Part shown: positions 1-64,000 of the stretch, piece after piece | Layout of the letters: every line of letters starts with the position of its first letter | How positions within the stretch are numbered: position 1 is the stretch's first letter | Origin: Atractiella rhizophila | Lineage: Eukaryota | DNA length: 64,000 bases | NCBI GenBank assembly: GCA_021432655.1 | Contig: MU271181.1 | Coordinates: 201,189 to 265,188 of the forward strand | Direction of reading: 5' to 3' | Program-made: the position numbers and the translations under genes | The notes under the pieces: model-generated | Told to the model about the DNA's origin: nothing | The model's database searches: none | The model's input: only the letters and a program-made list of their open reading frames with translations

Positions 1-1959
1 CGCGCGCACCGAAGGCTTGGATTACAGAGAGAAGACACTAAAATATTCTGTCAGCAACGAAGGGGACATAGTAGTGGTTTTACCTCGTCGACGTGCCCCA
101 GATCTCCTAATATTCCTCCAGTGTTATCGATAAACTGATCTGCCTCAAGGATTGGAATCTGAGGATGAGTATACTGAATAATGGCCATCAAATCGTGGAT
201 GGAAGCACCGCTTCATCAGCCAACTTACCAAGAAGTAGCTCTGTATCAGCTCCTTTCCCATCTCCTCATCAATCTCGCAGCCCCAACCTCCACATACGGT
301 CAGCATTTTCCTTTCCCTCGTAACCGCGCTCGATGCACTCCCATAAGGAGTCACCTGTCTGGCTGTTTCCTCCTGGTCGTGCTTTGAAAGTGTGCTGGAG
401 TCGAACAACTTCCTGACAAGACATATCGCATTGCATTGAAGAATGGAAGCATGAAAGGTGGAGATCACGAACTTGGCTTCCGCTATCAGTTTCCCTGCGT
501 GCTTCCCGCCTTGCGTGCACGCGATACCTTTGCTGAATCACGATCAGCCCTGCGCGAAGAGAGGAACCAAAACCAAGTTGAGACAAACCGCTCGCACTGG
601 CTGCACGAACCCTGTCCCCTATCCCTAGACACAAATCCAGGTTTCTTGACATTTGCCACAAGAGATCAAACGAAAAGGGTAGGGTACAACCTCTCACCTA
701 TTTGAGTGATATTGGCAAACCATCAGCTCCAATCTTTTGGTGATGGAAAGAATATGACGCACATCTTACTTTTCGTAATCTATTTCCAACAAAGACAGTT
801 ATGGTCAGCTTGGTAGGACTTTGCGAGATGGAGAGGCAAGCAAAGTCAAACCGGCAAGCACCGCAAACCTGGCTACCTGTCAGCAAAACACGAATCTCCG
901 TTCATTTGTCGCCTCTATCGAACAAAACGTGCCTCACCCTGTGCACCGTCATGGCAACAGCGGTCACAGCGATGTAAACAACTTACTCTCATTCTCACCC
1001 TCTTTGCCCGCGCCGGCGTGGCTTGACGCCGTCTTAAAGTTAGCGATGGCAGAATCTGTGATGGAGATGATGATATTAGGGAAGGATTTTGTGGCATGGT
1101 TGGATGGATGAGATGGGAAGACGCGATGGATAAAAGAAGCAATGGACAAGGAAGCAGAAGCAATGCAAAGCGGGGAAAAGAAGCTAAGAGCCCGCAGAGG
1201 TCCGATGTCGGAACGGAACTAAACCGAAGCTGCAAAGGTTCGAAATGGTTCGAAAACAATAATATTCTCTGCCAATCGAAGTTGTTCCGAATTTTCTTGT
1301 GGGCGTCGCAATTCTGAATGAAGATCGTAGGTTAGGTATAGGTATGGCTAGACCGCATTCCGGTTAGCTGGACAACTAGTCCAAGCACGTGATCCGGTTG
1401 TGGGATCGCTCAGATGAAATTCGAATGCATTTTGGTCTTTCGCTACAGGTGTCCAAATTCTTCCACATTGTGTTTGGTTTCTAGGCTCACATGTGTTGCG
1501 GTTTGGCTTGCAAGCATTCTGTGAGCCAACAAGAGCTTGTAAGCCCTTGAAAGGACCCAAACAAGGTGGTAAGCAAGACAAAAGGCTCAGCTGCCACCTC
1601 TAGAGAATTTAGGTAGGAGACAGTTTGAACTTTGCAATGAAGGGAGGGGTTGGGTACACGGCAGGTTGAGCGCACAGTCCCAGGAACTTCGGTCAGGACT
1701 GCAGGGCGAAGAATCCCCTTGTCGATCTCATCGCAATCTTGAGGGACTCGAAATCGAGTTGGATGTAGTAACTCGAAACGCACGTTCAGCCCAGGTAGCA
1801 CGTTCCCAATTCACTGAGAAGTCCAATATCAGTCCCTGGGTTGCATCCTCAGGAGTCCTGAAGGCCGGGCATATTGGCTTTGCGGCTCTCCGGCTCATTG
1901 CAGTCCTCTTCCTCTTCCTCTCCCCTCCCTCCCCTCCCAGATCTCTTACAATGCTACCG

Positions 1960-4034
1960 TCCTGAGTCTCAACAATACATTGAAGGAAGATATTAAATTG
2001 CAATGAAAATGGAATAATAACGTAAAAGCAAACAGACTGAAGGGACTGTGGTACCTGAACACTGGATTAAAACCTTGCTAAGTCCCCTAACACACCCCAA
2101 CCACTCACAATGGCCTAGTCTCCTTCCATCCTCTCAGCCTACGATCATTTTCACGTCACTCTCACTCTTATTTCAGTAACCTTGCCCTCCCGAGAGTATC
2201 GCATTCCCCGAAGCAAGGATTTGAGGGAGAACGGCTATGAAATACGCATTGTAAGCACGGTGAGAGTCTGTGATATCACTTTCTGGAGCCTTGTGGTATC
2301 GCATGAGGTCTTCTGCATAAACCTGGCTTGCTTTCCTATACCCCAATACTGACATCAGCTGTAGGTCCCTGCCAGAAATTGTAGCGTAGGTGAATCGATC
2401 TGCATGCTTCATCTTCGACATTGCAGCGAGCTCCTTGTCCAGAGCATCCCACAACGACAAGTTTTCCTCCTCATCGTCGTCGTTAAGCTCGCCAAGGAGA
2501 TCGATGCGCTTGCGCTTCTTCGAAGCCGTCACCTTGACAGTGACCTTCTTTCCTTGGCTTCCGAGCTCAAGGTCCAACTTAACAAACTGACGCTGGATAC
2601 GGGAGTGTTAACGAAGGACCTGAGATAAGCAGAACGAACTTACCAGCATCGATACGAGCATCATTTCCGCCTGCGAAACACCTCTGGCACAAGTTCCTAG
2701 TCGGAACCGATGTAGATGAGTCGTAAGGTCCTCAATGTGCTGTAATTCTTCAATAGATTCCTTGATCTGTGACAGAAACATCTCTTTATCAACAAAGCAG
2801 AAACCAAAAAGGGCATGCTCACTTCGGTCTTAATTGTATTGCGCGCTTTCATACAACGCCGTTGCACATCTTTCGAGACTGCTTTCATGACAGTGGCATT
2901 GTCCTTGAGAACTGTCGGGATGTGAGTAAAACCGGGAGACTTGATAACACCCTAAACAAGATGTAAATGTGGTTAGATGTAAGTAAATTTAAACCTATCA
3001 CTTCCCATCAGCTTTGTATGAGTGGCTTTGAATGACACTGTGCTGGGATCTAAGAGGTATGCACGGGCCATGGCATAGAATTGTGTCTAGATGGCCTGGT
3101 GAGTGACGTACATGGTTGGCAAAGAGAGTGCGAACTGAGAGGTTGTCTGAAACTTTGTACCCGTTGGTTTGCATGTCAACAACATCCTGAATGATGTTTT
3201 GCAGCTCAATCAAAGTCACCCGGTTTGCCATTTCTCGCTGGACCACGTCAGCCTGACCACATATGTCGTCAACACGTGTTGGCAACAGTAAGATCCACAT
3301 CTCTTGTTGCAACGCTGCATGCAGCTCCAGGCCAACATTGTAAACAACCGGCCAGTGCTCTCTGCCCATAAAGAGCACGTAGCAAATCCCAGTCTAATGC
3401 AAATGTAACCCTCACCTCCGAGAACCTTTCGAGGGCAGCATAGTCTGCTGCGTGCACAGCTGGCTTGTTTAGAACAAAGTGGCTAAGGTGTGAAGGCAAA
3501 GTACTCAAAGGTGAAAAGGAGAGGGGGGGAGGAGTAAATGAGGGTGGAAAGGGTGGAAGAGGTGGAAGAGATTGAGGATTAGAGGGATAAGGTGAAGCTG
3601 GTGTTGAGCTGGGATGAGTTGAGGAACTTGGATGGTTGGTTGGTGAGTTCATCTGAGCGGACGTTGCAAAGTCGACTGGAAGGCTGTATGGCGAGGCAAT
3701 AGGCATCAACTGTGGAAGAGTCAAGAAAGTGATTCAGCTCACTCTTCATCAGGACAGCCTCTATCACTGCTGTATTCTGGAAGAGACGAAGCTGCAGGAG
3801 AAGGACTTGCAGAGGTGGATGCGATAGACTGCTGACAGCCTGGCGCACAAATGTTCCTCGCAATTCTTGTACACGTGGATTGTGTTGGAAAGTGGATGAG
3901 CTGGGACTTGGAGTGGCTGGTGATTGCGCTTGAGATGTTGATGGTATGGAGGAAATGGAATTTATTAAAGTGCCTGTCAACCAGGGATTTGCAGATGGAG
4001 CAGTGTTGGATGGAAATGTAAAAGGGTTGGTCAT
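1960..4034 (-). pseudogene. Spliced, frameshifted unknown gene divergent from the transposase (possible TE accessory ORF)
   Basis: Co-oriented chain of ORFs 3579..4034, 3269..3724, 2998..3378, 2697..2888 and 2173..2577 with a Pro/Ser-rich N-terminus and intron-like gaps; start ~250 bp from the transposase ATG. 3' end approximate. Confidence 0.45.
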
Positions 4035-4279
4035 TGATGCTGTGCTGGATCTGTACCTGATGCTGAATGGGAGATGTTTGAAGTAAAATTGTGTGAGAGT
4101 TGTGTGTGATTGATGGGATGAAAGAGTGGTTGTTGTCGTTGTTAGTCTGAACTCTGATGGAAAAATGCTGGGCCCAAAAGTGATCAGTCTTTTTATTTGA
4201 TGGCCAGGGCAGTGATTGACTGATCACAGAGTGGAACTTGTAAAGGGAAGATAAAGAAGGAGTTTGAGCACATAACACG

Positions 4280-7200
4280 ATGGCTTCCGGTAAGTGTTGC
4301 AGTTTCAGTGGCAGGCCATCTTGAGGGGATTGCGGCATGGTGTTCAAAGCACTGATTTTGGTTTATAGTGAGCCAATTTAAGACCTTTGAAGAAATCAGA
4401 AGCCATTTTCAATTGAAAGGAAATCGATTTCATTGTGCAATTTGCCCTATAGCCTTTGCGAATAAAGAACGACATCTTTGTTTACGACATGCCAACTCAA
4501 AACAACATCGAGAAAATGTCCAGCTTCTCTCAGCTTCAAACTCTTCCCACCTTACTCCAGACCCTTCCACGGTGCCATCAGACTTTTCTTTTGAGCCTGT
4601 TTATCGCCCAAATCGTTTGTTTTCAGAAGCAGAAAACCAGACTAGTGATGGCAGCCCGTTTCCGACATCTCTTAGTGGCTCTCATGCTCAACCTGCCCCA
4701 CAGAAAATTTGGATCAATCCTCTATTGCCATCAACACAACAATTGATGCAAGAGATGCTATTTTCTGTTCCTCCTCAAGATACCGATCCCAAATTTGGAT
4801 TTGATCAAGATCAAGATCAGGAGATGTATGCTCAGCAGGCATGGCAAGAACTTTGGACAGAGCAGACCGAGGACGAACGTGATACAGCTTTTATGGAGAA
4901 GATCCTTGGGCTTCAGGACCACTTAACTAACAAGTTCAGTAATCCTGATATGAATTTGGAATCCTTTCTGGTAGAGGTATCTGCCAATGATTGGTTTCCT
5001 TATGGGACACTTGAAGAAGCTTTGGCCGATCTCCTATTGAATCTTCCTCGACACCACATCTCAGAGACTCTCCGTCAGCTTTTATGGTGGATCATCCCAG
5101 AGCTGTGTTCTGCAAAGGCCTTCCTCCTCCACAATTACCTTCAAAGGATCGGTTGAACAAACTTCACCAACAGTTTCAGAATGACAATATTGGTCCTCAA
5201 AAATTTCAGCATACAAGCCACAAAGGCAATATTTATCATTTAAACGACATTGGGAAAATTATCTCTCAGGAAGTTGCCAATCCACTCGTGCGAAAACATC
5301 TTCATTTCTACCCAGAAGACAGCAGTGAAACGGTTAAAGAGATGTGGCAGTCATCAAAATGGAGAGAGGAACTTGATGCCAAATTTCTTTCACCTTCTAT
5401 CCACGTCAGAGGATCTTTATTTTTTGTTAACGAGCCGGCTCAACTGGTGGATGGAAGCTATTTCCTGCCTTCTCGCTGGTTTCTACTAGGAAGCGCTAAA
5501 ACTCTTTATGCTCGTGGCTTGTACCTTGACCCCAATAGAAGTGGAGGTTGGATAATTATGGAAGAAGAAAAGGAAGTACCAGTTTCAACATTTGAAGCCA
5601 ATATCACCAGCATCTTATCCAGACCTGGAACTTTTCATGCAAGTGCTCCGATCCTTCACAGGATGCAAGATGGCCAGCTCCACTCTATTAATATCCCTCC
5701 CGTCAACCCTCTTCGTGATTTGGCTTGTGGAAGAAAGGTGCTCAATGTCCCATTAGTTCTCTATTGCGATGACAGCTCTGGAAATGTATCAAAGAGGTGG
5801 AATAAGCACATTTCAGCTCTTATGACCCTTGCTGGTCTTCCTCATCGGGTTCAGCAACAGGAGTTCAACATCCATTTTATCGGAACATCAAATCTTGTTT
5901 CCGCGACCGAACTTTTGGAAGGTGTTGTTGAACAACTCAACAATTATTGGTCTAATGGGATCATTTCATATGACGATATCTCCGGGGAAGAGCTATTACT
6001 TCGCCCAATGGTCATAGTTTTTGAAGGGGATAACCCAATGCAGGCCGAAGCTTGCTCTTGCTCTCCCTCACTAGGGGTCAGTCTCAAGTTCTGTAATGTC
6101 TGTAAGGTTGGAGAAGAGAAGAAGGGAGATCAGTTAACAGAAACTGGAATTACAAACTTCATGAAAATTGGTCAGGCAACATCTATGAATGAGACAAAGG
6201 CTAAAGCACAGGAAATTCACCTTCTGGCAGCCAATCCCCGTTCCAAGACTCGAGTTATAAATGAACAGCGCAAGTCAGGCGTCAGAGATCCTATTGTCTC
6301 CCATTTTGCAGAGGAACTTCTTCAGCTAGCGGAATCTATGGAAGATGCTAAAGCCTCAGCTGACAATATTCAAACACGATTAAAGGCTCTTCAGGAGAAT
6401 CAACTTTCTAGAAAGTGGCATTATAATCCCCTGTTTGATCTTCAGGCATTTGACTATCATCGGGATATCCCATGTGAGATCCTTCATGGTATTCTACTTG
6501 GATTTGTGAAATATTTCTGGCGAGACAGCATCAGTGGCTTATCAGAAGGATAGAAGATTCTTGTTAGCAAGAGGCTTTCTGCAGCAGATCCAAATGGGCT
6601 TGGATGCGCAGCTCCTCGAGGAGAAACTCTTGTCCAATACACAGAGTTTGGTCGGTACAGACTTCAGGATAATTGCCCAACTTGCGATATTTGCTCTTTA
6701 TGACCTCCTTTCAAAGCCTCAGCTGGATGCTTGGATTGCTCTTGGTCACTTGTCTCGATTATTATGGTGTCCATCAATTTTGAATATAAATCAGTTCTGC
6801 ATGGAGCTTGAGACAGCAATCCATCATTTTCTGGATATGACAGCTCTCTTATCACCTCAGTGGTTCAACAAGCGCAAATTTCATCTACTGCTTCACCTTC
6901 CTCTTCATGTGCGCCGGTTTGGACCAGCTTCAAGCTTTGCAACTGAAAAATTTGAAAGCTATAATGGAATCATTCGTGGCATGTCCATTCATTCAAACCG
7001 ACAAGCCCCCAGCCTTGATATTGCCCGATCTTTTGCTGCTTATAGTCGAGTCCGACATATCTTCAGTGGAGGGTTTTAAAAGGATAAAATAACTGGAAAG
7101 TGGGTTCAAGCTGGGAATGGCGTACGTGGACTATTTCGAAACCTCAAAGTTCGTCTTCTATTGGGTTTGGCAATTGATATGGACACTCTGGACCCAGAGA

Positions 7201-8250
7201 TCGCACTGGAGAGATCAAGGTAGCTTCACAATCAAAGCAGACTGTCAAAGCAAAGGACACACAGCTTGCTCAGATCCCTTCCAGTACACACCTTAATACC
7301 AGCTTGAACGGCAACGGGGCATCTTTTACTCAATTCTCTCATCAGCTTGTCTCTTCAGTCATTGTCAATAGGGACGAGCCAATTCAAGTTGGATCATGGG
7401 TTACAACTACGGCATTAGATGATAATGGACGTCCAATTATTGCAAGGGTCATGGAGATACTGAGACTCGAACAAAGAGATGGAGTTGCCGCCGGACCTAG
7501 GACAATGCTTTCTATCCTGGCACATCCTCATATGGTCAAATTTATGCACTCCCACTTCCACATGCCAGTTCTTGCTCCAATGTCGGCTGAACTCTGTGGA
7601 TATGATCAAGGTGTCGATTAATGTGCAACATGCATGTGATTTGATGCTGTGTGGAGCTACTGGAGAAGCTGCGGTTCGTCAAGAGCACCAACTGTCTACC
7701 AAAAGAAAGTCCATCATTGAACATCAGCATAATACCACAAAAGACCTCTGGATTCTCAACACAAATGCCTTTTGCAACAGTGACACGACTGATCCTTTTT
7801 GCAACCCTCTTCTCCTCGATAACCGTTCAGAAGTTATCACCAAATCTCTGGAACGATACAAGCAGCTTAAAGAAGCAGAGATGACACTTTCAAAGGCACG
7901 GAAATCCTTGCAAGCAGGAGGAAGACAAATTCTTGTTGACGGCATTGATATCTCTGGCCTCAACTATACAGATCCAACATTTGACTGCAGCAGTCCTACC
8001 ATCCCTCAGTTACGAGCAATACTGGCACTTTATGGAGTGACCGCACCAAAGGGCAAGCTGAAAGTAAATTTCCTTTATTACATTCTAATTACCATATACT
8101 AACACAGAGAAATTTCAGTCATTTTATACGGCTCAGCTTACCGAAAAGCTAGCTCAGGAAAGAGAGCATGCATTGGAAGAGCAAGACAGAGCAGAACCAG
8201 AATATGGCATGCAAGAAGGTGGAGCAGAGGAGGATATAGTGGTAGGATGA
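4280..8250 (+). pseudogene. Fungal EnSpm/CMC-like DDE transposase, disrupted
   Basis: ATGGCTTCCG|GTAAGT intron 4290-4368 splices in frame into ORF 4368. N-terminal zinc finger (CAIC..HANSKQH), core motifs LYCDDSSGNVSKRWNKH, GDNPMQ, FCNVC, EILHGILLGFVKY, KFHLLLHL..RRFGP..TEKFESYN, and a C-terminal HeH-like TIPQLRAIL. Frameshifts or stops near 5120, 6545 and 7079. Superfamily from motif recall. Confidence 0.75.
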
Positions 8251-8699
8251 TATAACTTAATTGAGCAATGTGATAGTCTCCATTAATGACCATTGGAGGT
8301 GCATGTGCGAACGAATTAGAAGAGCTCGCTCCCTTGCAGCTGTGGGAGGAGAGCAAGCGCGGCGGACACAAGCGTGCCAATCGCTTGCTTGCCGCTGGCC
8401 ACTGGCTTCCCTAGCTCGACGGACCACCGCGAGCATGTTTTTTTGTGCACCTGGAGACCTTCTAACCAACTCCGGGCAAACTGTATTTGTTTCGAGTCCT
8501 CCGGGACTCACTTTTGGAGTCCGATTCCGAAGGTCCGTTTCGAGTGTCGGCGGATTTGTTTTGTGGGGCCCAGCTGAACTCACATCTCATGACCAACGCA
8601 GGTGGATTTTCTGGCCTGCAAACACACTTTGCCGTGTAATGAAAAGGATTTGAATGAACAGAGAGTTCAAAGAAGAGCCCTGAAGACTTGGGAGAGCAG

Positions 8700-11600
8700 T
8701 TGGTCAATGAGTTTGATGATCAACGCAAGACTCAGTTACTTACTCATGTGTGTTGGACTAGGATCAGAACGTTGTTTTCTGGGCTTTTAGGGTACTTTAT
8801 TTCTTGGAGAAAGGTTTGACAGCTCTTATTTCACACTCAGAATCACCACGAGTTCACAGTGATATCTATTTGCAACAAGGCTTAGCGAGTTTATTAAAGA
8901 GTGAGATACCTTGAGGTATATTGGTCATTCTATTTGTTGAAAAGCCTAAAGGAGAAAGCTTACTGCCTCTGACATGCATAGATGATGGCCACAAGTAGAG
9001 TAGATATTGTTGGAAATTGATGGGCTGAGGAGCAGAGCTAAGTACGACTTGGTTACGTTTGGCTGAGGTCTTACAAACACATGAGCACCAGGAAATGGAA
9101 TTCTATGTGTTTATATAGCTTACAGCAGTGGCAACTAGAAAATAGTAGAACATTCCAGAAAACTAAAGAACTTTGCCACTGACGAAACTAGACTGCAAAA
9201 TCCAACAGATATGGCGAGAAAACCAAATATGTCAGTTTCTTCTCATCATCAGTCATCAGATGCATCAGACATAATGCAACCGTGTATTTAAGGTGTAGTA
9301 CAAAGCTACAATTACAGGTCGTACAGAACAAGTTTGGACAAATCGAATTAAAGAAAGCACATTAAAGCTGAATACTCCTGCTCCTCTGGTGGTTCCTATT
9401 CACTCCTGCCTTCTCTGAATCAAGCAACCATTTGCCAGTTCTCCCCAACACTGCAAGGAAGTAAGAAAGTACAAACCTGGCATGCACAAAACCCCATCAA
9501 GACACCATAGACTACTGGTGTGTGAGAGTGAGAGCGTGGCACTCACCACACCGCCCATCATTGTCTTTGAGCTTGCCCCACTTCGCCTCGCTTCCATATA
9601 TATAGTCCACTTCCTCCTCTTCTGCTCTACTGGCCATTCACCATCTAGAGCAGGTAGGTCCTGCATTGCATCCAGAGTGGTCATTCACCATCTGGAGCAC
9701 AGCTGAATGAGCTTCTCACACGGTGCTCCATAACATTTCTTCTTTCCATCTCTTGGTGATTCCTGCAACCCTTAGGATAGACTCCTCTCCACTCTCACGT
9801 GGTTTTCGCACGGTCTCGTGCTGATCTCTCTTCTATTCCCCTTTCGCCCTCTCGTTGTTGCCCAGTTCTCTTTTTAGTTCCCCATTTCTAAATAGATCAG
9901 TCTCTTAGTAGTTGTTTCTTGTTCATATTTCCTATAAACGACATCCACATGTATTGCAGAGAGTAGTTCTAGCCATTCAAAGCAATTCAGGAGTCTTTGC
10001 TGAAAAGGAAGGCGGAGAAAACCCCTACCTGTTCCGACCTGTATGAACAAAGGAAAGGTCAATCTCGATCAGATGAGGCAGAAACTAGCAGCAGGCATTG
10101 AAGGGTGGAGAGAGTTCGCTGACAATTTAGCAAAGCTGAGGGATACTGATGGATATTAAGTTAGCACGAAACAAGAAACTGGGGGAAAGGTGATGCAGCT
10201 GTACTCAACAGTGGGAGGAGGAACGGGAGCGAGATGGGGGCTTGTCAAAGTGTTGATAGGATGTTAGAGGGCATTAGTCTGGCCTCTGGATCTCGCTTTA
10301 GGCATGTTGTATTTTTTCAAACGGGTCAGCTGGCAGGTTTCTTGTTTCTACTGTTATTTGGGTCTTTGCGCCATCATGTCAACCTATGACAGTTGGCAAA
10401 GAAGATCAGAAACAACATTGTAACTTGAAGTTTACAATGTAGCTTGTAAAAAGAACATACAATTTCCCAGAGAAGTGAATGTCAATGACAATGATATAAA
10501 TAATGTACTATCACGGCATTAGGGATGGCTATCGAATCGTATCGTATTGGAGAGGCCCTGGTCGATTTGTGGCAGCTTATAAGCCGTAGTCATATCGTAT
10601 CGGTAGTCGTAGCTCAAAATCAGCTTCGTTCGATATAGCCTCCGACACGATTTCGGCGTCGTAGGTCGATCGGCAGTACGGGTTGCTGGAAGGTGCCTGA
10701 CGACGATTCTCTTTTAATAGAGAGTAATTGCCTGTATTGCATTATGAAATGAAATACAAGATGGTTATGGTAAAGACAAAATTCAGCTCTGCGCTTCGGC
10801 CAGAACCTGCATCTCGTGCATCTTTTCAGCTTCTCCCAGCTTCCTCAACAGCTCTATCCTCTCTTGTCCGATCTAACCTAAGCTTAGCCTTCATAATGAT
10901 CAGCAGACGAATAGTGGAGGGCTTTAAACGATGTCTTCAGATGCCGACTGTGTCCTTTGCACCTGAAAATACTCGTTCCACACCAACAGCGCACCCTTTG
11001 AAGTTATCAAATCTAAACATAGTAGAGGAGAGGCAGAGGACAAACCAGGGATGGAGAGTATGATGGAGAGTATGTCTCTTGCCATCCGAGACCATGCAGG
11101 CAGCGAGGCAGTCGATTGAACCTTGTACAATTCGAAGATATGACCAAAGCAGGGAGTTGTGGCTGCTTCATGTAATGATCGACTTCTTGCCTGGCTTCGA
11201 ACTCCGCTTATCTTTTGGTGTCTGTGTGCAATTTCAATCAACAAGCGTCCATTGTAAGGAGAGAAGACCCACTCAGACTCCTCATCCTTTCGCTTCTTGG
11301 ACTGGCTAAGTGCAGTCCTATCCTCGTTGTTCCTCTTCGCAATATCCACTGAAGTCCTTGACCTTTTTCCCAGCCCGAGAATGTCCAGTGTTGCCATGGT
11401 GGCGCGACGTCAACAGGGAGAAGATAGTGAGGATTTATATGCTGGCAGCAGACAGCAGCCATGGGGCTGAGGGCTGTAAGCATATGCAGCTGAGAGGGAT
11501 GTGAACAGCTTACTATCAGTGCCGTTCCCCAAAAAACATGCACATGGAATCGTGTATCGTATCGTAGTCATAAAATCCACACGCTGGCGATTCGATACGC

Positions 11601-13435
11601 CTTGGGAGACGTACTCATATTGAATCGTAAGTCGTGGTCCTTTTTTGTCTTCGATCGATACATGACTGGCCATCGGATGCGGCGTAGCTGGTACAATTCG
11701 ACTCCGATAGCCATCCCTACACGGCATGACATGGAACACTGACAGGGACACTATTTCGCCACAAAGGAAGTGTAGGAAGCAAAGTGATTAAAAGAGGAGC
11801 AGCCATAGCTCAGAGATGAGGATGTTGAGACGATGATTAGGCCGGTTGATACACAGAGACACAGACGCGAGGTATTGACGGCAAAAGTTCGTTTTATCAG
11901 AGGTCGCGGCACCATTTTGCATATCAAGCCAAGGCCGCATGGGACACTTGCAGTGGGCAGTCTTTACTATCAATCAAATGTGACCTACATCACACCTTGA
12001 ACAACAACTTGGCAGCTAAGGGAAAAGCTTACAGGATAGCTACTGGCCATTTCCCCTGAAACTTGAACGATGGTTTGTGTGCACACCCATCTTTTACTGT
12101 ATTACCCCACATTACTCAGAGTAGTAATCGATTCATCGATGAGATCATACCAATCGATTGCACTTGACCCCTGACGAAATCTATTCGCACGGTCAAAATG
12201 GTGCAGATGCACCAACTGTTCCTTTCCGATTGCTTTGTCGATGAAGGTAAACCCTCCTTCCCACCACAAGTTATGTGGACATATGGTTCTTTTTCTTTGA
12301 GAACAAAGGTAACAGGACCTTCTAAACCCTCTTTGACTGGGTTGTGGTGTTGCTGCAGGAGTTCTTCCTTTGTCCATATCCTTTTTGCCGCTCTGTCAAG
12401 AAGACAACAACCTTGTGTTTAAGTGGAATAATCTCTAGCACTTTCTGAGACGAAGCTGTTTCGCTCATATTTCAATACAGTGTACATTACCAATATGAGG
12501 TTGAAGTAACTACCAGGTGCTCCAGAAAAAGAGGTTGCTGGTGGACCAAGGCGTTCAATGGTATCTTGGTGCCACTGTGTGAGTCCGTGAAAACCAGCGG
12601 AATGTAGCATACCATTGATCGCATGTCTGTTGGGAGAAGCCTGTTCACAACCGGCAAAGATGCCTTGGGATCCCATAAAACTATTTGCAGAAACATATCT
12701 TCCCACAACCGTCCCAGTGTTGTTTGAGGTAACATCTGGACCTGATTTAACGGCTTAGATTCCCTCGCTATCGAGAGGGTGGGGCTGAAAGACATACCCA
12801 TGCTCCCCGGAAAGTTGAGGGTTCCTTGGAGGATGGAGTTGGATCCCTGACGACCTGATATTTCATGTCATGTAGAATAGCAGAAGACTACTCGTGTCAA
12901 TGGTTCGCATGAAATAAACCTTCTGCAAGATATCTGTAACGGGCAACAAGAGAAAGTGAGAGATATATGAGCATACACACGATTCGGGGTGGAAGGTGGA
13001 CAAGTTGAGCTGAAGAATCCAGTGTTGACCTTCAGTTAGGTCAAATGGCACTGGAGGAGGAATGTAGGTTGGATTGATCACACGATGACTGTTAGCAGAT
13101 GCATTAGGACTTGAGGGGACCACAGGATGGTTTTGGATGCTGGGTCATGGATATTCCGCCAAAGGTTGTTGCAGGTCTTGATTCCATGATTTGCCCACTA
13201 GGACTGGGTTAGGGTTAACCAGATTGAGTGGGCAATGAGGGTTGTTATAAAGTTTAAATTGTGCGCTGGACAAGGTAGAAGTTGGGGTATGAAAGGGATG
13301 TGGTGGGACCAGCTCTTCAAAGTCTACCAATGCATGATCAAAGGATGGGCATGGCTGGTTGTTGAGGTGAGAATCTTCCATGTTGATTGGAATGAAGGCT
13401 CCCCAAAAGTTGAGCTGAAGTGCAATGAACACCAT
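8700..13435 (-). pseudogene. Decayed multi-exon gene of unknown family (copy A), interrupted by a hAT element
   Basis: Segments at ~9435-9513, 11908-11943, 12050-12087 and 12156-12200 match collinear segments at 14854-14932, 15527-15560, 15682-15718 and 15781-15830. Boundaries approximate. Confidence 0.4.
10520..11719 (-). mobile_element. Non-autonomous (internally deleted) hAT element, 1200 bp
   Basis: Perfect 15-bp TIRs TAGGGATGGCTATCG / CGATAGCCATCCCTA; 8-bp TSD CACGGCAT (10512-10519, 11720-11727); subterminal GTATCG repeats; remnant dimerisation domain (LPAWSRMARDILSI). Confidence 0.93.
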
Positions 13436-13496
13436 CCAAGGAAAAGTCCCTGAGCAATCCCCTTTTATAAAAATCCTTTTACAAGGAGAGCAGAAC

Positions 13497-13929
13497 TGTT
13501 AGGGCTGACAATATGTGCGGTCGCCGATAGGCGATGCGTCTGTAGTGGAGATAAACCTAAGAGCATGATATGACATGAAGACTAACCTGTAGTGGAGATA
13601 AACCTAAGAGAATACTCTAAGGTCACCTCCACTACTCTCTGATCTATATATTCAAGCGGAATAACACTGCCACAGAGCGTAGAGGAGAGCAGATGAAACA
13701 TGTAAGAGAACTAAAAGGGGAAGTGACAGTGGGATTACGCGGAGTTAATAAGAGGAGGATAGGCACAATTGGGCTAAGTGGTGATGTAGGTGCAAATGGG
13801 CAAACGGGCAAACGGGCGCCGATTTGCACACAGTGGCGAACGGGCGCCGATTCGCAGGGAACACAAATGGGCGATAGGAGACGCAATCCGGCGAACGGGC
13901 GCCGATTTGCGTAAGATGCAAACCTGACA
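13497..13929. mobile_element. Solo LTR, 433 bp
   Basis: Starts TGTTAGG and ends CCTGACA (TG..CA with a short TIR); 5-bp TSD AGAAC (13492-13496, 13930-13934); internal repeats CTGTAGTGGAGATAAACCTAAGAG x2 and AACGGGCGCCGATT x3. Confidence 0.88.
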
Positions 13930-13999
13930 AGAACAAGGTGTCAAGGCACTTGAGTGCGGAAATCGGAAGTTGAGATTCTGTATGAGAAAGGAGTTGGAT

Positions 14000-15840
14000 C
14001 ACCCAATATATTTGCATTTACCTTTCGTATGAGGGAGTGGTCTGGATCACATAAACAGTTTTTGTCTGTGAAGCTTTCATATGAGAGGGAGTACCTTGTC
14101 AGATCAGGTAACGATATTTGTGGTTCATCCCCTCTAACTGAAGGGACCTACATCTGTTTCTTGTGACCGCTCTTGATGAGAACTTCTCCCTCCTGCTTGG
14201 TTCTGTTACAAAACACACTCAGAAGATGAAAATACGGCATGCTATCAGTGCACACACCTCCAGCTCCGCTGGCGGAGATGAACCTCTGGGCTCCGCTCCG
14301 CCAACGAAGATGAAAAGCAGAAACAGAAATGCAATGGTTTGGTCCGTGATTGTGATGAGAAATGTGACGAGTTGTTCCGTGAGGGTTCATCCTTATATAT
14401 AAAGCATGACAGGTTTTGACCATGACTCAATCATGTACCTTTGAGCCCTTATATCACTACCCACAACAGCCCTTTCAAAATTCTAAGCATACCACAAGAA
14501 TACGCGTGTCGGCACCCTTCAAACTGTATACAGTAAAGCCCATTTGAAAGACCAAAAAAAATTGTTTTCTTCCTGACTCATGCGACTTCTTGGTCCACAA
14601 CAATCCCGTCAATATTCTGAGCATACCACGAGGATACGCGTGTCGATGCCTTTCGAACCGTATACAACAAAGCTTATTTAAAAGAGAAAAAGTTATTGTC
14701 CTCATGACTGAGTCAAGTGATTGGCTTTGGCGCTTTGGCACAATTTTCCTTACCTACTCAAAAGCAGCAGGCAAGGTAAAGAGTTTGCGCACATGCTGCT
14801 ACTGCTCCAACGGTACTATTCACACGCGCTTTCCCCGACACAATAATCACTCACCAGTTCTTCCCAACGCTCTAAGGAAGTAAGAAAGTACCAACCTGGC
14901 ACGGACGAAAGCCCGTGAGACAGCAGAGACTAATATTGCTCGATGACACGTCCTTGCTACAGGGAGTCCGTCTTCTTTTGGTGACTCCTCTGAGCAAAGT
15001 AATACATCCACCCATGCCAACAACCAGAATCGGGAGAAATGCCGCAGTTGAGCATGTTTGATGGAGTGGAGCCTATCTCATGATTTTAGTGGCGTTGGTC
15101 CACATCTTGCTTTGGGCAAAGCTCGCAAACACCTCCAGCCCATTCCAGTCGGTGCTGTCCGTTCGGACTTCGCAGTATTGGCGGTCGTGAGGATTGAATT
15201 AGATGGCATTGCACCTTATTGAATAAACACAAACGGCTTTGCAAGATGAGGGAAAGGAATGGAGACTGTGATACTACTGAATGCTACGCACATGATGTCC
15301 TGGGTGCTGGTGCAAGTGGATGAAACGACGATGATGTACTGTCAAAGCATGACGAAGACAAACGGGGCACAACAAAAGACTTCAAGCAGTGAAACCAAAC
15401 AGGAGGAGTTAGGACTAGGAAATGTGAATCTATCTTTTGGAGACATAGACACTGAACGGAAACGATTAGACCACAGACAAGACAGATGACGAGGTTTAAA
15501 GTAGAGTCCTCTTTTTCATAGGGCACGGCACCATTCTGCATATCGAACCAAGTCGGGATGCGTCGTGTGCAGCGTGCAGCTTTCTTTGACCAGATGAGAC
15601 CTACATCAATGCATAAGCAAGGAGAAGGAGACCTGAAGGTAGCAAAACAAAGGCATTGACTTACAAGATGACTGACGGTCGTTTCCCTTCAAATTTGAAC
15701 GAGGGTTTGTGCGCACAGTCACCTATAAGCCAAATACCACTGTTAGTTGAAAGGTGGCGATAAACTGGTGAAGGGCTTACCGATCCACTTCAATTGGCCT
15801 CTTAGGAAATCTATTCTGCGTCAGAAAAGGAATCGGTTAA
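14000..15840 (-). pseudogene. Decayed multi-exon gene of unknown family (copy B, paralog of 8.7-13.4 kb)
   Basis: Collinear nucleotide similarity to copy A; fragmentary ORFs such as 14475..14741. Confidence 0.35.
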
Positions 15841-15858
15841 CCCTTAAGCGTACTATTT

Positions 15859-15938
15859 CGCTTCAATTTTAAGAAAATTTGCAGGTCAAAAGTGATAGAG
15901 CAGTTTTATCGCCGACCAACTCCGACCCCTTGGGCGAC
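15859..15938. repeat. Dispersed repeat (MITE-like fragment), inverted copy of 62730-62821
   Basis: 15901-15930 is the exact reverse complement of 62738-62767; the flanks also align. Confidence 0.8.
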
Positions 15939-16599
15939 GAGTCTGCTCGGGATGTTACTTCAGCCTTAGCAATCCCCCACTTTTCGACGCGACGTCGGAA
16001 CGAGATACATTGGTGTCTTGTTAAGATTTGACAGCAGCAGATAGTCTTCTGGCCTGGAAAGCGCTATAAACGGTAACATCGGACTTGGAAAGGATTCCCA
16101 TAGAAGAGGATTGAGCTTTGGTGACAACATGGAGCAGAATGGAGCAGAATACGGCACAGGCGCGAGAAGATATTTCTACGTACTGACGCTTCTCGCTCTT
16201 CTCGCTCTTCTCTTGGAATAAGAATACGCTAAACTCATTCAGCCTCGTCCTCGCTCGTTCCCCTCGGCAGTATCGCGGCGAAGGCCGACCGAGGACCGTC
16301 CTCTGCCCTTGCCACTCTCACGGCCGTTTCGATAGAGTGCCGATGGAGAGGATAAAAGGGACGGAGAACGAAGACCGACGCCAGAAGCGGTAAGGATAGG
16401 CGAGACAAAGGGCAAACTATTTCTTGTCAAATCGTCCTAACGGCCATCATCCCGTCCTCGCTTGGGTTGCCCAATTTTTTCACCTTCCCTTCGATCTGAA
16501 GGGCTATATATAAGGGTAAATTGAAGACATCTATAAAGGAGGAAACTCTCTATGTCCTATCAATCTGCAGAGTACCAAGTTCACTGTCGATTGTACACA

Positions 16600-17286
16600 A
16601 TGGTATCAAAAGTCAAACCTGGGAAACAAGTGCAAGACCCTTACTACGGGTGCAGAGGTATGTTAGTGTGGAAACCGAAAGAGTCTGAATCTGACCTTAG
16701 TGCCTAGATATCTCTATCCTTTGTGCAGAGACAGCATACAACCTCTTTCCCTTCACTTCATCAATGCAAGAAACTCCATCATCATCCTTATCAACATGGG
16801 TGGTAAGCTTGTCCATCCCATCCCGCAGGCTTACAAAAGCTGATGTAATAACAGGCGTACATGCTGTATCGAACAGCTCTCCCAAACCAAGTCGTTTTTC
16901 ATGCCCTACACCTTCTCCATCGCATATCCAAATCCTTCACCGCCGCACCAGCAATCTCCCCAATAACACACTTCCACGAGCGCCTCCTCCTTTCTTCTTT
17001 CATCCTCGCAACCGCATACAACAACGACTGTGCCTTCGCGAACTCGTCGTGGAAGATCGCAGCGCAAGACTTATTCACGGTAGCAGAGATCGACGAAATG
17101 GAGATGGAGTTCCTGCTCTGCCTTGGTTGTCGATTACGACAAGAAGGAGAGGATCTGAAGAGCATTACACAAGAGGATGAAGCGAAGTGGCTAGCTAGCA
17201 TCAAGTTGCAGGAGCAGAAGCTGGAACAGGTCCGAACAGGAAGATGGCCATTCTCACGACGGCTATCATATGTCGGAGCTCACTGA
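16600..17286 (+). CDS. Cyclin-like protein (Pcl/Pho80/Clg1-type)
   Basis: Exons 16600-16657, 16708-16802 and 16855-17286 splice in frame at GT-AG introns; cyclin-box motifs DPYYG, LLLSSFILATAYNNDCAFANSSW, EIDEMEMEFLLCL. Confidence 0.85.
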
Positions 17287-18179
17287 ATGAATCTTTTCTA
17301 AGGTCATGTTTTAACAGCAATAAACCAGTTTTAAACCCTAGATTTCGTATTTACCTCGTTTTTGGGCTGTTGTTCCACTCTTGTCAAAATTCAACATGTA
17401 CATCAACTTCGAAACTGGAAATGTATGCCATCACGAATTGTCAATTTGATTGATGTTTCTCTGTAGTTATACAAAAGGCAATCATGCCCCAACTAAGAGT
17501 TTGGAAGGCTGGCTGAGATGCCAGTTGCCAACGATAGCCAACACTGCAAGCCGGACTCACAAGGTCGAACTCTTTCAAGAGGAGTAGAGAACGTCAAGCA
17601 ACCGACGTCAATTGCTGACTATCACGATATCACTGACTTGATTCCGAGCACTTCGCCGCTTGGTTTGAGGAGCTGAAGGGAGAGGGACTTGCAAATGGTT
17701 TGGTGATTCTGTGTTCTGGAACTTGAAGTCGACACCGGAGAACTCCACAAGACTGCAATCGTGAGACCGTTAAGTTGCAACCAAAGGGACCGATAGTCCG
17801 CATGGGGATCCAGCGCGAGCATGTCGCCTCGGGAGCGAGTAGGCATGTCTGCCTGAGGTTGAAATGTGAGCGCGGCTACGGTGCAGAAGGTAAACACTCG
17901 GTCCGACACCCCAGGCTGAGATCTATAATTGCCAGATCGCGTCAGAATCCCATGGAAGCGAGACCATGCAACAAGACAATGATAGTCCCGTCGCTACAGG
18001 GCTCTTAAACCCAACTTTCAAGTTTCCATTCAATCCCATCATGCTGAGAATGTCGTGTCTTTTCAGCTCTTCCTAGTCTCCCTACATGCCCCGATCTTCG
18101 CCTGTAACAATCTTTCACCCAAAAGACATTTGCAGGCGTGGTTGTGTTGTGGAATCTTGGGTAGCTTCACGTGACACGT

Positions 18180-21100
18180 AGGGCTCGACACCGTGCCGAC
18201 CCGTTGATTTTTTGGGCAAGACGGGGACGGGACGATTACACCCCGTCCCGTTTGTCCCGTCTGCAGGATTCTTCCCTTGTCGAGGACGGGAACGGGAAGG
18301 GGTACAGTTGGCTAAAACGGCTTGCCCACCGGCTTACACGGTTTGACAGGGAGGGAGGGAACCAGGTTCAGTAATAATGATCAAACATAATCAGTTATCC
18401 CATCAGCGACATGACACTTCACTGAAGTTCTTCAATCAATAACAATCGGTCCGTCTTGAGGCATACGGAAAAGCCACTCCAATTCTCCTTTCATCCTTCC
18501 ATCATATCTCCACCACGCCCTGAGGAGCATCAATTTGTGAACTGTTTCTGCTTTCAGGGAGGTGCGACACAAGGAGATAACATCCCGTCCAGATGAAAAC
18601 ACACGTTCAACGGCGACGGAGGAAGCTATAGCACAGGAATTAAGTGTGAAATAGAACAGGAAAGGCAGCAGTGAGCACACACCCGGAATACTGAGCACAT
18701 CTCGAGCAAGTGCGGCTAGTGTGCCAAATCGACCATTCTGACCTTGATTCTTCCACCAAAGTAAAACATTCGACTCCGCATTAGCAGCACAATCGTCAGA
18801 ATCTCCTTCCTTGCTGGTGAGGTGGTTCCAGTACCGTTCTAAAGGATGTAACTGTGAAAGAGCGGTGGTTTTTTGTACACTGGAGAAAATTCGTGCATTT
18901 AACTTATCGGCTGCTGTGGTCCGCTCTGGCACACCGACAGCTGGAGGAGCAGCGGATGGGGAGGGAGCTGGAGGAACTTGGGGAGGATTGCGTGCATATT
19001 CCCGATCGTACTTGAATTTCAGGCTTGACTTGGCTCGTTCGAGGGTCTGCGGATCAAGTCCATAGTCAGGATTTTCAAAGATTGCAGGTCCCATCCGGGG
19101 ATCCAACACTACAGGAAGTATTCAGTTCACTAACCAAGTGCATAAGCAAAACACTTACAAATTGCCCAGTAGTACCATGGATAATCATCAGTTTTGGCAA
19201 AATATTTTGCTAACTTTTCGTGAGCCTTGATCAAACCGTTCATGACAACTGGCGGAGCTGTGAAAGGCAGAGTAGCGACCACATCCTCCAACTTCTCGAA
19301 GAGCTGGAGGAAAAGCAGGACAACACTACTGACCGTAACACAGGAAGTGCTGGACATGAGAGCGGTTACATCAGCAAACTTCTCCAACCACGTTGTAACG
19401 AGTTCAATTGCAGCCCAGTCATCTTCGGATAGGCATACACCTTTGAGATCCTTTGTTTGAACTGCCGAGAAGTTGTCCACTGCTTGCCTAAATGCCAGCG
19501 CTCGCTTCAGCATGAAACATGTTGAAGACCATCATGTCTGAACATCAAGGAGCAAGAGCTTCTCCTTTTCGTCCAGATCCTGCCTCGCCGTATCAATGCA
19601 ACGAAGCCACCAATCTTTCTTTTGAGGTGACGACTTAGTGCATTTCACGATGGTTCGCAGCTGGTGCTCAAGATATAGAACAGCAAGATAAATGCGTACC
19701 CTTTGAATGGCAGTGCCAACGTCAGCGTTGCTCTCAGAACCGAGAGCATCCCCATCTCTCTCCCTACTACCACCAACACGCTGCTCAAGGTCCCCAGCCT
19801 GATCAGAAGGAGCAGTGATATTCTCCAGCGTGCTTTGATATGGTTCGTGCGCCTCATCCTCCAGTGTGACAAGAGCTGGGTGCCCTAGTTGAGGTTGCAC
19901 TGAGAGGAGTGGGATCTGTAGCTGCCACAGTTGAAGAAGAGCTGCCATCCTTCACTTTGGGCCATGCGCCAACTGAATTGAGGAGTTCGATGACGGCAAG
20001 ATGGACAATATGCGGAAGACATCTTCCTCTGCGTTCGGCTGCTGGGAAGGATATACCATCCTTGGCAAACAGCAGCTCTAATTCTTCCATCATCATGTCG
20101 TTGGAGCTTGCGTTGTCCGAAACAATCACAGAAATCTAGGCTCCGTTCAGGTAAGTACTGTGACACCACTTCTTATAGAGCAAATACGTACCTTTTCCAA
20201 AATCCTCAACCGTGTGAGAACACCGTAAACCAACTTGGCAAGCTTTTTCCCACTGTGCTCTCCATGCACCTCAACGAAATCCAACAAATCGGTATTAAGA
20301 TTCCAGTTGGAATCAGCTGGATGGCCACAGATCGCGAGGAAACTCGAATTAATACTGGCGGTCCAAAGATCAAGGGAAATAGCGAATTTGCATTCCACGG
20401 ACTATAAAAGTCATGGGCCAATGCCAGTGTGACAAAATAAAATAAATGTACCTCATAGTATTTGATGAGATTATCCCCAAGGCTGTCAGAATAATCCGAA
20501 GTTACACGTCGGATCATTGTTGAAGAGGGAATCTCCAGTCAGGAACCGTGGACATAGCTCAGCAGATCCCTCAACTCCTGGCATTCAACCTCCATAAAAG
20601 GCTGCATGCTGACCGAAACCCAACGCATGAGGAGGTATTTGAGCCTTTCAGGATCTACCTTCTGTAATATAATCTATAAGTCCCATGCTTTGCCAATAGC
20701 GAACGAAACAAACCTCATTGCCATTTCTTTCGAAGGACGACCCCTTTGCAATCGAATGATTCCTCATCCATGCTTGAATACTACCTGGAGCTGGCACATC
20801 CTCATCCTCAGGCGGCGAATCCCTGCGCAACGACTTGTATTCTGGAGTCGTCAGTTCCTTTCTTGCATATCTGATGTCGGTGTCATTCAGGTCCTCGCAG
20901 GCCGGAGTATTTGCGAGTCATTGGAGGGCTTTTGTGACATATTGTCCATGCTTGTTCTGCAGATGATTGATCAAGGCGTCGTAGTTGTATTTACTTTCGC
21001 TCGTCTGGCGAAAGTAGAGGCTGCATCGGCGGCATTGAAAGATACGGTCGTTAGGAAAGACAGGGCGAGTTCTGAATGCTCCTTTCGGAACGGCAGTATG

Positions 21101-22270
21101 ATCTTCAACATGATGGTAGAAGAACTTGCACGTCGCCTTGCCGCGAGGTTCGTTATTGCGAGCTCTCTGAGTAACTTGTCAGGGTGAACAAGGAAGTAGC
21201 TAAGCATCAGGTACGCACCTTTCTCCGGGATTCTGAACCGAACCCCATTTGCTGCTCGTCATCATCAGTTGTTTCCTATTGCAACTTGCTATTAGTCGGA
21301 CGGTCAAAAAAGAATGGTTGACACCTACTCGCACCGCTCCCGGCACCTTTCATTTCTTCTTCTTTTTCTGCTCCTTCTTCTTCTGGGCTCTTGTCTTTCC
21401 CTTCTGGGTTCCATCTTCCTTTCTTCTCTCCTTCATCGCATCCGCCGTTGCTTGATTCATCTCTCTGCCATCTTCTTCTTCCTCCATAGCTCCAGCTCCA
21501 ACTCCGTCTTCCTCTTCCTCCTCGGGCACAAAGTCCAGGTCCCACATATCCTCTTCATACTCCTCCAGCTCGCCCACTTCAATCAGGATCGTTACAATAG
21601 TCGCCCCAACTTTATTGAGGTAGCGTAACAGTTCGACCATCAGTGAAGGGAATGCCGCGTGTTGCTTTCTAGTCTCGAACCAAAGCTTGACGAACGACGA
21701 GATACCTGCCCCGCCGCCAATCCCCGCTGTTTTGAGCTGTTGAGCTGAGAATTGGACGAACTCGTCATCCTCGTCCAGTGGTTGAGGCTCATCAGCAGTG
21801 GTTGACATTACGAGGGAGAGAAGGTGGAGGGAACTCAGAGCCAAAGTTGAGTTGGTGTCCTAGAATGGAATGCATGAGGAAACCATTCATACGAGAGCAA
21901 TCAAACAAGTATCTTGTCGCATCATAGCTACTCTGGTTCGCATCTGACATGAGCCTGCAAGTGAATATTAATCTATCAACAAATGTTGATGCCAAAAAAA
22001 GAGGACAAACATTTCATGTAGCTGTTTCTTCTGCGCTCTTTCCGACAGCGATGTTCCATCTTCGTTGTTGTTTTGAGCTAGGTCGACTGGCTTTTAACTC
22101 TGTTACTCTTTATACCAGAAGGCTGAAATTGAAGTTTCGGTTGATCCATGACTGTGCAGTGACGGCTCTTGGAGCAGAAGTACACCCAGTGGCAGCTTTT
22201 AAGGATTGCACCCTCTTTGCAAGGTCCGGGAATACTACATCACACGGGACCGTGTACACGCCGACGTGCG
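18180..22270 (-). mobile_element. hAT transposon with spliced, inactivated transposase (~21844 to 18432); distal TIR not found
   Basis: Motifs ISLDLWTAS, HSGKKLA, SDNASSND, RCLPHIVHLAV, LDVQT*WSST (TGA in place of the usual Arg), ASSVAVERVFSSGRD. Left end TAGGGCTCGACACCGTGCCG with CCCGT subterminal repeats. Confidence 0.85.
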
Positions 22271-22625
22271 AAAAGAAAATGAGTAATACTCATCAGAAAT
22301 TCCCTGAAACACATCATAACATGTCCATGACCTGCCGATGCAGCATCATCTTTCTCTTCCACCCTCCTTCCTCCATTTCCGCCACCACCCTTCACTTCTT
22401 GGTGCAGCTCCATACTAAGATCCATTGCTTTGGTAGAGATCGAGAACCCGCGAGCATTGACAGAAGCAAAATTTCGAAATGAGGAAAGGAAGGAAGGGGG
22501 TACATGATGATGGCCGGGTCATCCTCAGGGTACCTATTCCTGACTCTATCCTCAGCCTCAGCAAGTCATCTGCAGCAAGACAGCAAGAGGAGGAGGAGCG
22601 ATAGTGGGGTGTGAGATGAGGGGTT

Positions 22626-22684
22626 TCACCAGAAGACAAGACTGGCTAGATCCTGTTTCGCTAAGGCTTCTTCAGTTCTGGTGA
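22626..22684 (-). ncRNA. Type I hammerhead ribozyme
   Basis: Minus strand reads UCACCAGAA-CUGAAGA-A-GC(CUUA)GC-GAAA-CAGGA(UCUAGCCAG)UCUUG-UC^UUCUGGUGA: 9-bp stem I, full catalytic core, minimal stem II, stem III with one G-U pair, GUC triplet. Predicted cut between 22635 and 22634. Confidence 0.9.
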
Positions 22685-22717
22685 TGGTGAGGGCTCTTTG
22701 GGAGGCGCTCTGGGTGG

Positions 22718-22723
22718 TTTATA
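22718..22723 (-). promoter_or_regulatory. Possible TATA box ~35 nt upstream of the hammerhead (pLTR promoter)
   Basis: TATAAA on the minus strand; position alone is the evidence. Confidence 0.3.
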
Positions 22724-23211
22724 AGTGAAGGAATTGATGGGGATTGCCCATCGCATCATGCAGAGTTGTTATCTGCGCTTCAACGTAGGCTGAGGTTCTT
22801 TCTTGTGTTTTCTTTATTCATTGCAGTGTTGAGTCCTTATGTGGAAGAAAATAGGGTGGAATGTGGTCTTTGTGGCGCCTTTTTGGTCGCTCAAAGGGTC
22901 CTGACACCCCCTCTATGGGCTGTCTCTCCTGCGTTTCCCTGTTCCTCAAGATGAAGCGGCAATGCATCATATGCTTCTTGTGCTAAATGGGGATGCTCTG
23001 GATGATTCAGGGCGGTCATGGAGAGTCCTGAGGCGTCTATTCCATTCCTTTTCGATGGCAAAGTGCTGTGAGATCACTATTTTTTGCATCATTTCATCAG
23101 CGGGGCTCCTGGTCTTTGAGTGGATGGTGCGATGGTTTTATATCTTTGCTTGTGTACATTCCTATCTTTTTTTCTGATCTTTGTGGTTTCATCACAGTGA
23201 AGCGTTGGGTC

Positions 23212-23796
23212 ATGGGAGAGAATGAGAACGTCCCCTTGGTTCTCTCTTATGATCCCATCAGTGATGAATTCTCCACCCTCATGAATTCATATATCGTCAA
23301 TTCTGCAGTGCGCTTTATGGATGGACAGTTCCCCGTTCTGCTTCATCCAGGGGAGAAGAGGTGAGTTCTCTCGATTCCTGTCTCACATTAGCGCCATTTT
23401 ACTCATTTTTGGATGTAGGAGGCGCTATGAACCCTATCATGTAGCCTGGTATCAGCGTCAAGGCACCAGGGGCAGTCTTAGGACCACTTATGGCGATCCC
23501 ATGGTGTGGGCACGGTCCAAGAACTTTTTCTTGACTGCTGTGGTCCCAATGGGTTCGTTCTCTATCCTATTTCCTTTCATATTTTCGCCTAATCCATGTT
23601 TATAGAGATATACTGTCGTTTATCGCCTAGACAGTTCCGAGCGATCATCAGGAGGAGGGAGAAGGAGGGATGGCAGTATGATGATTCTGCAGATCATGAT
23701 CTGGAGAAGGAGGCTATTGACCTTTGCAAAAGGCACTCTGTATTGCCTCACAAGGTACCTTGGGGTCAGTTCATAGAGTTGGAGGCTATGAAATAA
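23212..23796 (+). CDS. 157-aa hypothetical protein, three exons, antisense to the RT
   Basis: Exons 23212-23360, 23419-23552 and 23606-23796 (474 nt); introns GTGAGT..TAG (58 nt) and GTTCGT..CTAAT..TAG (53 nt) keep the frame open from ATG to TAA. Confidence 0.7.
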
Positions 23797-24077
23797 ATGT
23801 GATTCATTCGATTCATCTCAGTATTGTCATTGCACCATGAGAGGCTGAGTTCTATTGATTCCTTCGACTTTCTTTGGGGCGAGGGCCGCCACATAACGTC
23901 TCAGAAGTGTTCTGAGGGCCGCCTTTCATGTGTACATGTCTAGTCTTGCATCAAAGTTCAAGGGATTGATTATGAGCTTGAGGTTTGCATCGATGTGGGT
24001 CGTATCACGTCTTCACAGTTTGAACAACAAAAAGGCCGCCTGAACCCCAAAAGCCTCCTTGGGGCTCAGGATACTCT

Positions 24078-24437
24078 TTTCATACTCGTCTGCTTTCGTC
24101 ATATCTTGGTTCGTCAAGACGTAACCGCGCAGAGGAGGTGCTGACGAGCATATGAGGGCTTTCCATCAGACTCTGCTCACAACTCGAGCGGTAGATTGAC
24201 TTGCGAGGCAGAGGTTGCTACCTTCGAGCCATCAGCTTCTGTGTGATGGATTTGCCTCTGAGATCCAGCTGCACGAGGACGGCTCCCTTGCCTATCTTGG
24301 TTTGTCGGGACGTAACCGTGTAGGTGGTTGCCGGCCGCTCAGCAAATTCCCATCATGAGGATCTTTGTCCTCAGTCAGGCAGATTGACTTGCAAGGCAGA
24401 GGTTGCTACCTCTGAGGGTTCAAATCCTCATGATGGG
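24078..24437 (+). ncRNA. Array of four hairpins (A-B-A'-B') with conserved apical cores
   Basis: Core A 24102-24129 vs 24293-24320 (24/28 identical); core B 24190-24223 vs 24378-24411 (32/34). Basal stems differ in sequence but pair, e.g. a perfect 14-bp stem 24349-24362/24424-24437. Strand suggested by G-U pairs. Confidence 0.65.
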
Positions 24438-25133
24438 CTCTTACATCTCCCCACAAGGCGAGGGAGGATATCAAGCTCTTTAGGCGATGTATTGTTGTGA
24501 TTTCCTCAGACTCAATCATCGTCGCTCGCTCGTCGTCATAAAGACCTTTTTGAGCCTGACACATGCACAAATGGAGGCAGAGGCGACGAAGCCAACTTCC
24601 CTCTGAAGTCTGGGAGGGCCTGTTCGCTCGGCGCTGCCTCGCCTCAGTCTCGCATCCAAGGATGGAGATTTTTCTTTTCGTCAACGACGACACATCTTTC
24701 TCCCCAATGGGTTCGATGTGAAGGCTTCTCCTGAGAGAGACCCACCTCATGGTCGCCTCTAGAAGGGTCCATTGCCAATGTCCCTACGACCTCTTATGAG
24801 ATGTTGCAGCATTCGGATTACCCCGCCGATTCCTGCTGAGCATACCCGCATCGTCCGGTAGGGTTTTTGCACGGCGCCCCCCGACATGGTGACCCCAAGC
24901 TAAATAGCAAGGTTCCAGCACGATCTCTTTACAGGGGCGAACATCTAAGTGTCCCCATTATGCTCAGTAAGTCTCTCGTCAACACCAGCTTCAGGGTGTC
25001 CTCATCGCCAGCTCGTTGGGCGACAGGTTTGGGTGATTCGTTTGTCTTTCATGTCTAGCCTTTCTGCTTTCGCTAGTAGTGTTTCGCCTTTGGTTCTTTA
25101 ACATGGTACTTTGTATCTGTAAACAGCTTTCAT

Positions 25134-26090
25134 TCATTCAGAGTCGCTATGGAGTTTTTCATCCTCATCCCTGACCTCTTGTCTCTTCCTTTTGCCGATT
25201 GCCCTCTGGGTATCATCAAATTGCCACGCTGCGTGGGACAGGCTCTTCATCTTGAAGATCTCGTCATTTCTGATGCAGTCAATCGTGACGACCATCGCAG
25301 CATATGCGTCCACCATTGCGTTATGGTTGTGCGTGAGCTCCTTGCCTGTGACATTCTTGAAGAGGGTGGCGAGCTTCTGGGGACGAGGGTACTTCTCGTA
25401 TCGGGTATTTCTGAGTTTGAGAAGCTGGTAGGGGTCAAAGACCTTCCTCTCATATGGCTCGATATCCACCTCGACCTCTTGGAATTCTCTCACGAGGATG
25501 GGCCAGTCGAATTCCTTTATGTTGTAACCAAAGATTCCGGACGATTTCGTGATGAAGTGGAGCAGTCGGGGTGCAATGTCCCTAAAAGTGGCACACCACA
25601 TGACATCCTTGTCGTAGATCCCGTGCACATCGCTGGCTGGTTTGGGGATGACGCGGTCAGGAAAGACACGTATGTTGAAGGAGAAGTGGCGATCGTGGTG
25701 CTTGGGGAGGACGACGAGGCCTATCTCGACGATATTGTCGCTGAGCGTGCTCAGTCCTGTGGTCTCCAGGTCGATGCAGATGACAAAGTCTTTCCACCTC
25801 AGTCCCATCGCCTTGGCGTAGTCGACCAGGTTTCTATATCCATCCCAGGGGTGTGCGTCGCCTTCATCGAGCGGCCTGATGCCCATGGCCTGTTCAAAGG
25901 AGCGACAGAACAGGTTCTGGCTGTGCGAGCTGAGTCGGTCGAGGTCAAGCGTGTTGAGGACCTCTGGGAGGTCCTCTTCGAGGGCGCTGCGTAAGGAGAA
26001 TCTAAAGGCGTCGTGTGCCGATTTCGTCGCATAGCGAAATGCCTCTTCGATATGGTCCTGGAGGGTCCTTGCTCTTGCGTGGTAAGACAT
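25134..26090 (-). CDS. DEDDh 3'-5' exonuclease (DnaQ / Pol III epsilon-like), 318 aa
   Basis: ExoI ICIDLETTGL..DNIVEIG, VHGI, ExoII GYNIKEFDWPIL, ExoIII HNAMVDA; uninterrupted ORF with a ~100-aa N-terminal extension and a basic KRKR tail. Confidence 0.92.
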   Translation of the reverse strand: MSYHARARTLQDHIEEAFRYATKSAHDAFRFSLRSALEEDLPEVLNTLDLDRLSSHSQNLFCRSFEQAMGIRPLDEGDAHPWDGYRNLVDYAKAMGLRWKDFVICIDLETTGLSTLSDNIVEIGLVVLPKHHDRHFSFNIRVFPDRVIPKPASDVHGIYDKDVMWCATFRDIAPRLLHFITKSSGIFGYNIKEFDWPILVREFQEVEVDIEPYERKVFDPYQLLKLRNTRYEKYPRPQKLATLFKNVTGKELTHNHNAMVDAYAAMVVTIDCIRNDEIFKMKSLSHAAWQFDDTQRAIGKRKRQEVRDEDEKLHSDSE

Positions 26091-26205
26091 GTTTTCTTCT
26101 TTAGAATCTGTTTTGGTTATTTCATCAGCCTTTATTCCTCTTAGGCGTAGTCAGGGGTTCAATCTTTTGTATTATTTTTCTGAAGTAATTCTTTCTATAC
26201 AGATA

Positions 26206-29089
26206 TCATGTTGCATATCGATTAGATTCAGTATCCCTTGGCCTTTCTAGCTCTGCATACAGCGACGTGCAGTTTGGGGGTAGCTTGAAGCATATTTTCG
26301 CTCTTTCAGAGATTGATGGGGGCATGCCAAGTTTTGTGGCAGTAGAGGCAAATTCATCGAGTGGGGGGCGAATCCTGTCCCTTTCTGTGAATGGGTTCGA
26401 CTCCACTTTGAAGAGGAGTGGGAGTATATCTTTCTTATTCTCCTTCTCTTCTAGATAGCGCAGACGATCTTTGTGCCTGACCATAGATAGTTGTGACCTT
26501 ATGATCTTGAGGGGGTATCCTCTACGTTGGAGGCGTACCGTGAAGAGTGAGATCATTTTGTCAAACTCTTTGACACTCGAGCACGCCCTGACGTATCTGA
26601 TGGCTTCTCCTTTGATGAACCCGGTCTTCTGTTTGTGCTCGTGGTACGAGTGAAAGGGAAGGTAGAGGTACTGGTTCATCTTCTTTTGAAAGATCTTGGT
26701 GGCCATCCGTCCGTGAGAGGGCAGTTCCTTGTCCTTATAGATGGTGAGATCAAGGAAGTCCACAGACTTGGTGGACAGACAGATCGTATGTGAGACGTAT
26801 CGTGGGTTTCAAGGAGTTGTACTCGTTGATGAAGGCTTCCGCTTGGTCCCGTGTTCCAAGGATGAGGGCAAAGATGTCGTCAATATATCTCTTGAAGAGT
26901 ATGAGTTTGTTGGTGGAGAGCCAGCGTTCAACAAGGTCCTTCTCGAGCAGGTGGAGGTATAGATTCGCATACTGGACTGCAACTGGAGTCCCCATGGCAG
27001 TGCATTCTTCTGCTGGTAGCACCTGCCCTGAAACTGGACGTAGGTCTGTTGTAGTACGAATCGTAGCATGCGAACGATGAATTCCCTCTTGGGGCGTTCC
27101 AATTTGGTATCCGATTGCAATATCTCATCTATGCTCCTGATGCCGTCTTCCGTGTCGATGTTGGGATAGAGTGACTCTACGTCAGCAGTCACGATCCAGA
27201 GCTGTTCCTCTCCTCGTTGCTTGCTGTTCTTGAGTTTGTCTTGGAGGAGGCGATCGAAGGCAAAGATACGGAGCAATTCTGAGCTGTCTTTGAGCACAGT
27301 AGGGGAGGTGCGCTCAAAGGGCAGGAAATGTTCTGCCAACCACCACTGCGACATGAAGTACGTGGCCCAAGTCATTGTTGGACATATCGGGCGACTAGAA
27401 GGGCTCGCCTTGTGGACTTTTGCGGTGATGTAAAACTTTGGGATGACCCATTCTTTCCTTTGGGAGAGCCACTTGAACTCATTTTGATTTATGTGTCCTT
27501 CGAGTTCCAACTCGTCAGCAATCTCGATGAGCGAGTCAAGTTCGTCCCTCGTGGCAGCAAGGGCCCTCTCCTCATTTGTCACAGCGTAGACATCTTTATT
27601 TTCGAGGTGCATCAGTGCTTGTGAGACATACCAGCCCATATCGACGGCCGCGTAGCCGAGATTCTTGTCTGTCAATATTACAAGTATGTCTGGTTGTTGT
27701 AACAAGCATTCTAGGCCTCTTCTTGAGTGGTTTGACATGTTTTGCTTGTCTGCACTATGTACAGAGTCTAGGTTCGCTTTCAGAGCATGCTCTAGTTTCC
27801 TCAGGGCACTTTCCAGCTCTGGAGAGCTCTCAGGGGGTTGCCAGGCGCTCATGGTCCTCCATCGAGGGAGCTCAGAGTTTTCTTTGTCCTGAAAGTAATG
27901 CTTGAGCCTTATGGTCCGTTTGAAGCTTTCGATGGCTTCATCGATGACGTCTAGGCGTGGTTTCGGACAAGGTATGAATTTATTGCCTAGCCTGAGGAGG
28001 TCCTTTTCTCTTCCGCTTAGTCCTTTCCCCGTAAGGTCATGTACGGGGCAATCAAGGATCCCAAGCTCGATGAACCTGATCACGGTCTCATCAGGATTCA
28101 GATTGTGTTTTTGCAATGTTTGTCTGACGCTTTCTCGAGTTCTCTTTGCACGATCAATGATGTGTAGCATATCCTTCATTCCACGTTTCTTTGAGAAGTG
28201 ATGTCTGTTTCTACTTGCTACATGCGTTTTCCTCCCCTGCCCCTTCCTCTTTGTGATCCCCGTCGATCTTGTCCGGGTCTCTGCGGTCTGTTGCGCTTGC
28301 TTTTTGCCTTTGGGAGTGTTCTCAGCAGGTTCGGTGCCAGAGGAGAGTAGACTCACTCGGACCCTGTTCAAAGTGTCAAGCTTTCTGCTTTCATGTCCGA
28401 GGCGTTTTTGCTGCTCGAATTCATCTGCTGCAGCTTTTCCCTGGATGATGGCGTCCTTTCTGAGTGCCTCCCATGATTCGGAGGCCAGCTTTCGTTCCCT
28501 ATCAATGGTATCCTTCTGCTCAGGGTGGGCTTCGGCGAGGGAGGTGTAAAACTTGTTGAGCTTTGTCGCCAACTCGATCACTATGCTTCCCTTTGCAGCA
28601 CAGTAACCAAAGCAGCGTTTTGCTTGGAGGTCCTTCCATTGTGCAATGGTCTGTACAGCCTTTGTGACTGTGACTTTCTTCATGTCTTCTAGCTGTTTCT
28701 TTAGATCTCCATCCCCATCGACTATCGTAGGCCAGGCATCGATCCATGGTTTAAAGGTCTATGGGGGTTGTGAGGGGCGTAATGAGGATGCTATGAACTT
28801 ACTTTGGGTGTCTTTTCATCACTCAAATCCTTGATCAGCTGTTGTGAAGTCCTGTGAGCAGCGTGACCCCTCTTAGTTAAAGCCTTTTTTATCGAGCGGT
28901 GATGATTTTTAGTCTGTGGTTTGCTTCTGAGAGTAGAACTCACTGAATCTTTGTAATTGCAGCTCTGATTAGGGCAGCAGCGTGGTCCGATATGGCTGAC
29001 CCATTCGTGATTGGTGGATTCGTCATCATCTCCAGCAGGGCATCGCCAGCAGAGTCGTTGCTGGGATCTATCATATCGATATCTGACAT
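26206..29089 (-). pseudogene. Penelope-like reverse transcriptase with two 5' introns and frameshifts
   Basis: Motifs LLRLGNKFIP, TDKNLG, FYITAKVHK..RPI, TADVESLYPNI, TAMGTPVAVQYANLYL, RYIDDIF, VDFLDL, YLPFHSYH..GFIKGEAIRYVRACS. Exons 29089-28944, 28851-28803 and 28758 onward splice in frame. Frameshifts at ~27003, ~26775 and probably ~26272. Confidence 0.9.
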
Positions 29090-29499
29090 GTTATCTGTAT
29101 AGGTAATTATCAGAAGTGTTTACTGATATTTGCTAGCTTTATTTGGACGAAAATTTCGTCATTGAAATGCAGGAGGAATCCTTCAGGCCACCACTTAGAT
29201 GGCCATCAGGAGACCAACGCTCTCCAGGTGTGAATCTAGCGAAAACACCTAGTTCACAGTGTCCATAATGGAGTGACTGGAACACCCTATCCTGAGTGTA
29301 CTAGTGCTCAGTGAAAGGGAATCTCTCTATAATGCAAGGCTTTATGCTCAGGATGATAATGCTGAAATCAGATGCCAGTGGTGTTTGATTTTGGGGTTGG
29401 AGCTTGGCATGGACCTTGGAGGCATATGGAACACTTCCAGAGGCATACGGAACACTTCATGGCCACATGGGATCAAAGTGGGCATTTGTGTTCTTAAAG

Positions 29500-32030
29500 G
29501 AGATGCCTGAAATTGAGATGGCGTCGGTAGAGCTGCACGTGTCGCAGCACATAGCCCTTCCTGCTCATCTTTCTTCTTTCTGGCACGAGCTCGGATGGGT
29601 GGAAGTTGTGACGAAGAAGCTCTGTTGCTAGCGGATCTTATAACGTCTTGACTAGAAAGTTGGTGGGAAGGTGAGATGGAGTTGGAAGAACTAGATCTCA
29701 TCAAAAGATGGCTTAGGCAGAAGTTCACCAAGAATATTGCTATGATCATATCATCACATCTAGGAGCATGGAGGAGGTGAGTCTCTGTGTGGGGAATATT
29801 TAAGGAAAGGATTCTAATACAGCCACTTGTTCTTACGCAGGTATGCACACTAAGTTCAGACAATGCAATTTCGTTGGCGAAATTAGGCGACGACAACCGC
29901 TTTCTGTTATCCAGCCCTCCACGCGAGCTACACACACATACCTCTATCTCATTTCTCTTAATATTTTCAGTCTTTCCCACAAGCAGCTCGAATATATCAT
30001 GAGAAGATACATCCTTTCCTATCCATGTCCAAATTGCTACTCAGCACGATCTTTCATCAAATCCTTATGTGCAGCAACTCGAGTTGAAGGTATTTGAGCT
30101 AGAGAGCTCTTTGGAGAGGGAACAGATGGACAAAGATAAGTGGAAGAAGTTTTACAAGGAGAAGGATGAGGAGGTGGATTGATTGAGGCTGGACATTGAC
30201 AAAGCCCAAAAGGTTCTTCCGTCTGCGGATTCCATGTTGAAACAGCCCATGGGAGGCATCGGAGCGATGGCCACGGAAAGAGGCACTGGAATATCGGCAG
30301 AAGATTCGATCCAAAAGCCAGTGAAACCATACCGGCCGATTATCAGCAAGGAAGATGCCGATTACCTTGGGATCTTTTGGGAAAGCAGACAAGCAGCGGC
30401 CTCAACACGTATCGGTGCTCAGAACAATATCCTCGATCCAGTCCAGGTGCTACATCAGCTCATCTTCCATGAAATCGATAATACTGTCATGGGAGCAGCA
30501 CAGTTGTCCAATGCAACCGCCGATGTCATCCAAAACGATGCCACCCTCTACACGAGAACCTATCTTGACACTACGAAGTCGATAAGAACCAGACAGGTGT
30601 TTGCAAACCACCTATCTTCCAAACATCCTGCACAAACTCGAGGAGGACTACAGTTCAGTTCTTTGTCTTGGAAAGACTGACTGGATGGCACGCATCTTTG
30701 TCACCGGTGTCCTGAGGAATAGGAGTGGAAGTGCCTACAACTATGATGATGAGGATGATTCAGCAGATGACGAGGATGGAGGCCAGATTGCTAAAAGAGG
30801 AATGAAGAGGAAGGCGAGTATCGATGTAGGTGTCGCACTGCAGGAGAGGAGAAATGGGGTAGAGAGATTGCATGCGGATCATGGTGAGCATCTCTCTCTC
30901 CTTGGGCACAAATGGGGCCAAAGAGGACCAGGGCTTGAAGAAAGCGGTGCTTCTATCGGCACAGTGGTAAGAGTGCTCGAGAAGACAATGAGCAGGAAGA
31001 GGTACAGACCAACGGTATGTTTTCAACTTCCTAAATTGCTCGACACTGAGTACTCTGCACACAGGCGAATCTCCCGAATGATCCACTTAGAGAGAAGAGG
31101 GCCAGGCAGGACAAGCTACTTGAGAACCAAAACAGCTCCGTCTCCATGCCTGACAGCATTAAGGTCTCCATTGGTGCGTACTTTGTTTGTCATGACACTC
31201 TCCGCTATTCGAAAGTAACATGACAACAGGGGAGCTCAAAACAATGGTTTCCGACAATGATTGTCTCAGAATGCTGGCTGCATTTATTGAAGACGGTGTG
31301 CTACCTCTCTGCGATGCCAATTCTCGTACCGTCGAAGGCGAAACACTTGCACAATCAGCGACAAAACACCTTCTCATTGCCGTAACATTTCCCATTCCCT
31401 TGGCACGACATTAGAGCTAGAGGGAAACAAATTGAAAGAATGGCACCTCTTGCTTGGACTCTCGCGAACCCTTCGTAATTTCCTCCACGCGAAACCCGAC
31501 ACCTTCAACTGCCACTAGGACGGAGGAAGAACGAAGGGTGATAATCTCTTCCATCACACTCGACCCAACAACAAATTCATCTTCATCTGCATCACGAGGT
31601 CCAGCATCCACTGATCTAGTGATACAGTTCGGTAGGTGGTGAGGAGAAGAATAGTGGATTTCGGAAGACGAGAATATGGAATCTGTTGGGCTGGGGAACG
31701 ATCTGGGCACTAGCTAGACCACAATACCAACGGTAACCACAAGGATCAGACTTCCCCAACACGGAAAGAGGACCATTCATGAAGAATTCGCATGCACAAG
31801 GTTTAACAATCAGTTTCATGGACACGCTCACTCCAAACGCGGCAGTCCGTTTTGTGAATACGCTGGATCAAACGGCCTTTGCTGGGAGATATAAGAGTGG
31901 TTCAAAGGAAAGCTGGGATGTGGCAGTCCTCCTTACAGTTCCACTTTGAGCTCGAAGTCTGACCGACATGGATAGAATGCAAGGTATGTGCTGACCAGAC
32001 GCATGTTCATCTATTAATGAGCGCTTGATT
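29500..32030 (+). pseudogene. Multi-exon hypothetical gene, probably disrupted
   Basis: Successive plus-strand ORFs (30183..30680, 30601..31218, 31220..31414, 31454..31642) with GT-AG intron-like gaps; no recognised domain. Confidence 0.35.
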
Positions 32031-32186
32031 AGAAAAATTGAGCATCTCCATGGCTCCTGAAGGAGTCTTTGTCTACCCGGTCTCCCCGACTGGGAGAATC
32101 CTACTATTTACCTGGGATAGTCTGAAAACTGGTTTGCTCAACCAAGATGGTACATTTCAATTTTGGCTCCAAGTTAGCAGATTAAG

Positions 32187-32398
32187 GATGTCACCTGATC
32201 TTAAAGGTGGCTTGGTGAGGGCGGAGGCGGGAGAAGTTATGAGAGAAATAGAAGCTCGAGAAATAGGGGCTCAAAGCCAAGAAGGTATGTTTCTGTTTGT
32301 CTGCCAAGTTATCAAAGGCTGATGATGTCGCCTGGTTTTAAAGGCAACTTGGTGAGGGTGGGGGCGGCAGAAATTATGGGGGAAATAGAAGCTCTGGA
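32187..32398. repeat. Diverged ~75-bp direct repeat, ~138-bp period
   Basis: GATGTCACCTGATCTTAAAGG..GAAATAGAAGCTC vs GATGTCGCCTGGTTTTAAAGG..GAAATAGAAGCTC. Confidence 0.6.
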
Positions 32399-35174
32399 CC
32401 AAGAGGATACTTTTATTGTCGCTCCGAAGTTAGCGAAGCCTAAGATGTCTCTTTGTACGAAGTCCTCTCGTTGAGGGAGACGACGGTTGGAGAAGCCATG
32501 TAGAGAGATCTTCTGCATGTTGTTCGGAATGCCAGACCAAATCGCGTCCAAATAGATGGGTCCATCAAGAGTTAAATTCTTCAGACCAGTGAATAAGAAT
32601 ATCTCCAAGATATGGATTCCTCGCTGGTTTCTTGATCGGTTCAGGTGAAGGGTAGTATTGAAGAGCATCGGTGCTGTAAAAGGGAGTGACTAGGAGGCAC
32701 CACCTCACTTGAAGATGCCTAGACTGTTCGAAAATCATTTGTATGTTTGATACAAATACAACCTGTCCCAAAATGAATTACCTCACTTCCTTCTTCCCTG
32801 CCAGTGGTAAGTCTTGGCAAGCGGCCAGGAAGTCCAATATTCTCGCAACTATTGTATGCTCATTTAACCCATGAGACGCAGGACGCAGCAGCAAGACACC
32901 GGCACTAATCCAGAGAAAAGGCCAAGCAAGATCCCAGCTACATCACAGCACTGAAAAGACTGATGCCGCAACAACGAGTACAATTGGCAATCAAGTTAAG
33001 GCAAATGTTATTCCTCAGTTGCCTGGGAAGCCTATGGGATTCTTTCTGAATCTTGCTGTAATCATATGGAAGTTGTCAGTGATGCCCACAGCGCTCTGAC
33101 AAGTAAGTAGGCTTGCGTGCGAGCAGTACTAGACGAGAAGGAGGAAACCAATATAGGATAAGTTTACTCCTCCCTCAGCTGCTCCCTTTGTTGTCTCCGC
33201 ATGGATCCCAGAGTTACTTAAACCGAAACATCAATGGGTGTGCCAGCTCACGCAAGGAGTTTAGACAGGACAAATCACAACCGGAACTTGGAGAAGCCAC
33301 AATCTGTACCAGCGGCGCTATTGCGTCGGATGCTCAAACGACTCGGAGGATCTGCGAGAAGCGAGCAAATATTCAGCCATAATTGAAATTTGAACAGCTT
33401 TAACTTACAGCAACTCGGAAAGCTGCATCATTGTTTCTTGAACGGTGCGAGATAGGAATCTGCGTTAAAATACAAATTCTAGATCATATTCTAGTGAACA
33501 TGCCACCGATTATCAGCACATGGAAGGCAAAGATAGACAGCCAAGTCAACGAAGAACAGAAGAACCGAGAGCTGGTACTGATTTGTTGAACGCGGGAAGA
33601 GTCTAAGAAATAGGATGCCATTAGCAAGCAGGAGAACCAGTCAGAAGGCACCTAAATGGTGCGAATTGATAACGGAGAGAGAAGAAGAAGAGAGGAATAC
33701 GGTGGAGGAGATATCTGAACGAAAAATCATCCTCAAGTACGCATGCATAGGAGCAGGCAGGGCTCGAGAGCATGGGGGAAACTCAGGACAAGAGTTTGTC
33801 AGGCGCAAGAACAAAAGGTAGGAAATCAAGCATGGACAGATCTTCCAGTGCTGAGCGAAGAACTTGTAAGGTCTCATGAAGTAATCGTGAAGACGTGGAA
33901 AGCATAATTTGCAATTTGAAAAGGACTAACGGAGAAGCTGACTGCAACCAACACACCATCTCCGACATCCTTAACGGAGAAACAGCCTGCAACAACACAC
34001 TATCTCCGATGTCTTTAAGATCATCTATCTTTCTCTTCTTGCAATTCAGTTAATGTCAAACGATCCTCAATCCTCCTGCAGCTGCACAATTTCAATTGGA
34101 AACCAAAGAAAAACACTCTACTTCGCCAGGTCTCCATTCTCTCGTTCCTGACTACACGCCGTCAATTCACTCTCCGCAACACTTTTTTTTCCCTATTCGA
34201 TCAGTGTAAACCTATCCCTGAATCTATCCCATTTTCACTTAAACGCCTCCAATTGAAAAGCCCATGCCAGTGCCAATGTATCTTCACATCACCGTTAACT
34301 CAGATATGCACGAAACCCTTGGAGGTTGTGTGTCCGATCGGAGCTTCGCAGGGATATTATTCACTCTTTCAGGGTGCACACTGGATCTTTACAACCTGTT
34401 TTCTGACCGACTTTGCTTGAATGGAAAACTTGCAATCATTTAATTTTGAGGTTACACAGAGTTGCCTAACAATTCCGACATTCAAGCAAAAGACAGGTGG
34501 CAAATTTCATAGTAAATTATTCGAATTTAATCCCCTCATGGACCTCCAATCGACAACTTAGAAACCACGTTCGCAAGCTCCTAAGGTGATAGCACCAATA
34601 TTCCTCTAGAAATACGCATAGAGGCTGCCTGTAATCCACTCCCTAGACACATAGGTACAGCTAAGTAAACTCAAGATTGCAAATTGTGCCTCATCATCTC
34701 AAGTCTTCGATAGCAAGTTTCAACAGCAGTTGAATCGATCCTACTTCCGCACCGTTTTTTGTACAAATCTAAGGAAAAGACTTACTGTTCAAGGAGACAG
34801 CATGGACGGTCTGCCCTACTCTCCCTCAGAACTAACCACTCAAGTTCCTCGCTTCTTTCTTTCCTCGTCGAGACTTGAATTGGCAGCTTGATTGAGTCCA
34901 TTGGATGGACAGAGCAGAAAAAAATGAGGGGTAAATGAGATTTAAAAGCACCTTGCCATCCCCAAACACTCTGTAAGACCTGTCGGATCCAGCAAGGTGA
35001 AGAAACAATATTGAGTGCCTCAGCGGTTAAGCCCAGACCAGACCCCCCTGGGAGTCTCGCTTGTGTGAGTCATACAGGGATGTTAGGATTGCCACCAGCC
35101 CAGTTCGTCCTGTCAGACGAGCGTGCGGGACTGGCACAGCCTGTCGACTGTCGATCACAAGAGAAGAAGATGAA

Positions 35175-38100
35175 TAGGGATGGCTATCGGCTCGTATCGT
35201 AACGGATTTCACTATTCCGAGCGGCACGAGCATTAAGCCGTCCTCGTACCATGTCGGAGTGTCACTCAATTTATCAAAAACAGGCTAGTTCGACTGCAGA
35301 CCGCGTCATCTGTCCATAATACGGGTTATGTCCCAAGTGTTTTGCATTGTATCTCATTTTTCTCCTGCTACTCTATTTGGCTGCCTTCAAAACATCCCCT
35401 TCCAACGCTTTCAATTGCCTGTGAAGATCCCTAAGGTGAGCTCCCCTCTGCATCCGGAGTGCGGTCTTGAGAAGAATGAGATCACGAATGGTTTCGGCAT
35501 CCAAGCGACTGCGACGAATACCTAGAGTATCGCGTGCACCTGAGAAGATGTGCTCGACCCTAACAGCACAACCTGCCAGCTCTATTATTATAAAGGATAA
35601 CAAAAGAGAAAGAAAGCTCATCCGGAATTGACAAAATATCCTGAGCCAACCGTGAAAGGTTCGGGAGATCGTGAGTTGATTCGTATTTCCAGAAAGCCAA
35701 TGGATCAGAATCCCAAGGTAACACACTATGTCTAAATAAATGGTTAATCTCTTTTATGACAGGATCCTCACTAGCTCCAGGAGTAACCCCGTGCTGAAGG
35801 GAAGCAAGGAAAGCAGCTGTTAACTTCGGCTTTGCCTTTGTGGATTGTCTGGAGGGTTTTGAGCGGGGAGAAGTTGGCTCAGGAGGATTGACACATGTCT
35901 TATAGTAGTGATATCTGAAAAGAGCGATGAAATTCTCCTTGTGCTGCAAGACATCATCATGTTCACTATCAAAGACAGAAGAGTCAAGGAAAGCGACACC
36001 AAGACGAGGATCGCAAACTGTTCCGAAGTCAGACTCATTGCAGAGCAAGGGCAGAACAAAATGACATACTGATATCATAGATGTAATAAGGTGAAAGATC
36101 AGAGCGGTAGTGATACTCACTAAGCTTATAGTAACAGTCAAGCAAAGCTTGCCAGTACTCTTTCTGAACTGTCTTGTCCGTAAGACTTGAGATTTCCGTC
36201 TTCAGGTGTCCTAGGAGAGAATGGTAGACACCAAGAGTTTGCGAGAGGCAGGAGGACATGGTCATTGACATGTCGTAGGTTGCCTGCCGAAAAACTGCAA
36301 GCCATCTGCAGACCTGAATCCAGCTATTCAGTAATAGTATAGTTCTAAGAGATAACAAACCTGTTCAAATCGAATTCCACTCTTTTTCGCTGAGGTGCAG
36401 TGAACTCAGAAGCTCATGACGATCCAGATAAGCTTCAATGACATCCTTATAGCGAATTCCAAGGTCAAGCATGTCATGTGTTGATCCCCAGCGTGTTTGC
36501 ACGTCAAGGATCAACATACGAAGGGATTTTTCGGCTATGCTTTCAAATTGCTTGAGAGCATCTTCCAAAAGATCGAACCAGCTCTGCTGGCGCTGAGGAG
36601 ACCCATGTATATGCTTAATGATTGCTCGCACCTGCTCCTCTGATTAATGATAAGGAATGATAGAGCATAAGATATACCTTGGGGATTGCTCCTCTAATCT
36701 GCTCGAAATCTGTCTCCATTCCGTTCAGCTCTTCCTCGCCTAGTTTCCCTGCATCCATCTGTTCATTTGCTGGGTTCTCCGTGACACACTCCTGATAGTT
36801 GACGTCCCGTGAAAGTGATGTAACTTCTGTCGGATGCCCACTCATCGTATCCGTCCTCTCTTTCGCCTTCGTAGCTGACCGAGATTTGGCCATACATTGA
36901 GAAAGTCTAGGAGGGCGAGAACTGCAAGGTGAACGATATGGGGCATACAAAGAATGTGGTGCTCAGAAGCATCAAAGTCGATGCCTCGCTTCTTCATTCG
37001 TTGCTCAATCCCGGTCAGCATTGTTCGATTGTTTGAAGCTCCATCAGTGACAAAGCATCCAATCTGTACAACCGTTAACGAATATGCATGAAATATAATT
37101 AAAGCAGATACTTGATCAGCCACTCCATACTTATCAACTATTTTCATAATGACATCCGCCATGTTCTCCCCTGTATGTGGGCCAATGAGTTCTTCAAACC
37201 CGACACATACCTCATTCAAGTCCCACTTGCTATCAATGAAGTGTGCATTAACACAGAGGAATGCATAGTGATTTTCTGAAGTCCAGTTATTAAGTGAGAG
37301 ATGGATCTTGGTTCCAGTAGCCTTTCCTCATGCTTCAGTAGGCTGTTATGAAAGCGTCGAAGTACGCACCTTTAGATATCTAGCCATTTCTTCTGTAGTT
37401 TTCAAAGCAACCTTACATATACGCTCCTTCAGAACCTTTCGGCTTGGTATTTCAAACTTCTTGTCACTATTCTCTTCTTCCGAAAAGCGGAGTCCTCCGT
37501 TTTCAGTATCAGAAATTTCAATCTTGGAGGCGTGTCCACCGAAGATATATTAGATGTTCCTGAAGGATGGACTTTCTACAATGCTGAATGGAAGGTCTTC
37601 TTCGACAACAAAGCGAGTAAGGAGGTCCTCGAAGATAGTAGAATTACAACCCTATGTATCATATGGTCAGCACCTACCGATTTCTGAAAGAGCCACAAAC
37701 CTGTGAGCCATACTTCTTTGCTACTTGTCGCAGGATGTCATCGATTCCTTGGCCCTTTCTTGCAGCTCTGGATCCATCTTTCGAATCAATCTAGATGGAA
37801 TTTCAGGTGTACAGGAGAACTTTAAATGAATGACTTTGCAATCAAAGGGATGAACTGGTATTATGCCTGCTGCCTTCTGCATCTCCTCCTCTGTGATCGC
37901 CATCTCCTTGTCCTGCTTTTCCTTCAAAAAGCTGAAGAACGACCTGATTGAGCGCCCATGATTTTCCATGTGATTACGGAGAGTCCTTGTATTGCCATTG
38001 CTGGCAGCTGAAGAACGAATGACTCTAGGGCAATGATTGCACTTAAAGTACTTATCGCCTTCTTTATGCTTCGGTTTGAGATATCCAGGAACATCCTCCC

Positions 38101-39508
38101 ATTTTTAAGGAATGGTAGAAGTAATAGACAACTGCACGGCGGTGACTGTAGGTGACTGCTAAACCCTGTGCTTCCATCGATCAGTATTTTGACAGCAATG
38201 CAGCGTACATACAATGTCTTCAGTTGCCTTTGGTTAGCGCCCCGGAAAGTTGACTTTGCAACAATGGAGCCATCAGAATGAAGCTGTCCACAATTTAGCT
38301 ATCATGAGATGTTTCACAGGCACATCATGTAGAGCGCACCTTTCTCCACTTGTTGTCCTTCTTTGAGCCATCAATTTTCAATGGTAATATCTCTGCAATC
38401 TCAGCTGCCTCGATATCAATGGGGTCAGGCTCCAACTTTGCATCCTCCTTCTCCTCTTGGTGTTGATCCTTCTCATTGAGTGTGAAAGCTCCATCTGGTC
38501 CTATCGGATCAACGAGACCTTCAGGCAGAAGAATAGCGTGGATGTGGTCTGCGACTGCACATAGATATGCTTTACGAGCACGGAGAATGACTTCAGGAAC
38601 CGAAGAGGGGGACGTTTGAAGCTCCTTCCACAGAGTAGCAAACGCTTTCAGACCATCTTGATATTCGACATCGTTGACAGATGAAGGGCGCCATCCTGAG
38701 AGAGCAGCATGGAACGGGTCGTCATTGTCTTCAGATTGAGATTCCACTTGAGCAAGAAGAGACGTCGCTTTAAGGTAAAGAGGCTACTGTTGCTATCCCT
38801 TGCATGTTACACTGTTCTCCACATAAAGTGTGAGAACGTACCGCATTAGCGATGCACGGCATGCTCCCATTTGCAGTGATAAGAGTCTTGAGACAAGCAT
38901 AGCCAGGTATGTCTGTCAACCTTGACACTAGTCAGTCACCCATGGACAGACTTTGTAAGAACTCACTCCGCCTCCAACCCTTGCTTCCTCTGCATCTCAC
39001 TCAAAGCAGTTCCATCCTCATTATTCCATTTAACCATATCCCTCAGCTTACGTTGCCTTTGAGGTCTCTTCTGCCGGTCTTCCTGAGGAACCATGATTGC
39101 TATGCGAAAGCGAAAGGGAAAGTCCGAAGAACTTGTCTGATCAGAGCTGAAAGGAAGGCACATTTTATAGACCGGGTCGTGGTGTCAGATCGACCAAGGA
39201 GAGTGAAGCATGAAGGCCTTCGAGAAGGTTTCAGGTGCAGTTTCGAGTATGGCTCGCGCCGCTTGCAGAATAATTTGAGATGTCGTTTTGACACAAGTGA
39301 ACAGGGAATGCGAAATACAAACTCATGGCTGTAGAACTAGACTCCATCATGGATTCCGCAGTATCAAGTCGATCCAAGCCGGACGGCACAGGAAGGCAGA
39401 CGTATCGTATCGTATCGGTGCTAGAATGGTGGGAGAGTTGGACGGTCGGGTACGGAAACACGTATCGTTCACGTACGGCAGAAAATTACGATCCGATAGC
39501 CATCCCTA
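35175..39508 (-). mobile_element. Full-length hAT transposon (4334 bp) with inactivated spliced transposase (~38747 to 35373)
   Basis: 15-bp TIRs TAGGGATGGCTATCG; flanking duplication GAAGATGAA; BED-like finger (FKCNHC..TLRNHMENH), PHTGENMA, TDGASNN, CMPHIVHLAV, LDVQTRWGST, LSRLAQDILSIP, VEHIFSGARD. Confidence 0.93.
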
Positions 39509-40099
39509 GAAGATGAACGGGATGTGGACGATAGATTCTGGTAGGTCAGGAATGGTACTAACTGACATTAAACAACTGAAGGGGAGTGGGAATATTAGGG
39601 TTAGTGTAGTTTTCCTCCAGCTGAATCAAAGAAAAGGATGTGTCAACCTGACTGCTGCTCAGGTTATGTCCATGAGTACTCCTGCTCCAAACTTGGCGCA
39701 AAAAGCTCGACTGCCTCCTCTCTTGTGCCATGAACAACTTCCTTGGGAGTCTGATCCTCTCTAGTTTAGAAGAATGAAGAATCGATGAAGCACCTTCCAA
39801 GCCTTTCCCACATGGCTTGTGATGTCTTTTCTATTCCAGATATGTCCATACATCATACACACAGAGGAAACAAGTTGGATAAAATGAATGTCCATTGCTG
39901 ATAGCGCAGTTGCAGTGGAGCACATTTCTCTAGTGCTCCCAATACAATTGAAATATGAATGGCTCATATGGACCCAGAGTCCATCCCCTAATTTTCCTCA
40001 AAGTCTCTGTTGGGAGGGAGTGGGAGAACAAGTTGGCCGCCCATATAAAAGAGAGATGGAGGTAGTCATGAATAGTAATGTGAATGGAAAAGGATAGTG

Positions 40100-40300
40100 T
40101 ATTTCTGCGAAGTGTTTTTCCAACACAGCGTACCTTTCTTTGACCCTCATCCAAAACCGTCCGTACTGTCACGACCCATCTCATCCTTCGAACTGCCCCA
40201 CCCCAACATTCCAGGACGATATGACGCGACAGGACGAGGACGAAAAAAAACATCGTCCGGCCCGACGATGCAAAAGCCAGCTGGACGATAGCCATCCCTA
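40100..40300. mobile_element. Orphan end of the same hAT family
   Basis: CGATAGCCATCCCTA at 40286-40300 preceded by ACGA/CCGT-rich subterminal sequence; no partner TIR seen. Confidence 0.75.
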
Positions 40301-41351
40301 CTTCAAAGTGCCATTTAAATATTTGTGGAAGAGGTGACATGAGATTCGACTGTATGACTGTGGGGATGAAGGCTGTCGGCTTCCTCGATCAAATATTACG
40401 CATCGATTAAGCCCGTGTGGCGCAAGAATAAATTCAGACTCCTGGGCTGAAAGTTCTGGACTATCAGTGAATTAAGGCTTGCACCAAGCGAAAGAGCCCG
40501 GGATTAGGACAACCCAGGAGTGTGCAGGGAGTAGGGACTGACAATGTGATGAGTTAGGATTGATGCCTGGGAAGGACTATCACGAAAACTTTGGATCCTC
40601 TCATTGGTCATGTTCAACCTACATGCAACGATGAATCAAGAACTTTCCCAGCAGAGAAAGGAAGGGAAATCCTTATATCCTTGCTTTACAGTACTAGGAG
40701 GTTCAAAACCTTAATCCTCCAGGGGTCGACGTCGATACTGCGGAATCCATGATGGAGTCTGGTTCTACAGCCATGTAAGTTCGGTTACAGAGATCTGATT
40801 TAACTTGAGTTCTGTCGTCTGTCGTTGTCATGGAATCATCATTTAGCATTCAATGCACGATGCTACACTCCTGTCCCGTAACGTCATTCTTAATCCCGGC
40901 GAACAAGTTTATCTTTGGAGTTCGCGGCGTTGTGTGATCTGTTCTGTCGGCATCTTGAGAGAATGGCATGGTGCAGGTGAAGGTGTGTCTGTTCGTGTTT
41001 TTCCTTTTCGGGGACACAAATTGACCTGAATTCAGCATTTCGTCGCCCCTCTCATTGAATTGAATTGCAGAAATACTTCACACCAAGGAGCAGAGTGTGC
41101 GAGTGTCCAGTGCAGTGCTCTCCAGCATCTTCCCAATCATCAGTCATCTGTATTTTCGGTTGAAAGGGGATTTTTCTGTGGAAATTATACCATTGTCATT
41201 CATCATTCAGACGCTTTTGCTTCGTGCGTTCAATTCTTAGATATTACATCAAAGAAACAGAGAAATTGAAAGGTTGATTGTTGATTGATCAACATCCGGA
41301 TCTAAAGGAAGTAATTAGTGCAACTTCAGCGGCACCAGAAATCAAACGTGC

Positions 41352-41837
41352 TTAAGCAATCTCGATACTCCTTGAACCTTCCTTCTTCAGCCTCTTCGGT
41401 ACTTCCACCTCCAGAATACCGTTTTCATACTTTGCGGACACTTTCTCCGTATCGACTGGCGTTGGGAACCTCACCGACCTGGCGAAAGATCCTTCAAAGC
41501 GTTCGGAATGCCAGATATTCGTATTCGTATTTCGCTTCTCAACCACCTTCTCATTTCCTGCTCCTTCCCTTGGATCTTCAGGCTTGAATTCTTTCGTCTT
41601 CACGATCTTCCCGCTAAGTGTGAGGACCTCTCCACCATCACCACCGAACTCGAGTTTTAGGTCTTCCTTCAGAGCTCCGGCGACCTCGGCTTGAACAACG
41701 TATTTGTCTCCTTCTTCGTGAACGTCAATTGCTGGTCTCGGTAGTTGAGACAGCTGCGAGAATTCGGGGACGTCGAATGCTCGGCTGTAGAAAGGAGAGC
41801 GGCGGAGCTCAGGGAAGAGGTTTTGGATGAGCGACAT
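41352..41837 (-). CDS. Small heat shock protein (Hsp20 / alpha-crystallin domain)
   Basis: PAIDVHEEGDKYVVQAEVAG, SERFEGSFARSVRFP, VSAKYENGILEVEVPK; intact 161-aa ORF. Confidence 0.96.
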   Translation of the reverse strand: MSLIQNLFPELRRSPFYSRAFDVPEFSQLSQLPRPAIDVHEEGDKYVVQAEVAGALKEDLKLEFGGDGGEVLTLSGKIVKTKEFKPEDPREGAGNEKVVEKRNTNTNIWHSERFEGSFARSVRFPTPVDTEKVSAKYENGILEVEVPKRLKKEGSRSIEIA

Positions 41838-43553
41838 TGTTGGAGTTGTTGCTTTGTGGTTGGTGTTGTAGGGCTCTTTTACATAGGATGATGTGAAAAG
41901 ACCAGTTTATATACCTTTGCGAGTCCAGCCTCTTGAGACGTCAGCCAGGGTCAAATGCGTCATAAGCGAAGTTTCTGGACTTTTCCTCCCGACTGAATTC
42001 ATTTTTCCAGAATCACACCGCCATCGTCGATCGTCTTTTTTCATTCGGCTCTGGCCGGTATTTAGGCACACAATCTATTACGTCCTGGCACGACTGAAAT
42101 CTTGATTGGCGCATCGTGACCTCACCTTGCAGTATTAACGGTTGAAAAATACACTAAACGACAATTATGACATCTCGGGTACTTTGAATCTTCCAATAAT
42201 GCAAAAATAAACCGAATTGGTTGATCTCTAGATGGCTACGATCTCCAAGAGTCATTTGCAAAATTTGTGTTGTTGGCGTCATTAGGGCTCTTCCCCGTCG
42301 ACCGTCTATGCGGTGATGAAGAGCCCTAGTTGTCATCAACTTCACCTGCCCGCAGGCACCATGTGCTCAACTCGCGTTTACCTGAATTTGATTTTCATCG
42401 ACTATTGTTTAATATTTTCTATATGATTTTCGTCTTAATTCATTTTGCTTGAAAGGAGGAGTCGTCAACTCAACCACAACCTCTCGAACATATATGGGTG
42501 GATATTCGGGTATAGAAGTTGACCATCCTTTTCATTTTCCTTCACACCTCTTGCAATGAGAGCACCTGTACTCCATCTTGTTTAATTCTTCCTGCATTTG
42601 TTCCTTCTTCAACTTTAAATTGTCGATCACAAATTTGAGATCTTCGTTTTGTGCGTGGAGCTCCTGCACTTCTGCACTCGCCAAAATGGGCTTCTAGAGT
42701 TGGTTGTCATGTTTGGATGGAGGCTGCTTACGAGCCGTCAGGTTTTACACCCAGACTTTTTTCCTCAAACGAGACTTACTCACGCTTATTCGATTTTTGT
42801 GGCTTCTTTCTTCCGGTGTTTCTGTGAGTTTAAGCGGAAGCTTTTTCGATCAGGGCATTTTCCTCCTTCATTTGAACTAGGGTCGATTTCTTCGGACGTC
42901 ACTCCCTTCGTCCAGCTGAACTGTCATCCCGTGCCCTATCTTGAACACTGTGCACAGATGATGTGTTGATTGTCTAGGAAGAGGGAGGTGTGGAGTGAAA
43001 GCAGTCCACGACGCATCGACCTGATATATGATTCTGGGAGGATAAGGATTGTAGAAATGAAGTGGAGGCATGTTCAGCTGCTGAACCTCTTTAGTTTTGG
43101 AACATTATCACTTTTAGACACAAACCAAAGAGCAAGGGTTGGTTCCCTCGTTCAGCTTGTCTTGAGAATCCACCTAATACATGGGGGGACTGTTATGAGC
43201 CTATTGCGGTCTCTCGTTCAACGTTTGTTGCTGGGTCGACATTTCCAATAACTGACTGTCAAAATGCTAATTGTCGAAGGATTGCTCACAGTGGATGTGA
43301 GAATGAAATGGAGGAATGAAGGAAGGTGATAAAGGGTTTCCGATGGTGCTTGTGGAACGTGTGTGCGTGCACGAATCCTCGTCGCGAACACGAACACGGT
43401 GTGAGGGCCTTTCTCGGCGCCTTCAGCTTACTATGAACGAAATAGAAGGAAAAAGAGAATGTTGTTGTGCACCGAAAGAGCCTTCAGGTAGCGCTATAGC
43501 GTATTAGTTTGAGATGGTGACCCCAGAATCGAGTGGCTGGTGCTGATCAACCC

Positions 43554-43985
43554 AAAGTCCAGTTGCAGGCACAACGCTACTCAAGGTGTAGACTAGAGCC
43601 CGCTATCTAGTAGCTAGGCTCCACCTTTTGAGGAGAGCGATATCCTAGAATTTGTGGAATCCCCTCGCAAGTGAACACGGTGGATTGGGAGGAGGGGTCG
43701 CAAGTGACTACAGTTGCGAGCAAATGCCGATCACAAAGCGTGAACCTGAAAGGATTGAGAGTGAAACCCCCAAAATTCAAGCATCTCAATTTCAAAAGTC
43801 CAGTTGCAGGCACAACCTGCTCAAGTTAAAGTTGTAGGCTAGCAGGGCGAGCCCGCTATCTGGCAGCGAGGCTCCACCGTTGAGGAGATGTTGTGTAAGA
43901 TCTTGGCAAGTGACGACGATTGCGAGCAAATGACGACCGTGAAGCGTGAGCCCGAGTGAAACCCCCAAAATTCAGCATCTCAATC
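43554..43985. repeat. Diverged tandem duplication, ~200-250 bp unit
   Basis: Blocks AAAGTCCAGTTGCAGGCACAAC, GAGCCCGCTATCT, TTGCGAGCAAATG and GAGTGAAACCCCCAAAATTCA each occur twice in the same order. Confidence 0.75.
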
Positions 43986-45959
43986 TGGGTTCGACAAAAA
44001 TGTATTTGTAACATTCCAAAATTGCATCTCAGTCCGCTTTCATCACATTCGGCGAGCACATTTGATGACCTTTTTGCACCTTCTCAGCAATGACGTTGGA
44101 CTCAAGTCGTAGACCCAGAAACGTCCAGCATCAGTTGGAGGCGAGCCTTTCTTTGCCATAGTATCAGGCTCCCTCCAACGAAGTAAGGATTGACAGAAGA
44201 GAAAGGAGTAGCTGGGAAGTCCTTACCCGTCCAACAGAGAATGAAAAACATCGCGACACTCGCCTCTGACGCTGGTGCAAGACCGGGAAAGCAAAAGTAG
44301 GCTAAGGTGAGGTCATCTCTGGAATCCCGATCTCTGGTTCGTATTCCAACTTCGGGGCACGATCCAAAGCCATCCGTCTTTGTGCCCAACCGCCCAACCG
44401 TCACATCCTCCAGTGCGTCACCGACTGCAGGTCTGACAAAAAAGAGAGATCCAAACGGCCGGGATCGCTGGGGTGGTTGCCAACAAGACGGGAATATCCA
44501 AACTGTCGGGTTCGGCACGGTTTCGTTTTAAAAAGGCTGCAGTCCCGAAGAAAGTCAGAAGTCAGTGCAGTCAACGAAGCTTCGAGTTTCGAGTTCTCCC
44601 AGTCCTCTGGAAGCGTTTAGCAACAAGCAAGCAGACCACAGGAACAGTAATGGCGTCGTTTGGATTGGGAGCTACGTGAGTGTTTATCCCTATTACCTTT
44701 CTTTTGTGGCTTTTCATTGCATTGCTGACTGTGGTCGCACGGGTTGCAGAAAGAAATTCTTCGTTAGCCTCTCGAAGCCCCAAGAAAATGAGTATTATTG
44801 TCCTTTCTGTGCGTCATCTTCCCCTCCTTGCTTCCTTCACTCATTTAACGAAATGAAAATGAAATGCTGAATCGGTGGTGTGATAGGCGGGAAGAGGTAT
44901 TATACCATCGAAAACTTCAATCGTCACATGGCGAAGTGCAATGGGCCCATCCAGTAATCTCACCATCTCTCCCATCGCTTCATAAAGAACTCCCTCCCTC
45001 CTTCCCTCATTCTTCGATTGGCTCTCTACCAACTCATCTCACCTCACAAGCCTCAGATTCATCGCATCTCAATGTAACTGTCGCAGACACACGCCTTAAC
45101 GACTTCTCCTAACCATAACTACCCATTCATTCCATTTGATATCTTACATTCAACTTCTTAATCTCTTCGTACATATTCGCCATCCCGTTTTCAGTCGTTG
45201 TAATAGTAATATGTGAGCCTCCATGGTTTAAACTCCTTCGATTGTTCGATCTGTTCCACTTTGATCTGTGTAATGAGTTACTTGAAGTAATGGGTTTGAT
45301 TTCGTCTAGCTACAGTTACCACGGAAGGAAGAAGGCAGAAGATGTGATCGATTACTTAGCTAGCGATATCGAAAACTAAGTCTTCTTACCCTCACATCCT
45401 TGCTGTGTCTGTGTTCCTTGGTTCCTAAAGCAAAGCCCTGCATGTCATGCCAGGATTTTCCTTTCCCAGCATTAAGCACAATAAATCCAATTCCATCCAC
45501 AACAATCCATAACACCCAGGCTACCCTCTCACAACGAGAACATCAACAGAAGCTTGAGATCCTAAGCGTCTATTGCAATAGATCAGAATTGATCCATATG
45601 GCCTATGGTGCAGGACGGGCAAAATGGTCGCCCCGAGGGTTTTGGGCTCAATTTCGGGGAGATTTGCGCCACATCAGGCTGCAAACACGAAAGTGGTCGA
45701 CCTAGAGCTCGAATATTCTCGAATGCAAAAATGTAGTAATGATTAACGATTCATCTTGAATACAATTTAGACTGATCCAGTGTCTACGAAATGGAATGTG
45801 TCTGTCTCTGAAGCAAAAAAAAATAAAATAAAAGATATAGGTATGTGGAAACTTGAAATGTAATCGCTCCTTCCGACATCAACACCCAATGTGTTTCCCT
45901 GTTAAGTAGCTTGAACGTAACGTATGTGATGCTGTTGTTGCCCTGTATAACATGTGATA

Positions 45960-46615
45960 ACGATGAGCGATGAGTGAAAAAAGCGGAGCAAACAATGCTT
46001 ACCTTCATATATCAAAAATACAATTCGCTATTACTTCACCATTATCCATCACATTTTAGGAGTGAGTGGGAATGCAAGACCTGAGAGCCAGCTACATCGA
46101 TGTATAATTCGTAGTAAGAATGAGCTAATATCAAAAAATCGGAGGAAAATACATACCTCATATATATCAAAAAATGCGATCCCCCATTGCTTCGCCATTA
46201 TTCATCATATTTAGACGTAAGCAGCGTGAATGGGAGGCCTGTGATGTAACTTCAATGACGTCTAATGTGTATTGAGAATGAGCAAATATTAAAAAAGCGG
46301 AGGACAAAATAAGCACATCATATATATCAAAACATGTAATTCCCCATTGCTTCACCATTATCCATCGTATTTAGACGTGAGTGCGGCAAGTGATGGGACT
46401 GAGGGCTAGATATTACTACTTATAATGCGTAATAAGATTGAGCGAACATCAAAAAAAAGCGAAGGAAAAAATACACACCCTATGTATGTCAAAGATAAGA
46501 TTCCCTATTACTTCGCCATTATCATTGTATCTCAGGCGGGAGTACGTCGAATGCAAGGCCTGAGAGCTAGCTATCATGACGTATAAGGCTTATTTGCATT
46601 GAGGGGATATTAACA
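45960..46615. repeat. AT-rich diverged tandem repeat, ~155-163 bp unit, about four copies
   Basis: Recurring TATATCAAAA..ATTRCTTCRCCATTAT and AAAAAAGCGGAG motifs near 46010, 46165, 46325 and 46485. Confidence 0.8.
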
Positions 46616-46867
46616 AAGCAGGGCATCAACTCACATTATATACATTGTCCGGCTCCGCAACAGTGCATTCAGTCCTCTTGTAACTGCAGTTGTAATTGAT
46701 CAAATAAAAGCTCAGAATTTGACTTTGTTTTATAATACTTGTTGTGATCTTTATAAAAAATTTCAAAAGGGAGGCTGGTGGATTATATGTCCCAGACTGA
46801 AAATACAAAAGATATCCATTTGTATGTGACCACTCACTAAGTGAACCACTGCTTTCTCTTCCCCACT

Positions 46868-49800
46868 TCAATATTGCAACCTTTCTTTTGTCAAAACCCA
46901 GTCCATCTTTTCCTCTACCCATGTCATTGCCATAAAAACTCGCATGTTGATCATCTCCATTGATTGATCAACATCCCACACTTTCCCATCCTTGATACCC
47001 ATGAAAAACTTCTTTACCACATTCTCATCTATGCTCCACTTCCCCAACATATTCATGCAGAGTGGGACATTGTGTAAGTTGGTCTTCAGCAGTGGGTATG
47101 GAACCTTGGACCAATGTAGAAAGTTGTTATCACAGATGTCGCGCCTGTGATTGTTTGTATTCTTCTGACGATACGCATCCTTTTGCTTCTTGCATCGACC
47201 ACAAGTCTTTACAGATCCATGGTTGCCTTCTTTGTTGGCTTCATGTATGTCACTTTCACTGGTGGAGGGTGTGTCGTATGTAGTTTCCAGAATGGTTTGA
47301 TTGCTGCTCAACACATTGTTAGTAAGTTCTCTTCCTTGTCAATAAAATACGAGTCCGTCTTGCAGCGTATTATAACTGCTCCTCTGTCGTCGAGGGGACA
47401 ATGGTAGGAGTCATGGTATGATGATGAAGTGAGGCGTTGAGGTCTTTGTATCACTTGTTCCACATCTGAAACGGATACCGGTAAGCAAATAGATTTCATG
47501 GGATAGTAACAATACCTCACCTGCTTTTCAGATTGAGAAAGTTGCTTGTACTCCTGTATCATCAGCACGTTCCTTTCCCATTGTTCGATTCGAGAGTGCC
47601 GATACATCTCACTGAACCAAGCTATCTGTTAGCCTCGTATGCCTTAAAACAAAAGCTGGACCTGACCGCCCTCCTTGAATCCACTTGACTGATGGTGGTG
47701 CACAGGGGGCAGCTCCTCCCGCATTTGCCTATATTACACATGCCTGTTATCCACGTATTAATCAGGGAAATAATGAACCTTGGCATGTAGAGAGGCGGAA
47801 GCTGCCACGACGTTGTTGACTGCCATGGCATTGCCAAATGACGGCGCTGGTAGCACGGTTTTCTGGGTGAATGTCACTGCAGAAGATGGAACAGGATTGC
47901 CTGTGCATCATGAGTTAGCATACATCGACTTAGTCAAATGGCATGCAAAGTCCGACCAGGAGCAGGAATGCCCAACTCAACATTTCACACACTGACAGCC
48001 CTGCTGTCCGTTAACACCTTTCAAGAACATCAGAAAGGCCATTGATTGAGCTAGAGAAAAAGACAAACCAATTTCAGCATCCCCTTGACACTTTCAGTGG
48101 AAATGCCACCTGTTGGTCCTGAGTGAATCCGACTTAGGCATGACAAGTCTATTCAAAGCAAAGGTACTTCAGCTGTTGCTGTGAGCATGCTACCGAGGAG
48201 AAGTAGACAAACCATTAGCATCGGGACAGTAGGATTCTGTAACCTGTTGGTAGTGGCTATGGAGGTCATGGGAGATGTGGGATCATCGTTTAAATCTCAA
48301 AGCAGAATAGCTGATGATACCTTGAACAGCGGTAAACGGATGGTGGAAACCTTACTGGTTTCAGATTTCTTTGCAAGCTCATCTTGAGGTTGGACTGAGG
48401 ACCTGGCAGCACTCCGTAAGGTAGAATCTAGAATGTCCTCGGAAGTAGTTGTTCTACATACTTTGTTAGAAAATTGAAAGAGTTTCACAGAGAAGACGCA
48501 CAACTGAGGAAAGACTTCAATCATTCTTCCTTTATTCTCTTTGACTTTCAACTTTGCTCCCTTCTTCTTCTCCACTTCCTTTCTTCCAGACGTAGTTGTA
48601 TCTTCTCAAAAGCATCCATCGTGCCCCTGTGTCACACCATCCACCTGCTCTTCTACCTTAACCCACTTCACTGCTCACCTGTCCACCACGTTGAGGTTCT
48701 CAAGCTGCCGATGCTTCAGTTCACAAAAGACGTGGTCTGCCATGGCATGTCCTTGACACTGCGTAAGCTTAGGAAACTTGCACTTGAGTATGGCGATTCC
48801 ATGAATCCGATGGAAATGAGGGATCTTAGACCATGTCTTCTGGCAGTATAGTGGAGTGTTATACATTTCCTTAAGAATCTCCCTCGCTTCCCACTTCATA
48901 TCAGCTATTCGCTCCGTGGTGATCTGTGCACCATTCTTAGTCTTAAGCCATTCATACTTGCGCTTTTCCTTCTCTCCAGGAGGTAGCTTTGGGAACAGCG
49001 TCCGCTATTTCTTGAAATCGTCAAAAGTGAAGTAGGGAATATGAGAAGGCTTTTCTCGGGTAGGTGGAGGCAGTTGGAAGTCACGATACTGTTGCGGAAT
49101 GTCGAAATTATTCAGTTTGGGCATCTGGACTGATGTGGTGGAGGAAACTGCAGGTGTAAGAGAAGTATTGGAAGCTAGGTTACAGATAGCCATCCTTCAA
49201 CCCATAGTTATGCCCCTACAGATTAAATGAAAGATTTGTTGACACGTACTGTAGAGCTTCATTAAGTCCTCTCAACTGTTCCACCTCCTTGACAAAACGT
49301 AGATATACCACATTTCCAGATATTCCCAAGGTATGCTCGTCCACACTTCCAACCAACATGATCTCAGAACGAGAGTGCCTTAATGGTGTCTGAACACATA
49401 AGACTATTGTATTGATGGAGGGTGGCATGACGGCAGAGTCTGGTAGATGGCTGTGAGGTGTAACTGCTGCCAGGGGAGATTGTGTTGGTGTAAGGACGGT
49501 GAGATGTTCATAAGGGTCATAACCTGTACATTCCACCAATTAATTCATGATATGAATAGTAGAGAATGTAATAAAGTAACATACCTTCCCTAAATCATCC
49601 AAGCTATTGTTATCACTCCATATTTCTTCTTTTAGTATTCGAGCGTTTAGTAGCAGCCATGTACTTCTCAGCTTTAACGGTATATGTCAGACTGAAGGAG
49701 ATTGTCAAGTTGAAAAAAATTGAAGTAGGCAACGCACATGAGCAAGTTCACTTTGTATCCATTCCATAACTCCTCTCACTTCCTCAAGTCATGTCATGGA
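46868..49800 (-). pseudogene. Long decayed gene of unknown, possibly TE, origin
   Basis: Chain of broken minus-strand ORFs ending in a Cys/His cluster (TCGRCKK..NHRRDIC); family not recognised. Confidence 0.35.
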
Positions 49801-50089
49801 GACTGCAGAAGATGCACTAGATTGGACATGCAACTGTAGCAGATACCGTGGGGGGGAGTGGTAAAGAGTAGCGAAGAGGACATTTAATCGACATGCACGA
49901 TATCGTGAGGCAGATCTTGCTGGGATTGATGGATCTGAGGAGGAGGAAGAAGGAGAGATGGCGGGTAACGTGAAGGTGAGGTGGAGCAAGATTCCTATGC
50001 AAACACATTCAATAGAGGAACCAGTGTAAGGATTTGACTGAAAGATAGCCTTGTCTAAATCCTCTGTTAGGCTGTTCATTCCGCAGATG

Positions 50090-50800
50090 CTGCCATTAGC
50101 TACACATGTAGCCTTGAAAGTCTCATAGACAGTTCCTTTGACTGTTCGGATATCCTCAAAAGATTTGGGATTCAACCTGATGCAGAAGCATTCAGAGATA
50201 GAATAACTCCCCTTGTGACGGCACAATATAGTAGATACACCAATGGCTTCTTGTCTCTCCCGGATTTTCCAAGAGCATGAGCCTGACTTCCAGATAAGGA
50301 ATTGAGGAGCCTTAGGATAGGTAAGGTCTTCAGTAATGTTGCAGTTTTCCCGACAGTAAGTGAAGACCTCTGTCAACATTGTTTTAGCAAAGTTGTTCCT
50401 GCCAACAATGTCACCCAGGGACTCATCCTGAGGATTAAAGGTCACAGAATGCTAATCAGAGAGGTGTGCTGCCAATCAAATAACCACAGGAAAATGCTGG
50501 TGTAAAGTAAAATGGAAAATCCTATAACAGGCTGTAAATTGTATCAATAAGCCCTAACATCATCTCAGGAGTACTTCTTAACACTTATCTTCAGAAGATC
50601 CGATGAATCTAGCATCCAAGTACTCTTGAATCTCAGCCACCACCCTAACATCACCTCGGTCGCTATGAAGGACAGCTTGCGCCTGATCATTTCCTTTGTA
50701 GATGTATTTGAAGAGGTACTTGATTGATTTAAAGGAGATGCAGAGTTCGGTTGATATATCAACAGGGTCCATGAAGCATATGATTGTAGACAATCTCAAA
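50090..50800 (-). pseudogene. Helitron RepHel fragment (end of Rep and linker)
   Basis: SIKYLFKYIYKGND, EIQEYLDARFIGSSE, TMLTEVF, DLTYPKAPQFLIWK, SFEDIRTVKGTVYETFKATC. Confidence 0.85.
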
Positions 50801-50849
50801 CAATTCAGGATTCATATCCTTGTCAGGAAATTCGCCAGACATTATGCGG

Positions 50850-53575
50850 TCAATCGCCTCGACATCACAGCTCCCGAAGGTGTACAGGACCCTATTGAGG
50901 CCTTTCTTGCTGAGGTAGAGCGGGTCGAATTGGGAAGACTCATACGTGATGGCTTTGCATGACCAACTGTTGGAAATGAAGGAGAGGAAGAGCCTAAGGA
51001 TGGCTTATCGGAAAAAGACTCAACAGATCCAGAAGAGGACGACTTCTCAGATGGAGAGGAGGAAACTAGGCTGGGAGGAGTCAGAGTGATGGATGAGTGT
51101 GGGCAGATCGACTGTATACAATCTTGAAGTTTCCTGTTTATTCCGGAACAGTGGATGATATGGTTTCTAACCTCTTACTGAGTGACGAGCAGCTTGCACG
51201 CCTTTTACACGAGCAGAAAGTGGTTCAGGAAGCCGAGCGCCAAGTTCACGATGTCAGAGACCAAGAAAAGTATGGACAAACACCTTTATCTCATGAACAA
51301 ATCATATCCCTGGAGCTTTTCATGATGTGCCATGGTCATGCTGCTGGATGCCTTTATGACGATCTGCGTCTCTGGATAGAGGAGCGATTTCAGACTCCTA
51401 CCCTCTCTCTTGACCAAATCAAGCGGCTTGTTAGGAATCAAAGCCGTATCATTCCTGAAGCTTTTGATATGTGTCCAAATACCTGCATTGCTTATACCGG
51501 TAGTCGATGTGATCTTCGAGAGTGCCCTAAATGCCATCTTCCTCGCTATCGACAAAAGACTATGCGAAGTGGACGAACTAAGGATGTTTCCCAACAACAG
51601 TTCTTCCTTGTTCCTGTTGAGACTGCTCTTCAGGCACGTTGGGCAACACCTCAAGGATCTTCTGCTTTGAAGCATCGAGCGAGACGCACAAAAGCTCTGC
51701 TTACGAAATGTCCATTACCAGGAATGGTTCCAGACCAGTTTGACGATATTTATTGTGGTTCAGATTACTTGAAGCTGGTACATGAGAAGGAGATTCTCCC
51801 TTCTGATACACTGCTCGCCTTCTTGCTCGACAGTGCTCAGGTGTTCAATAACAAAAAACCTTCAGATGCAATATTTATCATCATGATCAACTACAACCTT
51901 CCTCCAGAGATCCGCTACAAACAGCAATATGTTATTCCTTAGGACCAGAATTCCTTTCTTTATCCAATTTTCCAACGCGTCAAAAAGCTGTCTATTAGTG
52001 GTTTTCCTATCCACGACTCTGAGTGCGATATCTGGTTCCGTTCTTGTCCTTTATCACGCATGGGCTTTTCGATACCATCTGCGCTAGTGAGATGGCAGGA
52101 GAAGTTGGCCATACAGGTCGTTGAGGCTGTCACATTAATGGCTGTGCCTTGATCAGAGTACATGAGCCTGGACATTCAATCTACTATTATCGTCTCAGCC
52201 AGCCGACAAATTATCAAGAGTCTGAAGTTGAGCGACCAGATTATGATCCTCATAATCTTCTCACCGAAACTGCCCAGGAATATCGAAACCATTTGGAAGA
52301 ACTTCATGCAGCACACCGTGCTGCTCAACTTCAAATAGCAGCTGCCCTCCAGCGAAAATATGGCATTGTCCGTGATACAACTTTTGCCGAATACCTACGT
52401 TTGGTGACGGTCCTCCTTTCTGTTTCATTCTTGATGGCATGCATCATCCAAATCTCAATTTTCCTGAACTGATGCTAGGTCTCTGGCGAGGCATGATTCG
52501 TCCATCCAACATGATAAGAGCGAAAACAGGCAAACGCAAGTGTGGACAGGACGCACCTTTTCAATCATCTATCCTCCCAGAAGATCAACAGGAATGGGAG
52601 GTTCTTTTGGGCGAAGCTCGGCAACAGCATGGTATTGAAGTCGCAAACACTCGCACACACATCTCTTCATCATGGGACAAATTTCTTCGGAACATTCATA
52701 TCAAGTACTCTGATTATAAGGCAAAGGAGTGGGAGACTTATTTCTATGGACTTGGACCAGGATTGCTCGAAGGGTACATTCCTGAACCATTCTATTTATA
52801 CTATGTCAAAATCGTTCACTGCATTCGAATTCTGTGAAAGTGTCAAATCTCTCGAGGGGAGCTGGACTTAGCTAAGGGATTAATTATTGAATATGTTAAA
52901 GAGTTTGAGCAGCTGTATTATCGAAACGACATCCACTGTGTCAATTTCTGTTGAATGTCTCTGCACAAGTTTTTGCATCTTGCAGCTCAAACTCGTCGAG
53001 TTGGACCATTTATCTACGTTACTCAGTGGACTCTCCGGCGAACCATCGGAATTTTGGGCTCAAGAATATGCCAACCATGAAAGCCTTACCGGAATCTTTC
53101 AAAGCAGTGTATTCAGCAAGCACCGTGTCAAGCGTTACGTCCCATTGATACCACTAATGGAGGAACAAATGCTCCGTACACTCCCTAAAGGTGCTCTCGA
53201 ATTAGGTGGTTCATTTGTAGTTTTACGTGCCTCTGAACCTGCAGTCTTTACCGATGGACCTGAGAGGGATGTCACTTTGAATTATCTGCAACAGCTTCAC
53301 ACTGAAGTGGAGCTGTTGGTATGGAATGGTAACTGTACAAAATGGGCACATCTTCAACTGCCAAATGGGGAGTGAGTGTGTACTTGATGGAAGGAACCTC
53401 AACGCCCTCTGAATGAGGTTCGGATCAGCCGGAACATCATGTATACACGACGGAGCTCCACTACCTCGAAAGTGGAAGTTGAATGCAGCGAGGTCAATTG
53501 CTTCTTGGAACTGACCACGGCCTCCGTTATGCACCATCTTGCTCTAGTTCGACGATTCCAAGAGTATGAGAGCCA
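50850..53575 (+). pseudogene. CACTA/EnSpm (Tnp2-like) transposase, decayed
   Basis: DMCPNTCIAYTG..CPKCHLPRY, DIYCGSDY, NYNLPPEIRYK, YKAKEWETYFY, VGPFIYVTQW; many frameshifts. Confidence 0.82.
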
Positions 53576-53579
53576 TGAT

Positions 53580-55150
53580 CATCCTCAATGACACGGGAGA
53601 GCAGCTGCGTGATGATCAAACGTGTACCTTTACAGAGCCCAGCTGAAGGATTGAGGTTTCATATTAGAATGATAGGGGCTCCAACTTTGAGATGAAGAGG
53701 ATGAAGAGGGAGACCCATCATATTGAGAGTATTGAGGTATTCAACTGTGAAGCCTTGTTGAATATTCTCACTGTCGTCCATCAATTGGTCAGCACTAAGG
53801 TAGATACGTTCCTGTCGGGAGACAAATTGTCGAATAAGCTGATCATTTATCATGTCAACATCAACATTCCGGGCCGTAAGGACCATGCGCTCTTGAAAGT
53901 ATTGCCTCAACTCGACTGGGTTGACATCTTGCGTTATGGTGCTCAGTCCAGGGTATATGTCAGTCAGGAGACCGTCCAGACCACGGGGTCGCCGGACTAT
54001 TGTTTGGTCCTTCATAGTCAATGGACCACGGCCACAGTTGTCTGGGTTATCTGTTGCGCGATTACCAACTGACAACAACCATTCAGCAAAGCCAGAGGCA
54101 ATAGCAAAGTCTCTGCTACTCATTTCGGACCGGCGACGGAGCAGGCGCATATTTACTGTGAGAGGGAGGACTTGAACTGCTGGCCAAAAGGGACTGTTGA
54201 TGACATACGCATCAACGATCTCTGCACGTGAAGCTTTGGACATAACTGGGAGGCATTGTCGCATGTCGCCTAATTATTTATCAGAGAGTAACTCTTTGAC
54301 TTGATACACATACCACCAAGAACCAAACTAACTCCACCAAAAGGTACATCCACCCTACATATATCTCTCAGCATCTGGTCAACTGCTTCAAAGCACCATC
54401 GATGACTCATTCCCACTTCGTCCCAAATTATCAATTCTACCTCCCGGGAAAGTTGACTGTGATCACTTTGAGTCATAACACTACAGATGGAATCAGCCTC
54501 AATGTCCAATGGGATCCAGAAGTGAGTATGGGCCGTTCGTCCACCTTCAGCAGAATAGCAGCAATACTGGAAGAGGCCACTGCCAGCGCAATTTTCCCCG
54601 CTGAGCGCACCCTGGCACATAATAGGTTTTCAACAAAAGTCTTTCCAGTCCTTCCTGGCCCATCGACAAAAATAATCCACCATTCCACTTTGCCATGCTT
54701 CTACAACCATGTCATAAGCATGACATCGGTCCATATTTAATAACGGCAACTCTGTCTAAATATATGCGTGAAGTGGTTGTCGATCATATGCAAGTTCTTC
54801 TCCAATAATCCTTGTCTCACCCCCAATCTTTCTAGTCACTCTGTGGGATGCGGTAGTCCAGAGTTACGTACGCATTTACTATGAGCTTGGAGAAGATCTT
54901 CAATTTCGAGGAGACAAACGCTGATAATTTGCTCTTCGTTGGATTGTCTACACCCTATTTTGTCTGTAGAAGGTGTTTACAATCATCACTGAGTTGCTCA
55001 TCATGGCTGTCCCATAATGGCTACTCATGCGTTTGCAAGAGCTCAGCCAAACGTAATACATTTGTTTGAGGTTAACAAAGCAGCAGAGAAAAACAACACT
55101 CTTGCAACTCTGTGAAGAATGACAGAACACAAAAGTGATCAAGACTGCGA
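53580..55150 (-). pseudogene. Helitron PIF1-like helicase fragment
   Basis: Walker A FVDGPGRTGKTF, LIIWDEVGM, PFGGVSLVLGG/DMRQCLPV (intron), LTVNMRL, FAEWLLSVG, EYLNTL..LPLHPLHLKVGAPIILI. Confidence 0.9.
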
Positions 55151-56377
55151 TGACATCAGCACGGTTGTCTATGGAACTATAGGCCCTATGATAGCTTATA
55201 GGAGCTCATAGGAGCTCATAGGGTTTTTGTCACCTGGGCTCTATCGTAGACAGCTAGGAGTGCTGCTATTGTTTGCACAGGGCAGGAAAAAGGTATGGGA
55301 GACCTGTTTTTGGGCGTGAGTCCGCCGCTTATTTGGATGGGGAACGCTGATCTCATTCGTGTTCGTGGAATAGGTTTCGCCGTGGGATGACGAGCGTTGG
55401 GATTTCGAGACTCAGAAAGGATATCCCTTGAACAACATTTCAAACCTTGGTCCGACAGCGATCCTTGTGGCGCTTGGTAGGTTGACTTTTTGGAACCGTT
55501 GATGGAGTTACTGCGACAGGAACTTCGCAGTCTATTCCTCTGCCCCAATTTGAGCAATCACTTTCTACGTTGCTCTGACAGCTTATAATATACTTCTCCG
55601 AAACCCTGCGAGATATCATCATCGTTGTATGTATTTCTCCGTTCCTCTTTCAACGTCATTCAAGTTATAGACCATCCTCCTCTTCCCACCCACGTAAACG
55701 CTCCTCATCGGACTCAAGCCCTCGCAAGCTTCTCCCTCCCCGCCATTCCTGCCGGTACAACTACTCCTCGTCTACATTACTGGAATATCTGGAGAACATT
55801 GCAACGGGACGCACATTTCGACACTACCAGTGTGTTGAACAAGGCTGGTCAAGAAAGAGCAGGCCAAGAACTCGCACGGCTGATACGAGAGGAGGGATGG
55901 CCGAGTCAGAAACCCTGAGAGGAGCGTTAAACTGCACGAAGCACATGGGAGCAGTGTGGCCGCCTCTTTTTTGCGATCCCAGTTAGACAGAGAATGGTCA
56001 TCTTTGACCGGTGCAGTTCGGGTCCACAGTAAACTTATGGGATTTCAATCAAAGATTTGAAGGACTTGAAGTTTGGGCATTTTTGGGCATTATGTTGTTC
56101 AGGTGTTCGATTAGTGCTCAGCTGTTTATCAATCAAGCATGTCAATCTCTCTCCGCACACTTGCACTACCCCACGCTTTGTTCGCCTTGCAGGAAATCAA
56201 GGTTCCAACACTGCTGCTAATGTATTCCAAGTCAATGCAATCGTGTGCTTGGGACAACGATATGCTCCTTGCTTCAACACTACCAAATAACAAGTACGCA
56301 TCTTGTGACAACGCCAGCGCATCAACAAGTACAAACAAACTCTTGTTCTTGTCTCCAGTGGAAGTGGAAGGTCGAGC

Positions 56378-58004
<1,627 letters not shown>

Positions 58005-58543
58005 GAATTGTTTTGATTAAGGAAATTGTCGGTTGGTTTGCGGGGTAGAGCTGATAGTCAATTTGTCGAACCGAGAAAAGGAGGAATTGTCCAAGGTCGA
58101 GGAAAGAGAGAAGGTGGTGAAATTGAGTGAACTATGACAGTGAGACAGGAACCCGCCTTCTGGTGGGCCGTGTCGCTGGTTGGAGTCGAAGAGTGGGTTG
58201 TTGCTAATAGGCGAAGGCGAGGTTAATAAGTGTGTCTGTCGTGTTTTGTGTTGCGTGAAAGATGAAATGCTAAGCATCTACAATCAATATCTCCATTGTG
58301 CACCAAAAAGAGGAAATATCAGGTGGAAGCAAGGTAAGAAGATGCGATCGTACAGCTGGATATACACCGGAATAGTAGAAGGTTCGAAATAAACGATGTG
58401 TATCGTATTGGAGAGTTGGAATATGCTGCGATGAGTTTGGCTCTGTTGAAGAATCCTTGCTATTTAGCTTCTCGCCAGGATCGGATAAAGGAAAATGAAC
58501 GACCGAAAGACTGGCACGCACGAGGAATAAGGAAGGAAGGTGG

Positions 58544-58633
58544 ACTCGCACGAGAGGAAGAGAGGTTCACTGGCGCGAGAGGAAGAGGGGTTCACTCGCG
58601 CGAGAGGAAGAGAGGTTAACTCGCGTGAGAGGA
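58544..58633. repeat. 25-bp minisatellite (~3.6 copies) upstream of the zinc-finger gene
   Basis: Unit ACTCGCGCGAGAGGAAGAGAGGTTC with 1-2 mismatches per copy. Confidence 0.85.
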
Positions 58634-60264
58634 ATATTCCTGAAACTTTTTGGGAGCAGGAGGATTAACCGTCTGAGGCTGCTTTCTGCTTACGTTTACC
58701 AGTTCCTCATAAAAGTGCCAACATTCCAATTTCTTTGCCCATCCAATTCCGAAGCAAAGGCTCAACGGTAAATGCTTCCTCTTCAAGCGTTGTTCGCCTG
58801 TTCATGCAGCAATTTCACCTTTCCCGACACCAAGCAATTACTTCAACCACGACTATCGACCAAAAGCTCCAGCAAGTCGCGTCCACATTCATCCTCTGTC
58901 TATTCGAGCACAGCACTAGCGACTACCGGTGCGAACATAGCCATGTCATCACGCAGAGATTTACCTCAACCCTTCAACCTTGCGAAGTCGATTAATTCCC
59001 TCCACTATTCTTCCTCTGGTGAGATCTTACGTCTCGTTGATGAAGTGATTGGGAGTGGATTCGCTGGAGTGACAACGAACAACAGCTGCCTGATTGGTGA
59101 TTCTGCGTCGGATTTGTCAGCTGTGATGAATTTCAGTTCAAACATCACCCGTGCTTACCCACCTGATTTTAGAGACGTGAGCATACAGACGATCAACGAG
59201 ATCCCGCACCTAAAAAGCAAGAGCGGGAGTTGAACCGTCAGGTCAGCATCAGAGACTCCCGCAGGAACGAGAAGACCAACCTCGAAAAAGGAGCGGATGG
59301 CAACTGTGTTAGCTTATTCTGTTTTGATGATGGGGTTAGGAGTTCGTGCCTCCTGCCATTATTGAACTGTGCTAACATAGTTGTGATGACGCAGACTACG
59401 ATGAACATTTATCGCAGATGAGTGTTGGCCATCATAAATCCCCAGGCTTCCCTTGGGTACGCTCATCGGTGCTCTGACTCGTTAGCCCTCCACCCCTTCA
59501 GTCGCATTGCACCTTTATCTAAGACTAGTTACTCTGGATTTGAGAGGAGCGCGAATGAATGGCTCGCGAACAGTGAACCCAGGTTGAGTCGTCGACAATC
59601 CGGGAAAGTGACAGATACTTCGCTCCTGTCCTGTGATGCCACCGAGTTCTCTGCTACCGCTTCGCTTCAGCCTTCAATTCGAAGTTTGCCGCAAATCGGT
59701 CATCTCGGTACTGGTGCGCCTTGTCCGATGACCGCCAGGTCACTTGCACTGGTAGTCCCAAGGCCGATGGGAGAGGACAATCGCGCGGAGCCAAATATCA
59801 CCCTCAAAATAGGCATCTCGAGCGCCCCGATGGCTTCCCCTGTCAGAGTTTGGCACCGTTTTAAGCTACATTCGTGCCACTGTCATTTGTGGCTCTAGTT
59901 TTCTTTCCCCTTTGCCGTTTCTCTCATTTTGCCGAGTTCCTCAAGGTATAAAAAGCCCATTATAACTTCATTGTAATGCATTCCTTTAGACCCTTGGAAT
60001 CAACATCCCCAACCCCTAATACCATTGCCGATCAGTTTTCCAACGTAGGGAACATCTTCGATCTCTGGCTCGCCTTCTAAAACTGACTAGTGTTTCCTTA
60101 CAGGTCCGCATCCATGGGAATCCCTACTCCACATTCACCTCTCACTTCACGACCTCGATATCAAAGTCGTGTAACCATGATCCTTATTACGCCGAACAGA
60201 ACAAACATAGCATGCCCAGAACCCTCGATGTGAGATGGTGACTGATCAATTCTATTCTTGGGCT

Positions 60265-60557
60265 CGAAGATCAGCAGGCAGCATGTACACGCTATCCAAG
60301 GACAAATCGGGCTACAGACATCTTCAAATGAAGTTGGAGGAAGATAACCCCGAACATCGCGATCTAATCTTCCAGGAAATCTTCCCACATTTTAACGAAT
60401 TAATGACGCATACTTGTATGTAGTGTTATCTACAGACATCATATCTCCATAACCCCCGGAACAGTCGACTCTATTTCAGGAGAACTGGTCTCCATCGCGT
60501 TGAACATGCACGGAACTCGAGCTGTCCAGAAGATCATCGATCACCTTTCCACATGAT
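60265..60557 (+). pseudogene. Pumilio/PUF repeat gene fragment (Puf4/Mpt5-like)
   Basis: MYTLSKDKSGYRHLQMKLEE..IFQEIFPHFNELMT and ELVSIALNMHGTRAVQKIIDHL followed by a stop; the intervening repeat is missing. Confidence 0.8.
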
Positions 60558-62729
60558 GCCAGATGTGTACTATAACCTGAAATGAGAGTCTCAATGCGTG
60601 AACACTGTATATGGATGATTTCGGCTCATATAGAAGAGACAGACCTATAGACGAGACGGACCCAAGATATTGAATATTGAAGGTTTTTTTTGGAGGTCGT
60701 GGCACCATAGGATGAATGCACACAACTCAGAATGAGTTTGTCGTAACGGGCATTGCGTTGTACCGATTACATGATCCCTACATCAATGCATAAGCCATGA
60801 AATTAAAATGTGAGCGTAGGGAATAATAGAGCACGCTTACAAGATGGCTGCTGGTCGTTTTCCTTGAAATTTGAACCCCCGCCCGTGCGCACAGTTACCT
60901 TCCGTAAAATACCATCATCAATTGAGAAATATAAATGGGGATGAAAATTCCAACCAATTGCTTTGAATTGGCTTCTTAGAAAGTCTATTGCATGAATCAG
61001 AAAAGAGACAGCTGGAGAAGGTGCTCGCACTGTTGTGTTCCATCGGACACGCAGCTGACGGCAAGCATTTTTTCCCGCTGCAGGTGACCTCTACACATTT
61101 TGGAGTGGTGCTGGTTCCAAAGGTAATGGGCCCTTCGAAGGCTTTTGGGTCGCGACCTGTTTCAAGAGTTCTTCTAGCATCCAGATTTTTTTTTGCGATT
61201 CTCTCGAAATAGATCGTGTACCCTCATTCGAGCGGCTTATTCTCCAGTGTTTCCTCAGGCGCAGCAGGTCGTTCTGCCGTGTAAAATGGCCACATTAACC
61301 GTAGAGAAACTCACCCAGGCCACTTGCCTCTGCTGAACGAATTCTTTCCACATCATCTTGTCCCTCCACGTAAGCCATGCAAATAGCTAAGAAAGGGACA
61401 CACTGTTTATCGAATATATGTTGGCATCCGATCCTGCAGAGACATAACCTACAAATCATCAGCGCGGAACTCCTAACTCTCCATGTACAACCGCACCAGC
61501 TTCATTGGGAGTAGGCACATCGTTCGACGGAACTGGGACAAATATTAGACAATACTGTGAGCAGGACGGTGGTAGAGAGACATACTCAATGTGTCAGCTG
61601 GGTAGGAGAAAAATGGGGGATGAATCATGGGGGTGTTTTGATAGGTATAACTGAACTCTCTGTCCGCAGCCCCATAAGTTTCATTGGGAGTTGGCACACC
61701 GTTCAACGCATCTGTGGCAAGGATGAGGCCCTTTGGAAGCACGACGGTTGTAGAGTGACGTACACACGGATGTGTCGAACGAATGACGGGAATCCACGCT
61801 GATATTCTGATAGCGGCGGGAAGGGACTGACCGTAGCTGAGGAAAGGAATATTGCACATTGCGGACACCTTCTAGAACGTTACTGATACGCTCTAGAGAA
61901 GGTGCACAACGCACCAACGTACGCGTTATGCGCGATGGGAGTCGGATAAATTGGCCCGCCTTCTGGAGGATTTGGAGCGGTCAATGGGTTGAAGGGCGAC
62001 GCTGTGGTGGGACCATAATGTGGCAACGGGGGGTTAATGGTTCCAGGAAGCAAAGAGTAATGTGAGTTGCGCCCACCTGTCGACTGTCGAAAGACGGTTA
62101 TGACAAGTGGATAGCTGATACGCTGCTATGGGTCCCTGGGCATCTGCGCTCCTTGATTGGCTCCAGGGCTATTCCAAGGTATAAGGAGACGAGTGGGAGA
62201 TGACAGGAGGTGCGAAGTGATATGAGGGAGGTGGATGAGATCCAACCTGGGGACCTTCTGCATTGTACGATGGAGACGGCGTCAGGTTCGAGCGTTGCGT
62301 GCTGAAGGCAAGGCCTTCCATATTGCTTCTGGCGTTGAAGTTCTCTACAAGAAAAACGAAAATGATGAGAATGAGAAGGGAAGGAAAGAGGCAAGCCCGC
62401 AATCCATAATCCAATGCTCAGCTGAACCAAGTGACAATATAGTTTGGACAATCAACCTGGTAATTCATGCATCAATGTTATCTGTTCATCGGGTCTGGCT
62501 CGATCAGCACGGGTGGTTTGTTTAGGCAAGATCGCCTCTTGTTCGGCTGCAGGTCCCTGTTCCCGTCATGTTGCCACCTCCCCTTCCTCGCTTCAAGCAG
62601 TTTGACTCTGCACAGTGCTTCCAATCATCAAAAGTTCTTCTCTGAATGTTGACGAGAATAAAGCCATCAGACAAATGGGAAGGGATAGTGTGACGAGCAT
62701 CTATGAGGCTGTCTTTGCTCAATTGGGCA

Positions 62730-62877
62730 GTCGCCACAGGGGTCGGAGTTGGTCGGCGATAAAACTGGTTGACCAGTTTTGACCTGCTTTTTGGCTTGCA
62801 AATTTTCTCAAAATTGAAGCGCAAAACCATTTTTCGCTTGCGGCCTCCGGCCGCTTGGGCAAACCCCTGGGGGCGAC
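62730..62877. repeat. ~150-bp MITE-like element directly upstream of the Crinkler-like gene
   Basis: Imperfect terminal inverted repeat GTCGCCACAGGGG / CCCCTGGGGGCGAC; related sequence at 15859-15938 and ~45617-45650. Confidence 0.55.
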
Positions 62878-62961
62878 TAGTTTGCCACTTCCCCCCCGCA
62901 TCAAATAGCGTTCCTTCAGAACATTGCCAGTACCAATCTTTGTTCTTTACGAGCCAGCACA

Positions 62962-64000
62962 ATGTCAACTCACGGCGAAGTCTACGAGTTACTTTTTCAA
63001 ATAGTGCAACCTGGTGATGAAAATCACATTGTCAGCAAAACGTCTGTTATCGAATTTCCTGCCCATAAAACAGTGGCAGCGTTAGAGAAGGCGATGCGTC
63101 AGGAGTTTCCGGAATATCTCAGCGACCACAGATTTGACTTGTGGATGCTGGACCCTAAGCTGCCCAGCAAGGAGCGACAACTTCTGAAGACAATCAAGTT
63201 CCCCTCCGAAAGATTGAGAGAACTTGACCCTGCGTTTCGGCTAGCAGATTATTGGCAACAAGCGCCCGCCAGTGGATTTCTACATTTCGTGGTAGAGTTA
63301 CGTCTGCCTTCTCAAGAACGCCCACCTTCTCGTAAGGATTCCTTGGTGATCCTTCTTCCACTGACCTGTTGCCTAGCCTGGCATTATCATGGTAGCCTGG
63401 ATGAGTATCAATCCCGCGCACGTATCAAGACATCGACAAGAGGATCATTCTTGCCTCACTCTCTTCTTGCAGAAAACCGAATCTTCCCGGTCGACGTCCC
63501 GCGCACTAGACCGGACAACTCCCATGAAGATGGCAACATTGCAGCGCTCCGCCAAGCGAAAGCCACGTTAGGCAAACCGTTCCTGCTCCCCGTTGATCCT
63601 GACCCCGCTATGCTCGCAATCGGAACATCGCTTCAAAATGAGTTTTTCGGAGGTGCTGGGACCCATGGCCGAAGAGCAACGAAGGCAGAGCTTAGCCATT
63701 ATCATCATGTTGCTGTGGTCGAGGTACCTATGGAGAGATTTTTAGACGGCAAACAGGCGTATGTCAACTGGACCTACTTGATGCCTGTCGCGAGCGAGCT
63801 TTCCTGCCAGAGATATGGATTGATCAAAGTGTCCGAATTCGTCGCGTAAGCTCTCGCTCCTTATCGTTGACCGCTGCCAACGTAACCTATTGTTCAGGGA
63901 TAAGTCATGGCCAATTTGTCTCTATCCTTGCACTCCTGAATCGTCAAACAACCCCGCCATGCAGTACAAATATCAGCCTCGCAGCGACTTTCAGATTCGA
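62962..64000 (+). CDS. Crinkler (CRN)-like protein with ubiquitin-like N-terminus; continues past the window
   Basis: KTVAALEKAM..FDLWML..LDPAFRLADYWQQAPASGFLHFVV fits the CRN N-terminal pattern (LxLW..HxxV); intron-like GTAAG sites at ~63332 and ~63846. Confidence 0.7.

Follow-up and report, generated by a model that had tools for sequence, protein, structure and literature searches.

Hammerhead ribozymes have been described in fungal Penelope-like elements, where, according to the account in PMC4209133, they have a large helix III, the Serpula ribozyme cleaves as a monomer, and a model involving circular RNA was proposed. A stem II of two base pairs is described as common in hammerheads (PMC3088659). 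For Penelope-like elements generally, one description places the transcription start site in the terminal repeat, or pLTR, and still calls the role of the hammerhead unclear (PMC8557442). Two groups of elements are of particular relevance here. Coprina elements of fungi contain a single ORF or, in some cases, a second one located upstream of it, as judged from their published description (PMC13159263). The Terminons of bdelloid rotifers are described as carrying an Athena reverse transcriptase (RT) and DEDDy exonucleases, as reaching up to 40 kb with many ORFs, and as having a telomeric repeat immediately after the hammerhead (PMC6431247, PMC5408684). Here we analyse a hammerhead motif in a stretch of 64,000 nt from Atractiella rhizophila (the window). 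With a probability of about 0.93, the motif belongs to the pLTR of an endonuclease-less Penelope-like retroelement, present here as a dead copy.

Organisation of the element in the window

On the minus strand the element comprises, in order, an RT, a DEDDh exonuclease, a 2.4-kb 3' region, a TATA box and the hammerhead (Table 1). The RT is 35-39% identical to full-length RTs with RVT_1 matches and contains GxKF and DKN motifs; GxKF and DKG/DKN are named as Penelope-type RT motifs in PMC8557442 and PMC13159263. Solved structures gave no match to the RT profile. The reading frame is disrupted by two frameshifts, near 26990 and near 26780. Starting from the ATG at 29089, it would be open for 714 codons with both predicted introns removed, compared with 49 unspliced. 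Pfam searches identified no GIY-YIG domain in the window ORFs or in the RT ORFs of eight out of eight relatives scanned, and none of the four genomic GIY-YIG matches lies inside the element. The exonuclease of the window copy retains all of the catalytic motifs, D-x-E, D and H-x4-D.

Table 1 Features of the element and its neighbour in the window
Feature	Position	Strand	Basis or remark
5' untranslated region remnant	29090..29358	-	at least 54 further nt common to two other copies
Penelope-like RT ORF, no GIY-YIG	26206..29089	-	frames; GxKF and DKN motifs; RT identity
Predicted spliceosomal intron 1, 92 nt, in 5' part of RT ORF	28852..28943	-	frame opening
Predicted spliceosomal intron 2, 44 nt	28759..28802	-	frame opening
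DEDDh (DnaQ-like) 3'-5' exonuclease ORF, 318 aa	25134..26090	-	Pfam RNase_T, E 1.6e-18; motifs
Long 3' region	22724..25133	-	comparison of genomic copies
Hairpin in 3' region	24349-24437		inside element
TATAAA, candidate promoter box in the terminal repeat	22718..22723	-	presumed promoter function
Type I hammerhead ribozyme motif	22626..22684	-	sequence, folds, shuffle control, covarying counterparts in 7 related loci
Predicted cut, GUC triplet	22635/22634	-	hammerhead motif
3' tail remnant	22582..22625	-	other copies run 154 nt further and end CCCTAACCC(TAA)n
Neighbouring hAT-type DNA transposon, outside element	18175..22581	-	Dimer_Tnp_hAT at 18435-19121

The genome was searched at the protein level with a related RT, and only the family of the window element was found (14 matches). 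One copy (L033) covers the part corresponding to window 26494-23143 and then continues into the hammerhead, and three others (L031, L038, L039) cover overlapping parts. The same order of parts in other copies indicates that RT, exonuclease, 3' region and hammerhead form one unit of approximately 8 kb, with the exonuclease and the hairpin inside it. The initial annotation had proposed that, if the hammerhead marks the pLTR, an antisense gene would also be internal to the element; this holds by position only. The 3' region contains a pair of antisense frames, 110 and 106 codons long (23032-23605, plus strand), neither with a Pfam match. A frame similar to these was observed in L033. Other copies carry an additional 465-640 nt within the 3' region, at 23143/23140.

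Both ends of the window copy are damaged. The 5' end is cut at 29358 by a different repeat of 2 kb, which occupies 29355-31388 and has many copies in the genome. At the other end, a deletion joins the element tail to the interior of the hAT transposon and has removed the end of the element together with approximately 210 nt of the hAT end; three hAT copies share approximately 210 nt more upstream than the hAT of the window. Two candidate boundaries were rejected: position 22773, which reflects an internal deletion variant (L050), and position 22582, past which other copies extend and at which the window copy is joined to its neighbour by the deletion.

Three further features were observed elsewhere in the window. 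A frame of 512 codons at 5015-6553 has a weak match to Transposase_21 (E 0.007) and is possibly part of a CACTA-type transposon. Inverted repeats of 42 nt, 98% complementary and 1368 nt apart, at 39324-40775 look like the ends of a non-autonomous DNA transposon. An AT-rich stretch at 46014-46533 contains four copies of a tandem unit of approximately 160 nt.

Sequence, fold and conservation of the hammerhead

The presence of a type I hammerhead motif on the minus strand is confirmed, and all 14 core positions are canonical, as first claimed. Helices of nine, two and seven pairs surround the core, with helix I open. Stem I consists of nine Watson-Crick pairs between 22684-22676 (5' strand) and 22634-22626; CUGAAGA lies at 22675-22669, GAAA at 22659-22656, and GUC is present. 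The two pairs of stem II (G22667-C22660 and C22666-G22661) enclose a loop of 4 nt and are preceded by the extra A at 22668. Stem III contains seven pairs including A15.1-U16.1. G-U pairing in this stem had been noted correctly, but two such pairs are found and one had been named. The distances in the initial annotation also agree with the sequence: the motif lies 3.5 kb downstream of the end of the RT frame, and the TATAAA, placed there about 35 nt upstream, is located 34 nt before stem I. This box is intact in 17 of the 19 copies from the same family that were examined.

The hammerhead fold is the minimum-energy structure of the bare 59-mer (-16.0 kcal/mol) and is still dominant in an intact copy with up to 300 nt of flanking sequence, in which pair probabilities were 0.6-1.0 for stem I, 0.45-0.8 for stem III and only 0.2 for stem II. 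No tertiary contact between loops I and II was identified in the hammerhead. The folding z-score of -1.48 is unremarkable taken alone. A descriptor search of the 64-kb window returned one match. Among dinucleotide shuffles (n=300), a loose descriptor match of any kind occurred in eight and stems as long as those observed in none; taken by itself, the core pattern occurs at 650 genomic sites. An Infernal search with the Rfam hammerhead models, proposed earlier as a check, returned no match at the gathering score, and relaxing the threshold to E 10 brought up no hammerhead family; the Rfam searches of the window, a 500-nt stretch and ten related loci were all negative. This indicates that the motif is not in a subfamily modelled by Rfam and has no bearing on its class.

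Within the family, 29 genomic loci were examined, of which 23 span the hammerhead, two contain part of it and four are without it. Conservation of the core across copies is partial: nine of the 23 keep all 14 core positions and the core of the other 14 is damaged. The nine include one copy with a 16-nt duplication in stem II and two loci (L002 and L004) that represent a single duplicated locus. Nine of 17 core substitutions fall on a single CpG, where the rate is 19% compared with 3% elsewhere in the core, and changes outside CpGs affect 45 of 1311 positions in the hammerhead versus 152 of 2764 in the flanks. The core losses look like decay after insertion, the evidence being weak either way. 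Within the family, no covariation was seen beyond a change from U-A to U-G in 12 of the 23 copies.

An alignment of RTs led to 20 metagenomic loci (17 close, two distant and one fragment). The RTs of the relatives are 38-41% identical to that of the window; a metagenome scan with a single protein and a viral scan found no relatives. The strict descriptor identified no sense-strand hammerhead in these 20 loci and one weak antisense match. A relaxed descriptor allowing an extra A before G12, which was chosen after seeing the data, gave seven matches against a shuffle mean of 0.03. The seven loci, six of them distinct, share the arrangement CUGAAGA-A-stem II-A-GAAA, and stems I and III change in pairs around an invariant core: pair 15.2-16.2 is C-G, G-C, G-U or A-U, and the second pair of stem I is A-U or G-C. 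MAFFT failed to register the stems, and pairs were therefore counted from core-anchored positions. Ten other close loci gave no hammerhead motif; nine of these are without both nearby marker sequences and one (L081) begins downstream, so that they probably do not reach the motif site.

The surroundings of the motif are similar in these relatives. TATATA occurs 86-112 nt before the core in seven of seven (background 7-26% of 130-nt bins in the same loci, and 21 of 492 in the window), and a telomere-like stretch follows 145-181 nt downstream in six of seven. The motif lies before the RT in six of the seven and after the exonuclease in the seventh. One locus (L066) is bounded by the same terminus at each side, and another (L068) begins with approximately 15 CCCTAAA repeats and is longer than one unit. 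Several other properties were recorded. The relatives L065-L076 use TTTAGGG-type repeats, and the observed/expected ratio of CpG is 0.00-0.10 in the seven close relatives measured among them, compared with 0.69 in the window element. In L066 (4517-7650) and L076 (5084-7876) a conserved non-coding stretch of 1.65 kb with internal repeats follows the exonuclease; after it come an A-run and a telomere-like stretch, then more than 1 kb of simple repeats, then the hammerhead.

These observations bear on whether the hammerhead could be a chance motif or a functionless passenger in an old repeat. The missing Rfam match, the modest z-score, the 14 damaged cores and the frequency of the core pattern in the genome all speak for such an origin, but stems of this length never arose in the shuffles, the core damage is concentrated on one CpG, and the same core recurs at the same place with covarying stems in elements whose RTs are only about 40% identical. 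This explanation is largely refuted by the cross-family conservation, and we regard it as very improbable.

A structural role has more in its favour. The fold might act mainly as a structural or slow-cutting signal, with an uncut linear RNA as the template and the hammerhead aiding RT binding or presenting the telomeric stretch, as has been proposed for Terminons in the account of PMC6431247. Sequence on either side of the cut site is present in all 23 spanning copies, as would be expected just as well from an uncut linear template. Assembled contigs from three of four sequencing runs also bridge the cut site; these data are contigs only, which could derive from DNA and in which start, end and strand are unreadable. 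Three contigs that start near one place in the core were excluded as evidence. The motifs of the relatives are atypical: position 17 is U, G12 is preceded by an extra A, and in none of the six that were folded was the hammerhead the structure of lowest energy, suggesting that they may be slow or inactive. Against this, the core in the window is fully canonical with GUC and its fold is the lowest in energy, a variant in one run (C17 to A) still obeys the NUH rule, and the telomeric stretch lies approximately 200 nt away, not adjacent to the hammerhead. A mainly structural function appears rather unlikely, and a self-cutting terminal-repeat hammerhead is preferred.

The 3' end of the element and a proposed route of replication

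The hammerhead is not the end of the element. Every fetched copy that reaches past the position equivalent to 22582 has a common tail that the window lacks, and in intact copies 207 nt separate the cut site from a reverse telomeric repeat, the last 154 nt being those absent from the window. Of 39 genomic matches to the tail used as a query, 31 terminate at CCCTAACCC, the reverse telomeric repeat; the remaining eight comprise the query itself, the window, a single 5' match and five matches that break off earlier. Element ends carry 1 to 3.5 repeats. The telomeric repeat of the host is TTAGGG, of which 30 long tracts occur, mostly at contig ends. L035 is a head-to-tail junction in which the tail and repeats are followed by the RT start codon, and L031 is also a tandem junction.

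Copies share this 3' end and have ragged 5' ends. We searched the short copies fetched for 5' ends coinciding with the cut, which would be a trace of cleavage, and this candidate was rejected: the 5' ends lie at -90, -52, -32, -29, -5, +24, +24 (a contig start), +29, +55, +77, +102, +116, +160 and +169 relative to the cut, with none at 0 and no cluster there. In this fragmented assembly most copies of the family are internal and not at telomeres. Only one of the 30 long telomeric tracts has an element end attached, and on two telomere-bearing contigs (C71 and C120) the element copies are 64-89 kb away and oriented opposite to terminal addition. One 47-nt end fragment (L091), beside a scaffold gap, is capped by approximately 15 telomeric repeats.

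Two patterns in the placement of copies were observed. On one contig (G000:C3), five copies between 11977 and 183852 all have one orientation, which is the expectation from serial addition at one chromosome end. Behind five copies (L007, L009, L012, L020 and L030) a common repeated sequence with CCCTGA/CCCTAA-like units occurs in the 400 nt past the telomeric end; it may represent a favoured insertion target or belong to a subtelomeric repeat.

The availability of the fold, the arrangement of the parts, the common telomeric end, the ragged 5' ends and the tandem junctions are observed, and they can be combined into a route of replication that, taken as a whole, we favour with some reserve. Transcription would begin downstream of the TATA box, immediately upstream of stem I. 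The hammerhead would then probably cut itself as a monomer after GUC, as its fold and the behaviour of the tested Serpula motif suggest. Where units lie head to tail, a repeat of this cut one unit later would release a unit-length RNA consisting of tail, telomeric repeat, RT, exonuclease and 3' region. Ends produced by ribozyme cutting can be rejoined by host ligase, and those of the unit-length RNA may be joined to give a circular molecule, or else be held together by the 9-bp stem I. The internal CCCUAACCC, whose terminal position in the copies is observed, could pair with the TTAGGG 3' end of a chromosome or of a break, and the RT would copy from this primed end back across the hammerhead. 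Such copying would yield copies with one 3' end, ragged 5' ends and possibly more than unit length.

The tandem junctions L031 and L035, the TATA box in front and the position of the motif before the RT in most relatives also fit a role at the 5' end of the message. The hammerhead could mainly form the 5' end of the RT message by a cut approximately 50-60 nt after the start, allowing cap-independent translation of the RT and the downstream exonuclease ORF; type I hammerheads in the 5' UTRs of fungal viruses are described as needed for translation (PMC13725137). The predicted introns, in contrast, point to ordinary capped and spliced transcripts, and the common 3' end is left unexplained by this role alone. 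As the principal function it seems improbable, and it is compatible with, not exclusive of, the self-cutting and unit-length RNA proposed above.

The exonuclease and comparison with Terminons and Coprina

Three of the 17 close metagenomic loci end inside the RT, and all of the other 14 have a DEDD exonuclease ORF directly behind it, two of these (L070 and L075) being cut short. The DEDDh type, with H-x4-D as the third motif, was found in all 12 complete relatives and in the window; the two distant loci gave no exonuclease match. In a tree of 51 RTs, the window, L070 and the L066 group form separate branches of one group (SH-aLRT 100). This group was originally selected with a profile built partly from the window sequence, and most of its members come without genomic context.

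Paralogues of the window exonuclease in Atractiella rhizophila (NCBI) are 85-93% identical to it. Its nearest outside relatives are bacterial DnaQ-like proteins, with 31-43% identity, compared with 19-26% to the exonucleases of the metagenomic relatives. The window, relative and bacterial enzymes form three long branches and their N-terminal extensions show no significant match, so that one capture of the exonuclease and two are indistinguishable. Speculatively, the most likely function of the enzyme would be to trim the DNA primer or the RNA end so that pairing can prime synthesis.

A broader reading, which we put forward tentatively and consider doubtful, is that these elements represent a widespread and so far undescribed clade of Penelope-like elements that have lost their endonuclease and captured a DnaQ-like DEDDh exonuclease that takes its place. 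This enzyme would shorten 3' ends, whether at internal breaks or at telomere-like seeds, to the point where pairing with CCCUAACCC in the RNA can occur, while the TATA-hammerhead cassette would supply a unit-length or circular template. If true, this would explain how an element lacking an endonuclease came to be inserted internally some 30 times, with no more than 1 to 3.5 telomeric repeats, and the Terminon plan would have arisen a second time, independently, outside rotifers.

The window ribozyme motif itself is ordinary, a further example, in a dead copy, of the published fungal Penelope-like hammerheads. It resembles those of the Coprina clade, as reported by Cervera and De la Pena (2014, PMC4209133), in its type I topology, large stable helix III, G10.1-C11.1 pair, extra nucleotide between A9 and G10.1, position in the terminal repeat and monomer-competent fold. 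As in descriptions of Coprina, the element has a DKN motif, no GIY-YIG and a reverse telomeric repeat at the 3' end. In contrast to the Coprina description, RT and hammerhead are separated by a DEDDh exonuclease ORF and 2.4-3 kb of 3' sequence, and most copies in this assembly are not at telomeres. Coprina is characterised by a single RT ORF with no enzyme ORF downstream, whereas the window and 14 of 14 relatives carry the exonuclease.

KolobokD elements are eukaryotic transposons that also carry a DEDDh (DnaQ) exonuclease as an accessory gene, but are described as animal DNA transposons with a DDE transposase and a TREX/ERI1-like nuclease, without RT or ribozyme (PMC9587614).

The pairing of hammerhead and Penelope-like element is already published in fungi, and the RT-plus-DEDDh layout is the less ordinary part; no report of this layout was found in the literature searched, which covered Terminons and Coprina through secondary accounts. 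Its occurrence in three separate branches of one RT group takes a Terminon-like plan beyond rotifers and offers a concrete idea for insertion by telomerase-related RTs without endonuclease. The family also provides a compact fungal test case, with a canonical monomer-type ribozyme motif, a TATA in front, a telomeric end 207 nt behind the cut and relatives with atypical cores.

In plan the element resembles the Terminons of bdelloid rotifers, which, in the accounts of PMC6431247 and PMC5408684, likewise combine an endonuclease-less Penelope-like RT and an accessory 3'-5' exonuclease with a 3' hammerhead and reverse telomeric repeat, head-to-tail chains, and 5' truncations capped by telomeric repeats. 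Unlike Terminons, the element described here is approximately 8 kb long, has two ORFs, encodes a DEDDh enzyme and has a 200-nt spacer from hammerhead to repeat. It is an endonuclease-less Penelope-like element with the plan of a small Terminon, and it falls outside the definitions of both Terminons and one-ORF Coprina elements.

Follow-up and report, generated by a model that had tools for sequence, protein, structure and literature searches.

Penelope-like reverse transcriptases are the closest relatives of telomerase, and to our knowledge the way in which they recognise their own RNA is largely unknown. In R2 and the 'stringent' LINEs, structures of the 3' UTR are conserved in the sequence of their loops and the shape of their helices and are used by the reverse transcriptase for template choice; we know of no non-LTR 3' UTR structure in which a unit of two hairpins is duplicated in tandem. 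For an endonuclease-bearing Penelope-like element (PLE), passages of PMC11167929 place the region bound in vitro near the start of the ORF, the reverse transcriptase binding this defined internal part of the RNA and initiating inside it. The 3' ends of Athena and Coprina elements, as outlined in parts of PMC8557442 and PMC6431247, carry a hammerhead fold and, after it, telomeric repeats in reverse complement. Both structured 3' UTRs in retrotransposons and the DEDDy exonuclease ORFs of Athena, the latter described in portions of PMC5408684, are already known.

Within the window (the whole stretch of DNA that was analysed, 64,000 nucleotides), two neighbouring genes on the minus strand were assigned as follows.

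26206 to 28758, minus strand: ORF1, a reverse transcriptase of Penelope-like, Coprina type, about 850 codons, from tblastn and alignment
25134 to 26090, minus strand: ORF2, an intact exonuclease gene of 318 aa, RNase T / DEDDh type, 3'-5'

The product of ORF2 scored 67.6 bits (E 2.5e-18) with the Pfam model RNase_T, whose cut-off is 24 bits, and the motifs DLET, FDWP and H-x4-D can be seen in it. Its named relatives, with 93% and 85% identity, are found in the basidiomycete Atractiella rhizophila, indicating that further copies of the element exist in that fungus. Forty-four database homologues were found for ORF1 (21-37% identity, mostly 870-950 aa in length), and tblastn with reverse transcriptase homologues spans positions 28653-26260 of the minus strand. 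These homologues bear precomputed DUF8422 and HTH_animal domains, while matches to RVT_1 in four of the six homologues scanned were weak and below the cut-off. In the ESM Atlas, the closest clusters have the domains DUF8422, RVT_1 and HTH_animal, and come from Rotifera, Nematoda, Arthropoda, Cnidaria and Basidiomycota. Across an alignment of 45 reverse transcriptase sequences the residues D339-K340-N341 are invariant, the motif being encoded at 27672-27649. DKN is given as a conserved PLE/Coprina motif in parts of a 2026 paper on Coprina elements (PMC13159263), and DKG, DKA and DKT occur as variants of the Penelope-like motif in passages of Craig et al. 2021 (PMC8557442).

ORF1 is interrupted by one in-frame TGA (26806-26808). 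Furthermore, reverse transcriptase motifs B and C (AMGTPV..ANLYL and RYIDD) can be read solely in another frame over about 230 nt, which implies a pair of frameshifts or else a pair of indels in the assembly. Pfam recognised neither a GIY-YIG nor any other endonuclease domain in the reverse transcriptase ORF, the neighbouring ORFs or six homologues. A profile search of solved structures gave no telomerase match, the best being 8bgj_A (E 8.7e-4), and there are no TTAGGG- or TTTAGGG-type arrays in the window, a lone 11/12 match at 39595 lying at chance level. Going by its sequence, the element was classed as a decayed PLE of the Coprina type that is endonuclease-deficient and carries an additional exonuclease ORF. 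Like the Athena and Terminon elements, as described in part in PMC5408684, it combines an endonuclease-deficient PLE reverse transcriptase with an ORF for a 3'-5' exonuclease; it differs from them in having an exonuclease not of the DEDDy but of the RNase T / DEDDh type, whose third motif is H-x4-D. A limited literature search brought up no paper describing Penelope-like elements with an RNase T-type exonuclease, and the top-ranked papers retrieved for PLEs together with DEDDh, RNase T or DnaQ drew no link between them.

Beginning 694 nt downstream of the exonuclease stop codon, on the minus strand, is an array of four hairpins, A-B-A'-B' in plus-strand order, with two further features beyond it. 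The strand of the array was taken from the sense of the neighbouring ORFs and not from its fold.

24346 to 24440, minus strand: hairpin B', core at 24378-24416, from the shared core, the fold and the flank-shuffle test
24262 to 24345, minus strand: hairpin A', core at 24293-24323, with an irregular stem
24159 to 24250, minus strand: hairpin B, core at 24190-24228, from the shared core, the fold, the flank-shuffle test and the alignment to B'
24078 to 24158, minus strand: hairpin A, core at 24102-24132, from the shared core and the fold
24039 to 24070, minus strand: a fifth hairpin, CCUGAGCCCCAA / UUGGGGUUCAGG, then GGCGGCCUUUUU, inside the structured region 23860-24720
22626 to 22684, minus strand: a three-way junction resembling a hammerhead, 1.39 kb past the array, from a relaxed descriptor

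The two copies of core B (39 nt) are 90% identical at an offset of 188 nt, and those of core A (31 nt) 84% identical at an offset of 191 nt. Each core pattern has two matches in the 64-kb window when up to three mismatches are allowed and none in 100 shuffles, so the recurring cores picked out in the initial annotation are real; moreover, the A/A' and B/B' pairs were the sole matches when 22000-25200 was compared with the window by self-BLAST. It had also been claimed that the two units of about 190 nt share only these short cores. The cores are indeed their best conserved parts, but the units are homologous from end to end, with 131 of 210 alignment columns identical (about 62% overall) and an alignment score (z = 9.3) reached by none of 300 shuffles. 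Because of this full-length homology, and because a basal helix CCAUCA/UGAUGG is common to B and B', the stems are less conserved than the cores without being unrelated between the units. The A-type and B-type cores follow the same order in both units. As part of the explanation favoured below, and with the same roughly even confidence, the array may be seen as an internal tandem duplication in which each unit comprises one A-type and one B-type hairpin. A third unit upstream or downstream was sought and rejected (z <= 1.98), although CCTCTGCCT recurs at 24583.

A 391-nt stretch containing the array folds into the four hairpins, 81-95 nt long, on either strand. Its folding energy, for which a comparison with shuffled controls had been proposed, is better than theirs on both the minus strand (z = -5.15, 0/100 shuffles equally good) and the plus strand (z = -2.23, 2/100). 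The surrounding 861 nt (23860-24720, minus strand) are similarly structured (z -5.0, 0/20 shuffles equally good), and the further hairpins noted earlier at about 23900-24070 are present, that at 24070-24039 being one example. B' is the longest local inverted repeat among the 25 reported in the window; its stem has a 16-bp basal helix, CCUCAG/CUGAGG, then an apical AGGUAG/CUGCCU closing a 23-nt loop, and hairpin B has an apical helix and 23-nt loop identical in build. When 90-nt windows were slid along the sequence and corrected for G+C, B' and B fell within the top 40 of about 6,400 windows per strand and A and A' outside these 40 most stable windows.

How far the stems pair irrespective of the cores was judged on the minus strand by holding the cores fixed and randomising the flanks alone (300 shuffles). 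Pairing exceeds that of shuffled flanks clearly in B' (z -6.4, 0/300) and in B (z -3.75, 0/300) and weakly in A (z -2.6, 5/300), but not in A' (z -0.6, 75/300); the plus-strand values are weaker for all four hairpins. The proposal that stems of divergent sequence still pair thus stands for B' and B, weakly for A, and fails for A'. Shared alignment columns hold 18 of the B/B' pairs; 16 of these are the same in both copies, one differs on one side and one on both, and in the same two-copy comparison of the minus strand A and A' have no pairs in common. Strict covariation between the two copies in the window is therefore nearly absent, and with two copies and one compensatory pair the divergence of the stems does not bear out the suggestion that it signals selection on structure. 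An alternative or kissing fold between A and B, also suggested, finds no support either, since their complementarity on the minus strand is at chance (244/500 and 467/500 core shuffles as good). The summed energies of the hairpins are about equal on the two strands, and wobble pairs at the tips are split, that of B' favouring the minus strand and that of A' the plus strand.

Scanning metagenome contigs with the reverse transcriptase alignment recovered 46 related loci. An exonuclease homologue was found downstream of the reverse transcriptase in 15 of these, after a gap of 250-450 nt (tblastn E 3.5e-8 to 0.035), and two of the exonuclease ORFs exceed the Pfam cut-off for RNase_T. These 15 are among the 18 closest loci, the contigs of the remaining three ending inside the reverse transcriptase, which indicates that the reverse transcriptase followed by the exonuclease is a conserved layout. 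On the 3' side of the exonuclease gene, eight loci share a block of about 770 nt, which is 75-86% identical among them and consists of two units in tandem, each 370-390 nt long. It starts 744 nt after the exonuclease ORF in locus L013 and 737 nt after it in L001, compared with 694 nt for the array in the window.

RNAalifold applied to the alignment of this block (A2) predicted 207 pairs, with 94.3% of cells paired. In 57 of the pairs both sides change; column shuffles gave 24.1 +/- 3.4 such pairs (0/500 as high), and slid controls, whose partners were moved by one to three columns, gave three to nine. Long-range helices, predicted to pair A2 columns 93-133 with 769-809 and 186-221 with 694-749, connect the two units, and several G.U pairs are invariant, which points to the sense-strand RNA. 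Short motifs are repeated on the helices, TTAAA occurring 6-13 times against about 2.5 expected and AGTRGCAG two to five times against none expected. In all eight loci, some 145 nt past the block, there is CCUUUUUAAAAAAA and then a short stretch of CCCTAAA-like repeats; contig L009 starts with an array of a CCCTAAA-like telomeric repeat. Such a telomere-complementary tail and telomeric array are, on our analysis and on the basis given in passages of PMC8557442 and PMC6431247, hallmarks of telomere-attaching, endonuclease-deficient Penelope-like elements. A limited literature search found no description of a large non-hammerhead 3' RNA domain in Penelope-like elements, and Rfam gave no hits at E up to 0.1 on ten of the related loci.

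The array and the domain of the relatives resemble each other in their distance behind the exonuclease (694 nt against 737-744 nt), in their build of two tandem units and in carrying short motifs on helices. They differ in length, the domain being twice as long as the array, and in fold, the units of the domain being joined by long-range helices whereas those of the window fold as local hairpins. Nor is there detectable sequence similarity: BLASTN of the array against the 46 related loci gave a best E of 0.2, and nhmmer with a profile of the relatives' sub-repeat (32 instances) gave a best E of 4.5 in the window, outside the array. Given the shared position, the two-unit build, the motifs and the structured surroundings of the array, we infer that the structured 3' UTR domain typical of this element family takes the form of the array in the fungal lineage, the match being positional and organisational only.

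The explanation that we favour, with about even confidence, is that the array belongs to the structured 3' UTR of the decayed reverse transcriptase-exonuclease PLE and would provide sites by which the element's own reverse transcriptase, or its ribonucleoprotein, recognises the RNA. The array would be read within the sense RNA of the element, that is, from the minus strand, and the conserved apical sequences, borne on less constrained helices, would be the binding sites. Their partner might be the reverse transcriptase itself or a ribonucleoprotein that includes the exonuclease; binding would single out the RNA as a template and bring the enzyme close to the 3' end, from which reverse transcription would begin. 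Among possible roles, recognition by the element's own reverse transcriptase or ribonucleoprotein appears the most likely because the loops are conserved on freer helices and because the domain of the relatives lies just upstream of the annealing tail. Of the several functions listed in the initial annotation, a binding signal for a reverse transcriptase or another protein likewise seems to fit the context best, since the array lies in the 3' untranslated region of a reverse transcriptase element and the relatives have a covarying domain at the same position; protein binding itself is put forward as probable on these grounds. Recognition of this kind is compatible with the biochemistry reported in the consulted passages of PMC11167929.

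Several points count against this explanation. There is no sequence similarity between the array and the domain of the relatives, covariation in the window is almost nil and the A' stem pairs at chance. Moreover, the fold does not pick a strand, the copy in the window has no telomeric repeats and its reverse transcriptase is broken.

Compared with Athena and Coprina, the element is of the same class and appears to carry structured RNA near the 3' end of its RNA; in the relatives, CCCTAAA-like repeats come after the structured domain, and a telomeric array stands at the start of one contig. In contrast to those elements, the structure is not a hammerhead. It is a multi-hairpin arrangement of two units, 360 nt long in the window and about 770 nt in the relatives, in which the hammerhead-like motif lies about 0.84 kb upstream of the reverse transcriptase. 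The resemblance to the non-LTR 3' UTR structures would lie in what is conserved, namely loop sequence and helix shape as opposed to helix sequence. These structures, however, belong to another class of reverse transcriptase and have no sequence or Rfam relation to the array, in which binding is putative.

Other origins or roles of the array have to be weighed against recognition by the element's own enzymes. The array may have no function at all, being a neutral tandem duplication in a dead element, with its conserved cores due to chance or short-patch gene conversion and its stems being inherited palindromes. The broken reverse transcriptase, the presence of two copies only, the single compensatory pair, the chance-level stem of A' and the alignment of the units throughout all agree with this. 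It is nevertheless considered unlikely, given that cores of 84-90% identity occur in units of about 62% identity, twice and in the same order, that the B and B' stems pair far above chance, and that the relatives retain a covarying domain at the same place. An equally low probability is assigned to a role in 3'-end processing or stability, in which the hairpins would stop or guide trimming by the ORF2 exonuclease and so define a protected end of the RNA or cDNA. The conservation within the family of a DEDDh exonuclease ORF beside structured 3' domains speaks for such a role, as does the ability of RNase T-type enzymes to trim 3' tails and act on structured ends (described in part of PMC3942315); for the DEDDy exonuclease ORFs of Athena, a function in processing the 3' ends of structured RNAs has been proposed in passages of PMC5408684 and PMC6431247. 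Trimming of this kind, however, requires structure alone and leaves the conservation of loop sequences unexplained, and in the relatives, whose telomere-complementary tail is found about 145 nt past the domain, trimming back to the domain would lose the tail.

Hairpins derived from transposons often serve as sources of small RNAs, and the long stems of the array, especially that of B', might be cut by the RNAi machinery, thereby silencing the element or regulating host genes. B' would be suited to this by its stem of about 28 bp, which includes a perfect basal duplex of 14 bp, and in having several tandem hairpins of 80-95 nt the array resembles polycistronic miRNA clusters. Yet its conservation lies in the apical loops and tips and not in an arm duplex of about 21 nt, A and A' are irregular, and no Rfam miRNA match rises above noise (best 15.3 bits against a threshold of 90), which makes a small-RNA source doubtful. 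For a new self-cleaving ribozyme, or a stand-in for the hammerhead usual near the 3' end of PLEs, it may be said that Penelope-like elements typically bear hammerheads (in passages of PMC8557442) and that Rfam recognises no canonical one in this element. Such a ribozyme is nonetheless very improbable here: the array (24078-24440) lacks a CUGANGA...GAAA core or any other known ribozyme core, a separate hammerhead-like junction is present at 22684-22626, and in the relatives the hammerhead-like motif is found upstream of the reverse transcriptase in addition to the 3' domain. In line with the original statement that the array matches no recognised ribozyme, Rfam gave no hits at gathering score across the window, and with E relaxed to 10 the matches near the array and downstream did not rise above noise. 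The two-hairpin unit of about 190 nt does resemble an H/ACA snoRNA in size and shape, as would be expected of an independent cluster of host non-coding RNAs, for example snoRNA-like, that adjoins the element by chance. The Rfam check that had been advised for a known family or snoRNA, however, found nothing on the array, and when both strands were read there was neither an H box in the hinge combined with a 3' ACA in the right place nor C/D boxes with a short terminal stem; a tRNA scan also gave no genes. As the position of the array moreover agrees with that of an element-internal domain in the relatives, an independent host cluster is the hardest of these alternatives to credit.

Beyond recognition by the element's own enzymes, a bolder reading, rather unlikely in our estimate, would take the array and the 770-nt domain as versions of an undescribed RNA domain acting as a built-in scaffold similar to telomerase RNA. 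The domain would then take the place of the Athena-type 3' hammerhead fold in a clade of telomere-targeting, exonuclease-encoding PLEs; its conserved loops would bind the telomerase-related reverse transcriptase, and the adjacent telomere-complementary tail would be held for priming at the chromosome end. If true, this would provide a concrete intermediate between retrotransposon RNA and telomerase RNA. Irrespective of such a scaffold, the family joins an RNase T-like exonuclease with a large covarying 3' RNA domain beside a telomere-complementary tail and, in the fungus, would have a simpler version of two by two hairpins with sharply conserved loops. It supplies defined pieces of RNA, together with the proteins, for binding and priming experiments. 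The result for the window itself is more modest, an odd repeat being explained as a piece of a decayed retrotransposon.

The hammerhead-like junction downstream of the array was found with a relaxed descriptor (helix I of at least 5 bp, CUGANGA, GAAA, helix III and U-H). This descriptor gave three hits in the window, compared with one hit in each of three of 20 shuffled windows and none in the other 17. The site at 22684-22626, whose pattern is unique in the window, consists of a 9-bp helix I, CUGAAGA, a 2-bp helix II, GAAA, a 6-bp helix III and a U-C site. A conserved junction is also present in seven relatives, where it starts with CUGAAGAAGC as in the window and helices I and III covary; six of these junctions lie about 0.84 kb upstream of the reverse transcriptase, and the seventh follows a 3' domain at a distance of 1.6 kb. 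With a covariance model built from the seven relatives, the window site ranked fourth of 12 in a 9-kb search (7.1 bits, E 1.3) and was absent from the list when the whole window was searched. Its Rfam score is 13.2 bits, where the threshold for the RAGATH-1 hammerhead is 56.3, its fold is ordinary (z -0.58), and Rfam found no hammerhead match in the relative L001 either. An ORF past this site (21350-21859, minus strand), considered as the start of a second reverse transcriptase, proved to be unrelated and not a reverse transcriptase, and Pfam recognised nothing on the small ORFs separating the array from the junction or on the ORF at 29348-30040. The junction is likely a degenerate hammerhead-like relic, which may belong to the 3' region of this copy or to the leader of an adjacent copy since lost. 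The window as a whole is rich in transposons and eukaryotic-looking, with hAT dimerisation domains, a PIF1 helicase fragment, a weak tnp2 match and few long ORFs, and its plus strand is T-rich between 22 and 30 kb.

The 3' UTRs of eight RT-exonuclease relatives of the window element, all metagenome-contig loci (L numbers), contain an RNA domain of approximately 770 nt built of two units.

Position of the ~770-nt domain, with the CCCTAAA-like repeats located at the same locus
L001, 5824-6597; tail at ~6745
L005, 4091-4872
L009, 6558-7326; array at the contig start, 6-110
L010, 5265-6030; tail at 6167-6198
L011, 5108-5892
L013, 5370-6140; tail at 6283-6347
L016, 3497-4280
L018, 3149-3914; tail at 4050-4081

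The units of this domain are joined by long-range helices, and changes on both sides of the helix were observed in 57 of its 207 pairs. Rfam gave no match for the domain, which has the look of a structured RNA family not yet described. Some 145 nt past it, each of the eight relatives ends in short runs of CCCTAAA-like repeats, and contig L009 opens with an array of this repeat. The elements thus reside at telomeres of a host whose repeats are of the TTTAGGG type.

Matches to a hammerhead descriptor lie both in the window and in more distant RT relatives (the six L loci below).

Hammerhead-like features
Window 22626-22684, minus strand, three-way junction with 9-bp helix I, CUGAAGA, 2-bp helix II, GAAA, 6-bp helix III and a U-C site
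L032, 2379-2427, compact descriptor match (CUGAUGA..GAAA..CGAAA)
L033, 2061-2107, same
L034, 331-378, same
L037, 1074-1121, same
L040, 1679-1726, same
L041, 2836-2885, same

The window junction shares its opening, CUGAAGAAGC, with the conserved junction of seven relatives, and was recognized neither by Rfam nor by the covariance model made from the relatives. The compact matches are of another type, and no exonuclease match was found at E values up to 1 within the available stretches of these six loci. A loose descriptor match at 32314-32414 (plus strand), given by the 137-nt tandem repeat, is probably due to chance.

Within the window element, the RT frame (26206-28758, minus strand) is interrupted by a single in-frame TGA (26806-26808), and across about 230 nt (roughly 27020-26800) the catalytic motifs can be read in another frame only. 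The adjoining exonuclease ORF is intact. Either a young pseudogene or two assembly indels would account for the damage.

Around the hairpin array, the 9-mer CCUCUGCCU of its repeated core B recurs one further time, at 24583-24575 (minus strand), 181 nt upstream of hairpin B'; nothing else there points to a third unit. Shortly past the downstream end of the array are three copies of GGCGGCC (24040, 23923 and 23890, minus strand).

Other repeats and remnants in the window
39324-39365 and 40734-40775, 42-nt inverted repeat, 98% complementary, arms 1368 nt apart
46014-46533, tandem repeat, four copies of about 160 nt
32187-32394, tandem repeat, two copies of about 137 nt
58530-58629, tandem repeat, three overlapping copies, 25-nt period
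5084-6553 and 62962-63849, plus strand, mobile-element or effector-like remnants
18432-19121, 35560-36201 and 53659-54273, minus strand, mobile-element or effector-like remnants

The arms of the 42-nt repeat enclose an ORF (39930-40388) without a Pfam match, and they resemble the terminal inverted repeats found on small DNA transposons. The five remnants comprise two hAT dimerisation domains, a PIF1 helicase fragment, and weak tnp2 transposase and Crinkler N-terminal matches, the last two both under the Pfam cut-offs.

Follow-up and report, generated by a model that had tools for sequence, protein, structure and literature searches.

Penelope-like elements (PLEs) that lack an endonuclease (EN) have been described from fungi and from bdelloid rotifers. 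The fungal Coprina elements, such as Coprina-1_Alen, combine a PLE-type reverse transcriptase (RT), with its DKN motif and thumb, with the absence of a GIY-YIG domain (PMC8557442, PMC4209133, PMC13159263); their description in the accessible text of these papers also includes truncated copies with telomere caps, introns that are kept and, in the terminal repeat, a type I hammerhead whose helix III is long. Coprina is described as having one open reading frame (ORF), the RT of Coprina-1_Alen lying in ORF2 (PMC13159263). The Athena elements and Terminons of bdelloid rotifers are EN-minus telomeric PLEs with accessory ORFs, including DEDD-family 3' exonucleases, and a 3' hammerhead; Terminons reach 40 kb and carry a DEDDy exonuclease (PMC6431247). 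Transcripts of Penelope (D. virilis) and of Chlamys-3_cRei begin in the pLTR and contain a 5'-UTR intron that likewise begins there and ends before the ORF; for Chlamys-3, a longer intron is described as an alternative (PMC8557442). How genes downstream of the RT are expressed from one terminal-repeat promoter, with introns retained, is a question to which we found no answer in the accessible literature on telomeric PLEs.

Here, we describe an element on the minus strand of a 64,000-nucleotide stretch of Atractiella rhizophila contig MU271181.1 (the window). By its traits, rather than by a tree with named references, it is a decayed endonuclease-less Coprina-like Penelope element with a DEDDh exonuclease. 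It shares with Coprina the RT type, the missing GIY-YIG domain, the hammerhead, the retained introns and perhaps the telomere-capped truncated copies, but has a second, downstream gene, encoding the exonuclease, with a predicted splice acceptor of its own, and so lacks the single-ORF trait. With the Terminons it shares the accessory exonuclease and the 3' hammerhead; however, its family measures only ∼7–10 kb (unit length 7.8–9.7 kb by terminal overlaps of L001, L005 and L020) and its exonuclease is DEDDh. An internal inverted repeat around the RT is not described in the accessible text on Coprina, and a non-exhaustive literature search found no report of the repeat presented below or of RT-skipping splicing in PLEs.

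The element and its two genes

The RT gene occupies 26228..29089 (minus strand), with predicted introns at ∼28943-28884, the acceptor of which is taken from the gene model of P0050, and at 28802-28759. An earlier note on this DNA had described the gene as disrupted by frameshifts; breaks do exist in the frame (near 28880, 27005, 26790 and 26280), and the two introns additionally interrupt its 5' 330 nt. It is the breaks near 27005, 26790 and 26280 that mark the window copy as decayed. The RT is 31–38% identical to 18 metagenomic proteins, with five further weaker matches, and the motifs DKNLGY, FYITAKVHK, YIDD and FIKGEAIRY, common to the 18 homologues, identify it as PLE-type (DKN motif, core and thumb). 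RVT_1 was found in the homologues and weakly in a piece of the window RT (E 0.019). The frame stops at 26228, as in close homologues, and no GIY-YIG follows; among five homologues scanned, only the distant P0022 has one. The nearest proteins are from A. rhizophila: two exonucleases (93% and 85% identity) and an RT N-terminus (96%) that starts as at the ATG at 29089.

Behind the RT lies an intact ORF of 318 aa (25134..26090, minus strand) for a 3'-5' exonuclease (RNase_T, 1.6e-18; D-x-E, D, H and D motifs), the H-x(4)-D motif of which makes it DEDDh, the DnaQ-like type. An exonuclease ORF is found at this place in the window and in 19 of the 20 relatives with an intact RT end. The window protein sits on a long branch of the exonuclease tree, and its lineage may have acquired the gene separately. 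An additional ORF of 455 aa, weakly matching an F-box-like domain, is present in L015 (5189-6550), L016, L017 and L019 (3798-5165); in L019 it follows the RT, and no exonuclease was found within 1.5 kb.

Copies of the element, seen in contigs from two runs of one sample, form a multi-copy family in which depth drops toward the 5' end. Loose ends occur at 22582, at the 3' terminal repeat, and among 13 of 214 loose ends that were listed at least two carry telomere repeats, at 24543 in the expected orientation and at 27542 in the opposite one; near the window copy, no telomere array was found within the window. One copy has lost 28027-29060 (joint 28026-29061, with a 30-nt side), the deletion stopping 2 nt from the 5' arm of the repeat; a splice product was rejected as the source of this joint, the ends of which are not GT-AG. 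Scans of viral and prokaryotic genomes returned no relative. Upstream of the RT, a high-copy stretch (29348-32000) is deeper than the RT and contains broken plus-strand ORFs (30183-31218); neither these ORFs nor the 3' region matched any of the 41 loci that we collected or any Pfam family. The 3' region holds two diverged 190-nt direct repeats (24102-24437) with a 26-bp hairpin (24349-24437), and relatives carry 370-nt repeats in the corresponding region. Distant relatives (L027–L039) show a two-ORF layout, with ORF1 upstream of the RT, hammerheads and terminal contig overlaps.

Terminal repeat and predicted splice signals

The 3' terminal repeat of the window copy (22627..22723, minus strand) contains a TATAAA (22723-22718), a type I hammerhead-like motif 48 nt downstream of it (22683-22627) and, from 22629, a weak donor-like GTGAAA, which is non-consensus and stands at the site of the relatives' leader donor. 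The hammerhead-like motif has the core and three stems, with cleavage predicted only, and the same core occurs in nine related loci; Rfam gave no match in 22000-33000 and three weak sub-threshold matches across seven relatives, and the window hammerhead fold has a z of -0.63. All nine hammerhead loci have a TATA box 65–112 nt upstream and a donor 29–43 nt downstream (canonical in eight, GTGGCT in one), and where a contig holds both, this donor lies ∼600–800 nt before the RT ATG. The 3' strand of hammerhead stem I (22627-22635) overlaps the donor-like GT, so that folding of the ribozyme could be in competition with recognition of the donor. The leader exon includes the hammerhead, and its cleavage there would take the cap off the RNA. 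Within the window, a search 5' of the RT revealed neither a terminal repeat nor a conserved donor, the sole promoter-hammerhead unit being that at the 3' end, and the window copy may therefore lack the leader exon.

Acceptor-like signals precede both genes. A strict motif of branch point and YAG precedes the RT ATG in 12 of 15 sequences, where shuffling predicts 1.06; for the exonuclease ATG, in the window and 19 relatives, the figures are ten of 20 and 0.93. In 17 of 19 relatives, or 14 of 16 when near-identical pairs are merged, a YAG ends 3–10 nt short of the exonuclease ATG, in spacers that otherwise differ. These counts are not independent because the loci are related (30–80% exonuclease identity, with three near-identical pairs), and the RT ATG of each relative is the first ATG after the acceptor, picked by eye. 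They leave out L013 (broken RT), L014, L018, L022, L024 and L025 (contig ends inside the RT) and L027–L041 (distant or fragmentary), and the test for the repeat omits loci without an RT 5' end. In the window, the spacer between the genes (26091..26227, minus strand, 137 nt) comprises the 3' arm of the repeat and then a predicted branch point CTGAT (26128-26124) and an acceptor CAG ending at 26108.

Spacers of 12 of the 17 relatives with an exonuclease acceptor contain no GT at all, and neither the 14 relatives checked nor the window have a canonical donor at 150 nt or less from the RT stop. A short intron fusing RT to exonuclease was rejected, no conserved donor lying nearby. Because the acceptor is conserved, there is no donor near it and a donor is found upstream, after the TATA box and hammerhead, the exonuclease mRNA is probably made by skipping the whole RT gene, with one donor serving two acceptors; we infer the use of these sites from the conserved splice-like signals. 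The subgenomic splicing of retroviral env is an analogous one-donor, two-acceptor scheme. Unlike in Penelope and Chlamys-3, the alternative acceptor would lie beyond the entire RT gene and serve a second protein. L020 and L023 have no second acceptor and place an ATG 1–2 nt behind the RT stop, so that translational coupling may also exist in the family. A conserved donor with two acceptors would be a concrete answer to how downstream genes of telomeric PLEs are expressed, and the significance of the locus is carried by this conserved design as much as by the repeat.

In relatives, the leader intron contains a conserved 245-nt structured RNA that ends at the RT acceptor, with compensatory changes in 24 of 62 predicted pairs. 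It occurs in 11 loci (L001:822-1063, L005:4986-5224, L006, L009, L010, L011, L012, L004, L014, L018 and L025) and has no Rfam match. Among its predicted helices, those that do not vary contain the branch point and the bases that precede the AG; local masking of acceptor 1, the site before the RT ATG, is therefore possible in relatives. A covariance model of the relatives' leader matches the 11 loci and not the window, including a hairpin-rich stretch (29150..29355, minus strand; z -2.71 for 29040-29400) that precedes the RT acceptor and probably belongs to the leader intron. The leaders of L001 (480-700), L009 and L011 also contain a CCCTAAACCC telomere-like stretch ∼130 nt inside the intron, and the intron in these three loci has a TGGCAG-GT site repeating the TGGCAG of the RT acceptor.

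The inverted repeat around the RT gene

An imperfect inverted repeat of ∼55 nt joining the start of the RT to its end, with a core of 17 nt matching at 16 positions, had been reported in the earlier note. The repeat is real: a gapped alignment pairs ∼26178-26237 with 29063-29115 through 44 Watson–Crick pairs, and the 17-nt core was reproduced exactly. Its most compact part, 26195-26227 against 29070-29102 (33 nt, 82% complementary), is the highest-ranked inverted pair in 20000-36000, and a weaker extension (29041-29061 with 26241-26267) appears in the fold. The 5' arm (29063..29115, minus strand) spans a predicted branch point CTGAT (29113-29109), a predicted 3' splice site AG (29096-29095) and the RT ATG (29089-29087), in the order branch-like CTGAT, CTATACAG, five bases and ATG. 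The placing of the start codon in this arm agrees with P0050, an annotated protein of another copy, which opens with the same 47 residues. The 3' arm (26178..26237, minus strand) consists of the final RT codons, the TGA at 26230-26228 and the initial 50 nt of the spacer; as had been proposed, this TGA is the RT stop, closing the frame whose translation agrees with the conserved C-terminus of the RT. The window spacer has 137 nt, compared with 61–93 nt in those 17 relatives that have an acceptor, and the surplus (∼50 nt) equals the length of an arm, which suggests that an inverted copy was inserted at the RT stop. The arms were rejected as terminal inverted repeats of a DNA transposon around a captured gene: both overlap coding codons, the flanks show no target-site duplication and the RT–exonuclease order is family-wide.

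The best ungapped inverted score in the 6.8-kb element (22580-29400) is 36, against a maximum of 31 in dinucleotide shuffles (0 of 224 reach it), and the RT stop region against the 5.5 kb upstream scores 41, where the shuffles reach at most 28 (0 of 200). A ranking by compact helices places the repeat first of 138 windows; self-BLAST of the whole window at E 0.01 did not return the pair among its matches. By net folding energy (∼-29 kcal/mol; sense -28.7, antisense -30.1) the duplex is not unique, because partners of like strength (-27.7 and -30.2 kcal/mol) also turned up for two of 20 arbitrary windows of 100 nt from the element. Scored against shuffles, the repeat is beyond chance, and what distinguishes it is its compact complementarity together with its position, not its folding energy. 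A pairing of the RT start with the end of the exonuclease (-19.5) fell within the null range and was discarded.

In a partition-function fold of 26060-29300, a length (3.2 kb) at which equilibrium folding predicts weakly, pair probabilities are 0.95–1.0 across most of 29063-29102, including the AG and the AUG, and ∼0.55 across 29105-29115, i.e. the branch point; acceptor 2 lies mostly outside the helix, 50–70 nt away. Folding of the sense RNA agrees with the earlier suggestion that the RT gene is looped out and its start masked, the AUG lying inside the helix and being paired at ∼1.0. The sense helix contains no G-U pairs, three sense mismatches turn into G-U on the antisense strand, and the arms also pair as DNA (∼-20 kcal/mol). 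The 5' arm has local structure (z -3.35 for 29040-29120), with two possible hairpins over the branch point and AG, and the 3' arm has little of its own (z +0.97). Removal of the leader intron reduces the duplex from ∼-29 to -13.5 kcal/mol net, and the exon part of the helix remains.

Complementarity of the arms in other copies had been set beforehand as a check. The 41 loci include 14 with both RT ends, at 33–37% RT identity to the window, and the arms are complementary in none of these distant relatives: by alignment, near-start scores are 15–27 in the 14, compared with 41 in the window, and by co-folding of 13 of them, net energies are -4 to -15.5 kcal/mol, compared with -30.4 in the window, with 0 of 13 beating all control windows. 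The compact-helix ranking likewise found no equivalent pairing in the 14. Judged from these sequences, the repeat is not a family trait, a conclusion that concerns the distant relatives and not other Atractiella copies. As the same two acceptors are present there without the pairing, RT skipping in relatives would need no repeat. A substitute duplex between a U-rich leader stretch and the RT end in L001, L006, L009 and L010 (shuffle p 0.02–0.3) was rejected as compositional, ranking only third, fourth or lower among purine-rich windows and being equalled by 33–44 of 57 controls.

Possible roles of the repeat

The reading that we prefer, tentatively and at slightly below an even chance, is that in the Atractiella lineage the repeat forms a long-range RNA duplex that regulates splicing. 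A role in splicing is favoured because the 5' arm spans exactly the branch point, AG and ATG. Where elements lie in a tandem array, the promoter, the hammerhead and a single 5' splice donor would all come from the terminal repeat. Joined to acceptor 1, just before the RT ATG, this donor would give the RT mRNA; joined to acceptor 2, just before the exonuclease ATG, it would remove the whole RT as an intron and give the exonuclease mRNA. To this, the Atractiella lineage would have added the ∼55-nt inverted copy of the acceptor-1/ATG region directly behind the RT stop. Local hairpins in the 5' arm could delay the use of acceptor 1; with the 3' arm transcribed 2.85 kb later, the duplex would bury the branch point, AG and AUG and bring the leader to 50–70 nt from the branch point and acceptor 2, so that the exonuclease would be favoured, or genomic RNA kept unspliced. 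We infer the formation of the duplex and its effect in vivo from the repeat and its predicted stability, and any function ascribed to it rests on a single decayed copy. Against a splice switch speak the absence of the pairing from the distant relatives, the two arbitrary windows of similar energy, the missing upstream terminal repeat and the non-consensus donor-like site of the window copy, and a sense helix that lacks G-U pairs and is slightly less stable than its antisense counterpart. Splicing during transcription may also reach acceptor 1 before the 3' arm has been made.

Long-range pairs in human pre-mRNAs (PCCRs) suppress looped-out exons and obstruct splice sites, according to the accessible text of PMC8052449. 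The proposed arrangement would be analogous to these, not homologous, with one donor and two acceptors of which the first is obstructed or looped out by a distant complement; PCCRs, however, are defined by conservation, whereas the window pair is known from one copy. Taken as a whole, and held with somewhat less confidence than the splicing role by itself, the scheme would be that the clade expresses its accessory exonuclease by retrovirus-like subgenomic splicing and that Atractiella has gained, from an inverted copy of the RT acceptor, a 2.85-kb duplex that sets the RT:exonuclease ratio, a newly born riboswitch-like control. If functional, the repeat would be a rare example from fungi of splice choice governed by RNA pairing over several kilobases, with an origin still visible as an inverted copy of the site that it blocks.

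A neutral origin is the first alternative, and we regard it as unlikely, though worth serious weight: a template switch primed by microhomology would have copied ∼50 nt of the RT start backwards into the spacer, leaving a functionless, decaying relic. The proposed microhomology is GGGAT before the RT stop, which can pair with ATCCC at 29067-29063, and the absence of the repeat from 14 of 14 relatives, the spacer lengthened by one arm and sense-strand mismatches without G-U bias all fit such an event. The family also rearranges often, with several deletion joints, one of which reaches to 29061, next to the arm. According to the accessible text of PMC8557442, PLE insertions commonly contain partial copies in inverted orientation. 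The inversions known from PLEs, however, derive from the 3' end and are truncated on their 5' side, unlike an internal 55-mer, and a neutral copy is unlikely to have taken exactly the branch point, acceptor and ATG and to have landed exactly at the stop. Transitions account for two of six core mismatches, compared with ∼70% of copy differences, which tells against a relic at numbers too small to test. Were the repeat non-functional, the splice architecture would stand and the repeat would be a copy- or lineage-specific relic.

The earlier note had suggested a possible translation switch, in which the two ends of the RT gene pair on a bicistronic RNA, so that the RT AUG is masked and ribosomes gain access to the exonuclease AUG. 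We consider this improbable, and less likely than a role in splicing, the arm also covering the branch point and acceptor AG. The almost fully paired AUG, the part of the helix that outlasts acceptor-1 splicing and the close-set start codons of L020 and L023, which have no acceptor, would suit it. However, the weak net energy left after that splicing weakens the case, the exonuclease ATG lies 88 nt past the helix with further ATGs in the spacer, and a bicistronic RNA is not needed for an exonuclease preceded, in the window as in most relatives, by a predicted acceptor of its own.

Equally improbable is a role in retrotransposition, with the arms pairing on genomic RNA or first-strand cDNA to keep the RNA unspliced or to guide template jumps. 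PLEs keep introns through retrotransposition, as described in the accessible text of PMC4209133 and PMC8557442, both strands of the repeat can pair, as can the DNA, and the 28027-29060 deletion ends next to an arm; but this deletion is a single case with a 30-nt side, no copy among the 13 joints listed lacks exactly the looped-out RT, and relatives do not have the repeat.

Chance complementarity of AT-rich, partly palindromic sequence is very improbable: short palindromes in the arms, the two energy-matched control windows, the silence of self-BLAST and the many position pairs that could be named interesting after the fact would allow for it, but no shuffle reaches the observed scores, the repeat ranks first among the windows compared and it coincides with an acceptor, a start and a stop. 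Scored in the same way, eight of nine other 6.8-kb tiles of the window reach 25–30. The remaining tile reaches 79 through a separate and stronger inverted pair of 53 nt (39324-39375 against 40723-40775, 92%), the two halves of which lie ∼1.4 kb apart and probably mark the termini of a small DNA transposon.
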